A stretch of DNA of 64,000 nt from contig OZ024745.1 of NCBI GenBank assembly GCA_964016885.1, positions 73,718,001 to 73,782,000 on the forward strand, in the 5' to 3' direction. This DNA is from Eledone cirrhosa. Its lineage: Eukaryota. Every line of letters begins with the position of its first letter. Positions within the stretch are counted from its first letter, which is position 1. This document shows, one piece after another, positions 1-64,000 of this stretch. Both the position numbers and the translations under genes were made by a program. The notes under the pieces are model-generated. The model made no database searches. It saw only the letters and a list, made by a program, of their open reading frames with translations, and was not told where the DNA came from.

Positions 1-162
1 GTGTTGTGGATGTAGGTGGCGTGTGGGGAAAAAACATTTTTTGGGGTGTATGTCCGTGAGTAAGTCCTTAAGGTAATTCCGTAGACGATGTGGTGGAATG
101 CTGAGTAATATCCTTGGAGATACACATACACATACATTATACATACACATATATATATAGAG

Positions 163-201
<39 letters not shown>

Positions 202-333
202 GATATGTATAGAAATTTCGTATTTCTAAAGAAATACGGTATGTTTACTGGGTAAACATTTAGGAAGATGTAGCTATGCAAAACACCGGGGCTAACGCTT
301 TCTGGTGGTGTCCAACAGAAGCAAAGGGGACAA

Positions 334-375
334 TCATCTATGCATTTCAGGCTTAATTAGTCTTCATCAGGACGA
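334..375 (-). ncRNA. Minimal type I hammerhead ribozyme (PLE-type)
   Basis: Minus strand: tcgtc-CTGATGA-agactaattaagcct-GAAA-tgca-TA-gatga. Stem I tcgtc/gatga, stem II with one mismatch, palindromic minimal stem III. Confidence 0.75.
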
Positions 376-513
376 TACCTCCCACGCTTGCGACTGCTGG
401 ACTTGAGAGCAGTCGAGAATATCTCGTCTGTGTAAATGAGGTCATTAATCTCATTTGCAAATGAAGCTGCATATGTTGGCTCAACTTATAATAATAATTA
501 AAAAAAAAAAAAA

Positions 514-588
<75 letters not shown>

Positions 589-696
589 GTGTATGTGTGT
601 GTGTATGATAAATGTATGTATATATGTTTATTATACTATAAGATAAAGAGAAAATACTATACATAAAGAGAAAATATCATGCAATCTTATATGATA

Positions 697-1922
697 CTAG
701 CAGAATGGCCCGGCGTTGCTCGGGCATGTTTATCCCTCCTTTCTGAAACAGTACAGAGAAGTACGGAATACCTCGGCCTGGGGATGGTGTCTATATTTTG
801 TGCTTAATCAAATAATTTTCCATTAAGATTTTTTAAAAGCATGTACTTGCGTTCCCTCTCTTTTTTGTTGTTGCTTTTGCTGCTGTTGGTGTGATAGCAG
901 CCATTGGTCGTACTACTAACACAGTCTCGTCCTTCTTCCGCCAATCGTGTATATTCCCTTCTGCCTCGTCTACCTAAACAATGATTGTAGCACCTCCTTG
1001 TACACAATGTTCTTTGTCCTTCCGTGTCGGGCATATGCAAAGAGATTTGTCTTGCTTCCCACTCTTGAGCAGCCAACGTATAGTTGCCCGTGTGAAAAAC
1101 ATGGCTCTTCCAAAAGACGACCAGCAACAGCTAGGGTCTGACCCTGGGATTTGTTGATAGACATTGCAAAGCTGACACGGTTGGGCGAATGGTTGGTTGG
1201 TTGTCTGTTTCAAATGCTCTTGTGGTGGCAGTACGTTCAGCATCTTGCGACCGTCGAATAGCAGATTCCACTGGCGTTTCGTTTGCCCGCCTTGTTCTTT
1301 TTCTTGCCGCTTTCGCAGTATTTCGGCCAATGGAGTATCTCTTCCTTCGAGGCATGACCTAAAAGCAGGACGAAGTACACTAAGACTAACTGGTAGAGCA
1401 AGGAGTAAACTCGTCATTGATGCATGTGATTCCCGAACCGTTGACTATGTAATTGCTGGCCTTGTGCCAAAAGTAGTGGGACCTTTTGGGTGGCTTATCG
1501 GCAGTAACAATGACGATAAGCTGTCTGTGGTTTCGTGAAATAAATAAGTTTGTTTATATTTTGTTTTTGTGTATGCAAAAATATCTGTACACGAATATAT
1601 AATTATATATATATATATATATTAAAATAACAGATTAAAGTTTAAGGCTTTCACCCTTAACGGGATCTTCTGAAACTAAAAAAATCAATCTGTGAACACA
1701 GAAGTAAATATTTCGAAAAACGTTGAAACCGAAGGAAAACAGGAAGACGATACTTTGGTTCGTGAAGACGTTCCGTGGCAATGAAGGGAAAATAGCGAAG
1801 ATAATACGTCTGCAATGATAACAATGTTTGTCATAATGTCGTAATGCAGACATCCAGACATCCAGACATATATTATAAGGGCGCGACGTTATAGCTATGT
1901 ATCTATCTTAAAAAATCAGACT

Positions 1923-2016
<94 letters not shown>

Positions 2017-2203
2017 TGGCGACTAACACCCCTTTAACAACAGAAAATTGAAAAATAAAAGCTGCAGTTAATATCTTTAGACCGCAAGGAATATATAAAT
2101 GGAAGTTTGAAGTCAATCAGAGTAGAAATATAGATTTGTATAGACTTTGCAAACATTAGGACACACACACACAGACAATTTCAGTTTTATATATGTGTAT
2201 AGA
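697..2203 (-). mobile_element. Internally deleted Helitron
   Basis: 5' end A|TCTATACACATATATAAAACTG at 2203. 3' hairpin GCCCGAGCAACGCCGGGC followed by CTAG|T at 697. Carries RepHel remnants. Confidence 0.85.
970..1355 (-). pseudogene. Helitron RepHel remnant (N-terminus joined to Pif1-like helicase C-terminus)
   Basis: MSINKSQGQTL...FSHGQLYVGCSRV...TKNIVYKEVL are Pif1/Helitron helicase C-terminal motifs. MPRRKR...RRANETPVESAIRRSQD resembles a Helitron N-terminus. The middle of the gene is deleted. Confidence 0.85.
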
Positions 2204-2518
2204 TAAAGCGATGACATCCTATGAGTTTACATTCATTAAATTATGGATGTAATCTGACAAATTATACACTAGAAGAACATTGTAGATATGCTATCCATGC
2301 TACAGCGTTATGTGTTTAAGTTTAATCATAAGAGAATACATTTGAGGGTGTTAACAAAACACCAAAACCTATGAATGCTGCTCACACGCCACGTCGAATA
2401 TTTACCATATCAAAATAGTTCCATACTAAGCCACAAGATTTCCTGTTTGTTCTTTTACAAAGCTTTTGGCAAACTGAGATCATCTAGCTTAATTCTTCGA
2501 GGAACGATACTGTTAGAA

Positions 2519-2519
2519 A

Positions 2520-2592
<73 letters not shown>
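2519..2592. repeat. (ATCT)n microsatellite, left flank of the Tx1 array
   Basis: Perfect tetranucleotide run abutting the 5' end of Tx1 copy A. Confidence 0.95.
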
Positions 2593-2791
2593 GTATAACT
2601 TGCTGAGTAAGTTCTGTTTAAATTTCTATAGAAATTCTTGTCTGATAACTTTAATTTTTGTACCATTTTGTAGATGGACTGCCAGGTCAAACTTTGATCT
2701 GGTCAGTCTCTCAAAATATTCTACGCCTTTAGGCGAAATAGTTAAACAAAAAAAAAAGTGTTTTCTTGTTGAAAAGTCAATATTTTTTTAA

Positions 2792-4583
2792 ATGGCCGAA
2801 GCTTCTTCACCAAAATTCGAGGGAGGAAAGGGGAAGATGAACTTACAGCTTCCCCCTGCCACTGTCACAGTAGCAGAGGTCAAGAAGAAAGGTCAGCCAG
2901 AGGAAGAATTCTCTCCACCTGTTAACCGACAACTTGACGTTGCCATGGCAACAACCCAAAGAACCAGCAGCAACAGCAACAACAACAACAATGCGACGGA
3001 CGAAAACAACACCAATAACAATAACAATAACAACAACAACAAGACCAATAACGGTGACAACAACAACAATGATAACAACAACACCACCAACGACAACAAC
3101 AACACAAACAAACAAAATTTCTCCTTCGCCGAGACGACAAGGAAAACCCTCGACTATCTGCCAGTAGATATAACAAAAGCGAAGGAGCTACTGGCGGATG
3201 CGAAAAAATATATAGTGTACGGAGAAAATGGTTCATTCACAATCCATTCCCCCCGCCGGAACTAAAAAGCCAGAGACTCCTAAACACGGTCATGTTTAGG
3301 ACAATCTCGAACAAAAGTAAAAAACCAGCTCAACCATCACAGAGCGAGATAGAGCTGGTTTTAAAAGACGTCATGAAGGACATCACCTTCATTCAGAAGG
3401 ATAGACTCTACGGGAGTCTATCCATTCTCATGAAGGACAGGGACACAGCAGTGAAACTGTCCATCAAACCAATCACATCCACCGCATACACCTTCTACCC
3501 TACGTACATGGGTAGAAGAACACAAAAAATAAAAATCCACACCATCCTGCCGATTATGGACATATGGTGGGTTTTGACAGGTTTTCTGGACCTGGAGGAT
3601 GACATGCTGGTGTCCATGGGAAAGGCATCGGGTGACGCGTTCAGTGGAACGAGCCTCGAACTTGTAGTTCAAATGAGGCCCGAAAGGATCGCCCAGATCC
3701 CCGAACGCGTCATACTGGATGATCTAACCTTCATCAACATTACCGTTGAGGGTAGACGGCCCTCGTGTTATCTCTGCGGAACCAGAGGTCACCTGAGGGC
3801 TGTCTGTCCCCAACTTAATAAGAAAACCCCAATCCTGCCTACACCATCAACAACTGCACAACCAACACAATCACCACAACTACCACTACAAAAACAACCA
3901 CCACAGCTCAAACCAAAACAAAACAATTTCCAACCCACCCCCTCCACTCAAAAAACAAAAACAATTTCCAAAACACCCGTACCGCAAACACAACCCGAAA
4001 ATATACCCCTCCCCTCCAACGCGGAAGATGACCCTAGTTCGTCGTCAGACGAGGAGGAGCACTTCCACACAATCAAAAGAAAAAAAAGAAAACACACCTC
4101 AGACACACAAATGAAAAAAAACCCTCCCCAAAACATAACACTGACACCAACACAAAAGAGCTCACAACAACAGCAAACAAAAAACACCACACAAAAACAA
4201 AAACATGCCTACACATACATAAATACAAGAAACAAAAAACTGTTAAACATTGTGTACAACAACAATCTAATAAAAACACAAGGGCCTAACTTCACCCAGG
4301 CAGGGGATTTCCCCCACCTCAAAATGATTAAGGCCCCACAGGACACCTATAAAACTTTAAAAAATTTTAAAGAGGACGTGGGTCCCCCCTGCGTCGGGCC
4401 CATTAACCGCGTCCTCCTAAAAAACTATCCCACCCCCTCCCCAAACACCCACACAACTCCAAGCTCCCAAACCACACAACACACTGATGCCCCCACACTT
4501 CCACAAACCACCACCCCACCCAACAACCCATCCCCACCCTAATGGAAATTGTGCAGCCCGATACCCGTGACGCAGAGAGGTAA
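2792..4583 (+). CDS. Tx1 ORF1p (gag-like, zinc knuckle), with two apparent single-base frameshifts
   Basis: ORFs 2792-3265 and 3292-4542 join by adding one C to the C-run near 3250. Knuckle CYLCGTRGHLRAVC. The tail MEIVQPDTRDAER* (4542-4583) matches the in-frame ORF1 end of copy B (MDIVQPGLQVARR*). Confidence 0.8.
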
Positions 4584-4607
4584 GTGCCTTTTCTCTTCAC
4601 CACCAAC

Positions 4608-7600
4608 ATGGCTATGCTAAGAGTAGGCTGTTTAAATGCGCGTGGCCTGGGCTCAACTTGGAAGCAAGCAATGCTTCTAAATGACCTCAGGTCACAACGT
4701 ATAGATGTGATGGTTATTTGCGAGGCCCGGATCAGCAACGTGCGACAGCTGGCCCCCACCTTTGATGACTTTGAGATGCACGCATCTCTCTGTCAGCCCG
4801 GAGGTGGGGGTGGAGTTGTCGTTCTGCTGCAAAAACATCTGGGTCTCGCAACACAGATGGTACATTTGGACCCGGAGGGTCGACTAGTGGTTCTGGACCT
4901 TGGCAGTGGTAAAGGCGGAGCGTTTAGGTTGGTAGCCGCCTACGGCCCTTTCGGGTCAATGCGGCCGGACTTCTTCCATCGTCTGGAGACTTTTCTAGGG
5001 ACGTCCCGCTCCTTGCTATTAGTGGGGGACTGGAATGGTATCCTAGATGCACGCTGGGACTACGTAGGGGCCTGCCCCGATAGAGAGGGGTGTAATAGCC
5101 TCAAAGGGTTAATCGGTCGATTTGACCTGGCCGATAGATATCGACTAGATTTTCTGACTGCGCCAACCTGGACTTGGGCAAATCGTAGCGGATCATCTAG
5201 GTCGTACCTAGATAGGTTCTTAGTTAGAATTAAGGATAAGGACTTTTTAAGTTGTCCAAAAATGCGCATGGTTGGCTATTCAGACCACAAATTAGTGACC
5301 TGCATGGTCAACCTTGACAGAACTCATAGACAGGGCCCCGGTTACTGGAAGCTCAACTTGTCCTTGCCGGCAAGTAGAGCCTACAGGAATCGGATTAGTA
5401 CGTTAGTTAAGGAACGGTTGACTGGAGCGATCGTCAACAGCAGGTGGTGGGTATCTCTAAAGAGAGAGATTGGAGTAGTCTCGATAGAATTTAGTAAGGT
5501 TCTAGCTGCGGATAGGAATAGGAAGGAAAGGGAGCTAATAGATAGAGTAGAAGAGGCAATTAGAAGCGGCGACGTGGCCAGAGTGCTAGCGTCGAGAACG
5601 GCTTTGAGCCAGTTTTTCGACGCGAAGCACGAAGGCTGCGTTGTCCGAAGTAAAATACGTGCTCTAGGGAACGAGGGGACCAAAGCTGTTAGCTGGGCCC
5701 GCATGACAGAGGCCAACAGTGGAACTAAATCCACCATCCGGTCTTTGCGAGACCTGGATGGACGGGCGATTCTTGAGCCTAAGCAGATGTGTGAGGCCTT
5801 TCAAAGGCACTTTGCCCGACTGTTCGGGAGGGGCGGGGAGCCGGTTGGGAACGTGGACTTCGGTCCATACCTCGACGGCCTGCCGCGCCTCTCGGACAGG
5901 GAGGCGAAGTCCTGCGAGGAGCCGATTTCGGCCGCTGAGATAGAGGACGTACTGAGCCAATGCGGCAAACGCAAATCCCCGGGTCTCGATGGTCTTCCTT
6001 ACGAATTATATCTAGCTATGCCGGACTTGTTCCCCGATCTCCTCGAGGCGGTCTACTGCAACTGGCAACAGAACGGGAGAATTCCCTGTACTGTGACCAA
6101 GGGCGTAGTCACGCTAGTGAGGAAGGACGAGAACAAGGGGGACGAAATAAGTAACTTCAGGCCCATAACTCTGCTAAATACAGAGTTACAGATTTTGGCC
6201 AAGGTGCTAGCAAAGAGGTTGGCGCTTGTCGTGGGCAACCTGGTGGGAGATGCGCAGACATGCGCTATCCCGTCCAGGTCCATCCATGACAACCTCCACC
6301 TCATGCGATACATCATAGAGAGGGTTGGGAACGAACCCGGCTTTGGTGGGGCTCTGATCAACTTGGATCAATCTAAGGCGTTCGATAGGGTCGACCATGG
6401 TTACCTGGATGCGGTGCTAGCGACGGCAGGCTTCGGACCCGTTTTCAGGGGCTGGATCACTGCTATGCACAGCAGCCGCATCTGCTCTAGGGCCAAGGTG
6501 AACGGCTACCTCTCGGAGCCGTTCAAAATCGCGCGGTCCATCCGACAAGGGTGCCCTCTCTCCTCCCTTCTGTATGTGTTGACTCTCGAGCCACTACTGC
6601 GGAAGTTGGAGTTGTTGCAGGGCATCCCTTTGGAACCGGGATTGCGGAAAGCGGTGTCGGCCTACGCCGATGACGTGACAGTAATGGTGTCGACGGCCTC
6701 CGAAATCGAGGCGGTCGGCACCTTACTGGAGGAGTACGAAAAGTTCACAGGGGCTAAGCTGAACCGGGACAAGTCGATCGGTCTGCAACTCGGCACGTGG
6801 AGGGGCAGACCGATGCCCTCCGATGGCGTTGTCGGACGCTGGACGGAGGGCCCGGTGAAGTTGCTCGGGGTCTGGTTCGGACCGGACCTCCAGGTGGAGA
6901 AAAACTGGGCGGAGGTTACGAACAGGGTGTTTGCACTGACCCAGAAGTGGGCCAGTTGCAAACTATCCCTGAAAGGTCGGGCGGAGGTGGCGAACACCTA
7001 CATAGCGTCCGTCATCTACTACCGCCTGACCGTAGTGCCCTGCCCAAGGGAAACCCTCACCAAGATGGAGCGCGCGCTCTTCCAATTCCTTTGGAAGAGG
7101 CGGGCTCCTATGGTGAGGAGATCCATCTGCTGTCAACACCCTTCGAAAGGAGGGCTGGGGATGCCGTGGCTAATGATGCGTAAACACGCATTAAGGCTAC
7201 GGCACCTCTACGTATACCTCACCGGACAACCGGTGTGGGCCTCGTTTGTGAGACGAACCTTTCCCAGACTCGTCTCACTCACCGAGCTGCAATCCTGGGT
7301 CAAGCAAAGACCGAGAAAACTGGGCGCCTGGCACACTGAGTGTGCCCAGGCGCTCACCGCCCTCTGGCATGCGGATCCGGTTATCAGTGGAGACTCCACC
7401 GCAACATTCTATAGAGGGCTGGTACGCAGCAGGTGCGACGACGCCCTCGGAGAAGCCCTAGACATGGAGGAGGACGAACTGGCCAGCCTGTTCGGTAGGA
7501 CATTCAGCCCGGGACCTATGGACAACTTCCAGAAGTCCCTGGCCTGGCAGTGCTACCGAGGAGCTTTACCCGTTCGAGAAAGGCTCTACAGACACGGGCG

Positions 7601-8045
7601 CCCGGGTAGGGACCCCGCCAAAAAGATCTGTCCCAGATGCGTGTGCGACGAGGAAACCGTTGCACACGCATTGGTACACTGCTCGGGCGTAGCCGATCTG
7701 TGGGGCTATGTCGAACAACTGCTGTCAAGGGTGGGACCGATCCGGTTGACCACCGAGTCTATTGTAATGATCAAGCCGCCTCCCCCCTTCAAAGATGAAG
7801 CAGAGGCGGTGTTTCTGTGCGTAATAGCCATGGCGAAAGAGGTTGTATGGTGGACGCGTCTGAAAGGACTGAGGTCAGGCACCTTTCTCTCTGGCCAACA
7901 ACTGGTCCGTTTCTTCCGATATCATTTCGGAAGAAGGATCAGGATGGAGAGAGAGGTGCTGCACCCCAGTCGTTTTTATGAAAGGTGGGTGAAAGTGGCG
8001 AGAATGGCCCGTGTGAATGGGCCTTCTCTTTACATGAGCCTGTAG
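4608..8045 (+). CDS. Tx1 ORF2p: APE endonuclease, reverse transcriptase and C-terminal zinc finger
   Basis: EN motifs CLNARG, GDWN, SYLDRF, SDH, GPGYWKLN. RT motifs SPGLDG, NFRPITLLN, DQSKAFDRV, RQGCPLS, YADD. Zinc finger CPRC..EETVAHALVHC. Likely start is CACCAACATGG at 4608. Confidence 0.95.
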   Translation: MAMLRVGCLNARGLGSTWKQAMLLNDLRSQRIDVMVICEARISNVRQLAPTFDDFEMHASLCQPGGGGGVVVLLQKHLGLATQMVHLDPEGRLVVLDLGSGKGGAFRLVAAYGPFGSMRPDFFHRLETFLGTSRSLLLVGDWNGILDARWDYVGACPDREGCNSLKGLIGRFDLADRYRLDFLTAPTWTWANRSGSSRSYLDRFLVRIKDKDFLSCPKMRMVGYSDHKLVTCMVNLDRTHRQGPGYWKLNLSLPASRAYRNRISTLVKERLTGAIVNSRWWVSLKREIGVVSIEFSKVLAADRNRKERELIDRVEEAIRSGDVARVLASRTALSQFFDAKHEGCVVRSKIRALGNEGTKAVSWARMTEANSGTKSTIRSLRDLDGRAILEPKQMCEAFQRHFARLFGRGGEPVGNVDFGPYLDGLPRLSDREAKSCEEPISAAEIEDVLSQCGKRKSPGLDGLPYELYLAMPDLFPDLLEAVYCNWQQNGRIPCTVTKGVVTLVRKDENKGDEISNFRPITLLNTELQILAKVLAKRLALVVGNLVGDAQTCAIPSRSIHDNLHLMRYIIERVGNEPGFGGALINLDQSKAFDRVDHGYLDAVLATAGFGPVFRGWITAMHSSRICSRAKVNGYLSEPFKIARSIRQGCPLSSLLYVLTLEPLLRKLELLQGIPLEPGLRKAVSAYADDVTVMVSTASEIEAVGTLLEEYEKFTGAKLNRDKSIGLQLGTWRGRPMPSDGVVGRWTEGPVKLLGVWFGPDLQVEKNWAEVTNRVFALTQKWASCKLSLKGRAEVANTYIASVIYYRLTVVPCPRETLTKMERALFQFLWKRRAPMVRRSICCQHPSKGGLGMPWLMMRKHALRLRHLYVYLTGQPVWASFVRRTFPRLVSLTELQSWVKQRPRKLGAWHTECAQALTALWHADPVISGDSTATFYRGLVRSRCDDALGEALDMEEDELASLFGRTFSPGPMDNFQKSLAWQCYRGALPVRERLYRHGRPGRDPAKKICPRCVCDEETVAHALVHCSGVADLWGYVEQLLSRVGPIRLTTESIVMIKPPPPFKDEAEAVFLCVIAMAKEVVWWTRLKGLRSGTFLSGQQLVRFFRYHFGRRIRMEREVLHPSRFYERWVKVARMARVNGPSLYMSL

Positions 8046-8368
8046 GTGGAAAAGACGAAGGAACGAGGGAGCACCCCCTCTCTGTGCTCTTGAGGAAAAG
8101 GGTTGCACACTTTTTTCGGGGGGGGGGGGGTGCGACCCCCCAAGGCGCCTCCTCTCTATTGAGGATTTTGTTATAAATTTTATTTTTTGTTATATTTTAT
8201 AACAAAATCCTCTATTGAGGATTTTGTTATAATTCTATTTTTTGTTATATTTTATTTTATTTTTATATATTGTTATTGCCTCCTCCCTATTGAGGACGCC
8301 TTGTTTTGTAAACTCCCCCCATTGTACTTGTCCCACTTTTGATGCCCTTGTGGCAAATAAAAGAAACA

Positions 8369-8436
<68 letters not shown>

Positions 8437-8481
8437 CATCCATCCATCCATCCATCCATCCATTAATCAATCTATCTATCT
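8369..8481. repeat. (TCTA)n/(TCCA)n spacer between Tx1 copies A and B
   Basis: Direct reading of the sequence. Confidence 0.95.
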
Positions 8482-11400
8482 GTGTCGCCAATTGTGTTCT
8501 CCCTCTACACCTTTTCCCCCACATATATGGGAAAAAGGACCCCAAAAATAAGAGTAACAAATATCACCCCAAATGTAAACATCTGGTGGATATTAGCTGG
8601 TTTCATCAATTTTGATGAAGATACAGTAATTACAGAAAGTCCTCCAGGGGCATATTCAACGGTACAAGCTTAGAAGTTCTGGCCCAAATGAGACCAGAAC
8701 GGATAGCTAGAATACCACGACGTGTGCCTCTGGATGGAAATTCATACATGAACATTTCTGTTGAGGGTAGGCGGCCTTCATGTTACCAGTGTTTAAGCAG
8801 TGGTCACCTGAGGGCTTCCTGTCCTCAATTAACTGCATTAAAAAAGGCACTACTGCCGACACCCAACACAACAACACAACCACCACCACCACAACAGCAA
8901 CACACAAAAATAACAAAAACAAACCAAACTGCAAACACAGTCCCATCCAACCCCTCCCCACCTAAAACAACACACCCACAAGCACAACAGCTCCCCAAAA
9001 CGTACCCCTCCCCAATCAAACAGACACCACAACGGGCGAAGCCCCCTCGTCATCACTCAGTGATGATGAGGGAGAACACCTCCGCTCAAAAAAAAAAAAG
9101 AAAAAAGACATAACACTAACAAAAAGGCAACAAACACACAACTACCAACACAAACAAAACAAACACTACAAACAAAAATCCCCCCTCCCGAAAACAAAAC
9201 ACTGACAACACTCCAAACACAAATACCCACAACAAAACGAAAACACACACAAGAACAACAGACAAAAACTAACACAACACAACAAAAATATTATACATAC
9301 ATAAACACTGACAATAAAACCTTGATGGAGGTCATCTCCAAAAACCCTTGCGTGGAAACCGAAGGAAAATATTTTACCAAATGTAAAGACAAACCTAATT
9401 TAAGGATGATTAGGGTCCCTACGGACACATATAAGTCCTTAAAGAAACCTTTGCTGCGGACGTGGGGAATATGTGTGTTAAACCAACGAACCGCGTCCTC
9501 TTGAAACGTTTCCTCACCCCCACCCCAGACACCCCCACCCTACCACCTACCAAACACCCCCTCCCCACCAAACAACTCCGTCCCTACCACGCCAGGAACC
9601 ACCACCCTACCGAATAACCCCTCCAACACCCCCATGGACATTGTGCAGCCTGGTCTCCAGGTAGCGAGGAGGTAAGTGAATTCTTTCCTCTTCTTTTTTA
9701 AATATTCCTCACCAACATGGCCGATGTAAAAGTCGGATGTGTGAATGTGCGCGGCCTGGGGATGCTCTGGAAACAGGGCAAACTCTTAAACGACCTCAGG
9801 TCGCACAGTATGGATGTAGTAGCCATTTGCGAGTCCAGGATCCACAGCGAGCGACAGCTGGCCCCCATCTTCGATGACTTTGAGATCTACGCATCTCTCT
9901 GTCAGCCGGGAGGTGGGGGCGTGGTTGCCGTTTTGCTGAGGAAACACCTGGGCCTCGTAGCACAGACGGTACATCTGGACCCGGAGGGTAGACTGGTGGT
10001 CCTAGACGTTGACGGTAGTGAAGGTGGAGCCTTCAGGCTGGTGGCCGCATATGCCCCATCCGGGACTCCGCGGCCAGACTTCTTCAAACGTCAAGAGACT
10101 TTTCTGGGGACGTACCGCTCCTTGCTTTTATTGGGGGACTGGAATGGAATCCTAGATGCACGTTGGGAATATGTGGGAGCATGTCTCGATAAAAAAGGGG
10201 GGGTGTAACAGTCTCAAACAGTTAATCGGCCGATTTGACCTGGCCGATAGATATCGACTAGATTTTCCAACAGTGCCACTGTGGACGTGGACTAATCGTA
10301 GCGGAACATCTAGATTGTACCTAGATAGGGTTCTAGTTAGAAATAAGGATAGGGACATGTTAAGCTGTCCACAAATGTTCATGGTTGCCTATTTAGATCA
10401 CAAACTAGTGAACTGCATGGTCAACCTTGATAGAACCCATAGACAAGGACCCGGCTACCGTTTTAGTAAAGAATTAGCGTTAGATAGAAATAGGACCGAG
10501 AAGGAACTGGTAGATAAAGTAGAAGAGGCAATTAGAAGAGGCAAAGTAGCCAGCGTGCTAGCAACGAGAACGGCCTTAGACCAGTTCTTCGACGCAAAGC
10601 ACGATGTTGCGTTGTCAGAAGCAAAATAACTGCTCTGGGTAACGAGGGAGCCAAAGCTGTTAGCTGGGCCCGGGTGCCGGATGCGAAAAGTGGCAACAAG
10701 TCCACGATTCGGCCTTTGAAGGACCAAGACGGACGCGTGATACGTGAGCCGAAGCAGAAGTGCGCGGCCTTTCAGCGGCACTTTGCTCAGCTGTTCGGGT
10801 AGGGCGACGCGCCGGGAGGGACTATGGATTTCGGTCCATACCTCGACGGCCTGTCGCGATTCTCAGACAACGAAGCGAAGTTCTGCGAAAGGCCGATTTC
10901 AGCCGCTGATATAGGGAACGCGCTGAGCCAATGCGGCAAACGCAAATCTCCAGGTCTCGACGGTCTACCCTACGAATTTTACGTAGCAATGCCGGACTTG
11001 TTCTCTGTTCTCCTGGAAGCGGTCTACTGTAACTGGCAGCAGAACGGGAGAATTCCCAGTTCTGTGACCAGGAGCGTAGCAATGCTAGTCAGGAAGGACG
11101 AAAATAAGGAAGATGACATAGGCAACTTCCGGCCCATAACTCTGCTAAACATAGAGTTACAGATCGTGGCCAAGGTGTTGGCAAAGAGGCTGGCGCTTGT
11201 CGTCGAAAACCTGGTGGGAGAAGCGCAGACATGCGCAATCCCGACCAGGTCCATACACGACAACCTCCACCTCATGCGATACATCGTAGAGAGGGTTGGG
11301 TGTAAACCCGGCTTCGGTGGGGCCCTGATCAACTTGGATCAGTCTAAGGCTTTCGATAGGGTTGACTATCGTTACCTGGATGCGGTGCTCGAGGCGGCAG

Positions 11401-13255
11401 GCTTCGGACCCGTGTTCAGGGGCTGGATTGCTGCAATGCACAGCAGCAACATCTGCTCAGGGGTCAAGGTGAACGGCTACCTCTCGGAGCCGTTCTATAT
11501 CACGCGATCCATCCGACAGGGATGCCCTCTCTCCTCCCTTCTGTAGTACTGACTCTTGAGCCACTAGCGCGGAAGTTGGAGCTATTGCAGGGCATCCCTC
11601 TGGAATCGGGACTGCGGAAAGCGGCGTCGGCCTACGCCGACGACGTTACAGTAATGGTGTCGAGCACATCACAAATCGAGGAAGTCGGCACCTTACTGAA
11701 GGAATACAAAATGTTCACAGGAGCGAAGCTGAACCGAGACAAGTCCATCGGTTTGCAACTCGGATCGTGGAGAGGAAAACCGATGCCTTCCGATGGTGTC
11801 GTCGGACGCTGGACGGAAGGACCGGTGAAGCTGCTCGGGGTCTGGTTTGGTCCGGACCTCCAGGTGGAGAAGAACTGGAAAGAGGTGACGGCCAAGGTGT
11901 TTGCACTCACCCAGAAGTGGGCCGAGTGCAAACTATCCTTGAAGGGTCGAGCGGAGGTGGCGAACACTTTTATAGCGTCCGTCATCTACTACCGCTTGAC
12001 CGTCGTGCCTTGTCCAGCCAAAACGCTCACCAAAATGGAGCGCGCGCTCTTCCAATTCCTTTGGAAGAAGCGGGCTCCTTTGGTGAGCACATCCATCTGC
12101 TGCCAACACCCTTCCAACGGAGGGCTGGGGATGCCGTGGCTGACGATGCGCAAACACACGCTCAGGCTGCGGCATCTCTACGTATTCCTCACCGGACAAC
12201 CAGTGTGGGCCCCGTTCGTGAGGCGAGCCTTCCCACGACTCGTCTCGCTGACCGAGTTGCAGTCCTGGGTCAAGCAAAGACCGAGGAAAATGGGTGACTG
12301 GCACGTCGAATGTGCTCAGGCGCTGACAGCTCTCTGGCAGGTAGACCCGGCGATCAGTGGAGACTCCACTTTGTCATTCTATAGAGGTTTGATCCGCAGC
12401 AAGTGCGATGACGCGCTCGGAGAAACTCTAGGCGTAGAGGAAAACGAACTGGCCAGTCTGTTCGGTAGGACCTTCCGCCCGGGACCGATGGACAACTTCC
12501 AAAAGTCCCTGGCCTGGCAGTGCTACCGAGGAGCTCTACCAGTTCGAGACAAGCTCTACAGACATGGGCGCCCGGGCAGGGACCCTTCGAAAAAGATCTG
12601 TCCGAGATGCGTGCGAGACGAAGAAACCGTCGCGCACGCATTCATACACTGTCCGAGCGTTACCGACCTGTGGGGCTATGTAGAACGACTACTGTCGCGA
12701 GTGGGACCGATTCGGTTGACCACCGAGTCCATTGTCATGATCAAACCGCGACTCTCCTTCAAAAACGAAGGAGAGGCGGTTTTCCTTTGTTTGATAGCTA
12801 TGGTGAAAGAGGTTGTATGGTGGACGAGGTTAAAAGGGCTGAGGTTAGACACCTTTCTCTCCGGTCAACAACTGATTCTTTTTTTCAAATACCTCTTTGG
12901 AAGAAGAATCAGAATGGAGTCAGAGGTGCTGTACCCCAGCAAGTTTTATGAAAGGTGGGTGAAAGTGGCGAGAATGGCCCGAGTGAATGGGCCTTTTCTC
13001 TATATCAGCCTGTAGGTTGAGGAAAAAGAGGAAGAGAGGAAAGAGGTACAAACTCTTCGTACTCCTGGAGATGAGGGTTGCACATTTTTTTCGGGGGTAT
13101 GTGTTACCCATATGAAATGTCTCCCACTATTGGGGAAAATCAATTAATTTTTAAATTGCATTTGTGATAGTATTTTACACGTTTATATTGTATGTAAACT
13201 TCCCCTTTGTATTTGTCCCCTTCTTTTGTGTCCCTGTGGCTAATAAAGAAACATA
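8482..13255 (+). mobile_element. Tx1-clade LINE copy B, 5'-truncated within ORF1, decayed
   Basis: Starts mid-ORF1 (YTFSPTYMGKRT). Knuckle CYQCLSSGHLRASC. ORF2 9717-13015 is broken by frameshifts and a deletion near 10458. Ends TAATAAAGAAACATA then (TCTA)n. Confidence 0.92.
9717..13015 (+). pseudogene. Tx1 ORF2 pseudogene (copy B)
   Basis: ORF pieces 9717-10208, 10156-10629, 10824-11546 and 11522-13015 are colinear with copy A ORF2. Confidence 0.92.
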
Positions 13256-13272
13256 TCTATCTATCTATCTAT

Positions 13273-16200
13273 TCTCTGGGATGGACACCTGTGTTAATCT
13301 TGCTCGGTAAGTTTTGTTTAAATTTCTTTATCAATTCGTCATTGTGAACTTTTATTTTTATAACAATTTGTAGAGGGACTGACAGGTCAAATTTTGATCT
13401 GGTCAGTCTCCCAAAATATTGTGCCCCTCAGGGCAAAAAGATCCAACATATTTTCAAAAATATTTTTGCAAAACACTTCAATTTTTAAAAAATGGTCGGA
13501 GCAAAGGCACCTACTTCTTTGTCAATACAAGAAGATGGGAAGGGAAAGCCATGCCTACTTGATCAGCAGATAGTAGCAGACATGGACAAAGGAATGCCAA
13601 CATTATCGCCTCAACATTTAGAAGATGAACAAGCTTCAGTTGCTTGTAAGCAACTGAACACGCCTGACGTCACAAACGTCACATGTATCCACACACAGAT
13701 GGAAATATATGTAGCAAATAGTAACACCACCACAAGCAACAACAACAACAACGCAACAAAAGGAATCAGTGGGAATACAACGAATGAGACCATCATTACC
13801 ACCAACATCAATAACAAAATTTCATTTGCAACAACCGTTGCTAAGCAACAGGATTTTAAATATTACTCCATGGACATTTCCCAAAAGTCCCAATATTTGG
13901 AAGAAGCTTCCAACTATGTGACGTTTGAGGCAGACACCCCACACATACACATACCCCCACAAATAAGAGAAAGAGAATAAGAGAAAGAGAAACACAGAAA
14001 AAGAAACTGATCTACAGAAGATTTGACATTACCAACAAACCCATAACGCTCCCAACAAGCACTATCGGAGCTGCACTAAAAGATATCAAGCCAGACGTGG
14101 CATAACTCCAAAGAGCTAAACAGTATGGAAGTGTGTTCAGTGCTCTTTAAGAACGAAACTCTGGCACAAAAACACTCGGTTCACCCAATAAAAACGGATC
14201 AACACATCTTCTTCCCCACATACACGAGAAGAAGATCCTACAAAATAAAAATAACCAGAATCCCAGCAGAGGTCAACATATGGTGGATCCTACGCTGCAT
14301 CCCGAAGAAGGATGAGGACACCCTCCTATCTGTAGACAGGACAGACCGGAATAACTGGTTTGGAACCTGCATCGAGGTTCTGGTACAAATGAGGCCAGAG
14401 AGAGTTGAGAAAATACCGGACAGGATCGTCCTTGAGGATGATGTCATCTCCATTTTAGTGGAGGGGAAAAGACCTCAGTGCCATAAGTGTGGGAAAACCA
14501 CACACTTAAAGGATTTTGCCCTCTCTTAAACAAACCGAGGACAAACAAGGTGTTATTACCAACACCAAAACCCCCAACATAAACCCCCCAAACCAAAAAC
14601 AACACAAAAACCTGCAACATCCACTCCCACATCACCACAGACCAGAGACAACCACACACACAAAATCCCACTGAAATACCCTCCATTGCCTCCTCCCTCC
14701 CTGTCAAATACTTCCACAAACACCTGCACAAACACTCCACCACACAACATACCCCTTCCATCTACCCCTGATTCAGAAGTCTCAGACACGGGAAACTCTA
14801 CATCTCCAAGTGAGAATGAAGAGGAACCGCTAAAAACCAAAAACAAAAAAAAGAGACAAAAAAGACACAAAAACATCTACAGAAAACACACACACACACA
14901 ACCACACCATAAACACACCGCCACAAACGACAAACACACCAACAACACAATCACCACCAACACAACCAAACACTTCACCAACAAAACAAACACCCACACC
15001 ACCACAATCACAAACCCCAACCACAAAAATAAAACTACAAATAGAAACAGTATACATAAAAAACAAAACACATTACACATACATAAAAACAAGAAACAAA
15101 GAACTGGTGGAAGCTGTCTGAAAGGACCCCACAATACAAACGGAAGGGAAAACCTTCCCCACCAACGACCCACCTCCAAACTTCAAAATTATTAGGGTAA
15201 CAACCCTACAGTATAAAACTTTAAAAGAGAACTTCCCACATATACGGCCACCAGTCTGAAAGCTCCACCTTCACTACCATTCACGTCCAGGACCACCAGG
15301 CTGCCCTCCAGGTCCAAGTGAATCGTCTGTATTTTGAGATCCAAGTTTTTTCGAAACAGAGCAGCAACTCCCCCTCCACCTCCTGGCTGACAGAGAGATG
15401 CGTAGATCTTAAAATCATCGAACATGGGGTTTAGCTGCTGCTTGTCGTGAATCCTGGACTCGGTGATGACCTGAGATCATTTAAAAGCTGGCCCTGGGAC
15501 ATCGCGACCAGAGTTCTTCAAGCGTCTGGAGCCATTCCTGGGAACGTCTCGCTCCTTAGTGTTAGCGGGGGACTGGAATAGCATCTTAGACGCACGTTGG
15601 GATTATGTAGGAGCTTATGATAATAGAGGATGGTGTAATAACCTCAAAAATCTCATCAGCCAATTCCAACTGGCTGATAGATCTCGACTAGACTTCCCAA
15701 GTGCACCACTGTGGACGTGGAGCAACCGCACTAGGTCTTCTAGATCGTATTTAGATAGATATTTACTTAGACAGAATGATAAGGAAACATTAAGCTGTCC
15801 ACAAATGCACATGGTTGCCTATTCAGACCACAAATTAGTCACCTGCGTAGTCAACCTTGATATTGATAGAACACATAGACAGGGACCCGGATACTGGAAG
15901 CTAAACATGTCGCTCCCGGCGCGTAAGGCCTACAGTAAACGGATTAGCACCTTAGTTAAGTGCCAGTTGACGGGGGAGATCGTCAACAACAGGTGGTGGA
16001 GCTCTCTCAAGAGAGCAATTAGAATAGAATCGATAGCATTTAGCAAAGAAGTAGCTTTAGAAAAAAACAAAACTGAAAAGGAACTGGTAGCTAAAATAGA
16101 AGAGGCAGTTAGGAATGGCAGTACAGCTGACGTGCTAGCGGTGAGAACGGCACTAGACCAGTTCTTCAACGTGAACACGAAGGTTGTATTGTCAGAAGTA

Positions 16201-18782
16201 GAACACGTGCTCTAAGAAACGAGGGAGCCAAAGCTGTTAGTTGGGCCCGAGTGGCAGACTCGAAAAGTGGCAACAAATCCACAATTCGGTCTTTGCAAGA
16301 CAAAGATGGACGCATTATACTTGAATCCAAGCAGATGTGCACGGCCTTCCAGCAGCATTTTGCACAACTGTTCGGGAAAAGCGGTACAACGAGCTAGGTG
16401 ATCGACTTCAGCTCCTACCTCGACGGTGTACCGCGACTCTCGAGCACGGATGCAGAGAGCTGCTAAAGGCCGATCACAGCGGGCGAAATGGAAGATGCAC
16501 TAGGTCGCTGCGGGAAACGCAACTCACCCGGTTTAGATGGTCTACCCTATGAGTTTTACATAGGCATACCAGACTTGTTCTCTGGCGTCCTCAAAGCGGT
16601 CTACGGCAACTGGCAGCAGATCGGGAAGATTCCCAGTACCGTAGGCAGAGGCGTAGTAACGCTGATCAGGAAAGATGAGAACAAGGGGGATGAGATAAGC
16701 AATTTCAGGCCCATAACTGCTCAATACAGAGTTAAAGATTTTGGCCAAGGTGTTAGCAGCAAGGCTGGCGTTTGTCGTTGGGAACCTGGTAGGGGAAGCC
16801 CAAACGTGTGCTATCCCGACCAAGTCCATACACATGGGTAGGGTGTAAACCTGGCTTCGGTGGGGCTCTGATCAATTTAGATCAGTCTAAAGCATTTGAT
16901 AGGGTCGACCATCAATACTTGGAAGCAGTTCTCAAAGCGGCCGGCTTCTGTCTCGTCTTCAGAGGCTGGATCGCTGCCATGTACACCAGCATCTGCTCGG
17001 CAATCAAGGTGAATGGCTACCTATCAGAGCCATTCCAAATCATGCGTTCCATCCGTCAGGGACGCCCTATCTCCTCCATTCTGTATGTACTGACTCACGA
17101 GACGTTACTGCGGAAGTTGGAGCTGTTACAGGGCATCCCGATCGAACCAGGACTGTGGAAAGCAGCGTACGACATAAACGTAATGGTGTCGAAAACCTCG
17201 GAAATCGGGGAAATCGGCAACCTATTACAGGAATACGAAAAGTTGACAGGAGCAAGACTAAACCCAAACAAATCTCTCGGTTTGCAACTCGGCACATGGA
17301 GAGGCAAACCCATGCCTTCCGACAGTGTTGTTGGACGCTGGACGGAAGGACCGGTGAAATTGCTCGGGGTCTGGTTTGGTCCAGACCTCCAGGTGGACAA
17401 GAACTGGAACGAGGTCACGGCGAAGGTGTTTGCACTCACCCAGAAGTGGGCTGAGTGCAAACTCTCCTTGAAAGGTCGAGCGGAGCTGGCGAACAATTAC
17501 ATAGCGTCCGTCATCTACTATCGCTTGACAGTCGTGCCTTGCCCCCGCGAATACCTTGCCAAAATGGAACACCTACTCTTCAAGTTCCTCTGAAAGAAAC
17601 AGGCTCCATTGTTGAGGAGATCCATCTGCTGTCAACACCCTTCTAACAGAGGGCTGGGCATACCGTGGCTAATGATGCACAAACACGCGCTGAGGCTACG
17701 CCATCTCCAGGTATTCCTGACCGGTGAACCGGTGTGGCTGTCGTTTGTGAGACAAGCTCTTCCACAACTCGTCTCACTAACAGAGATGCAGTCCTGGGTC
17801 AAGCGAAGACCGAAAATGGGTGCCTGGCACATCGAGTGCCTACAGGCGCTCACAGCCCTCTACCAAGTGGAAACGGCAACCAGCGGAGACTCCACTTCGA
17901 CATTCTATAGAGGATAAGTGCGACGACGTTCTCGGGGAAACTCTAGGCATCGAGGAGGACGAACTGACCAGTCTGTTCGGGAGGACTTTCCGTCCAGGGC
18001 CTATGGATAACTTCCAGAGGTCTCTGGCCTGGCAGTGCTACCGAGGAGCTCTACCAGTTCGAGATAAAATCTACAGGCACGGACGCCCTGGCAGAAATCC
18101 TGCCAAAAGGACCTGTCCAAGATGCGAGCAGGACATCGAAACCGTTCTTCACGCAACTGTTCAGTGCCCAGGGGTGACCGACCTGTGGAATTATGTCGAA
18201 CAGCTGCTGTCACGTGTGGGACGCATCCAGTTGTCAGCCGAGTCCATCGTGAGGGTAACCCCGCCGCCTTCATTTAAGAACGAAGGAGAGGCGGTTTTCC
18301 TCTGTCTGGTGGCTATGGCGAAAGAGGTAATATGGTGGACGAGGTTAAAAGGACTGAGGGCAAACACCTTTCTCTCCGGACAAGAACTTATCCCCTTCTT
18401 TAAGTATCACTTCAGAGGGAAGGTGAGAGTGGAGAGAGAGGTGCTACACCCCAGTAAATTCACTGAAAGGTGGGTGAATGTGGCGAAAATGGCCCGAGTG
18501 AATGGGCCTTCTCTGTATATAAACCTGTAGGTTGAGGAAGATAAACAGAGGGAAGACAGGAACACCTACAAAACGTGTTCCTGGTGTTGAGGGTTGTTCT
18601 ATCTACGGGGTGTAAAACAACCCTGCAGTAACGTTCCCCCTATTGGGGATTTCAATTGTTATTTTCCTATATATATAGTTTATTGTTATTTATTAATGTT
18701 AAAGTTATTTTATGTAAAATCCCCGCCGTCACGTCTTGTAATGTCCCAGTTTTGTACGCCCCTGTGGCAAATAAAGAAAGAT
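13273..18782 (+). mobile_element. Tx1-clade LINE copy C, with 5'UTR, decayed, internal inversion
   Basis: 5'UTR homologous to copy A. ORF1 pieces 13492-15240 (CHKCGKTTHLKD). ORF2 pieces run to 18530. Ends GGCAAATAAAGAAAGATA then (TCTA)n. Confidence 0.9.
15238..18530 (+). pseudogene. Tx1 ORF2 pseudogene (copy C); 15238-15496 is inverted
   Basis: The EN N-terminal piece (FDDFKIYASLCQPGGGGG...GGAFRLVAVY) lies on the minus strand. The rest is on the plus strand with many frameshifts. Confidence 0.88.
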
Positions 18783-18798
18783 ATCTATCTATCTATCA

Positions 18799-18900
18799 AT
18801 TGCATTTGTGATAGTATTTTACACGTTTTTATTGTATGTAAACTTCCCCCTTTGTATTTGTCCCCTTCTTTTGTGCCCCTGTGGCAAATAAAGGAACATA
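18799..18900 (+). mobile_element. Tx1 copy D: ~100 bp 3'-terminal insertion of the copy-B family
   Basis: Nearly identical to 13156-13255 and flanked by (TCTA)n on both sides. Confidence 0.9.
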
Positions 18901-20368
18901 TCTATCTATCTATCTATCGATAGATCGATTTGTTTTGCATATATATAATATATACAAATGTGTTTACATGTACACATTCCGACACGTGAACATACATATA
19001 CAGTACGAATGATGTTCTCAAAGATATAAAGAGACGCTTGCGCACACACTCGTACACACACAAACAGATACACACGCACAGTAAGATAGATAAAATATAC
19101 GTACACATATTCGTAGTAGCTAGTCGGAAAATTCATTTCTGGTAAATCTTGCTATATTTCGTTTCTAATCATGGTAGGGGAGGGGGTGTTATATCTGGAA
19201 TTGAAATTAAGAAATGGATATAAAGGTAAATATATGTTTTAAATATTTATACAGCAACGGAGAATACGAGAACATCCACTGGGACTTAGGTGCGATACAA
19301 TCAACTAATTTAACATTATTAACAAGAATGGTATTGACTTCAATTATTCCATAAAAAAAAGGAAATCATTTCAGATTTATACTATTTTACAAAGAGAAAT
19401 TCACCAGCAATGCATATCTTACTGAGATTACATTAATGTAAATAGACCACTGGAATGGAATATCAAACCCATTAAACATTGACCCGTTGAGCTGAGTAGA
19501 AATCTTACACTATTGGTGTTCTAAAGTCATCTCACAAATGCATGCATAAAATAGGTTTAGAATGTTTCGTCATAGAAGTTCCCACAAATTTATTTAAGGC
19601 TGGTATTATTTTATAACCTTTCCAATTGCATGTAGCATTACTTTCCCTGGTATACTACATGATAAGAGGCCTTCATTTTCTCTTAAATATGAAATGGTGA
19701 CTTAAGAAAGACATTTAAGTTTGGATATTTTCCCAACCTTTTATTCAGTGTCTAAAAATCTGAAAATATTTGTTTGGTTTATTTGAATGTAGGCTTCATG
19801 TCATTCAACATAACGAATACGTAAGTATTGCCTCATTAATAATCAAAGGAATATTGCCAAATTTTAAATATTTCCGTGAATATTGCCAACATTTTTCCAA
19901 GTACAAATATTCTGTGATATTTGTTGCAGCATCCTGAGCTCTTCGTTCAAATCCTCCCGAGAACAATTTTTCTTTCCGCCTTTTCGAGGTTGATAAAACC
20001 AAAATATCAATCTAGAGCGGTTGATTGGAATGTCGGAGGAAATGCCTGGCAGTATTTAGATTTGAATAGCATAAACTTAATAAATCTAAATTTAATTCCA
20101 AAGAGAAGAAAGCGGAACATTTTTTATGAGAGTTCCTTATACTCTGAAGAAGGGAATTTTAAGTCTCAAAATATTAGAAAGAAAGAAACAACATCAACTA
20201 AAAAACAAAACAAAGCAAAACAAAACAAAGATTACCAGGTAACTAAATGTTTCGTTATCTTTATCTTATCGCCCATTTTGCATTGTTTAGCCTTTTATCA
20301 CTTTCCACATTATATATTATATACAATACTTCAAGAAAACTACATTTTATTACACACACACACACACG

Positions 20369-20426
<58 letters not shown>

Positions 20427-21289
20427 GAGAGAGAGAGAGAGAGAGAGGGGGGAGGGAGAGATAGAATGTGCGTATGTGTTTGTGTGTGTTTATACCTCAT
20501 AACTTAGCGGTTTGACAAAAAGACATCGATAATAATAATGTACTGGTTGTAATATGACAGACGAAATCAAGAAATCAAGTCGTTTTCCCGATATGTCTGC
20601 AGTCAAATAACTTAAACTAGTAAGAAAAAAATAAAGAATACGTTACAGATTTATGACCCTGTTTTGATCATTTTGATCTCTTGGAAGCAAGTGGTTAAAC
20701 TACTGTACGTAAATTTGAGAAATAGTTTAGGACGAAGGAATAAAGGAAAGAAACGAAAGATGTTAGAAAGAAGAAAAATTTAACGAAGGTTTGAAGGCAG
20801 AAAGCAAAGGTACGAAGTTTTGTGAGATGTAGGAGCTTAGTTTAAAAATTATGGCAGTTATAAAAGCCATGTTTAGTGTGTGGAACCCACCATATTAATT
20901 TACAGCAAAGACGGTGAGAGAATCAGTGAATATCTTATGTGTAATGGAGTTTTAGAAATATATAGAAAATAAAACAAAGAAAATATATAAATTGGAAAAA
21001 AAAAATGATAATAGTTGAAAAAATGTTGAAAAATATCTTGTTGAGAAAAATTGTTGAAAGAAACCTTTTGAAAAACCCATTGAACATAAAAATGTTGAAC
21101 AATATTACGATGGAGCAATTCAGAGAAAAACACAGAAGGCAGAATGATCTAGCAACTATTATAGGCCCATTAAAAGAGGAGAGTAGATACTATTAGATTA
21201 TTTTAAGACAGTGTATACGAAACCACTACCTAGGTAAAAATCGATTCTCCCAACATTCCTGACCCCATCTACATCAGGTACTACAAAGT

Positions 21290-21465
21290 GAGGATCACCA
21301 AGACATACATGTACATGTCGACCCCTCCAAGTCATATTGTGAGAGTGAGCCAAGGGTCAACGACTGTACTAGAAGTGAGGGTCACCAAGGCATATATATA
21401 CATGTCGACCCCTCCAAGTCATATTGTGAGAATGAGGCAAGGGTAAACAAACCAAGGGTCAACGT
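21290..21465. repeat. Short tandem duplication (~90 bp unit)
   Basis: tacatgtcgacccctccaagtcatattgtgaga..gcaagggt occurs near 21312 and again near 21399. Confidence 0.75.
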
Positions 21466-22289
21466 TAGTTACAATGTCTTTCACTGTGACTTTTGTATTG
21501 TGTCTCTCTATATGTTGCGACACCAGAATGTAGAACACCAGCTCCACTTGTTACCACACTTCGTATTCTGTCTTAAAAACCAGCCACACAGCTCTTTCAA
21601 CTGCTCCTTTGAGGAAACGCGATCTCTTCAACAACAGGGGGTATGTGAAATTCCACCCACCTCTATCCTTGATGAATGCTACAGGGAATCTTGTTTTTAC
21701 TTTGTAATATATTTTTCCCACCTTTTCTTTTCTTTCTTCGAGAACTGAGCTATATCCAGTGTGTCTCTCTCGCCGCAAAATTGTTGGTTTTGTTATTACA
21801 GTTATTAAAACTGTCGCTACCTATTTCACACTGATATTTTGTTTTCCGTCTGTATTTTTTTGTCACTTGCCATTATCTTTTTCCGTTTCTCTTTCTTTTT
21901 TAATCTGTGTTTCTCTTTCAAAAGTTTTCGATTGTGGCTAGCATCACTTCTCGCTCTTCCAGAGGAAGCAATATTAAATTACAAGTAAACAATGTTAACA
22001 AAACATATTAAAAATCTAAGATAAAACGTATTTGTTTCAGTATAACGTAACGGTGTGTACACACAAATGTCTCTAACTTATCAAGTAAAACGTGGCAAAA
22101 TCCAAATTTTCTCCGGAGCTGTGCTACAGTTTATACACCACCACCGCCACCAACAACAAGAATAACAACAACAAAAACATTATCAAAAAGGATGTTTATT
22201 TTTAATTTAACTACAAGACCAGCAATGTTTTGTTGGAAGTGATTAAATGAACCCTGTGTATTTAATTGGTACTTTATTCAATCAACTCT

Positions 22290-22805
22290 GGAAGATTTGC
22301 AAGGAGAGAACTAGATACTCTTGTCAGATCGGTGAGAGTGATTAGCAACGACATCAAATTGAAATATGGTATTTCCAAAACTGGAATCCTTGTCATAAAG
22401 AAAGAGAAATACTATAAATGATGGGATTAATCTACAACACGAAGAGAAAATCCTAGATATTGACACAGGTTATCGATATAAATCTCTAGAAGTTTTCAAA
22501 CCTGATGGTATAAGCCATAGAATAATGAAAAACAAACTCAGGAGAGAATATTTCTGAAAGGTAAAGAGGATATTAAAATACAAACTCAATAGTATATATA
22601 CCACCAGTGCCATGCGTTCGAGAGCAGTATCTATAATTAGATAGCGTTGAAACAATAAAATGGGCTGAGAAATAACTTTGAGGACAACACACTGAGCCCT
22701 GCACCCACAGGAAGATGTCAACAGGCGATACTCTAACCGAAAAAAGGGAAGAGAGGGTATTGATATGTGTAGAAGACTATGATGTTAGAGGTTGAAAATG
22801 TGTAG
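22290..22805 (+). mobile_element. Degenerate R4/Dong-like LINE RT fragment
   Basis: Translates in pieces to VRVISNDIKLKYGISKTGILVIK and YLKRVKRILKYKLNS-like stretches, homologous to the RT C-terminus at 30638 and 52028. Confidence 0.55.
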
Positions 22806-22958
22806 AAATATGCTGGCCTTGTACCTAACGTCGAAACAATTATTATTATTCTCTACATTCCTTACATCAAACTAAAATATGTTGACAATCTTTTAATAAT
22901 GTCTTCCTTGTGAAATTTGTGGTCTTGTTTTGCTTATCTAATGAATATATATATATAC

Positions 22959-23017
<59 letters not shown>

Positions 23018-23228
23018 GTATCATTTGATATTTAATATACTATTATATCATCCCTGCCACTAACCCCAGCGACCCTTGGGCCCCAGCACCCCCACCCCCA
23101 CCCTGGACCTTCTCAACGACCTCGGAAGGCGTTAGCGCTTACTTTGAGAACCTCAAATGCCGAGATAAACTTGATCTGTTTCTTCAGATTCCTTTTTCCC
23201 GGATGTTATTCACCTCTCGCTGACGCCT

Positions 23229-23315
23229 GGATTTCTGAAGAGGTGTTTTCACTGTCTTACTCCATAGGCGTCCCTATAGTTTGTAAAGACAATGTCTCTG
23301 AAACCTAACTCAAGA
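23229..23315 (+). ncRNA. Decayed hammerhead-like motif (possible PLE 3' remnant)
   Basis: CTGAAGA, long stem II (tgtcttac/gtaaagaca), GAAA-cctaac-TC. Stems I and III pair poorly. Confidence 0.35.
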
Positions 23316-23766
23316 TTTCGTCAATCCCATTCTTCAGTTACAATAATGAAATCTGTGGTCACATTGCAGGAAAACTATGGTTATTTCGACCATAATGAAC
23401 TGCAATAGGAGTAGTTTATATTGTTATTCGAAAATATTGATCTTTCTATCTTTCTAATTAAGGAAAATAAACACTATTTCCTGAAAGATGGTTTACATAT
23501 AGATCTTCTGCTTTCGGAAATAGCCGAAATTTATAATGCGGACATAATTTGAGCTATTTAAAATGTCTGATTGATTTAAATTTACATCTGAGAGATATTT
23601 AAAAAAAACTGTAAATAGAGAACATACGTACATACATAGTACATACATATACACATACATATTTGTTAGAAACCTTTTGAAAATGCCTAGATTCACACAA
23701 TCTTTATTGCACATATAAAGACACCAAATCACACACACACGCAAATCACGCCCACACACAGGCACC

Positions 23767-23804
<38 letters not shown>

Positions 23805-23901
23805 TCACTGACGAAGGACTATTTTTATCATATGTAACCCATGTGCAACCACGCAGTATTCTTCTTTCTTCTCATGTTTTATATATATATATATATATAA
23901 A

Positions 23902-24058
<157 letters not shown>

Positions 24059-24123
24059 ATTTAAGCATGCACCTGCATGCATATATATACACCCATACGT
24101 AAATTCGTAATTTACACACATAT

Positions 24124-24163
<40 letters not shown>

Positions 24164-24698
24164 ATAGATAAATAGATAAATAGATAAATAGATAAATAGA
24201 TAGACTGACAGATAGACAGATAAATAGACATTCCAACAGACAGATGGATAGACAGTTAGATAGATGACATGTTTCTTTATCCTAGAGGTAGTTCCTATTT
24301 GCTTAACTTTCATCTCAACTGACCCAATTCTGACAACAAAAATCATGAACAACGACATGACCTGCACTAATACACACATATACTAGCGTGAATTCCCACG
24401 GGAAACAATGAGACAAAGTCGAGTATTACAACAGCATCAATATCATTGCAGTCTGTATGCTTTTGTAAGTGGGTGTATGTCTACGAGGATTTCTGTTGTA
24501 TATGTCTGTGTAGGTATGTGTTGGGGGCCAAATATCTTCAGTTAGTTTCTCAACCATACTTGAGATATTTGTTACTAACTGGTGTTTCCTTGTGTGTGTG
24601 TGTGTGTGTGTGTGTCTGTCTGTCTGTCTGTCTGTGTGTGTGTCTGTGTGTTTGTATGTGTGTGTATGTGAGTGTTTCTGCATGTGTGTGTGTGTATA

Positions 24699-24741
<43 letters not shown>

Positions 24742-24815
24742 TAAAATAACAGATTAAAGTTTAAGCAAAGAATCGCTGCTTTCACCCTTAACGGGATCTT
24801 CAATTTTATTATTAT

Positions 24816-24896
<81 letters not shown>

Positions 24897-25773
24897 TGTG
24901 TGTGTGTGAGTGTGTGTGTGTGTTTGTGCGTGTGTGTTTGTGTTTGAATGTGCGTGTATGAGATAGGGATTCTTTCTGTGCATTTATACATATCTATATA
25001 AGTTCCAGATTCATTTTTCAAGTGGCTGTTATTTTCTTCATAGAAGCGTACAGATATAGACTAACACAAACACATCACAATATGTTATGACTTGTCTTTG
25101 GTGAGGGGTATAGTTGATTAGATATAACACTAGTCCTTTTATTTTATCGACCTCAGAAATATGAATGGCAAAGTTGACCTTGGTGGAATTTAAATATAGC
25201 ACGTAATCCTAAAAAAGTATATAATCTATATTACAAAAACAGAGAACGTCTGTTTGTCTGTCTGTTTGTCTAATCACTAAAACTCGAGAACCACCCAACC
25301 GAGTTTTTTCAAACTTTACACATGTAATACTTATGGTCCCGTGAGTGTTTTGAACAAAAAAAAAAAATTTGTCAATGCCCATTAGGCGATTTAGCGAACT
25401 TTCTCTATAATTCTCAGTCTTTCTCTTTTTAGATAGATATATAGATATAACGTCGCGCCATTATAATTGTTTCTACTTTTGGCACAAGGCCAGCAATTAT
25501 CCCAGTGTATTACTGGTACTTTATTTTATCGACCCCGTATAATATTTGTATGTCTGTATGCCTAGGTGTCTGCATTACGTCATTATGACGCGGTGTGTGT
25601 GTGTATGTGTGTGTGTATGTGTGTATGTATATATATAGTGTGTGTGTATATATATATAGTATGTAACGTTTTTCGAAATATTTACTTCTGCGTTCACAGA
25701 TTTATTATTTTAGTTTCAGAAGATCCCGTTAAGGGTGAAAGCATCGATTCTTTGCTTAAACTTTAATCTGTTA

Positions 25774-25819
<46 letters not shown>

Positions 25820-25887
25820 CTTTTATACTCTGCTATGTATTGAGTACCTTACTTACTGTGGTTACCTCCGATTCAACCCGGAATAAC

Positions 25888-25964
<77 letters not shown>

Positions 25965-26060
25965 GAAGTAATTCCGTCGGAAAAGTCCAGGAAAAAAGAG
26001 TGCTCTATGTAGGTAACAGAACTTAATAGTTATGTAATAAACAACATAAGGCAATTATTC

Positions 26061-26114
26061 CATTTACCAGTGGTTTCTTAAAAGCAAAAAATTTTGCTTT
26101 CAATCATCAGAATG
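26061..26114 (-). ncRNA. Type I hammerhead ribozyme (left arm of palindrome)
   Basis: catt-CTGATGA-ttgaaagcaaaattttttgcttttaa-GAAA-ccactgg-TA-aatg. Confidence 0.8.
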
Positions 26115-26229
26115 AAAATATCCTGGTGTATTTATTGATATTGGATTCTAAAATCAAAAATGCAATCTATCTGATAGATTGCATTTTTGTTTTTAGAATC
26201 CAATATCAATAAATACACCAGGATTTTTT

Positions 26230-26283
26230 CATTCTGATGATTGAAAGCAACATTTTTTGCTTTTAAGAAACCACTGGTAAATG
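26230..26283 (+). ncRNA. Type I hammerhead ribozyme (right arm of palindrome)
   Basis: catt-CTGATGA-ttgaaagcaa/ttgcttttaa-GAAA-cca c tgg-TA-aatg, with a GUA cleavage triplet. Confidence 0.82.
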
Positions 26284-26789
26284 GAATAATTGCCTTATGT
26301 TGTTTATTACATAACTATATATATATATATAAACAATTATATATTCGTGTATAGATATTTTTGCATACACATATAAACAAAAGTAATTATTTCGCGATAA
26401 AGTATTGATTTTCTTCGAACGGAAAAAAACCCTGGTAATGTACGACGAATTTTTTTTATAAGCACAAATGTAGACACCCAGCCGAGGCCGAGGTATTCCG
26501 TACTTCTCTGTACTGTTATATATATATATATAAATATATATAAAATTTAGTACAGCATTAACGAAGTCATGGTTGCAGCCAAGCTAACGAATGCAGTTTC
26601 GGTGTGCAGCTAAGCACTCGATAGGGTATATAACCCTAGAGTTATAACATTACGTTTAGACAGCTTTGCAAAATGAATACAGCGACCGATAGAAGGGCCG
26701 CAGTGACCATAGCCACGAAAACGACTGAACTCAGGAAAAATTTGACTAACTTGGACCACACGTCGACATCATACATAACATATAATACA

Positions 26790-26973
26790 TATAATTGTTT
26801 CTACTTTTGGCACAAGGCCAGCAATTACCCAGTGCTTTACTGGTACTTTATTTTATCGACCCCGTAAGGATGAAAGGCAAAGTTAACCTCGGCGGGATTT
26901 GAACTCAGAATGGAAAGGGCCGAAACTCTTTGCGTCAAAGCATGGCGTCCGACCCTCTACCGATACTGCCAAT
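26790..26973 (-). mobile_element. tRNA-type SINE inside the Helitron
   Basis: Reverse complement of the recurrent motif gagttcaaatcccgccgaggtt..tttgcctttcatccttacggggtcgataaaataaagtaccag...agaaacaattat. Confidence 0.85.
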
Positions 26974-27599
26974 ACATATACGATATAACATACATCACAT
27001 ATATCTCCGCTAGGTTTCCGTAAATCCGAAATCAACAAAATCCACTTGCAGGGGTCTCCAAGTTAATGGTTTTTGAAGATAGAACAATGGAGTTTTACTT
27101 CGTCAACAGGTTCTGGTCCGCTCGGGTGTTTTCTCCTAGAGAAAGCGCTGCTAGCAAACACATGGTTTTCGCAAAGGGAGGTAACTCCCGATTTTGGCGG
27201 TTAGTTCAAAATTTGGAACAAAGGAATAGAAATTCCCTTACACAAACCGAATTAAGCACTCAACTAGAAGTTATCAAACAAACATAAACCATTAATCGAT
27301 CAATAGAATTGTCTAACTAAATTAATCAATTAATGGTTAGTTCTAGGAGATAGTAATACAAAATTTAGTACAGTATCAATGAAGCCATGGTTGCAGCCAT
27401 AACTAATTATATATTCGTGTACATATAATTTTGCATACACAATAACAAAATATAAACAAACGTATTTACTTACTACGAGGCTCGAGAAGGATAAATATAT
27501 ATGAAATATATAAGAACCCTAGAGCAATTCCCGAGCAACGCCAGGCCATTCTGCTAGTAATTTCTAAAATAGACACAAGTCAACGAAGTTTGATACAAC

Positions 27600-28700
27600 G
27601 GGTTGATAGATGATCTGAAGTCTGATTTCAGGTTAATCCGAAAGTCTACGTATGTCCTTATTTTGGACGGGTTTACTGTGTCTGTTGCGATTTTCATGCC
27701 TGCTTGTACCGCAAGTGTAAGAATGAAAACTTATTTCCAAGATTTTTAAGCCTCATTCTTTGTTAGAATGGCCTCTTTGACCTCTTGATTGAACCAATGG
27801 GTCCTCCTGCCACTTGGCACCACACAAAGCCTCTGTCGCTCGCAGCATTTTATAGAAACAAAAAAATCTGAGCTGAACATTCCCCACTCTATCTCAACGT
27901 CCTCAGTTTGCCCAGGGAGTTTTCTGAATTTGGATGCAATAGTATCTGCATACATAGTCCTAACTTCCTTATCCACCAATGCTTCCCACTTTATCCTGTA
28001 GGTCACCCTGGATCTGCCAGTTTTATTGGCTTCTTTGGCTTTAAATAGTCCAAAGCTGCAGATAACTAGATGGTGATCAGTTGACAGCTCAGCCATTCTC
28101 TTAATACAAACATCCAGCACAGAATCAAAGAGATCAGAGACAATAACAAAATCAACTATTAATCTCTGTCCCTGATACCCCTTATACCATGCATGTTTAT
28201 TCAACTATTAATCTCTATCCCTGATACCCCTTATACCATGCATGTTTATTCAAATATTAATCTCTGTCCCTGATACCCCTTATACCATGCATGTTTATTC
28301 AACTATTAATCTCTGTCCCTGATACCCCTTATACCATGCATGTTTATTCAACTATTAATCTCTGTCCCTGATACCCCTTATACCATGCATGTTTATTCAA
28401 CTATTAATCTCTGTCCCTGATACCCCTTATACCATGCATGTTTATGGCTGTCTCTGTGCTGGAAGAAGGTTTTCGTAATAGAGAGTCCATTTGCAGAACA
28501 AAAGTATAGTAAGGCCTCTCCGTTCGTGCTTAGATCTGGGTCGCCATTCCTTCCAATCACTTCTTTCCATGTCAGGTGGGAATTTCTATCATATGCACTG
28601 AAGTCTCTCATCAGGATATATGACTCAGTCTTAACTACATCTACCGCTGCAGTGACTTCAACAAGTAAGGACCTATATTGGATTCATTGCTTGGCGCATT
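27600..28700 (-). mobile_element. RTE-clade (Rex3/Expander-like) LINE endonuclease fragment
   Basis: IGRNGDPDLSTNGEALLYFCSANGLSITKTFFQH...VDFVIVS...AELSTDHHLV are RTE APE-domain motifs. Confidence 0.8.
28152..28445. repeat. 49-bp minisatellite, 6 copies, inside the RTE fragment
   Basis: Unit tcaactattaatctctgtccctgataccccttataccatgcatgtttat starts at 28152, 28201, 28250, 28299, 28348 and 28397. Confidence 0.95.
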
Positions 28701-28702
28701 CT

Positions 28703-28880
28703 GCGGACATGTGATTATAATGTCTCAGGTAAGAATCGCTGCACAGATTTTACGGGCAAAAACCAACAGGCAGGAGATTCAGGGGTAGATCCCGACCGAA
28801 AAGGTTGGATAACATCCATGAGATTGGTTGGTCTCGCTTGGGGATCCAGCTGGACCAGTTGGAGATGGTTGCTTCTGTCA
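28703..28880 (+). mobile_element. RTE LINE 3' fragment
   Basis: GHV..MSQ.RIAAQILRAKPTGRRFRGRS..RLDNI-like sequence. Same family as 33790 and 57065. Confidence 0.75.
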
Positions 28881-28904
28881 GTATGTATGTATTTATGTAT
28901 ATAT

Positions 28905-29015
28905 TAAATGTGGGGCGCAATTGAAAAAGACACCACTCGCACTGTCTGTAACATCAATACCCAACTGATTGACAGGATTAAGGAGGTGTTTTAGGCTCTT
29001 CCTAGGGACACCGTG
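28905..29015 (+). mobile_element. Tc1/mariner transposase C-terminal fragment
   Basis: VWGAIEKDT..CN...QLIDRIKEVF.ALPRDTV-like translation. Confidence 0.4.
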
Positions 29016-29344
29016 AATAATCAACTGTGTATAGTACCTTAGTGGTGGTGCACACATTTTAGTAGAGACAAAACATAAGGAATAGAAAGGGAACGGTTCA
29101 ATTCAGGTTATGTTCTTACCTCGTGCGAGGAGAGAGAATAGAGTTTGTACTGCTGTTCGTAATAAACAACAACAAACAAATGTGCCGTATGCTAAAAGAT
29201 AGGTAGAAGTGGCTGAATACCTAGAGCAAACATTGGGATTGAAACAGCTCGTATAGTATTATTAAAGTCTTAGAAATATAGAATAAAATAATCAACTGCG
29301 CACAGTTCCTTAGTGGAGCACATATTTTAGTAGAGAAAACAATT

Positions 29345-29696
29345 ATTGGCAGTATTGGTAGAAAATCGGACGTCATGCTTTGCAGCATAGAGTTGCGGCC
29401 CTTTACGGGCTGAGTTCAAATTTCGCCGAGGTTAATTTTGCCTTTCATCCCTACGTGGGTCGATGAAATAAAGCACCAGTAATGCACTGGGATAATTGCT
29501 GGCCTTGTGTCAAAAGAAGAAACAATTATTATTATTATATTTTCCAGCATAGTTACGTCTCTTTACGATCTGAGTTCAAATCCCGCCGAGGTTGACTTTG
29601 CCTTTCATCCTTACGGAGTCGATAAAATAAAGTACCAGTAATGCACTGGGTAATTTGCTGGCCTTGTGCCTAAAGTAGAAACAATTATTATTATTT
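29345..29696 (+). mobile_element. Two tandem SINEs (second 5'-truncated) with (ATT)n tails
   Basis: A-box-like tggcagtattggta, B-box-like gagttcaaat, conserved core cctttcatcc..gtcgataaaataaagtaccag, ATT tails. Confidence 0.88.
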
Positions 29697-31399
29697 TACA
29701 GGCAAAATAAGTTGTTTATGCCAGATGCAAATAGGTTTTACAGGAAAATTGGGACACAGACATTTCAAGTAATGGAACCTCCTTCAATTCATGAAGCTGA
29801 AGAATTTTGGAAAACAGTATGGAGTACAGAAAAATACCATAATGCAAATGTAGAATGGATAAAGAACGTGGAAGAAACATACACTAGTTTAGAAAGGCAG
29901 ACTTGGCAAGACTGAGGCTATGGAAGAACTGGAGTTGGCAGTAAAGAAAGTCAACAAATGGAAATCTCCTGGCATTGATAAAGTGCCAAACTTCTGGTTT
30001 TCTTAACTGTTACCCAAGATATGTTGGTAAACATTTATAACGAAATTATGTTCAATCCTGAGAAGCCTCCTGATTAGTTTGCACAAGGTATAACATATCT
30101 CTTGCTAAAATTGTCAGAAACAAATATTCCAAGAAATTATCGTTCTATCACTACTTTCCCACATCATACAAAATTCTCACTTCGATCTAGACAGATAATG
30201 ATAAAAATCACTATTTACCTATTGAGCAAATAAGTTGTCGCCGTGGGTATTACAGGTGCAAAGACAAACTTCTCATTAACCGAATGATTCTGAAAAACTC
30301 ATAAAAAGTATAGAAATCTGATTACTGCTTGGATTGACTATAAGAAAGCATTTGATAGTGATCTCCATTCATTTTGAAAACTTTGGATGTTCTGAAACTT
30401 TCCCAAGGAATATCAGACTTCCTGAAATACAACGTCTATAAGGAATACATATCTATCTTTGTCACACAGTGATGGAACTATACATTCCAGCAGCATAAGT
30501 ATTAACTGTGATATTTTGCAATGCACTCACACCTCTGTCTTTAGCGTGCTCAACATGACTACAACATCGACAGCAAAACAATAAATCACCTGTTATATAT
30601 GGATAACTAGAAACTATATGCCAAGAATGACAGCGAATTGGAAGGACTACTGAAGACAGTTCAGGTGTTCATTGAGGATGTAGGAATGGAATTTGGATTG
30701 AAAAAATGCGCCAAAGCAACATTCAAGAAAGTTAGAATGACAAACACAAACATAATGGAAATAAATGTGAATACAGTAATTAGGGAACAAGAACAGGAAC
30801 AAGCCTACAGATATTTAGGGATCAACGAAGGTCAAGATATTTACTACACCAGCATGAAAGAGAGAACTAGGAAAGAATGCTACCGGAGAGTACGTGTTGT
30901 CTTGAAAACCGAACTTAACTCGAGGAATAGGCTCTCTGCCATAAATCTACTTGCAATCTCTGTTGTCATCTATAGTTTCAATTTTATAAATTGGCACGTT
31001 AATGAAATTAACTGAATGGACACCAAAATCAGGAAACCTTTGATCAATAGTAAAATAAATCACCCCAAAACCTCTATCTCCCTAGACAAGGAATGATCCA
31101 GCTCGAGCTATCATACAATATATCGATCTTAAAACCACAGATGACTGGGTGATGAAAATGGTTGCAGATCACGAAAGGAAGAAGTTAGATTCAGTTACGA
31201 AATGTAGGAAGTTTGCGGAATAATTGGGAATACATTTTGAAAATGATGGCGATTCTACAATTAAAACCACAATGAACATCAAGATATTAGCAAAACCTAA
31301 AGGTCAACGGAGACTGTGCACTAAACGGGAGCAAAATCCACTGCGAGGGCCGTATTTTCTCCAAACAAAGAACATGATGTCGATCAAACTCTCACCTAT
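29697..31399 (+). mobile_element. Degenerate R4/Dong-clade LINE RT fragment
   Basis: KWKSPGIDKVPNFW, WIDYKKAFDS, NHLLYMD.LKLYAK and EDVGMEFGLKKCAK motifs. Bounded by (ATT)n on the left and (AAT)n on the right. Confidence 0.85.
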
Positions 31400-31748
31400 A
31401 ATAATAATAATTGCTTTTACTTTTGTCAATGGGAATCTTTGTCGTCTTCATCATGGTCAACATTGCCTAACCCAACGAAGGAGTTACCCCATTAAATACA
31501 GCCGTGAGTTCTTTCTCGGATAACACACGTCTTTTAAAAAGTAGGACACATTAGATAATGTAGTCCTAGATACATTATATTTGAAAAATAAATAGTATGG
31601 TTGCAGCTTTGACTCATGTCATCATCATCTTTACTATTGCTACATCAGAATTACTGCTACTTCTATTAAAATATCCTAATTATTCCCCCCTTCATTATCA
31701 CAGTCTGTAATGCCAGAAGCATCTTTAACATAAATCATCTTCACTACC

Positions 31749-31911
31749 TATGTATGTATGTATGTATGTATGTATGTATGTATGTATGTATGTATGTATG
31801 TATGTATGTATGTATGTATGTATCTATCTATCTCTCACTCTCTCTCTCTTTCTCCCCCTCTCTCTTTATATATATATATTCATTCAATCAATCAATCAAT
31901 CTATCTATCTT

Positions 31912-31968
<57 letters not shown>

Positions 31969-31995
31969 ACATCTATCTATCTATCTACCTATTTA
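31749..31995. repeat. Compound (TATG)n/(TC)n/(TCAA)n/(TCTA)n microsatellite
   Basis: Direct reading of the sequence. Confidence 0.9.
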
Positions 31996-32649
31996 TCTTT
32001 CCTTGTTTTATTGCTTTCTATCTAATTAACTAACTAAATATCCGTCTATCCAGCTAATTTATTTATCTGTTTTTTTTGTCTGTCTATCTGTCTGCATTTC
32101 TTTCTAAGCACACATTTGCAAACACACGTTCCTCACATAAACCTAGATATAAAGCACATCTAATTATACAAGTTTTGCTTAGGGCGATACAAGTACATCT
32201 ATATTCACATTGTAAATGTGCAAGCACATCTATTCAAACTGAATCACTAATGAATGAGTTATGTATCCTGTATATCAAGTATGTGCCCAATATATTATTT
32301 ATTTATGAGCTCGTAGACTGTAAATTATCAAAATGTTTTGATGAAATATTTAATAAAGCTAATTCAATTATAGATTGTTCAACATCTAGACAGAATAGAA
32401 TTATACAAGTGTGGAGATTCCTGTGTTAGCTTCACAAAATCACTTCTTAAACATGCTGCTCCTAAAATATGAATCGAATAAGATATAAATTGAAATACAG
32501 ATTGTAAATAGTCTAAATCGTTGGATAGATAGTGACTCACAGATTTTGAGATAAATCACTTTTCTAGCGTTTCATTGAGTATTTAAGAAGTAAAATTTAT
32601 TCTACATTGCTTTCGAAAATAAGTACCACATTTAGTGGGAATACATTTT

Positions 32650-33040
32650 TTATGGTTCGTTCTGGAAGACTACCGTAGATCCCCTGAAGCATGTGAAGTT
32701 GATGCGGTTTACGTTAGCTCTCGAATAGCTGCATGTCGACAATTGCAATAAAACTACGAACATGGAGGTGATTGCAGACCACTGACATTCTAGGAGGAAG
32801 AATTGGTCGTAGTTGCTTGAGCTGATCCTAGTGAGTAGACACAATATTTGTGACAAGAGGAGGATAGACGAATGAATCGGGTGTGTTTGAATGGATGGAG
32901 GGAGAAAGATCAGCTAGCTACAAGAAGCAGAAGACAGTGTAGTAGTGGTAGTAAAAGGAAAGTGAGGAGGCATCTCATATATGGGTCAGATCGGGAATGT
33001 GTTGGTGATGTTGAGTAACGCTAGAGTAACTATTACCTAC
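32650..33040 (-). mobile_element. Old CR1-group LINE 3' fragment
   Basis: Minus-strand pieces LSFYYHYY..C...LADL...TR...SS..H...QFFLPR resemble a CR1 ORF2 C-terminus. Confidence 0.4.
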
Positions 33041-33382
33041 CATATATATGTTTGTTATCTTGATAGAAGATTTATCTCTTAACTGTTTTACCCCATTAGA
33101 AGAAAAGCATATGCATACTTAAGCATCAAACCTTACATAAAAAAAATTTTTCTGAGACATTTACATTAAATTACAATATATGTGTATATGCGTATGCATG
33201 TTTTTTGTTGTTGCTGCTGCTGAATCCCGGGTCAGTCCTGATTGAGCGATTACATAAAGGCTTCCTCTCATTTGCTCTTATATACAATGTTATAATAACA
33301 GACGTTATGACAATAGATCTAATGGTAGGTAAAATAATATAAACAATCTTATTTCAGAGATTAATATCTATCTCAATTACGA

Positions 33383-33602
33383 AGGTGGTGGATTGGCAGT
33401 ATCAGTAGAGCGTCAGACAACACGCTTTGTGGCATAGAGTTACGCCCCTTTACGATATCAGTTCAAATCTTGTCGAGGTTAGCTTTGTCCTTTCATCCTT
33501 ACGGGGTCGATAAAATAAAGTACCAGTAATGTACTAAGGGTGATTTGATCGACTTTCGCCATTCCCCAAATTGTTGGCCTTGTGCCTAAATCAGAAACCA
33601 AT
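33383..33602 (+). mobile_element. SINE
   Basis: Head ggtggtggattggcagtatcagtagagcg plus the conserved core. Confidence 0.85.
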
Positions 33603-33789
33603 ATTTCTCTCAATTACATCAGGTATGAAAATCTGAAGTAATGCAAGAGAAAATAAGTGGTGGATGATGAGGCATTAATGCAATTACCTTTATTTCTGTT
33701 TGTTTATTTATTCATACTTCTTTACGAATCTTAGATTTCTTTGAGAAATAAATATTGTAATTTATATTTATGTTTACAGCTCTGATACT

Positions 33790-34030
33790 ATGGGCATGTA
33801 GTTAGAATGTCTCAGGAAAGAATCGCTGCATATATTTTTACGGGCAAAACTAACCGACAGGAGACCCAGGGGTAGACCCGAAGCAAGATGTTTGGATAAC
33901 ATCCATGAACTTGGTTTCTCTCGCTTGGTGATCCAGCCAGATCAGTTGGAGACGGTTACTTCTGACAGGACCCCAGGAAGGAGTGTTAGAAACTCTGTCC
34001 CCCCTCCCCCTCATCCTCAGGAACAAGTTC
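33790..34030 (+). mobile_element. RTE LINE 3' fragment
   Basis: YYGHVVRMSQERIAA...RRPRGRP..RCLDNI. Homologous to 28703 and 57065. Confidence 0.75.
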
Positions 34031-34410
34031 ACTTTATTTATGTATAATCTTCAAAGAAGCCTTATAATAAGGACTTGTCCTTATTTTGATATTTGTACAT
34101 AATATTTTTGTTCACTTTTGTTTTTACTTTCGAAGATAGTTACATTTTGAGTTCAAATTGCACCAATGAACCGGGGTCAATTACTGGTGACGATATAATT
34201 GACTATTTCCTCTCCTAAAATTCCTGGTTGTGTATCTAAGAAATAAAATATGTTTATCTGCTTTCTTTATCGATTGTTCACACCACTAAATCATATATCG
34301 TTTTGGATCGAGAATTCATTATTATAAATTATAGCATTGTAAACGTAATAGCTTTGAGAATGCAATATCTCTCTCCCTTCCCCCCTCTCCCCCCCTCTCT
34401 CATCTCTCTC

Positions 34411-34457
<47 letters not shown>

Positions 34458-35029
34458 CTAGCTATTCAAACACAAACACACTGATGTGACATCATATAAA
34501 ATTATGGAATTTATTTATAACCAATTATCGTGAATAGAAGTATTCTCTTACTGTACAAGGTCTTGTTTCCAGCATATAGATAAGCAATAATAACACAGGC
34601 ATCATTGAAACTATTAAATAACTACATTATTGATTAGCGATCGTCATTATTAATGCATATAATAGTGATTAAACTATTTAATTTTGCAACTTTCTTAATG
34701 AAACGAATACAATTTGAAATATAAATATCGACAGAAAATAAATTAACAAATACAATAATATAAATGAAAAAAACCCAAAAAACCGGAAGAAAGATGAAGT
34801 AAACATTGCAGAAAAATAGAATAATTGTAGGCTTGATTTGAAATAATTTAACATGGAAAATGTACTACAGTTATTTTCATTGTTGAAATGAAATATAATT
34901 AAACTACAGCACTGGCAACAACAATAATACTAACTAGTAGCATTCGTGAATACTTCTCATATAAATGTTCTCATTTCTAGTTTGATGCATAAATGTATAC
35001 ATCGTCATAGCATTATTTCTTTATAACCA

Positions 35030-35220
35030 GGGCGGTGGATTGGCAGTATTGGTAGAGGGTCGGACGCCATGTTTTCCAGCATAGTTACGTCCCTTTACGA
35101 TCTGAGTTCAAATCCCGCCGAGGTTGACTTTGCCTTTCATCCTTACGGGGTTGATAAAATAAAGTACCAGTAATGCACTGGGTAATTGCTGGCCTTGTGC
35201 CTAAAGTAGAAACAATTATT
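35030..35220 (+). mobile_element. SINE (well preserved)
   Basis: Complete head, core and tail: ggcggtggattggcagtattggtagag...aaagtagaaacaattatt. Confidence 0.9.
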
Positions 35221-35433
35221 TCTTTATACTAAAATTTAAAGCGATGGATTAGCAAAGTCGGTAGAGCGTTGGACAAAAGCGTAGCAGTATTTGTTCTGGC
35301 TCTTTACTTTCTAGCCTCGCGAGCTGGAATGGCTCTTCCAGCACGTCTCCCTCACCATCCTCCGGGGAAACACCTTCTCTATTCTTTCTGCCGCGGCAGC
35401 GGGACGGCCAGCGCGTGGACCTCTATTTGCTCA

Positions 35434-35628
35434 TAATAATTGTTTCTACTTTTGGCACAAGGCCAGCAATTACCCAGTGTATTACTGGTACTTTATTTTA
35501 TCGACCCCTTAAGGATGAAAGGCAAAGTTAACCTTGGCGGGATTTGAACTCAGAATGGCAAGGGCCTTAACTCTATGCGTCAAAGCATGGCGTCCGACCC
35601 TCTATCGATATTGCCAATCCCCCGCCTT
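35434..35628 (-). mobile_element. SINE with target-site duplication
   Basis: Full reverse-complement copy. tctatttgctcataataat is repeated on both sides (near 35422 and 35630). Confidence 0.9.
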
Positions 35629-35756
35629 TCTATTTGCTCATAATAATGAGAGATAGGGAGAGCGGGAGAGACAGTCAGTGACAGTGGGGGTTTGGTTTTT
35701 TGTGTTCGGACCTGGTGTATATATGCTTATATAAGAGATAATATATTGTCTATTAT

Positions 35757-35905
35757 TTCTGAGTTCAAATTCCGCCGAATTCATCTCTGCCTTTCATCTC
35801 TGCCTTTCATCTGAGATCGATAAAATATAGTACCAGTCAAGTACTGAGGTTGATATAATCGACTCTCCCCTTCCTCACTAAATTGCAGGCCTGATACAAA
35901 GATAC
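35757..35905 (+). mobile_element. SINE fragment
   Basis: ttctgagttcaaattccgccga...gcctttcatc...tcgataaaata..gtaccagtc. Confidence 0.75.
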
Positions 35906-37112
35906 GAAGATTTCGATTATATCCGGAGAAACAATATTGCCCTTACCGAAGCTCTAAGTAGGATAGCAAGAATACGAACTGAACTAATAACCAACAATTT
36001 AAATTAAATAAATTATGTTAGGTAAAATCCAATTATTTCTCCCTTTCTTGCCTTGTGAAAATTGAATGCGATCTGTTTTATGCTAATAATCTACGTTTTA
36101 TCATGGACGCAAGTGGAATATAAATTTATAATGTATTCATGTATTAGTGGATTAATATTTTCCTGTAAGTCATCCCAGAGTTAATAGAATTTGATTTGAA
36201 GTGATCTCCGCCGATGCACGCTCTATATGGAGCGAACTGACACCACAATTCTAATCCAAGAGTAGGTGTCGATAGATTGGAAATTTGGTTGCCATTGTTT
36301 TGCAGACCGAGTACCATATAAAGGCTACCCATCAGCTCACCTCCTAACAGTTGGTTATATCTATTGGACAATAGACAGTTTAATATCAAGACACGTACAA
36401 CTAAATGTATGTATAGAATAGAGCTCCAATACAGACTGACAAATTGCCTTGGCATTTTGCGAGTGATACTAAAATAATAGACATAAATACGTTAGCTGTA
36501 ACAATTATAATCAACATCAACATAATAAAGTGGAAAGCCTGCAAGCAAAATTGAAAGTAGGAAGCAATCTCCCACTAATAACTTACTTTTATATTTAAAA
36601 AAAATGAAAAACACGGTAAAATGTGATTTACACAAGATTGAGAAATCTGCAGAAAAAGATGAACTGATAGCATTTTGTCACGTTTTACAGCATACAAAGA
36701 ATAATAATTAACAGGCATGATGTTGTCATAAAGAATTATTATTTAGTTATCCACGCAATAATGACAAATAGGGTTAATTACTTGGAGAAGAAAATATCAA
36801 TGTTGAACATGACAGAATAGTGAGATCAAAATTATAAGAAACCTATTGCGAATATACGAGGGTAAAGATTGAAAGGAGTAGAAAGATAATAGCGTTTAAA
36901 AGCCAAAATCTGTTTAAGTATTCATTAATGGTTCATCGGTCCTATTCCCTTTGGGGTGATGAAAGGTTATTAACTGAGTGAATGAAATTATTAGTTCTCA
37001 TGCAGCTTGACTCTTAGTCTATACATTAGCTGACTACACAATAATAAGCCGAGGTATACTTTAGAAAATACTATATATTTTCAACAGTTCAATCGAGTAG
37101 CAGAGATGTATA

Positions 37113-37150
37113 CAGTCCTGAAGGGAAATAACCCAGAAACATGTTGATTG
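37113..37150 (+). ncRNA. Decayed hammerhead motif
   Basis: cagtc-CTGAAG-ggaaataaccca-GAAA-catg-TT-gattg. Stems I and III are intact, and the core has a small deletion. Confidence 0.5.
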
Positions 37151-37679
37151 CTCCCCGATGCTACTGTTGAACAAACGAATCGAATATTATCATTATTCGA
37201 TATAACCCATACTTACATCTATGTAATCTGCTCTGCTAGAGCGAAAAATCAAATTCTAATTTTGTTTTAAACAAAATATACATTTTAATTAATTCACTTT
37301 AAAATATAAATGAATTAATTATATGGAGTTGATGATTACGTCGTATTTTGTCGTCTCTATGTGTCATCTCTATTGAGCTTAACCACCAAAAAGCTTATTA
37401 TTCGACACTTACTGATTTCAGCCAACGTAAGTTTCCATTTCAGTTTTATACTTTCTTTACTCGTTATAAGAACATTCGCCAGATTCGATTTTGAAACTTT
37501 GAACGAATTTTATATCAATATTCTTTATTTGGTTTGATATCATTTCTTTTTGTTTTTACTAAGACAAGGCTAACTCCAAAGAGAAGTACGATGGTAACGA
37601 TCCTAGTATAGTTTATCGAAGTCGAGTGGATGAGAGACAAATTCATCTCCAAAAGAACATCTTGATACGATAGTAATGG

Positions 37680-37996
37680 GAAGATGTGTCGAAATAATAA
37701 TTTTTGAAAGCTATACTAGCGAGATTGATGAAATTGATGTTCATATTCAACATTTGTAAATCAGTGTCTATGGCGGAAATCGGGTAGAGAGACCGAATTC
37801 AAGATGGAAATCGTTCTAGATAGAAAGGATTGAGTAAAATGTTTGGTATGAAGTCTGAGTGTAGGATAGAGTAAGGGGTAACAGTATAAGGAACATTCGT
37901 AATGGAGTAGTTTTGGATGGAAGTGTTATGCAGATAGTCAGTTCAACAAACCAGAGACCGTTGTAGCAGTGTTGGAAGAGTCAGATATGAAAAGCA
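37680..37996 (-). mobile_element. Old CR1-group LINE 3' fragment
   Basis: LFQHCYNGLWFVELTICITLP..TTPLR resembles the CR1 C-terminal F.RYY.G.CS.EL motif. Confidence 0.35.
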
Positions 37997-38199
37997 TCAC
38001 CTATAATATCGTGTAGAGCATAGAAGAAGAAGAAGAAGAAGAAGAAGAAGAAGAAGAAGAAGAAGAAGAAGAAGAAGAAGAAGAAGAAGAAGAAGAAGAA
38101 GAAGAAGAAGAAGGTGTGGTAGTAATAATAGGTCTATAGTAAAGGAGAATGGAAAAGACAAAGGAGGAGAAGCAGAAGAAGACGACGGGGAGGTGTGGT

Positions 38200-38296
38200 T
38201 CCCTTTCATCCTTACGGGGTCGATAAAATAAAGTACCAGTAAGGTACTGGGATAATTGCTGGCCTTGTGCCAAAAGTAGAAACAATTATTATTATT
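38200..38296 (+). mobile_element. SINE 3' half after a (GAA)n run
   Basis: cctttcatccttacggggtcgataaaataaagtaccag...agaaacaattattattatt. Confidence 0.85.
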
Positions 38297-38440
38297 AGTA
38301 GTAATAGAAGCTATCCGCGGGGCTGACCTAAATGGTAGAGTGACCTAAAATTGACCTGAAGTAGTAATTGTTTCTAAATATATCTATCTTTCTTAGTATT
38401 TCTCTAGGAAATACATTCGTTCTTAATTTGTCTATCGGTG

Positions 38441-38600
38441 TTAATGTTGGGTGCTTGTTGCAGTTTCGTCTGTGGTGGATGCATTTATACGGGGTTCGTA
38501 TTTTGTGATAAAGTATAATTCTTTGCTAGTGCGTTGAATGTGGGTAGCGTTGCCTTCAAATTTAGAGAGGGGAAACATTCTGAAGTTGGGTTGTTCTATA
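38441..38600 (-). mobile_element. Penelope-like GIY-YIG C-terminal fragment, inverted relative to the downstream PLE
   Basis: EQPNFRMFPLSKFEGNATHIQRTSKELYFITKYEPRIN aligns with QQPNFKIFPIYKFIDNASFIHRTNKETYFINKFQPLLN of ORF 41715-42146. Confidence 0.75.
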
Positions 38601-38628
38601 TACATAGAAAGAGAGAGAGAGACAGAGA

Positions 38629-38726
<98 letters not shown>

Positions 38727-38985
38727 TAACATCCCGCACACGGTGCCAAGCCTTTACGAGTGTATATTAATATTTCGAGGGTGTGAGAAAAATAGATCAC
38801 TGGTCCTGATAGTGGTTTGGTTGAGTTTATCATAATAGTAAACTGGTCTGATGGAGAAACTGGGTGGGTAGGTTGTTGGGGGGGGGGGGGGGGGGGCTTG
38901 ACTATGGTAAGTGTATCTGGTCAGGCAATAGGTCAGGTGAGAGCGAGAGAGCGAGAGAGAGAGTGAGAGAGAGAGAGAAAGATAT

Positions 38986-41900
38986 ATAAATTAACTAATA
39001 CCTTAACACTTCACACAAAGTAAAATATTTTGTTTTAAACATTTTCTAAGCCAGAAAAAAGAGAAAAAAAAAAAGAAAAAAAAAAATGTTCTTCCTAATA
39101 ATCGTTTTTTCTCCCTATTTACATATATATATATTCCAACTCGTGTGCCCCTTCTCCACATTTTATAATTATTATTTACTCCGACACGAGATACAGAAAA
39201 TGCCACCTAAAACAAAAACAGACTCCACTCTCATTAGCATCAATCAAGAGATACTCCAAGAACTACAAAAAATAAACTCTAATTTGTCAATACTCGCCGA
39301 CAAACCTAATTCTACAAGTGAAGAAACAATCCCCAAATACACATCCTATGAAATCAACGACAATATCAACAACTTATGTGAAACAATAAAAACACACCTG
39401 AAAAACAACACAAATCCTATTCAAGCAAACGAGAAAACACATGACACTAATACACTTACAACTTACCAAATAAAAAACAAATTAATACCACAATGGTACA
39501 CATCTCTTAAAAACAGGAAATTCTCCTTTTGGAAGATGATACAAAATAATAACAAAGCAGAGATCTATGAAAAATGGATTAACTCATCCCCCATTAATCC
39601 TTCCCCGCAAACTACAAATTAAATCTATCCCAAATGAACCCGAGACACAAAGACGCCCCAGGGAAAGAATGGCACTTCATAACATGAAAACCGAAATTGA
39701 ACTCCTTAAATTGAGAGCCCAAACAAATCAATCGACGATGAGATTAATCAAGCAATTATCAATAAAACCAAAGACACCACCCTAGAAAATATTTCAAAAC
39801 TATGGTTGGAGGACTGTAATAAGGAAGAATTAAAATCCCTTCAACGTTGGGAAATAAACGTAACCTGGTTCTCTAACTATGAAACACTTTTCCAAAAAGA
39901 ACACACATCCAAGAACCCCCCCATTAAAACCAAAATAACAAGAAAACACTACAACTTCTCTCCCACCAGGAGAAGCCATAGAAACCCTTACAACACCCCT
40001 AACATCCCCACACAACAAACCCACAACTATCATTACTTTCAACATAGAACCCAAAATACACAACTACCACACATGCCACATAGGGCCTCACAACCACACA
40101 CCAACTATAAGGAAACCTCTATCTACCATCCTCCACTAACCACATCCTACAACAACACCAGCAGGGGACAATACAACCACACGAGACTCCCTAACCACTA
40201 CAACCACCATAACTACACACCATACAACAACAACAACAACAGCAGGACTCAATATAATCACACAAGACAACCCTACTACAACTACCACCAAGTCTACACA
40301 CCTTACAACAACAGCAGGGCTCAATACAACCATACAATACAACCTAACTTCAACAACCACCACAACTACACACCCTATAACAACGTCCATCAAATCTACA
40401 CACCCTACAACAACAGCAGGGCTCAATACAACCACACGATACAACCTAACTTCAACAACCACCACAGCTACATACAATCTAACAACAACAGCAGGGGCCA
40501 ATACAACCATAAGAGACATCCAAACTTCAACAACCACCACAATTTCCGTAGTCATTTTTTAGAAACAGCACACAGACACAGGGTAACAGGATAACACAAA
40601 ACACACAAGAGACACAAAATGTAATAAAAAGAATTAACAACAGACCAAATCAACATACTCTCCAAAGGTCTGAAATTTACACCAACTACCCCGAAAGGAA
40701 GGAAGACATTGCAGAATTCTGTAGAAAACCTTACTAGTAACCTTTGATGTAATCAATCTATATTCCAATATCCCACACAACCTAGGTATAGAGGCAATAC
40801 AATTCTGGCTTGAAAATTTCCCTAATGAACTTCCACAGCGCATCCCTAAAGGATTTGTGATGGAGAGCCTCAAATTCATCTTGGAAAATAACTTCTTCGA
40901 ATTCGATGCCAAATACTACAGACAGAAATCTGGGACTGCCATGGGCACGAAAGTAGCCCCCTCATACGCCAACCTTGTCATGGGATATTTGGAAACTACT
41001 CTCTACCGTAAAGATTCTAGACAAATACGGAAACCACTTCTACCTACACATAGAGAAAAACTGGAAGAGATATCTGGACGACTGCTTCATCCTCTAGCAT
41101 GAAAGTATAGAAAGACTGATGGAGTTTAAAACACTTCTAAATGGACTCAACACAAACATACAATTTACAATGGAATACAGCCATGAAGAACTCCCTTTCC
41201 TTGACATCCTCATCAAGAAAACAAACAACAAAATAGAAACAGACATATACTACAAACCCACAGACTCCAAACAATATCTTCCATTTAACTTGTGCCACCC
41301 TCGCCATACCAAAATGGCAATTCCTTATAACCTAGCCAGAAGGATCTGCACAATAGTTTCAAATAAATACACATGCTACATACGACTAGAAGAATTAAAG
41401 AACACACTTATCAGCAGAAACTACCTACCATCCCTAATCAACAATGGATTCCAACGTGCCCTAAAACTCAACATCCAGCAACTCAGACACCTCAAACCCA
41501 GGAATGAACCGAAACACAAAACTCTACCACACATCACACACAACCCCCTCAACAATGAGGTGTTCGACACCATCCTCCAGAACATTCCTTTACTTAAAAG
41601 AGATCCAAGAATGAACAAAATCCTCCAAACACACAACATCATAAAGAGCAAAAGACAACCTAAATCCATAAAAAAAACATCCTCACACAAGCCAAAATCC
41701 AACCAACCGTCACAATGAACCTTACAGTCAAAAAATCCGAAAGGCCCAACTGTGGTATATGCATAAATCTAATAGAAGGTTCAACATTTCATTTTAAACA
41801 AGGACAACATTTCACAGTTAAATACAACTTTACATATGCATCTGAAAACCTAATCTATGTTTTGACCTGCTCAGGTTGTCGAGAGCACTACATAGGACAG

Positions 41901-42579
41901 ACAAAAAACAGCCTCCGACAACGTATGACCGTCCATAGATCACAAATCAAAATACAAGAATACAGAAAGATTGCTTTTAGTGAACATATCGCCAATTGTG
42001 CACCCAACCAACAACCAAACTTTAAGATTTTCCCCATTTACAAATTCATAGACAACGCTTCTTTCATCCATCGTACCAATAAGGAAACGTACTTCATTAA
42101 CAAATTCCAGCCACTACTTAATGGACTAAACTTCGGACTAAACTAAAACTGGAACGAACAATGAACCATAGCACAAAATTCCTACGTTCTCTAAAGAATT
42201 ACCTCCCTCACACCCTACCTAATCCCTTTTCTTATACCCCCTCTCCTCTCTTTCTCCTACCCAACCACCCTGAATTACCTGCCCTTGCATATTAACTCTC
42301 TAAAAAGGGAAAACATATCCAACCCCAGACTACCATTTGACTCCATCATGGATCAACTTCTCTAAGCGCGCCTGCAATAATAACACTTTTTGAACTGCTT
42401 ATCCTCAAGAACTATGCCTGTAAATAATATTATTCTTTCTTTCCCATTTCAATAACATGTTCAACATCACCTTATCTTCTCTCCTACATTTTATACCATT
42501 ATAAATTCCCCCTTTTTTTGCTCTCCCACTCACATAATTTGATAATGCATAAAATGCTGAAACCGGCAATTGACAATTA

Positions 42580-42615
<36 letters not shown>

Positions 42616-42780
42616 ATACTATTGTTAATTAATAAATAAATTAACTAATACCTCAACACTTCACACAAAGTCAAATATTTTGTTTTAAACATTTTCTAAC
42701 CCAGAAAAAAAGAGGAAAAATAAAGGAAAAAAAAATTTTTTCTTCCTAATAATCGTTTTTTTCTCCCTATTTACATATAT
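38986..42780 (+). mobile_element. Penelope-like element (Neptune-like), decayed, with direct terminal repeats
   Basis: pLTR-like direct repeats at 38986-39128 and 42636-42780. NILSKGLKFTPT; RT motifs FDVINLYSNIP, YRQKSGTAMG, RYLDD, LPFLD; Cys linker RPNCGIC; GIY-YIG NLIYVLTC..C..HYIGQT...LRQRM..H. Flanked by (GA)n/(TA)n. Confidence 0.9.
40600..42146 (+). pseudogene. PLE reverse transcriptase and GIY-YIG endonuclease pseudogene
   Basis: ORF pieces 40857, 41119 and 41715. Internal deletion near 40725. Confidence 0.88.
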
Positions 42781-42810
42781 AAAGAGAGAAAAAGAGAAAA
42801 AGAGAGAGAA

Positions 42811-42874
<64 letters not shown>

Positions 42875-42943
42875 CGAGAGCGAGAGAGAGAGAGAGAAAG
42901 AGAGAAAGAGAGGGAAAGAGACAGAGTGAGAGAAAGAGAGACC

Positions 42944-43024
<81 letters not shown>

Positions 43025-43519
43025 GGAGAGAAAGAGATAAATACAGAAACAGACAATCAGATAGTGAAACAATATTTCTTTTTTTGGCGCGTACAAATAA
43101 AAATAACTTCTTAGAAACGCTACCCTGACATCTTAGCGTAACAAATGGACAGAAATGACAATCATTATAATATAAAACTATTCTTTTTAAATCCTACACT
43201 ATTTTTTATTTATATATATATACATTTATTTACTTTGACTTTTGTCACCATCATTGTTATTGTTATTACAGTTCTTATCTGCATGTTATACAAATTCCCC
43301 ACCTACGGCTTTCTCATCTCCTTTTTCAGGCTTCTTGGCGATTTCTAATTGTTTTGCTGTTAGAGGCTGTTTTGTTATTCCTATTTAGTTCAAACATAGA
43401 TAAAAGGCTCATATTATAATTAGTTTGATATTGCCTAGCAACGAAAACATGCGTTCGCATATTTACACATATGCACATACACATGCTCCCCCTCTCTCTC
43501 CCCCCCTCTCTCTCTCCCC

Positions 43520-43563
<44 letters not shown>

Positions 43564-43720
43564 ATATATATATATATACATATATGCAGTGGTTATATTT
43601 AATTTGTTGGGATTCAACATGCTTAACATTTTTATAACTGATATAAAGCACTCAACAATTTAGTGGAGTAAATACACAATATATTAATAAATGGAAACTA
43701 TATTTATAAAACCATATTTA

Positions 43721-43782
43721 TTTTATTATATATATTTCAAGGGCAACCAAGGCAAATTATGGTGCGCTTTCATCAGATAAAA
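43721..43782 (-). ncRNA. Type I hammerhead ribozyme in the inverted PLE repeat
   Basis: Reverse complement of 47163-47224. Confidence 0.75.
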
Positions 43783-44033
43783 TACAGATTTGCTTTATAA
43801 ATAAATATTGACATACCCGGAAAAAAAGACAACCTTAACGGCTGGAGCTTCCTGGATAGTGGAGATAATATTTTATTGAGGGTAATACAAAGTTATGAGT
43901 GAGTATGCAAATGAGTGTCCGAAAAGTTGAAAAGATAACGGTTTATTTAAATTAAACTGTTGGAAGAAGATGATATGTAAGGGAGACAGAAAAAAGAAAA
44001 GGAAGGAGAAAGAGAGAAGAGGAAAGAAAGAAT

Positions 44034-45680
44034 TTGAAGGACTATAAAAGAAATTTTGAAATTGAAATACCAGTTAGACTGATTGCACCATCTAAATCGG
44101 ACCTTGGCATACTTAGCAAGAATATTTTAGATAGAATCATACCACAACTTAAGGAAATATCTTATTTAAAATTATGGAAAGGGACTAATGAAGTTATTGA
44201 CTGGTTTAAGGACATTAAATATAAACATAACAATAAATTCATTCAATTGGATATTGCTAATTATTACTCGTCTATCGCTCCTAATTTACTTAATAAAGTC
44301 CTTACATATGCATTTAAATATACAGATTTAACTAGCAATGAAATGCACATTATCTTAACTGCACGTAAAACATTAATTAAATTTAGCAACCACCTTTGGA
44401 CTAGAGCAGATAGGGATAACAATTTCGATATCACTATGGGGTCATCGGACTCGGCGCAATTAACAGATCTTGTGAGGCTTTTTATTAACAATACTTTACA
44501 AAGTAAAATACCAGAGATGACCGGTGGTTTATATCGTGACGATATGCTATTGCTTATTGAAAATAATAATAATTGTGAAATAAATAGGAAAAGAAAAGAA
44601 ATTATACAATTTTTTAATAGCGTTAATCTTAAAGTAGAAGTAGAGAATAATTATAAAATAGTTAATTTTTTAGATGTAACTTTAAACCTTAATACTGGTC
44701 TTTATTATCCATTTCATAAAATCAATGAGAATTTAAACTATGTTAACTTTAATTCCAATCACCCCCAGATCCGTTAAAAACACTATTGTAAATTCTGTGC
44801 AGCAACGTATTTCTAGAATTTCAGCGAATAAAAATATATTTGAAGATAAGGCGCAATATTATATCGAAGCGTTAAGTAGAGCAGGCTATAGTAATGAAAT
44901 TAAATACATTGATAATAAGGATGTGCCAATTAACCATAACTATAAATATAATTATAATAGGAAACCTTGCACTAACTCGAAAATCAAAAGAAGAAATAGA
45001 ACTAGAAATATATTATGGTTCGCTCCCCCTTTCTCATTAAGTATTAAAACTCCAATAGCTAAATTATTTTTTAAAGCTCTAGATAAGTGCTTTCCTAAGA
45101 CACACAGATGTTACTCAATCTTTAATAGACATACTATTAAACTCTCACTATGAATTTAGCGCAGAATATTAATAGAATTAATAATAGAAACTTAAAACCT
45201 AACCAGAATAGCATTAATACCCCTAGCAATATCCAATATAATGCTACGGCTCCCAATAATACAAATTCAGATAAATGTAATTGTAGAAATAAATCTAACT
45301 GTCCTCTAAATAATAACTGTTTAGTTAAAAATATAGTATACAATGAAAATTCCTCCTTTAACTATGTCGGCTCTACTTCCACAGACTTCAATTCTCGTTT
45401 CAATAACCATAAATGTTCCTTTACGAATATTGGTAAAAAATCTTCAACTTATCTATCCAACTTATTATGGAACTTAAAATCCAAGAATATTAACTATTCT
45501 TTATCTTGGAAAATTATCTCCGAGCTCGTTCGTACACGGCTCTATCAAAAAATTGGTCCCTTTGCGTTGAAGAAATATTCTTTATACTAAAAAGTAAGAA
45601 CTCTATTAATTTGCGAAATAATTTATTTAGTTCTTGTAAACATCGTTTAAACTCAACTTTTAGATATATATATAAAATGT
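44034..45680 (+). pseudogene. Naiad-like RT and GIY-YIG pseudogene
   Basis: ORFs 44034-44777, 44740-45153 and 45150-45590, plus a frameshifted tail WSLCVEE...SSCKHR. Confidence 0.85.
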
Positions 45681-46029
45681 AATATATGGTTAATCTCCTC
45701 TACATAATGTTTCTATATCCAACCACCTACAACCCCATCCTTCAGATTATATCTATATATGATTCATATATATTTAATTTACTTTCTATTATCTCTACCT
45801 CATAAATATACTTTATATTATTACACTTATCAATAGATTATAACCTTGTTTTATATGACTACTTGAAATTCTTTTAAGGAAAACTTTCCTTGAAAAACTT
45901 TCTGAAGGTTTAGAAAAATCTTTGAAAGTTCCTTTGAAAGATATAGAAAAACCATTATTTTCATATCTTCCAATATTTTATATCTTCAAACATTTTTATT
46001 ATATGTATCCAAATATTTATATATATGTG

Positions 46030-46345
46030 GAATAACATATGATTTTTATATATAGTTTTTTAATATATATGTGGAATAACCTATGGTTTATGTTTTAACT
46101 ATATTCTTAAGATAAATTTTTAAAAACTTTATAACATATATGACTTATAAAATAACCTATGGTTTATGTTTTAATTATATTCTTAAGATAAATTTATGAC
46201 TTCTTATAAAATAACCTATGGTTTATGTTTTAATTATATTCTTAAGATAAATTTATGACTTCTTATAAAATAACATATGGTTTATGTCTTAATTATATTC
46301 TTAAGATAACATTTTTTAACTTTATAACATTTATGACCTCCCATA
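46030..46345. repeat. AT-rich ~60-70 bp tandem repeat in the PLE 3'UTR
   Basis: aataac(c/a)tatggtttatgttttaattatattcttaagataa recurs about 4-5 times. Confidence 0.85.
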
Positions 46346-47162
46346 AAAAATGTTAAAAAATTAAAAAAAATTTTATTTTTTTATTTTTATGTATCCTTGG
46401 AGTCATTTGAGTTCTTAAAAAATCACTTCTAACTTCCTTTATACTTACTTTCTGTTTTTATAATATAATTAACTAGTTGTTCCTTTGCAAACTCTCGTAA
46501 ATTTTCATAAATTTAGAATTATTTTGATATTTAAGTTTTGACTTAATAAATATAATTTTGCCAAACTTACTTTAATAAAATAAACTATACTAGATTTTCT
46601 CTAATGTAAAATACTATATATTTATTTAAATAATTTATAATCCATAACATACACATCTAAACCAATATATTATTACTAATACATCTTAATATAATAATAC
46701 TTCTGTTTAAATTTTAATTTTTAATTTTAATCTAATTTTTCAACCTATCATTATAAATATTATAATCACAACGTAATGAACCCTACATTCTAAATATTAT
46801 TCTTCCACGTTAATCTTATTTCATTTAGATATATTTACGCTATGTATATTTTTCCATTAAAACTTATTTCTTCATTAACTCTGACTTTCTTCACTATCAC
46901 TATGTATAATCGTTCTTTCTTTCCTCTTCTCTCTTTCTCATTCCTTTTCTTTTTTCTGTCTCCCTTACATATCATCTTCTTCCAACAGTTTAATTTAAAT
47001 AAACCGTTATCTTTTCAACTTTTCGGACACTCATTTGCATACTCACTCATAACTTTGTATTACCCTCAATAAAATATTATCTCCACTATCCAGGAAGCTC
47101 CAGCCGTTAAGGGTGTCTTTTTTTCCGGGTATGTCAATATTTATTTATAAAACAAATCTGTA

Positions 47163-47224
47163 TTTTATCTGATGAAAGCGCACCATAATTTGCCTTGGTT
47201 GCCCTTGAAATATATATAATAAAA
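47163..47224 (+). ncRNA. Type I hammerhead ribozyme in the PLE 3' repeat
   Basis: ttttat-CTGATGA-aagcgcacc...ggttgccctt-GAAA-tatata-TA-ataaaa. Confidence 0.78.
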
Positions 47225-47269
47225 TAAATATGGTTTTATAAATATAGTTTCCATTTATATATATTGAAT

Positions 47270-47300
<31 letters not shown>

Positions 47301-47368
47301 CACACACACACACATATATATATATATGTACATATATATATACATATATATATACATATATATATATA

Positions 47369-48200
47369 CAAGCTAAACTACCCGTCCTTTGGATGGTTCA
47401 AGTAGCGTTCGATGTAACTCATTAAATTAAACAAAGTAAATTTGAATACATAGAAGAAAAACGTACTTTATGTAAACATGAAAACCTTAGGCACTATTCC
47501 AGCGAAATAATTAATATGTGAGCTCGGTGTCATCCGTTATACCATGTAACAACAGAAATCCAGTCTAGGTATAAATTTTTTTGACAACAGTAAAAGCGCA
47601 TCATGAAATAGAGAAGTGAAGTGAATAATAGACACTATTATGTACAAAGCATAATATTGTAAAAGTTATGACATCACTTAATGTATGAACATCAAGCTTG
47701 AAACGATAAATTATACAATGTCAAATCTATAACCTAACTTAGTAATCTGTTAGAAATTGCTGGTTGTGAAATATACAAAATGATATTGTTAGTCTCGAGG
47801 AAGCGTACCTTTTGTTTCAAGTACAAAGAGTGAATTAAAATCCGAATGAGCCGAATTACGAAAGATAACTCTTGTCTTACTTAAAGATAACTCTTGTCTT
47901 ACTTAAAGATAACTCTTGTCTTACTTAAAGATAACTCTTGTCTTACTTAAAGATAACTCTTGTCTTACTTAATCACGAAAATTCACAAAAATAACCGATA
48001 AATTTTTTATTGTCTCCAAAGGCCCCAATATCGATTTTTGAAAGCCTTTGTAGATCATTTACAGGTTTTGTGCAAGGAGAAGCTCTGTAAAAAATTTCAA
48101 AGAAGTCGCATGAATAGTTTAGAATATATGAGCCCTCATTAAAAATCGTCCACACACACATACACACATACAGAAAACTTCATCTTTATATATATACAGA
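47369..48200 (-). mobile_element. Non-autonomous Helitron-like element
   Basis: 5' end A|TCTGTATATATATAAAGATGAAG-(TG)n at 48200. 3' hairpin accatccaaaggacgggt followed by CTTG|T. Confidence 0.55.
47861..47970. repeat. 22-bp minisatellite, 5 copies
   Basis: aaagataactcttgtcttactt at 47861, 47883, 47905, 47927 and 47949. Confidence 0.95.
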
Positions 48201-48254
48201 TATACATACATATACATATATTATATATTACATACAGTAACTCCGCGTTGCACT

Positions 48255-48340
<86 letters not shown>

Positions 48341-48356
48341 GAATATTTCAGCGTGT

Positions 48357-48412
<56 letters not shown>

Positions 48413-48570
48413 AATTTATATCTAGTAACACTTATATACACACAGATGCATATGACGGAATGATTTTCTATATGTTTCTTCGGAAAATATATTTACTCCA
48501 TTCCAGAAACTAATTAGTTGGAAGTGATTTTTTAGTAAGTAAGTTAATTTTATAATTTTCTTATTTTACG

Positions 48571-48601
<31 letters not shown>

Positions 48602-49269
48602 GTAATAATAATTACGAAGACCCAAATCCAAAGAGGGCTCGATAAGGGTTGTATATATGTATAAGTATTAAGTATATATAAACCTGTAGAGCAAACATTT
48701 ATTATTAGTACAGATTAAAAGTTTAAATAATGAATTTTTGGTTTCACCCTAAGCAGGTATATCTGAAACTAAAAAAAAATTTAATCTGTAGACGCAGAAG
48801 CAAATATGTAAAAATATTACGATCAAATATTGCCTTTAGAAAACAGAAAGACTAAAAGGTAGTTCGGGAAGACGTTCTCTTGAGATAAGCGAAATGTATG
48901 CAATTACGTCATTATGCGGAGCGGGAATTACGTCATTATGTGGAGCGGGAAGAAAAAATTCTTTTTGTAAGAAATCATATTCTTGGTATGAAAGAATCAG
49001 AAGACTAATATTTTTTTTAGAATAGCCGAATAAATTTTATGGAAAATTATATTAATAGTAGTAAAACGCTTTTCTATTTTGAACTCTTGATATAGACCAA
49101 CTGTGAATTCATATTCCTTCTTAAACACACACACACACACGTTGGGGTGCTGTATTAATATAAGACGTTTCTAAAACCTTGCGGTGCCCAATCCTTTCGA
49201 GGTCTGAATAAAGCAGATTTCCCCCAGAGATGGATAAAGAGAGTGAGAGAATGGAAGTCAGAATGAGTA

Positions 49270-49430
49270 ATAGAGGAAGAATCGACCCCAGCATTAGACT
49301 GCCTTTTTTTTTATCAACCTCGATGGATGAAAGGCAAAATTGACCTTGGCGCGATTTGAACTCAGAGAGCAGAGAGCCGGAAGGAATACGGCAAAGCATT
49401 CTATCCGACATTCTAACCACTCTGCTAATT
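49270..49430 (-). mobile_element. SINE
   Basis: gatgaaaggcaaaattgaccttggcgcgatttgaactcaga is the reverse complement of the SINE core and head. Confidence 0.75.
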
Positions 49431-49656
49431 ATCTGTCGTACGTATAAATATACAAACACAAAATCCTACACATGTACTTTTTAATAGTCTTGAAGATATT
49501 TAGGTAGTTCACAGAAATTTGGAAATAAATTTTGATCTTCCAATTCCCAATTTTCTCATATAAATTGAATTCGCTAAGTTCAATGACAAGGATACAACAT
49601 ACATACATACATACATACATACATACATACATACATACATACATACATACATACAT

Positions 49657-52600
49657 CGATAGTCGCATATTTGGCGTGGGAGACTATTCAATTTAAGATG
49701 AATACTATCTCCGACAGTAATGCCACAACTACAGTCATGTTGAATAACTGGTTATTCTTCTAACTATATCTTCTGAAGACACCTTTTATTCGAATTCGTA
49801 GAGATATCTGACTAAATACATAATTCATTTTACAAGGATTTGCTACAAACAGCATGGCTGAACACAACATGAACAACAACATTAAGGAAGTATCGAAGAC
49901 AAACAACGAGAAAGGTAAACAAAATTTATTCAGTTGTAGCTACAGAAGAAACCGAAATTATAAATCGCATTTCTCTTGGAGTTGCGAACTTAATCATCAT
50001 TTATTTAATTGTTATAAAATGGCAAAAAACAATCCCTCCATTGGCTATATGAACAGAATGAAGCTATACTGGTACGAAATGCACCCAGAGCATAATTATT
50101 TCTCAGCGAAACAATTACGCCAACAAGTAACGTTTGTTGAACGTAAAAATAAGATAAATATTATTAATTGTAAGTCCCCCACAACAAACATGGGATCAAC
50201 AACACGTACTACAGATCGCCATGCTACTAGACTTCCTAGCAGCCAGGTCGAACAGTGCCTTGAAACAACTATGCCTGTAAGAAACTTGACACCACGTGTA
50301 CCATCTCAGTCTACCTCGAATGCTGGGGAAAACACTATCGATAATAATAATAATAATAATAATAATCGAAGAAATAATAATAATTGAAGAAATTTGGCAC
50401 CACGTGTACCACCCGAGTCTACCTCGACTGTTGTGGATAATACTATCGATAATGATAATAATCAAAAGTATAAACAATTGAAAATTTCCCTCAACGAAAT
50501 CTTCCAGAGAGAAATTAATTCATGCATAAATAACTCTCTTGCTGAACAAAACGACAAACAAATAATGAAATATTACGAAATAAGGAATGAATATTTACGA
50601 CGGATAAAAACCCCAACATTTTGGCAAATCAACGCCTGTTTATATGCCTTAGCAACGACAGTGAAGCATTATCTTGGTGATAGCAGGGATATTGACAAGA
50701 ACAAAGCACCACCAAAAATACCATCATATATAACTAAAATAAAAAAAAGGTTGCTGACCTACGAAAAACCATAGGATATGTGACAATGCTTCTTACATGC
50801 AAATGAACACAAAAAACCTCACTCCTCACCAACAAAGAGTGAAAAATAAAATAGAGACGATGTTTGGTAACAGTAGAACCAGAACTCTTCAATATAAGCT
50901 GATCACCCTCAAACAAGAATTGAGAGCTCTTAGCGAAAAACGCCGATACGTGAAGAAGGTAGATGAAAGAAAAGTGCTTAATAAAAGATTCAGACGAAAC
51001 CAAACATCAGTCTTTAGAGATATGAAGGGCAAAATAATAAGTGTCACTGAAGCCCCATCCCAGAAAGACACATATTCCTTTTGGAGAAAAATATGGCGTG
51101 AAAAGAAGAATTTCAACCAAGATGCAGTGTGGCTAAAAGAAATCCCCACAAACTATTGCTCCTACACTACAACAAAAACATATGAAATAAGTGAGGGTAC
51201 CCTTGAGACTGTCATAGGAAAACTCCAAGATAAGAAAACACCAGGAAGAGACATGATTGTCGGCTACTGGTACTATCGGAGGTATCTTACCGACCTCTAC
51301 CAACAAGTTCTTAAGGGAGATACACTTATACTAGAATGGTTGACATTAGCACAACCATTATTGGTCCCCAAGAACAAAGACACCAACTTGGCAAAAAACT
51401 ACCGACCCCTTGCATGCCAGAACCTGATGTATAAGATGTATACAGCCTGCCTGAACCTATTCCTCCAAGATCACTGTGAAAATAATAACATCATCACAGA
51501 TGAACAAGCAGCTGGAAAGAAAGGGCTTTGGGGATGTGCTGAACAACTCCTAATCAACAAAACTGCGATGTCGGAGGTGCGACAACTTAGGAGGAATATG
51601 ACTACAGTCTGGCTGGACTACAAGAAAGCTTTCGATTCTGTTCCCTACTCTTGGATGATAGAGGCCCTCCGACTTGCTAAAGTCCCAGACATTATTATCA
51701 GAGCTATAGAGAAGCTGTCTTCTTCTTGGGCTACTATCCTAAGGTTAAAGACAGAGAGGGATGACTGTATTTTCACTGATAAAATAAAATATCGCAGGGG
51801 TATATTTCAGGGAGACAGTCTCTCTCTGTGATATTATTCATCCTGTCATTAAACCCTTGTCCTTTCTGCTCAAGAAATGTGAAGGATACATCATTGGCTC
51901 ACAGGAGGACAGAAATACGAACCTAACCCATAATTTCTTTGTGGATGATCCGAAACTCTATGCCAAGAACATGGATGGGATGAAGAAAAATCTTGACCTT
52001 GTTACAACGTTCTCAAAGGATATATGAATGGAGTTTAGCCAAGATAAATGCTCATACATAACTGTAAAGCGGGTAAAAACAACAACCCAATCTAGCAACA
52101 TTGTCATCAATGGCCTAACTGTTTCACCGATATCTGATGAGGACTGCTACATATACCTGGGGATAGATGAGAACATATCCTATAATGGTATCTGTAATAA
52201 GGAACGCGTGACCAGGGAATACTAGACCCGATTAAGAAAGATTTAGTCACCGTAACTCTCTGCGCAAAACAAAACAGTGGCTCACAATGTGTTTGTTGTG
52301 CCTGTCCTAACACCAACGTTTGGAATACTCAATTGGACGATAGACGAAATCCGAGCAGTTGATGTTAGAACTCGAAAAATACTAAACAACACTGGAAACC
52401 TCCACATCAACAGTGACATAGACCGCCTTTACTTGAAAGGTAAGCAGGGAGGCAGAGGCCTAACATCAGTCCAGACAGCATTTGATTGTCGCTTCATATC
52501 CCTCCGACAACATTTACGAACCTCGAAGCGTAGGAGCCCGTCTCTCGAGCAAGTTTATCTGCATGAAACAGATAAGATCATGAGAGTTGAGAAGGAACTC

Positions 52601-53637
52601 CTCGAGTGTTATTCCCTGTGTGATAATCAAAAACTCACACCCAGGGAAGTCGCTCAGCAGTATCGCAGTGAATCCATGGATGAAAAACTGCATGCTTATC
52701 AGCAAAATATCATACATGGATATGTTGCCAGGAAGCTCCAGAGTGAGAGTAATATAGATAAAGAAAGTAGTCTATCTTGGACCAACAACCGCTATATTGG
52801 CTCCCACTTTGAAGGATACGCTTTTGCAATCCAAGAACAGGAAATTAAACGAAATACCTATTCACAAAAGAGATAGGGATGCAGGCAAAACACCTAGATG
52901 TGATAACAAGTGCAGACTCTGCAGAATTAACATCGAAGATGTCACCCATGTCATCAGCAGCTGTCCAAAGATGTCATCGCGGTACTATCTACCTATGAGG
53001 CATGATGTAGTGGCCAAAACACTGTACAATGCAATCTGTAGAAAAGATAGTCCCGATAATAAACACATTAAAAGCTACAGCAATGTGGAAGACATCCATG
53101 TACATAATATGAAAGAGTACTGGTGGAATGTTCCAGTAAAATCCCCAATATAATATCAAAGATTAGCGAAAAGGAGAATATTTATGCAGAACTGATGAGA
53201 AATCTGCAGATACTCCACCCTGATTACACCTCCAGATTTATGCCTGTGATTATTGGGGCACTGGGGTATGTTAGTAACTGCCTCAATACAAATCTTGAGA
53301 AGCTAGGCTTCACAGGAACAGAAAGAACACAACTAGTTAGGAAATTACAAATACAACCCATTAATGGAACAGTAAAAATATGTAAAACATTCCAAAAATG
53401 TTACATCTAATAACTGCATATACACATGTACAGATACAAAGCATATACACATGCACACATACAACTCAAAACATCCACATCCACACATACAATAACATCC
53501 ATATCTACACCTGCCTGCATACATACATATCTACCTAGTTGATGTGTAAATTCCAATGAGAGAGTCTTGTGTCTATGTTAGAAACCAACTCTCTCTCTAT
53601 TGGGAAAAAATTTGTGAAATTATAAAACCAGAAGAAC
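49657..53637 (+). mobile_element. R4/Dong-clade RLE non-LTR retrotransposon, near full length, decayed
   Basis: Single long broken ORF 49854-53410: GYMNRMK..W, NYRPLACQN, WLDYKKAFDSVP, RGIFQGDSLS, FVDD, CRLC....EDVTHVISSC, RHD, MPVIIGALG. Flanked by (CATA)n on the left and catacat on the right. Confidence 0.9.
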
Positions 53638-53659
53638 ATACATTATTTTAGCAACCTTG

Positions 53660-53780
53660 TAAAGACGAAAGGCAAAGTTCACCTAGACGGCGTTTGAACT
53701 TAGAACGTAAAGAGCCAAAACTAAGTGCTGCAAAACATTTATCCAGCTTTCTAAAGGTTCTGCCATTCTACCGCCCTAAT
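53660..53780 (-). mobile_element. SINE fragment
   Basis: gaaaggcaaagttcacctagacggcgtttgaacttagaacgtaaagagcc. Confidence 0.7.
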
Positions 53781-54642
53781 ATAATCTAATAACGAAATAT
53801 ACGGGACTGAATCATTGTTCAACTAGTGATTTCATGTGTTTTATACTTGTGATTTTATTTCTTTACTATTTCTACATGTGTGGATATCGTTGTATTATTG
53901 TCAGCATTGCTTTGTATTGCTAAGCAATCGCTCATTGGAATAACTTCGACTATTTTTCTCTTCTCTTTATTTGAACCTTTTTTGTATACTTTTTGTTGTG
54001 TTTGTGTGGGACGGATGGAATTCTGGCTTTGGGAAATTTATAGTAACTATTGTACTAATAATTTATAGTAATTATTGTACCATTGACAATTGGTTTTTCA
54101 GTTTGCTTTAATGCCGTAAGTAAACGCATAAAGCTTTCAAGCATAGGATTCATGTAATTTTTCAACAATGTAGGACTTTAGAAACTGCTCTTAAGCGATG
54201 ATAATAAATAAAATACTTTTAACGTTTGTTCGTAGGCTTTCGGGTTATTGTTTAGCTCTAGTTACTCTGTTAGTGTTATTGTTGATGTGTTATGAAGTGA
54301 TTAATTACCAAGCTATTATCTCTGGTATATTTTATGTAAATTATTTGTATGAATATACAAAAAGTATATATTTTTAATTACCATTTCTAGTTAGCTGACC
54401 AAATCCAGTCCGAGTGACAAAAATATTGTAGACAAAAACCTCTCTAAAGAAATGTTAGGTACCACCCCCACCCCCCCCCCCACACACACACACCAAAAGT
54501 CTGATGAGCTATCAATTCATCAATTCCAGATTTGAGTGCGATCAATACCAATCGTACATTGAACTGATCTATCACGAAACGTGAGTTACATGTTAATAAA
54601 CATAATGATACTATATGGTTACTTTGTTCTTGATCCTTATTA

Positions 54643-55615
54643 TACGAGAGGTTTGTCCCAAAATAAGGGTACTGATGTTTTACTTAAATGTGGATTAGAT
54701 GTACATAAAATTACAAGTAATCTCCTTCAAAATACGACCAGTGGCCCCAATATTTTAGTACTGGAAATAATTTTCTGTGAATGTTCTTAGCTCATTGGTT
54801 ATAATTGTTTTGTATGTTTTCCACAGTTAGAAAATGATGACCCTCCACATTTGATTTCAACTTAAGGAAAAGGTCCTACGCTGGTAGGGAGGATGTGGAA
54901 GAGAGAATGTTTTTCTTCGTCAGAAATTCACGTTATCGTGGTACAGTACCCAACCTCATGCAATGTCCTTTCGGCTCGCTGGATCTATTTTCGAAGTCAT
55001 TCCAAGATATATTTATAGAAGGAGTGATCAACTGTCTGTCCTGTAGGTAAAAAGTTCTTTGTGAACGACTGTCGAAAAAAATGATAATCATCGTTTTCAC
55101 CCTGGATCTGTTCCTTCATGCTTTCTTCGGACGAAGAAAATTTGTTGTATGCCACTCCCGGCTTTGCCGTTTTGTCTCTGGATTGTACTTGGTGGCCCAT
55201 GATTCATCTGTTATTATTTATCTAAGAAATTTGACTTAATGTTGAGTCTTTCTATCAAATCTCGACAAATTTCTAATCAGTTCGCTTTTTACTCCACAGT
55301 CAAGTGTTTAGGCACTAGTTTTGCACAAACACTTTGCATGTGCAGATGGTCTGTTAGAATTCTACGAACTGTATTTTTATTCAAGCCTGTTTCTTTTGCA
55401 ATCATTCTAACACTTTATTGGCGATTTTTTGCCATCACCGTTCACAACACTTCCATGTTGTGTTCACTTGTTGACGAGACTGAGATTCCAGAACGAGGTT
55501 CGTTTTCAACATTTTCTCGACACTCTTTGAAATCTTTGTGAAGCTTAGAAACTTTACCTCTCGATAAAGTGACATTTTAATAAGTTCGTGTTAAAGAATT
55601 AAATGTTTTAGTGGC
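54643..55615 (-). mobile_element. Degenerate mariner DNA transposon
   Basis: TA-cgagaggtttgtcccaaaa TIR-like end. Minus-strand DESW and FLPTGQTVDHSFY transposase pieces. Confidence 0.7.
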
Positions 55616-55685
55616 AGATTCAGATGTCCCGCTTAGGGTGAAAGCAGAAATTGTTTGCGAAAACCTTTAATCTGCACTGATAACA

Positions 55686-55757
<72 letters not shown>

Positions 55758-56141
55758 ATGCATTGGTCAACCCTTGGCTATATAGTAAAAGACACATCCC
55801 CATAATGCATGCCTTGCAATGAGACATCACCCTAACTCATAAATCACACATCCATATCTACAGTTTTAAATTATATGATCACCATGAAAACATTAACAGA
55901 TGTCATTAGATCTTTTATTTTCTTTAAAATTTATTTTTATATTTCGTTATGAAAAATGTCTGTGCCTACATTGCTGCTACTGTTGTTAAGAGTATAGGTC
56001 GAATTGTTTAGTTTTATGTTTTTAACCATTAGAATAGCAATACTTTCTAATATAAATATTTAGTTTGTAAAACGGGATGGAAATTTAAGCTGTTGTAAAA
56101 CATCCTCTAATTATCGTTGTATACAGAGAAACAAAGTGGTC

Positions 56142-56184
56142 ATCTTTACATGTTTTATAGCTGATCAGCTGTTCATCAGAAAAT
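56142..56184 (-). ncRNA. Hammerhead motif with a G12A change (probably inactive)
   Basis: atttt-CTGATGA-acagctgatcagctat-AAAA-catg-TA-aagat. Confidence 0.6.
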
Positions 56185-57009
56185 AATTACCCTTAACCCT
56201 CTTCTCATAAGAGAAAACAAATCAGAACATAGCTGAAATGTCTAGTGTAATTTACATAACTTGCATTCAGCGTTGATATAATTAATTGAATAATAAATAG
56301 CTATGCACAACAAACTGTACATTTAGAAAATCTACGATAAATTCAAGATAAACAGCATAAATTGGTAGCGTTTAAATATTGCGCTTACGTGATCCAAACA
56401 TTCTGTAGCAATTCATTATTATTTTTCAGTTTTAACGATGCTTTCCACACCTGAGATATTTTTATTGTAAAAAAAATTCAAGTGTCTTTTGTGGTTATGA
56501 AAACGGAAAAGGAAGGGAAAAGCAAGGACTCTATGGTGACAGAAGAATGGGAGGGGAAGGGGGAGAGTGATGGGCTCTGGGCCTAGAGAGTGGTGGTATT
56601 GGGGCTGCGCCTCAAGATCAAGTCTGCAAAAGCATTCCCAAGGACAATGGCCAGCAACAACCGTTGCAACAGCCACCCTACCTCGCGGGGCTTCTTCCTC
56701 AGACAGGCTGCTGACGTTCCGATCTTGCGGAGGAGCTCGTCTTTTATTTATTGATAATATCCATATTGCTTTTCCAGCTTATACGTATTTCTGCTGCAGA
56801 TGCTGCTGTCATTGTCAATGTTTAGGAAAATTAATATCAAATTAAAATAAAATTAATGTAGGCTATTTGTGGATCCTTTATATTGAATTGAAAAGAAACA
56901 GATACCGAAATAGTCTTCAACGAAATATACTAAAATATTCAACTAAAGAGTTTTGCTTTAGATTTAGAGACATTGTGGTAGATTTAGAGACATTGAAAAT
57001 ACACATAAT

Positions 57010-57300
57010 TCTTCTTCTTCTTCTTCTTCTTCTTCTTCTTCTTCTTCTTCTTCTTCTTCTTCTTGAGAGGGTCGTGGGGGCGGAGTCCTCAAACACTCCT
57101 GGTAGGTCCTGTCAGAAGCAACCGTTCCCAGCTGATCCGGCTAGATCCCCAAGCGAGACCAGCCGAACTCATCGATGTTATTCAACCATCTTGCTCGGGG
57201 TCTACCCTTTGGTCTCCTGCCCGTTGGTTTTTGTCCATAAAATTTGTGCAGCTATTCTTTCTTTAGACATTCTAGCCACATGCTTATAGTATCGGAACTG
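57010..57300 (-). mobile_element. RTE LINE 3' end with (AAG)n tail
   Basis: Reverse complement of the 33790 family, ending in the (CTT)n run at 57010-57064. Confidence 0.8.
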
Positions 57301-57345
57301 CGATATCTCATTTCGGAAAAGTAGCGGCTTTACCTGGAATGATGT

Positions 57346-57376
<31 letters not shown>

Positions 57377-57717
57377 GGCGTTGGTTAACCCAATATTTCC
57401 AATTTACAGCGTCAAATTGAGATTTGACCAATGTAGCATCTGTTGTTTTGTGAACTCACTTTCGGTGAATGCCGTGTTGGCACATTCTTATATTTGTTTT
57501 CTTGTATTTGTTTTTTTTCTCTGACATCGCTTCGGTGTGTGTGTACCCACCCACATTAACTGTGAGCCATAATTCTATAGGTTTGATACTGTGTTGATGT
57601 GTGTATTTTTTTCTTTGACCAATTATTTATTCAAAATAATCCAACTTATTTTACTAACTGGCTTCAAAGAAATAAACCGTACGCAGTCCCGCAGACCTTC
57701 CTTTATTATAGTTTAGA

Positions 57718-57991
<274 letters not shown>

Positions 57992-57994
57992 ATA

Positions 57995-58396
57995 TATCAA
58001 AATGAAAATCCGAAGGCAAGGTAAAATTCCATTCATTTAATCACGACACATATTTCAATAAGAGATAGATCGATTGTGAAGCCATGATCGATTGTCACTG
58101 TGTTCATTAGGTGAAAATGAATTGTCTTCAAATTCTTGATATGAGGGAGAAAAATAACGATGTTCTCTCACAGAATTCATTCCCTCATATGACGGAATGA
58201 TGAGATCAATGATATCGATCAGAGAGAACATCGTTATTTTTCTCCCTCATATCAAGAATTTGAAGACAATTCATTTTCACCTGATGAACACAGTGATAAT
58301 CGATCATGGCTTCACAATCGATCTATCTCTTATTGAAACATGTGTCGTGATTAAATGATTGGAATTTTACCTTGCCTTCGGATTTTCATTTTGATA
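57995..58396. repeat. Inverted repeat (175-bp arms, 52-bp spacer) next to (TA)n
   Basis: 57995-58169 is the reverse complement of 58222-58396 with a few mismatches. Confidence 0.95.
58277..58350 (+). ncRNA. Type I hammerhead ribozyme (right arm); the mirror copy at 58041-58114 has CTAATGA
   Basis: tcac-CTGATGA-long imperfect stem II (gataatcgat/atcgatctatc)-GAAA-catgtg-TC-gtga, with a GUC triplet. Confidence 0.72.
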
Positions 58397-58516
58397 CTTA
58401 TACTCCGTTTTACATCATCTAGCTGTTCCCTTGAATGGAATTGGAGATATACAAAAGCGTGGAGACGTTAATATTGCTTACATAAATTTATTGGACCATT
58501 TAACACATCCAATCCT

Positions 58517-58554
<38 letters not shown>

Positions 58555-59311
58555 GAAGTGCTAACACAACAGTTAGTTCACCATAGCGGACCCTCAGCTC
58601 GTAATGTTCCATTACGAGCTGTGGATCTGCTAAGGGGAAACAATTGTTCTCGGTATGATGAACTAACTGTTGTGTAACCACTTCTACCTAACTCGTCCCA
58701 TGGACTAAGTGCTCTACCACTACGGATATTACCTTCCAGTGTTCTACCTCTATATATATGATTATGTATATATTTATTTAAAAGAGTACAACGTATGTAT
58801 GTACGTATGTATGTGTGTATGTATGTGTGTGTGTGTCTATATATGTATATATGTATGTGTGTATGTATGTATTCATGTTTGTATGTATATATGTATGTAT
58901 ATGTGCATGCATGCATATAAGTATGCATATAAGTATGTATATGTATGTGAATTGTGTGTGCTTTATGTATTATGTGTGGGTATGTGTGTTTGTGTGTATG
59001 ATGTAGACAATAGAACATCTAAGAATATTACCTGCAATAGAATGACATCCTATTGAAAACGAAAATGATAAACAGCTGCTGAATCCGCAGGTATTCCTTG
59101 GTTTACCTTTACTGTAACAATAATATCGATTTCTTAGACTGTGACAAGAATAACAATAATAACCATCTTTAACAACTCGGCGATGGGAGATGTATATCTT
59201 AAATAGACACTGAAGCACCATTAACAAAATGAGGATCATTCAATGGATGTGTCTTCTTAATAATTCAGCCAACTATGACTTTATAACTTAGTTACATTAT
59301 CTACCGAGTTG

Positions 59312-59488
59312 TTCAACTTCATGGCATAGAGTTATGCTTCAAGTTATGGCTCTTTACGTTCTGACTTCAAATCCTGCCGAGGTTAGTTTTGCCTTTTATA
59401 CATACGTAGGCGATAATATAAATCACCAGTAATTTAATCGATTTTCTCCTCTCACCAAATTGCTGGTCTTGCGCTTATATCAGAAACC
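59312..59488 (+). mobile_element. SINE with target-site duplication
   Basis: The core is present and cattatctaccgagtt is duplicated on both sides. Confidence 0.75.
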
Positions 59489-61489
59489 ATTATCTACCGA
59501 GTTATTGCTGTTTTACTTACGAACACAGCTTAAACTCGCCGACTTTGGAGCTACAGATACTTATACAAATGATATATACTGGTGAGTAAAGGGATTCCAA
59601 CTTATTACAGAAAGCTAACGTTTATTATCTTGATATGAAGTTCATATTTTTTCAAACAGATAACGTACACAATAATTTTTATAAGAAGAGAAAGCTGGAT
59701 TAGAAAATAATCCAAAAGTGAAGAAAGTTATACATTTTTTTCCAGAAGAGATAAAAGTGTTGAGGAAAATGTATCTAAAAGGTGTAGGTAGCCTGTGATG
59801 TTTGTAATAAAGGAAACATTTTCCTAAAGAATTTAGAAAGCTCCGTATTTCATCTAAGGGTGAACAAGTTAAAGTATATTTCGGATATGTATAAGGAAGA
59901 TGCAACAATAGTAATATGAATTCGAAATTAATTTGTCCCATGATAAATGGACTTCAAGAAATAAAGTCTTATATCTTTCCTGTAAATTTCTCCTGCAACT
60001 TAGCAACGATTAAACTACCAGCATTAAATCTATCTCTCACCTACAACTACCTAGTACAGTCTTCTCAATGCGTTTAATGTTGCCAGAAATGGTACAAAAC
60101 AACGTAAAACATTCTTTCATCCTCAACTTCGCCCTATATAATTTACGTGTTGTGCTCAAAACCACAACTAACGAAAATTCATGTAGGAGATAGATGTTGC
60201 AATACCAATAACAACAAATACAATTTTTTCACATAAAATATAGAAGATTTGTTAGTTTACTCACACCAATGATTATTAAATTTTAAAGTTACTTTTCATT
60301 TCTTTTAATGATGAGTTGTGGAAGTTTGTTTTTATTTTGTTAAGAATTAATGGTAAATCTGACTTTATCACACCATTCCCATACACTGCTCTAGAAAAAT
60401 GATCAGAAGCAAAGGTATAGTATCATATACTATAAACAATGAACTGCATAGTTTATAAAGATTGGTCTTACTATTTGTGATATCACGAAGGTTATTCAAG
60501 ATTCGAAGAAATATTACCATTCTTGAACCGTAAACGCACGAGATCGACACACCCCATATTTACATAAATACACACATACATAGACACATATTGTTACCCA
60601 TGTTTTTTCTTATTTGTGGTTGTAAGGATTCCATTTGAGTATTACAAACAAGATAATTGGAAAAACAATCAACCCGTCATTGCCATGTTTTTTTTCACGC
60701 ATTGCTGCTAATTAAGCAAACCAATAGGACTTTGCTTTTGGTGAGGAAGCCATTTCCTCTTAATAAAATACAGTAAAAGTTACAGAATACAAATTCCTGA
60801 TACTATAACTAAGATGCCGAGATCGTCTCTCTTCGGCTACAAGAATAAATCAGCTGGCGTAGTGTACAATATCACAGGTATGTTTTTCTTTTGTAACCAA
60901 GAAGGGTTTTATTCAACTCACTAACTTTATTCCTTTTTTCATTGTCAATCTATTGGATAGATAGATCTGTGTATTAATGGAGAGAAAGTGTGTGTGAGGA
61001 AGAGAGAGAGAGAGAGAGAGATGAACTGAAAAATAGAAAGCTTAACTTGACCAACTATTATTCCAGTGCATAATATCGATTTCTTACATAATTCAATACC
61101 AACTATATATTGTAGCAGTAAACAAACGACTGTGATATATATGTTGTCCTGAAGACTATTATTGGCATAAATGGAGTGGAATGGCACCAAATTAGCTAGC
61201 CTAAATGCACGGCTCTCAATGCATATAATATATGTATAAAGCTGATGTGCAGTCCTTATAATGGTGATTGTTCTTTTCCTATCATCATCATCATTATATA
61301 CACCATCCTTCTTGGTAGGCTACGCAGCGTATAAAAATATAATTATATTAGGTTCAGAAAATTCTGTGCATTTTTATTGTCAACAAAAAGTAATGTTTCA
61401 TCTTTTTTTGTGTTTTATATTATAAATCGAAATTTATTATTGGCTACTGAAAGAATATTCTTATTCTTATATTATTTTACTGGTTTTCA

Positions 61490-61890
<401 letters not shown>

Positions 61891-62334
61891 TTATTATTCT
61901 TATTAAAATGTACAATTTCTGGGAGATAATACAAATATAAGGAATAGTGTGAACTTTGACTTTTCTGTCAGTGAAACAAGACAATACGTTTAACCTATCC
62001 GCGTCTTTGTAGGCAATGTGGATCGACTAATGTTGAAAAGGTGTTCTTTCTAAAAGGTTCTGTCTACATCTCCCCTTCTCTTGTATAATTTTATCGAAAA
62101 AAAAAAAATTAAACTGCTTTTAAAGGATGTTGAAAAGAGGAACAAATTACAATAATTATCTTTAGAATTGCCGATAGTTACCGAGAATCTTCCTCGTGTC
62201 CTCAGTGTACAGAATTTTGTTTCATCTTTTAAAAAAGAATCTTTTTGACGACGATGCGTGAGAGATTGATCAACATTTTGATATTTTGGTTAAAGGTCAA
62301 CTATTTATTTAATATAGAATCATTTTTTCAGGGT

Positions 62335-62935
62335 TAAATGTCATATATTTATCGAATATAACACGAAAACGTTTCGCTGCTCTATGTACTGGCTTTCGAA
62401 AATAATACCGTCAGATTTTTGTTTGTTTGTCGTTTTATTATTGAAGTATTATTTAAAAAATCATAACATTTATATGCAGATAATAATTGTATATTGAGTG
62501 AAATTTGAATTTGTTTTTACATACCTAACCGTATAATACTTTATAGATGAGGGGTTGTCTCAAAAGTGATGAGAATTGTGACTTTTCCAAGGTCATTTAT
62601 TACGCAGATGCAGGGTTTTTTTATTATTGCCATTTAACCGCCATTTTTTCTGAATTAACTGTCATATATTTATCTAGTATAACGCAAAAACACTTCGCTC
62701 CTCTACACACTGGCTTTTGAATACCATCATTTTTTTTTTCTGTTGAAGGAAAGTATTACTTCAAAATTTATAAGATAATAATTATATATCTACTGAAATT
62801 TGAATTTTGTTCAAAATTTACAATTTGTTTTTGCGTACCTAACTGTATGATACTTTATAGATGAAGGGTTGTTTGAAAAGTGAGAAAGTATAACCTTTCT
62901 AATGTCATTTGCTATGCAGATGCAGGCGTTGCCAT
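62335..62935. repeat. Diverged ~320-bp tandem duplication
   Basis: tcatatatttatc...ttcgct..tcta...actggcttt...tgaaatttgaattt...tactttatagatga.gggttgt..aaaagtga appears at 62341 and 62662. Confidence 0.75.
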
Positions 62936-64000
62936 TATTGTTATTTAAACCCCAGGCCATCCTTGATTGAACAGATTTATTATCTAAAGCGTTGAAGCTT
63001 TGACTGTGCAGTCTTCTTTTTAGACAGAGTTTACCTAACATTTCATTGTCTAATATGTATTTTTTCATTATCCGATTAGTTTGTTGGTCTAGGAGAGATA
63101 CAAAGTTAATATATGACTAGAATAACAAAGGTGGGCAGGATTAGGTGACCTTAAAAATTCACAAAATTGAAGCGGAAGAGTGAGTGTCAAATGCAGTTGG
63201 GTTATAAAGCTAGTGTGCATTGGCAGTATGGGAGACAACTGAAGGAAGGAAGCTATCGTGGAGTATGTTGTAAATAATAAAACGAGCTAGGTGTTCGATG
63301 TACGTCTATCTACAACCAATCCTGAAACATAGGGCTGGATCGATACAAGGAATTGTCGTCAGAGTGAAGCTGTGAAGCTTATGCACCCATGGATTACTGA
63401 AGCATATTTTGACAGCAATGGAAGCATAATCAAACTACACCTGAGATCAAACAATGCACGAGAGTAAGCAAAGGAAATCCAAATCCCATGCTTTACATTA
63501 CTGCTAATGACTGGAAGGTGCAGGGGTCTCCGAGGGAAGCGATTGTGTTTCGAAACCATATTAAAATAATGAAGCAAAAATCTTCACTCATCGCATATTT
63601 TGACCTGAAAAAGTCTTTACTATGGACATAACGACCTCTTGTAAAGACAATATGGAGTGAATATATTAAAGAATGTGATTAAAATAGGAAGAACTCAAAG
63701 AGACGTGAGAGGCTTGAGAACGTGTAAGTGGAATGTCACCAGTTCGTAACTAGATCCATGGTGTCCTAACTGGTTGGACGTTGCAGAAATAGCAGATCGT
63801 TGATTTCCAAAATGAAGAGGGAGGCATGGATATGGCAGAGGCAGAGATATGAGAGATAAAGACCAAACACGAAAGTAAAAAATATATCTATAGCAAACAT
63901 TAGTATACAGTATTCGTTGGTTACAACAATATCTGTTTTTCTCCAGCCAAGGACGGCTGGAGAAAAACATCATGTTACGATATGAAGGAAAAGGGTCTGC

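Follow-up and report, generated by a model that had tools for sequence, protein, structure and literature searches.

Stacked insertions of a young L1/Tx1-group LINE at TATC repeats in the cephalopod Eledone cirrhosa

A 64,000-nucleotide window of the Eledone cirrhosa genome (the whole stretch of DNA analysed, positions 73,718,001 to 73,782,000 of contig OZ024745.1) holds an array of four LINE copies. Very probably, the array is best explained by four separate insertions of a young L1/Tx1-group element at TATC repeats, all in one orientation and likely made through nicking by the endonuclease (EN). That copies of this family target TATC in a single orientation is almost certain. From sequence comparison, we also consider it fairly probable that the endonuclease is the main cause of this preference.

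Copies in the window and across the genome

The four copies (A, B, C and D) all lie on the plus strand of the window, head-to-tail and spaced by (TATC)n tracts (Table 1). This agrees with an earlier note on this DNA, which had described four same-strand insertions with (TCTA)n at every junction. Each copy ends in GTGGC(A/T)AATAAA..AA(C/G)A followed by TATCTATC, and poly(A) is absent, again as the earlier note had reported. TATC occupies one strand at five of five array junctions, which is far above the background: in the remainder of the window TATC-register 8-mers occur in 12 of 1181 40-nt windows (~1%). Three of the five tracts (between B and C, between C and D, and 3' of D) measure 16-20 nt or about one target duplication, as expected if every insertion renews its site. 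Copy A is the youngest of the four; copy C is missing its ORF1/ORF2 junction and its ORFs are broken.

Table 1. Features of the LINE array, with positions in the window
Feature	Position	Strand	Details
Target tract (TATC)18 flanking copy A on its 5' side	2520-2592	+	
Copy A	2593-8368	+	lacks ~18 nt of the full 5' end; 99% to nearest relative among loci compared
Intron-like GTAAGT...TTGTAG in 5'UTR of A	2607-2673	+	67-nt GT..AG; counterpart in C at 13307-13373
ORF1 of copy A	2792-4583	+	frameshifts near 3255 and 4536; 595 aa and one CCHC knuckle in intact relatives
Donor-like GGTAAGT of copy A	4579-4585	+	ORF1 stop codon inside it
ORF2 of copy A	4608-8045	+	intact, 1145 aa; APE endonuclease (4608-5345), RT, C-terminal zinc finger
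Conserved 3' end of copy A	8350-8368	+	3-4 bp hairpin, AATAAA, AGAAA, subfamily dinucleotide; no poly(A)
Compound spacer between A and B	8369-8481	+	(TATC)17 + (CCAT)n + TATC
Copy B	8482-13253	+	5'-truncated in ORF1; 94% to nearest relative among loci compared
ORF2 of copy B	9717-13015	+	broken: frameshifts, ~145-bp deletion, one stop
(TATC)4.75 spacer between B and C	13254-13272	+	~1 target duplication long
Copy C	13273-18781	+	full 5' end (GGATGGACAC at 13279); 95% to nearest relative among loci compared
Internal inversion in copy C	15240-15470		ORF2 aa 36-112 on the minus strand
(TATC)4 spacer between C and D	18782-18797	+	
Copy D	18798-18898	+	101-bp B-type 3' end; 98% to nearest locus among those compared
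(TATC)5, 3' flank of D	18899-18918	+	

A genome search with the 3' end of copy A had been set beforehand by the earlier note, with TATC flanks in the same orientation as the expected outcome. The last 101 bp of A yield 474 candidates, of which the best 40 were scored (all 100% identical), and queries with the ends of B and C yield 1351 and 1648 candidates. After removal of two self matches, the duplicates L001 and L024, and 11 short loci superseded by longer ones, the scored set comprises 95 distinct copies. These 95 copies are best matches and not a random sample; the A query held two repeat bases, the B and C queries none.

The 3' flank starts with TATCTA in 79 of the 95 copies. Flanks are distributed as TATCTATC (65), TATCTA (14), TATC (6), TAT (8) and other (2), with poly(A) in none. 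At the 5' junctions a TATC-register 8-mer is found within 40 nt in 63 of 84 cases and on the opposite strand in one of 84; a further background, taken downstream of ATT-type copies, is 3 of 1280. These counts support targeting of TATC in a single orientation at both ends, where the preference exceeds the 20%-of-flanks criterion given in PMC4494074. Among full-length A-type copies, 28 of 29 5' ends abut TATC, a few pairs of which resemble segmental duplicates. The 21 of 84 junctions without a TATC 8-mer include about six internal rearrangements, and five copies (L009, L025, L026, L072, L077) are apparently off target.

The repeat at the target can be very short. Perfect 3' units have a median of 2 and number at most one in 30 of the 95 copies, so what is recognised must be a short motif, TATCTA/TATATA, which microsatellites supply in bulk; (TA)n sites and non-repeat sites are also occupied. 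The earlier claim of (TCTA)n specificity thus stands as to the single orientation and the presence of the repeat at both ends, and gives way to the short motif as to the site itself.

Stacking is common: 36 of the 95 sampled copies lie immediately next to another member of the family, in line with the earlier suggestion that the target is left on both sides and arrays can grow. The shared end motif has 20,127 occurrences in the genome (control 0), a figure in which lineages with differing targets are mixed. A position-ordered sample of 30 of these matches gives 14 TATC, 2 TATA, 3 ATT and 11 other flanks. A scan of JGI metagenomes for such flanks in other species gave 329 pattern matches, none of which was confirmed.

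Anatomy, sister lineages and classification

ORF2 matches the Pfam families Exo_endo_phos, RVT_1 and zf-RVT, the last at E 4e-5 and under the curated cut-off. For ORF1 the zf-CCHC match (E 0.039) is likewise under the curated cut-off, a Pfam search with an intact ORF1 gives no match at 0.05, and the knuckle and zinc-finger motifs are visible in the sequences. The closest solved relative of ORF2 is human L1 ORF2p (E 9e-46), with R2 at E 4e-19. The predicted model of the endonuclease has a pLDDT of 93 and its top fold match is L1-EN (TM 0.79-0.81); this fold search recovered EN relatives, phmmer of the EN alone against the PDB gave 0 matches at 1e-3, and the ESM Atlas returned generic RT clusters only. 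Across 31 sequences there is little or no variation at the EN residues N10, E39, Y112, D141, N143, D202, D226 and H227. Both ORFs are open in 9 of 23 full-length copies, and many genomic copies are young and intact.

Splice-like signals accompany the coding regions (Table 1). In all 11 copies compared, which represent nine sublineages, a donor-like GGT(A/G)AGT lies 20-45 nt upstream of the ORF2 ATG; it overlaps the ORF1 stop codon in all three ORF1s translated in full, while an acceptor-like AG stands at, or directly past, the ORF2 stop. A genome search for spliced retrocopies, either without ORF2 or without the intron-like stretch of the 5'UTR, gave 0 exact matches per A-type junction pattern. 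Contigs from four sequencing runs of unrecorded type have no joint at either intron-like interval among the joints listed (15 of 150, and 2 from one of the runs taken alone), a result that says nothing for or against splicing.

A genome search with two related proteins recovered two further lineages, E and F. Both are young and intact, with ~68% ORF2 protein identity to A and a shared 3' architecture. Their 3' ends are followed by two or more (ATT)n units in 54 of 60 cases and by TATC in none of the 60, and the full-length 5' ends examined likewise lie in (ATT)n. Two other lineages are satellite-associated and retain most TATC-type EN residues: G (85% to A) lies in a different, TATA-containing satellite-like repeat, and I (84%) always occupies one position of a ~72-bp satellite (four loci, one of them a six-unit array with the same junction). 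Lineage I accounts for nine of the 11 'other' flanks in the sample of 30. The TATC group belongs to a wider radiation whose other branches have different targets. Named close relatives occur in Argonauta hians (61%) and in the cuttlefish Acanthosepion (36-51%).

Maximum-likelihood trees group A, B, C, G, H and I in a single clade (97/100) that excludes E, F and one further relative. This suggests that ATT targeting is older than TATC targeting, on a tree where the root of the group is weak. At fifteen EN positions, residues that are fixed across the TATC lineages differ from those of E/F. Among these positions is loop 61-66, with LCQPGG against VSRPGM/PSRPGS, and the hairpin after NR reads NR(S/T)G in the TATC lineages versus NR(I/M)G in E/F. 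The corresponding hairpin shapes the specificity of L1 (PMC1950540). As the tree contains a single ATT/TATC switch, none of the 15 residues can be attributed to specificity, and they are candidates only.

Two RNA structures may also be conserved. In the 3' hairpin (3-4 bp), pairing is kept by compensatory changes in E, F and A, and the outer pair is broken in B and C; the search pattern itself fixed part of the 3' arm, and the pairing is a hint only. A putative duplex between the start and the end of ORF2 is the best of ~76 control windows in four of seven lineages and ranks high in the remaining three, a weak signal with small margins and approximate windows.

Several features place the element. 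These are an N-terminal APE endonuclease with its catalytic residues, an RT nearer to L1 than to R2-type elements, a separate upstream ORF1 with a CCHC knuckle, a C-terminal zinc finger in ORF2, 5' truncations and target site duplications (TSDs). By these features we classify it as an L1/Tx1-group APE non-LTR retrotransposon. An RT tree of 36 rows places the element and its 38-45% relatives in a clade of their own (100/99). This clade joins fish proteins labelled 'TX1' or 'pol-like' at 85/96 with an open fork, no type sequence having been identified among these proteins, and the element is not nested within the fish sequences tested. The earlier assignment to a Tx1 lineage is supported at the level of the L1/Tx1 group; the element behaves as a Tx1 element would, and formal membership of the Tx1 clade is likely.

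Target choice and its alternatives

Target site duplications can be read at sites where non-repeat letters interrupt the target: 36 bp in L059, 28 in L030, ~26 in L023, 17 in L093 and 16 in L285, then 15 bp in L047 and in L056, 14 in L088, 11 in L075 and 7 in L305 (overall range 7-36 bp). The 3' flank matches the target letter for letter, for example TATATAT in L030, and no 3' units were added in five copies with short, informative targets (L059, L088, L030, L093, L057). Such duplications, together with the lack of added units at imperfect sites, indicate that the repeat is the target and not a tail. The earlier proposal that 3' read-through spreads the microsatellite finds no support in the same five copies. 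Extra TATC is found at the other end: in three full-length copies the element start is set off from the duplication by TATC-like sequence (21 nt in L285, 12 in L222, 6 in L233) that cannot come from the local target. On the simplest reading, transcripts start within the upstream tract; template jumping would be another explanation.

The RNA itself likely runs a few bases into the repeat. The dinucleotide after AAAGAAA tracks the subfamily, being GA in 35 of 35 C copies (partly since the C query ended in GA) and predominantly TA among A2 copies found via their 5' end. In L222, moreover, the T after the terminal dinucleotide mismatches the target. Both observations point to such an extension.

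Target-primed reverse transcription is established for the L1 group, and we propose the following course. The APE endonuclease would nick the GATA strand just 5' of the TATCTA motif, where reverse transcription would be primed. The RNA would continue beyond AAAGAAA for a few bases of repeat, to which the nicked GATA end would pair, so that no poly(A) is copied. A cut of the top strand 7-36 nt downstream would leave TATC on both sides and renew the target, on which later copies could pile up. Full-length RNAs would start within the upstream repeat and carry 1-5 TATC units to the new site. The TATC preference may have arisen once, probably from ATT-targeting ancestors, along with changes in EN surface loops.

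The main rival puts the choice after the nick: nicking would be loose and AT-rich, TATC would be selected by pairing with read-through UAUC, and the target would be inherited from the site of a master copy. This is possible, if unlikely. It accords with the subfamily-inherited dinucleotide and the mismatched T of L222, by which the RNA reaches into the repeat, and the five short-target insertions without extra units limit how much repeat that RNA could offer. It would also accommodate the (TA)n and off-target sites, as well as the fact that lineages G and I switched flanks with few EN changes; 15 EN positions nevertheless divide the TATC from the ATT lineages. The literature speaks on both sides, as post-nicking selection is discussed for L1 whereas Tx1L-EN nicks its own target almost exclusively (both PMC1950540).

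It is very unlikely that the element itself produces (TATC)n as a 3' tail and that the repeats on the 5' side are merely the tails of older neighbours. The I element and UnaL2 do have tails made of repeats (PMC3747384), and another family 3' end does lie just upstream in 18 of 84 copies. Many truncated copies, however, have TATC upstream and then unique DNA (L031-L036, L042, L043). The TSD cases, with 3' flanks that reproduce even the TATATAT of L030 and short targets that show no added units, largely refute this explanation.

Tandem or segmental duplication of a single insertion, although seen elsewhere (L001/L002 share a truncation point, L023/L024 are duplicates, and lineage I has its six-unit array), has next to no probability for the array in the window and is refuted by the identities: neighbours A, B and C are 75-84% alike (A/B 84%, A/C 75% and B/C 77% in the ORF2 region; three subfamilies), dispersed relatives are closer at 94-99%, and the 5' ends differ among the array copies. 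Copy D matches the final 101 bp of B at 95% identity. Since each of the four is closer to dispersed relatives than to its array neighbours, the stack consists of separate insertions, and the earlier argument for repeated retrotransposition is upheld.

Known systems and meaning

Microsatellite targeting by Tx1 elements is already known; the TATC target and this lineage were not found described in the literature searched. No GATA/TATC-targeting LINE was found there; Repbase, Dfam, Kojima and Fujiwara 2004, and Figure 3 and the supplement of PMC4494074 fall outside that scope and may list one. Kibi in (TC)n and Koshi in (TTC)n are teleost Tx1-clade LINEs (Kojima and Fujiwara 2004, cited in PMC4494074 and PMC3812793). 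The present element resembles them as an APE-type Tx1-like LINE inside a microsatellite, but its target is TATC instead of TC or TTC and its host a cephalopod. The fish Tx1-like proteins tested, which may or may not include Kibi and Koshi, are ~28% identical to the element and branch apart from it. The Tx1 families that crocodilians carry in (TTCC)n/(TTTC)n have been placed beside Kibi and Koshi (PMC4494074). They share the tetranucleotide preference within a Tx1 lineage, yet their target is pyrimidine-rich whereas that of our element is AT-rich, and its relatives are ATT- and satellite-associated.

Waldo and Mino belong to the R1 lineage and Dong to the R4 lineage. Together with the NeSL-related Togen (TG; PMC4640811), Waldo (ACAY), Mino (AC) and Dong (TAA) target microsatellites (PMC3812793, PMC4640811). 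All of these use simple repeats as safe multicopy landing sites, though they represent other lineages with other targets. With human LINE-1 (PDB 1vyb, 8sxt) the element shares the EN-RT-zinc finger order, the EN fold, the catalytic set, 5' truncation and TSDs. L1 carries 3' poly(A) and cleaves at poly(T)-A junctions. The element described here, in contrast, ends in a conserved motif, with poly(A) in 0 of 95 copies. Tandem insertion at a renewed target has been described for SINEU-3 (PMC4494074). For Octopus vulgaris 13 recently active L1-Tx1 families of 80 in total are listed, in an account that, as far as it was available, mentions no target preference (PMC13282606); homologues of our element are probably present in that library.

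How APE endonucleases pick microsatellite targets has been described as poorly understood (PMC3812793). The families reported here are intact and recently active, lie ~16-33% apart in ORF2 protein and occupy different repeats, which makes EN specificity directly testable through swaps of domains or loops. The genome holds ~20,000 3' ends of the group, all lineages together. As each TATC-type insertion duplicates 7-36 bp of its target, the family likely contributes to the turnover of GATA/TATC microsatellites and to the formation of nested stacks of repeats.

A broader reading is offered tentatively. The group may represent a cephalopod LINE radiation in which several concurrently active, intact sisters were retargeted from ATT to TATC to a fixed ~72-bp satellite site via few EN loop changes. 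New TATC tracts would be seeded by the 5' ends of full-length copies, and ORF2 in its entirety may be a removable intron whose excision leaves an ORF1-only message. If this reading were true, the radiation would amount to a naturally occurring code for APE target choice with parts that can be swapped, and it would also be one source of GATA microsatellites in the host.

Sister lineages in other repeats

Four sister lineages (E, F, G and I) of the TATC-associated family of copy A adjoin repeats of other kinds. Lineages E and F are young and intact, sit in (ATT)n, which borders them at both ends, and are frequently stacked with one another; their copies often adjoin a common short repeat, which likewise ends in ATT. 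Lineage G (85% to A) is followed at its 3' end by TATATATC at six of six loci, and its host DNA is a satellite-like repeat rich in CTCTCTATATC. The ORF2 protein of lineage I matches that of A at 84%, and its copies invariably lie at one position of a satellite of about 72 bp; this lineage also includes a tandem run of six near-full-length units.

Rearrangement and growth of the stacks

Several copies of the A type, the subfamily of copy A, have an identical 5' truncation point, so tandem duplication, and not new insertion, accounts for the growth of some stacks. Copy C carries an internal inversion spanning ORF2 amino acids 36-112, alongside which the ORF1/ORF2 junction has been lost.

Features in the window and related loci elsewhere in the genome
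Feature	Window position	Loci elsewhere
5'UTR intron-like GT..AG, copy A	2607-2673	
5'UTR intron-like GT..AG, copy C	13307-13373	
Donor-like GGT(A/G)AGT; acceptor-like AG, copy A	4579-4585; 8040-8047	
Donor-like; acceptor-like signals, copy B	9671; 13010-13017	
Donor-like/acceptor-like signals		L201, L214, L227, L296, L297
Internal inversion, copy C	15240-15470	
Shared 5' truncation, A type		L001/L002, G000:C2:372389224-372399448
Lineages E and F		L141-L220, L303
Lineage G		L297-L302
Lineage I		L340-L343 (G000:C1:4222001-4262000); L344-L346
Broken RT element	49597-53645	
Penelope-like element, first	38985-42780	
Penelope-like element, second	43681-47264	
Palindromes	26026-26318; 57989-58402	
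Minisatellite	28152-28445	

Other elements in the window

A broken RT element, which we take to be Dong/R4-like, matches Pfam RVT_1 and has a CCHC-like motif at its C-terminus. It begins immediately after (ACAT)15, apparently ends at ACATACAT and is possibly a member of an (ACAT)n-associated family. Of two Penelope-like elements, the first has a GIY-YIG match and a direct terminal repeat of about 140 bp; the second, with a weak GIY-YIG match, is flanked by 352-bp inverted arms (99% complementary). Two near-perfect palindromes (146-bp and 181-bp arms, respectively) are MITE-like or fold-back structures, and a 49-bp minisatellite comprises six copies with 98% matches.

Splice-like signals

The short intron-like GT..AG stretch in the 5'UTR is conserved across diverged subfamilies and still present in the genomic copies seen. 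In every lineage checked, a donor-like GGT(A/G)AGT lies at the end of ORF1, immediately 5' of ORF2, and an acceptor-like AG is located at the ORF2 stop. A genome search for the exact A-type junction patterns found no A-type copy spliced at the 5'UTR stretch or across ORF2. Judged from its sequence, the donor/acceptor pair flanking ORF2 could yield an ORF1-only RNA as a candidate product.
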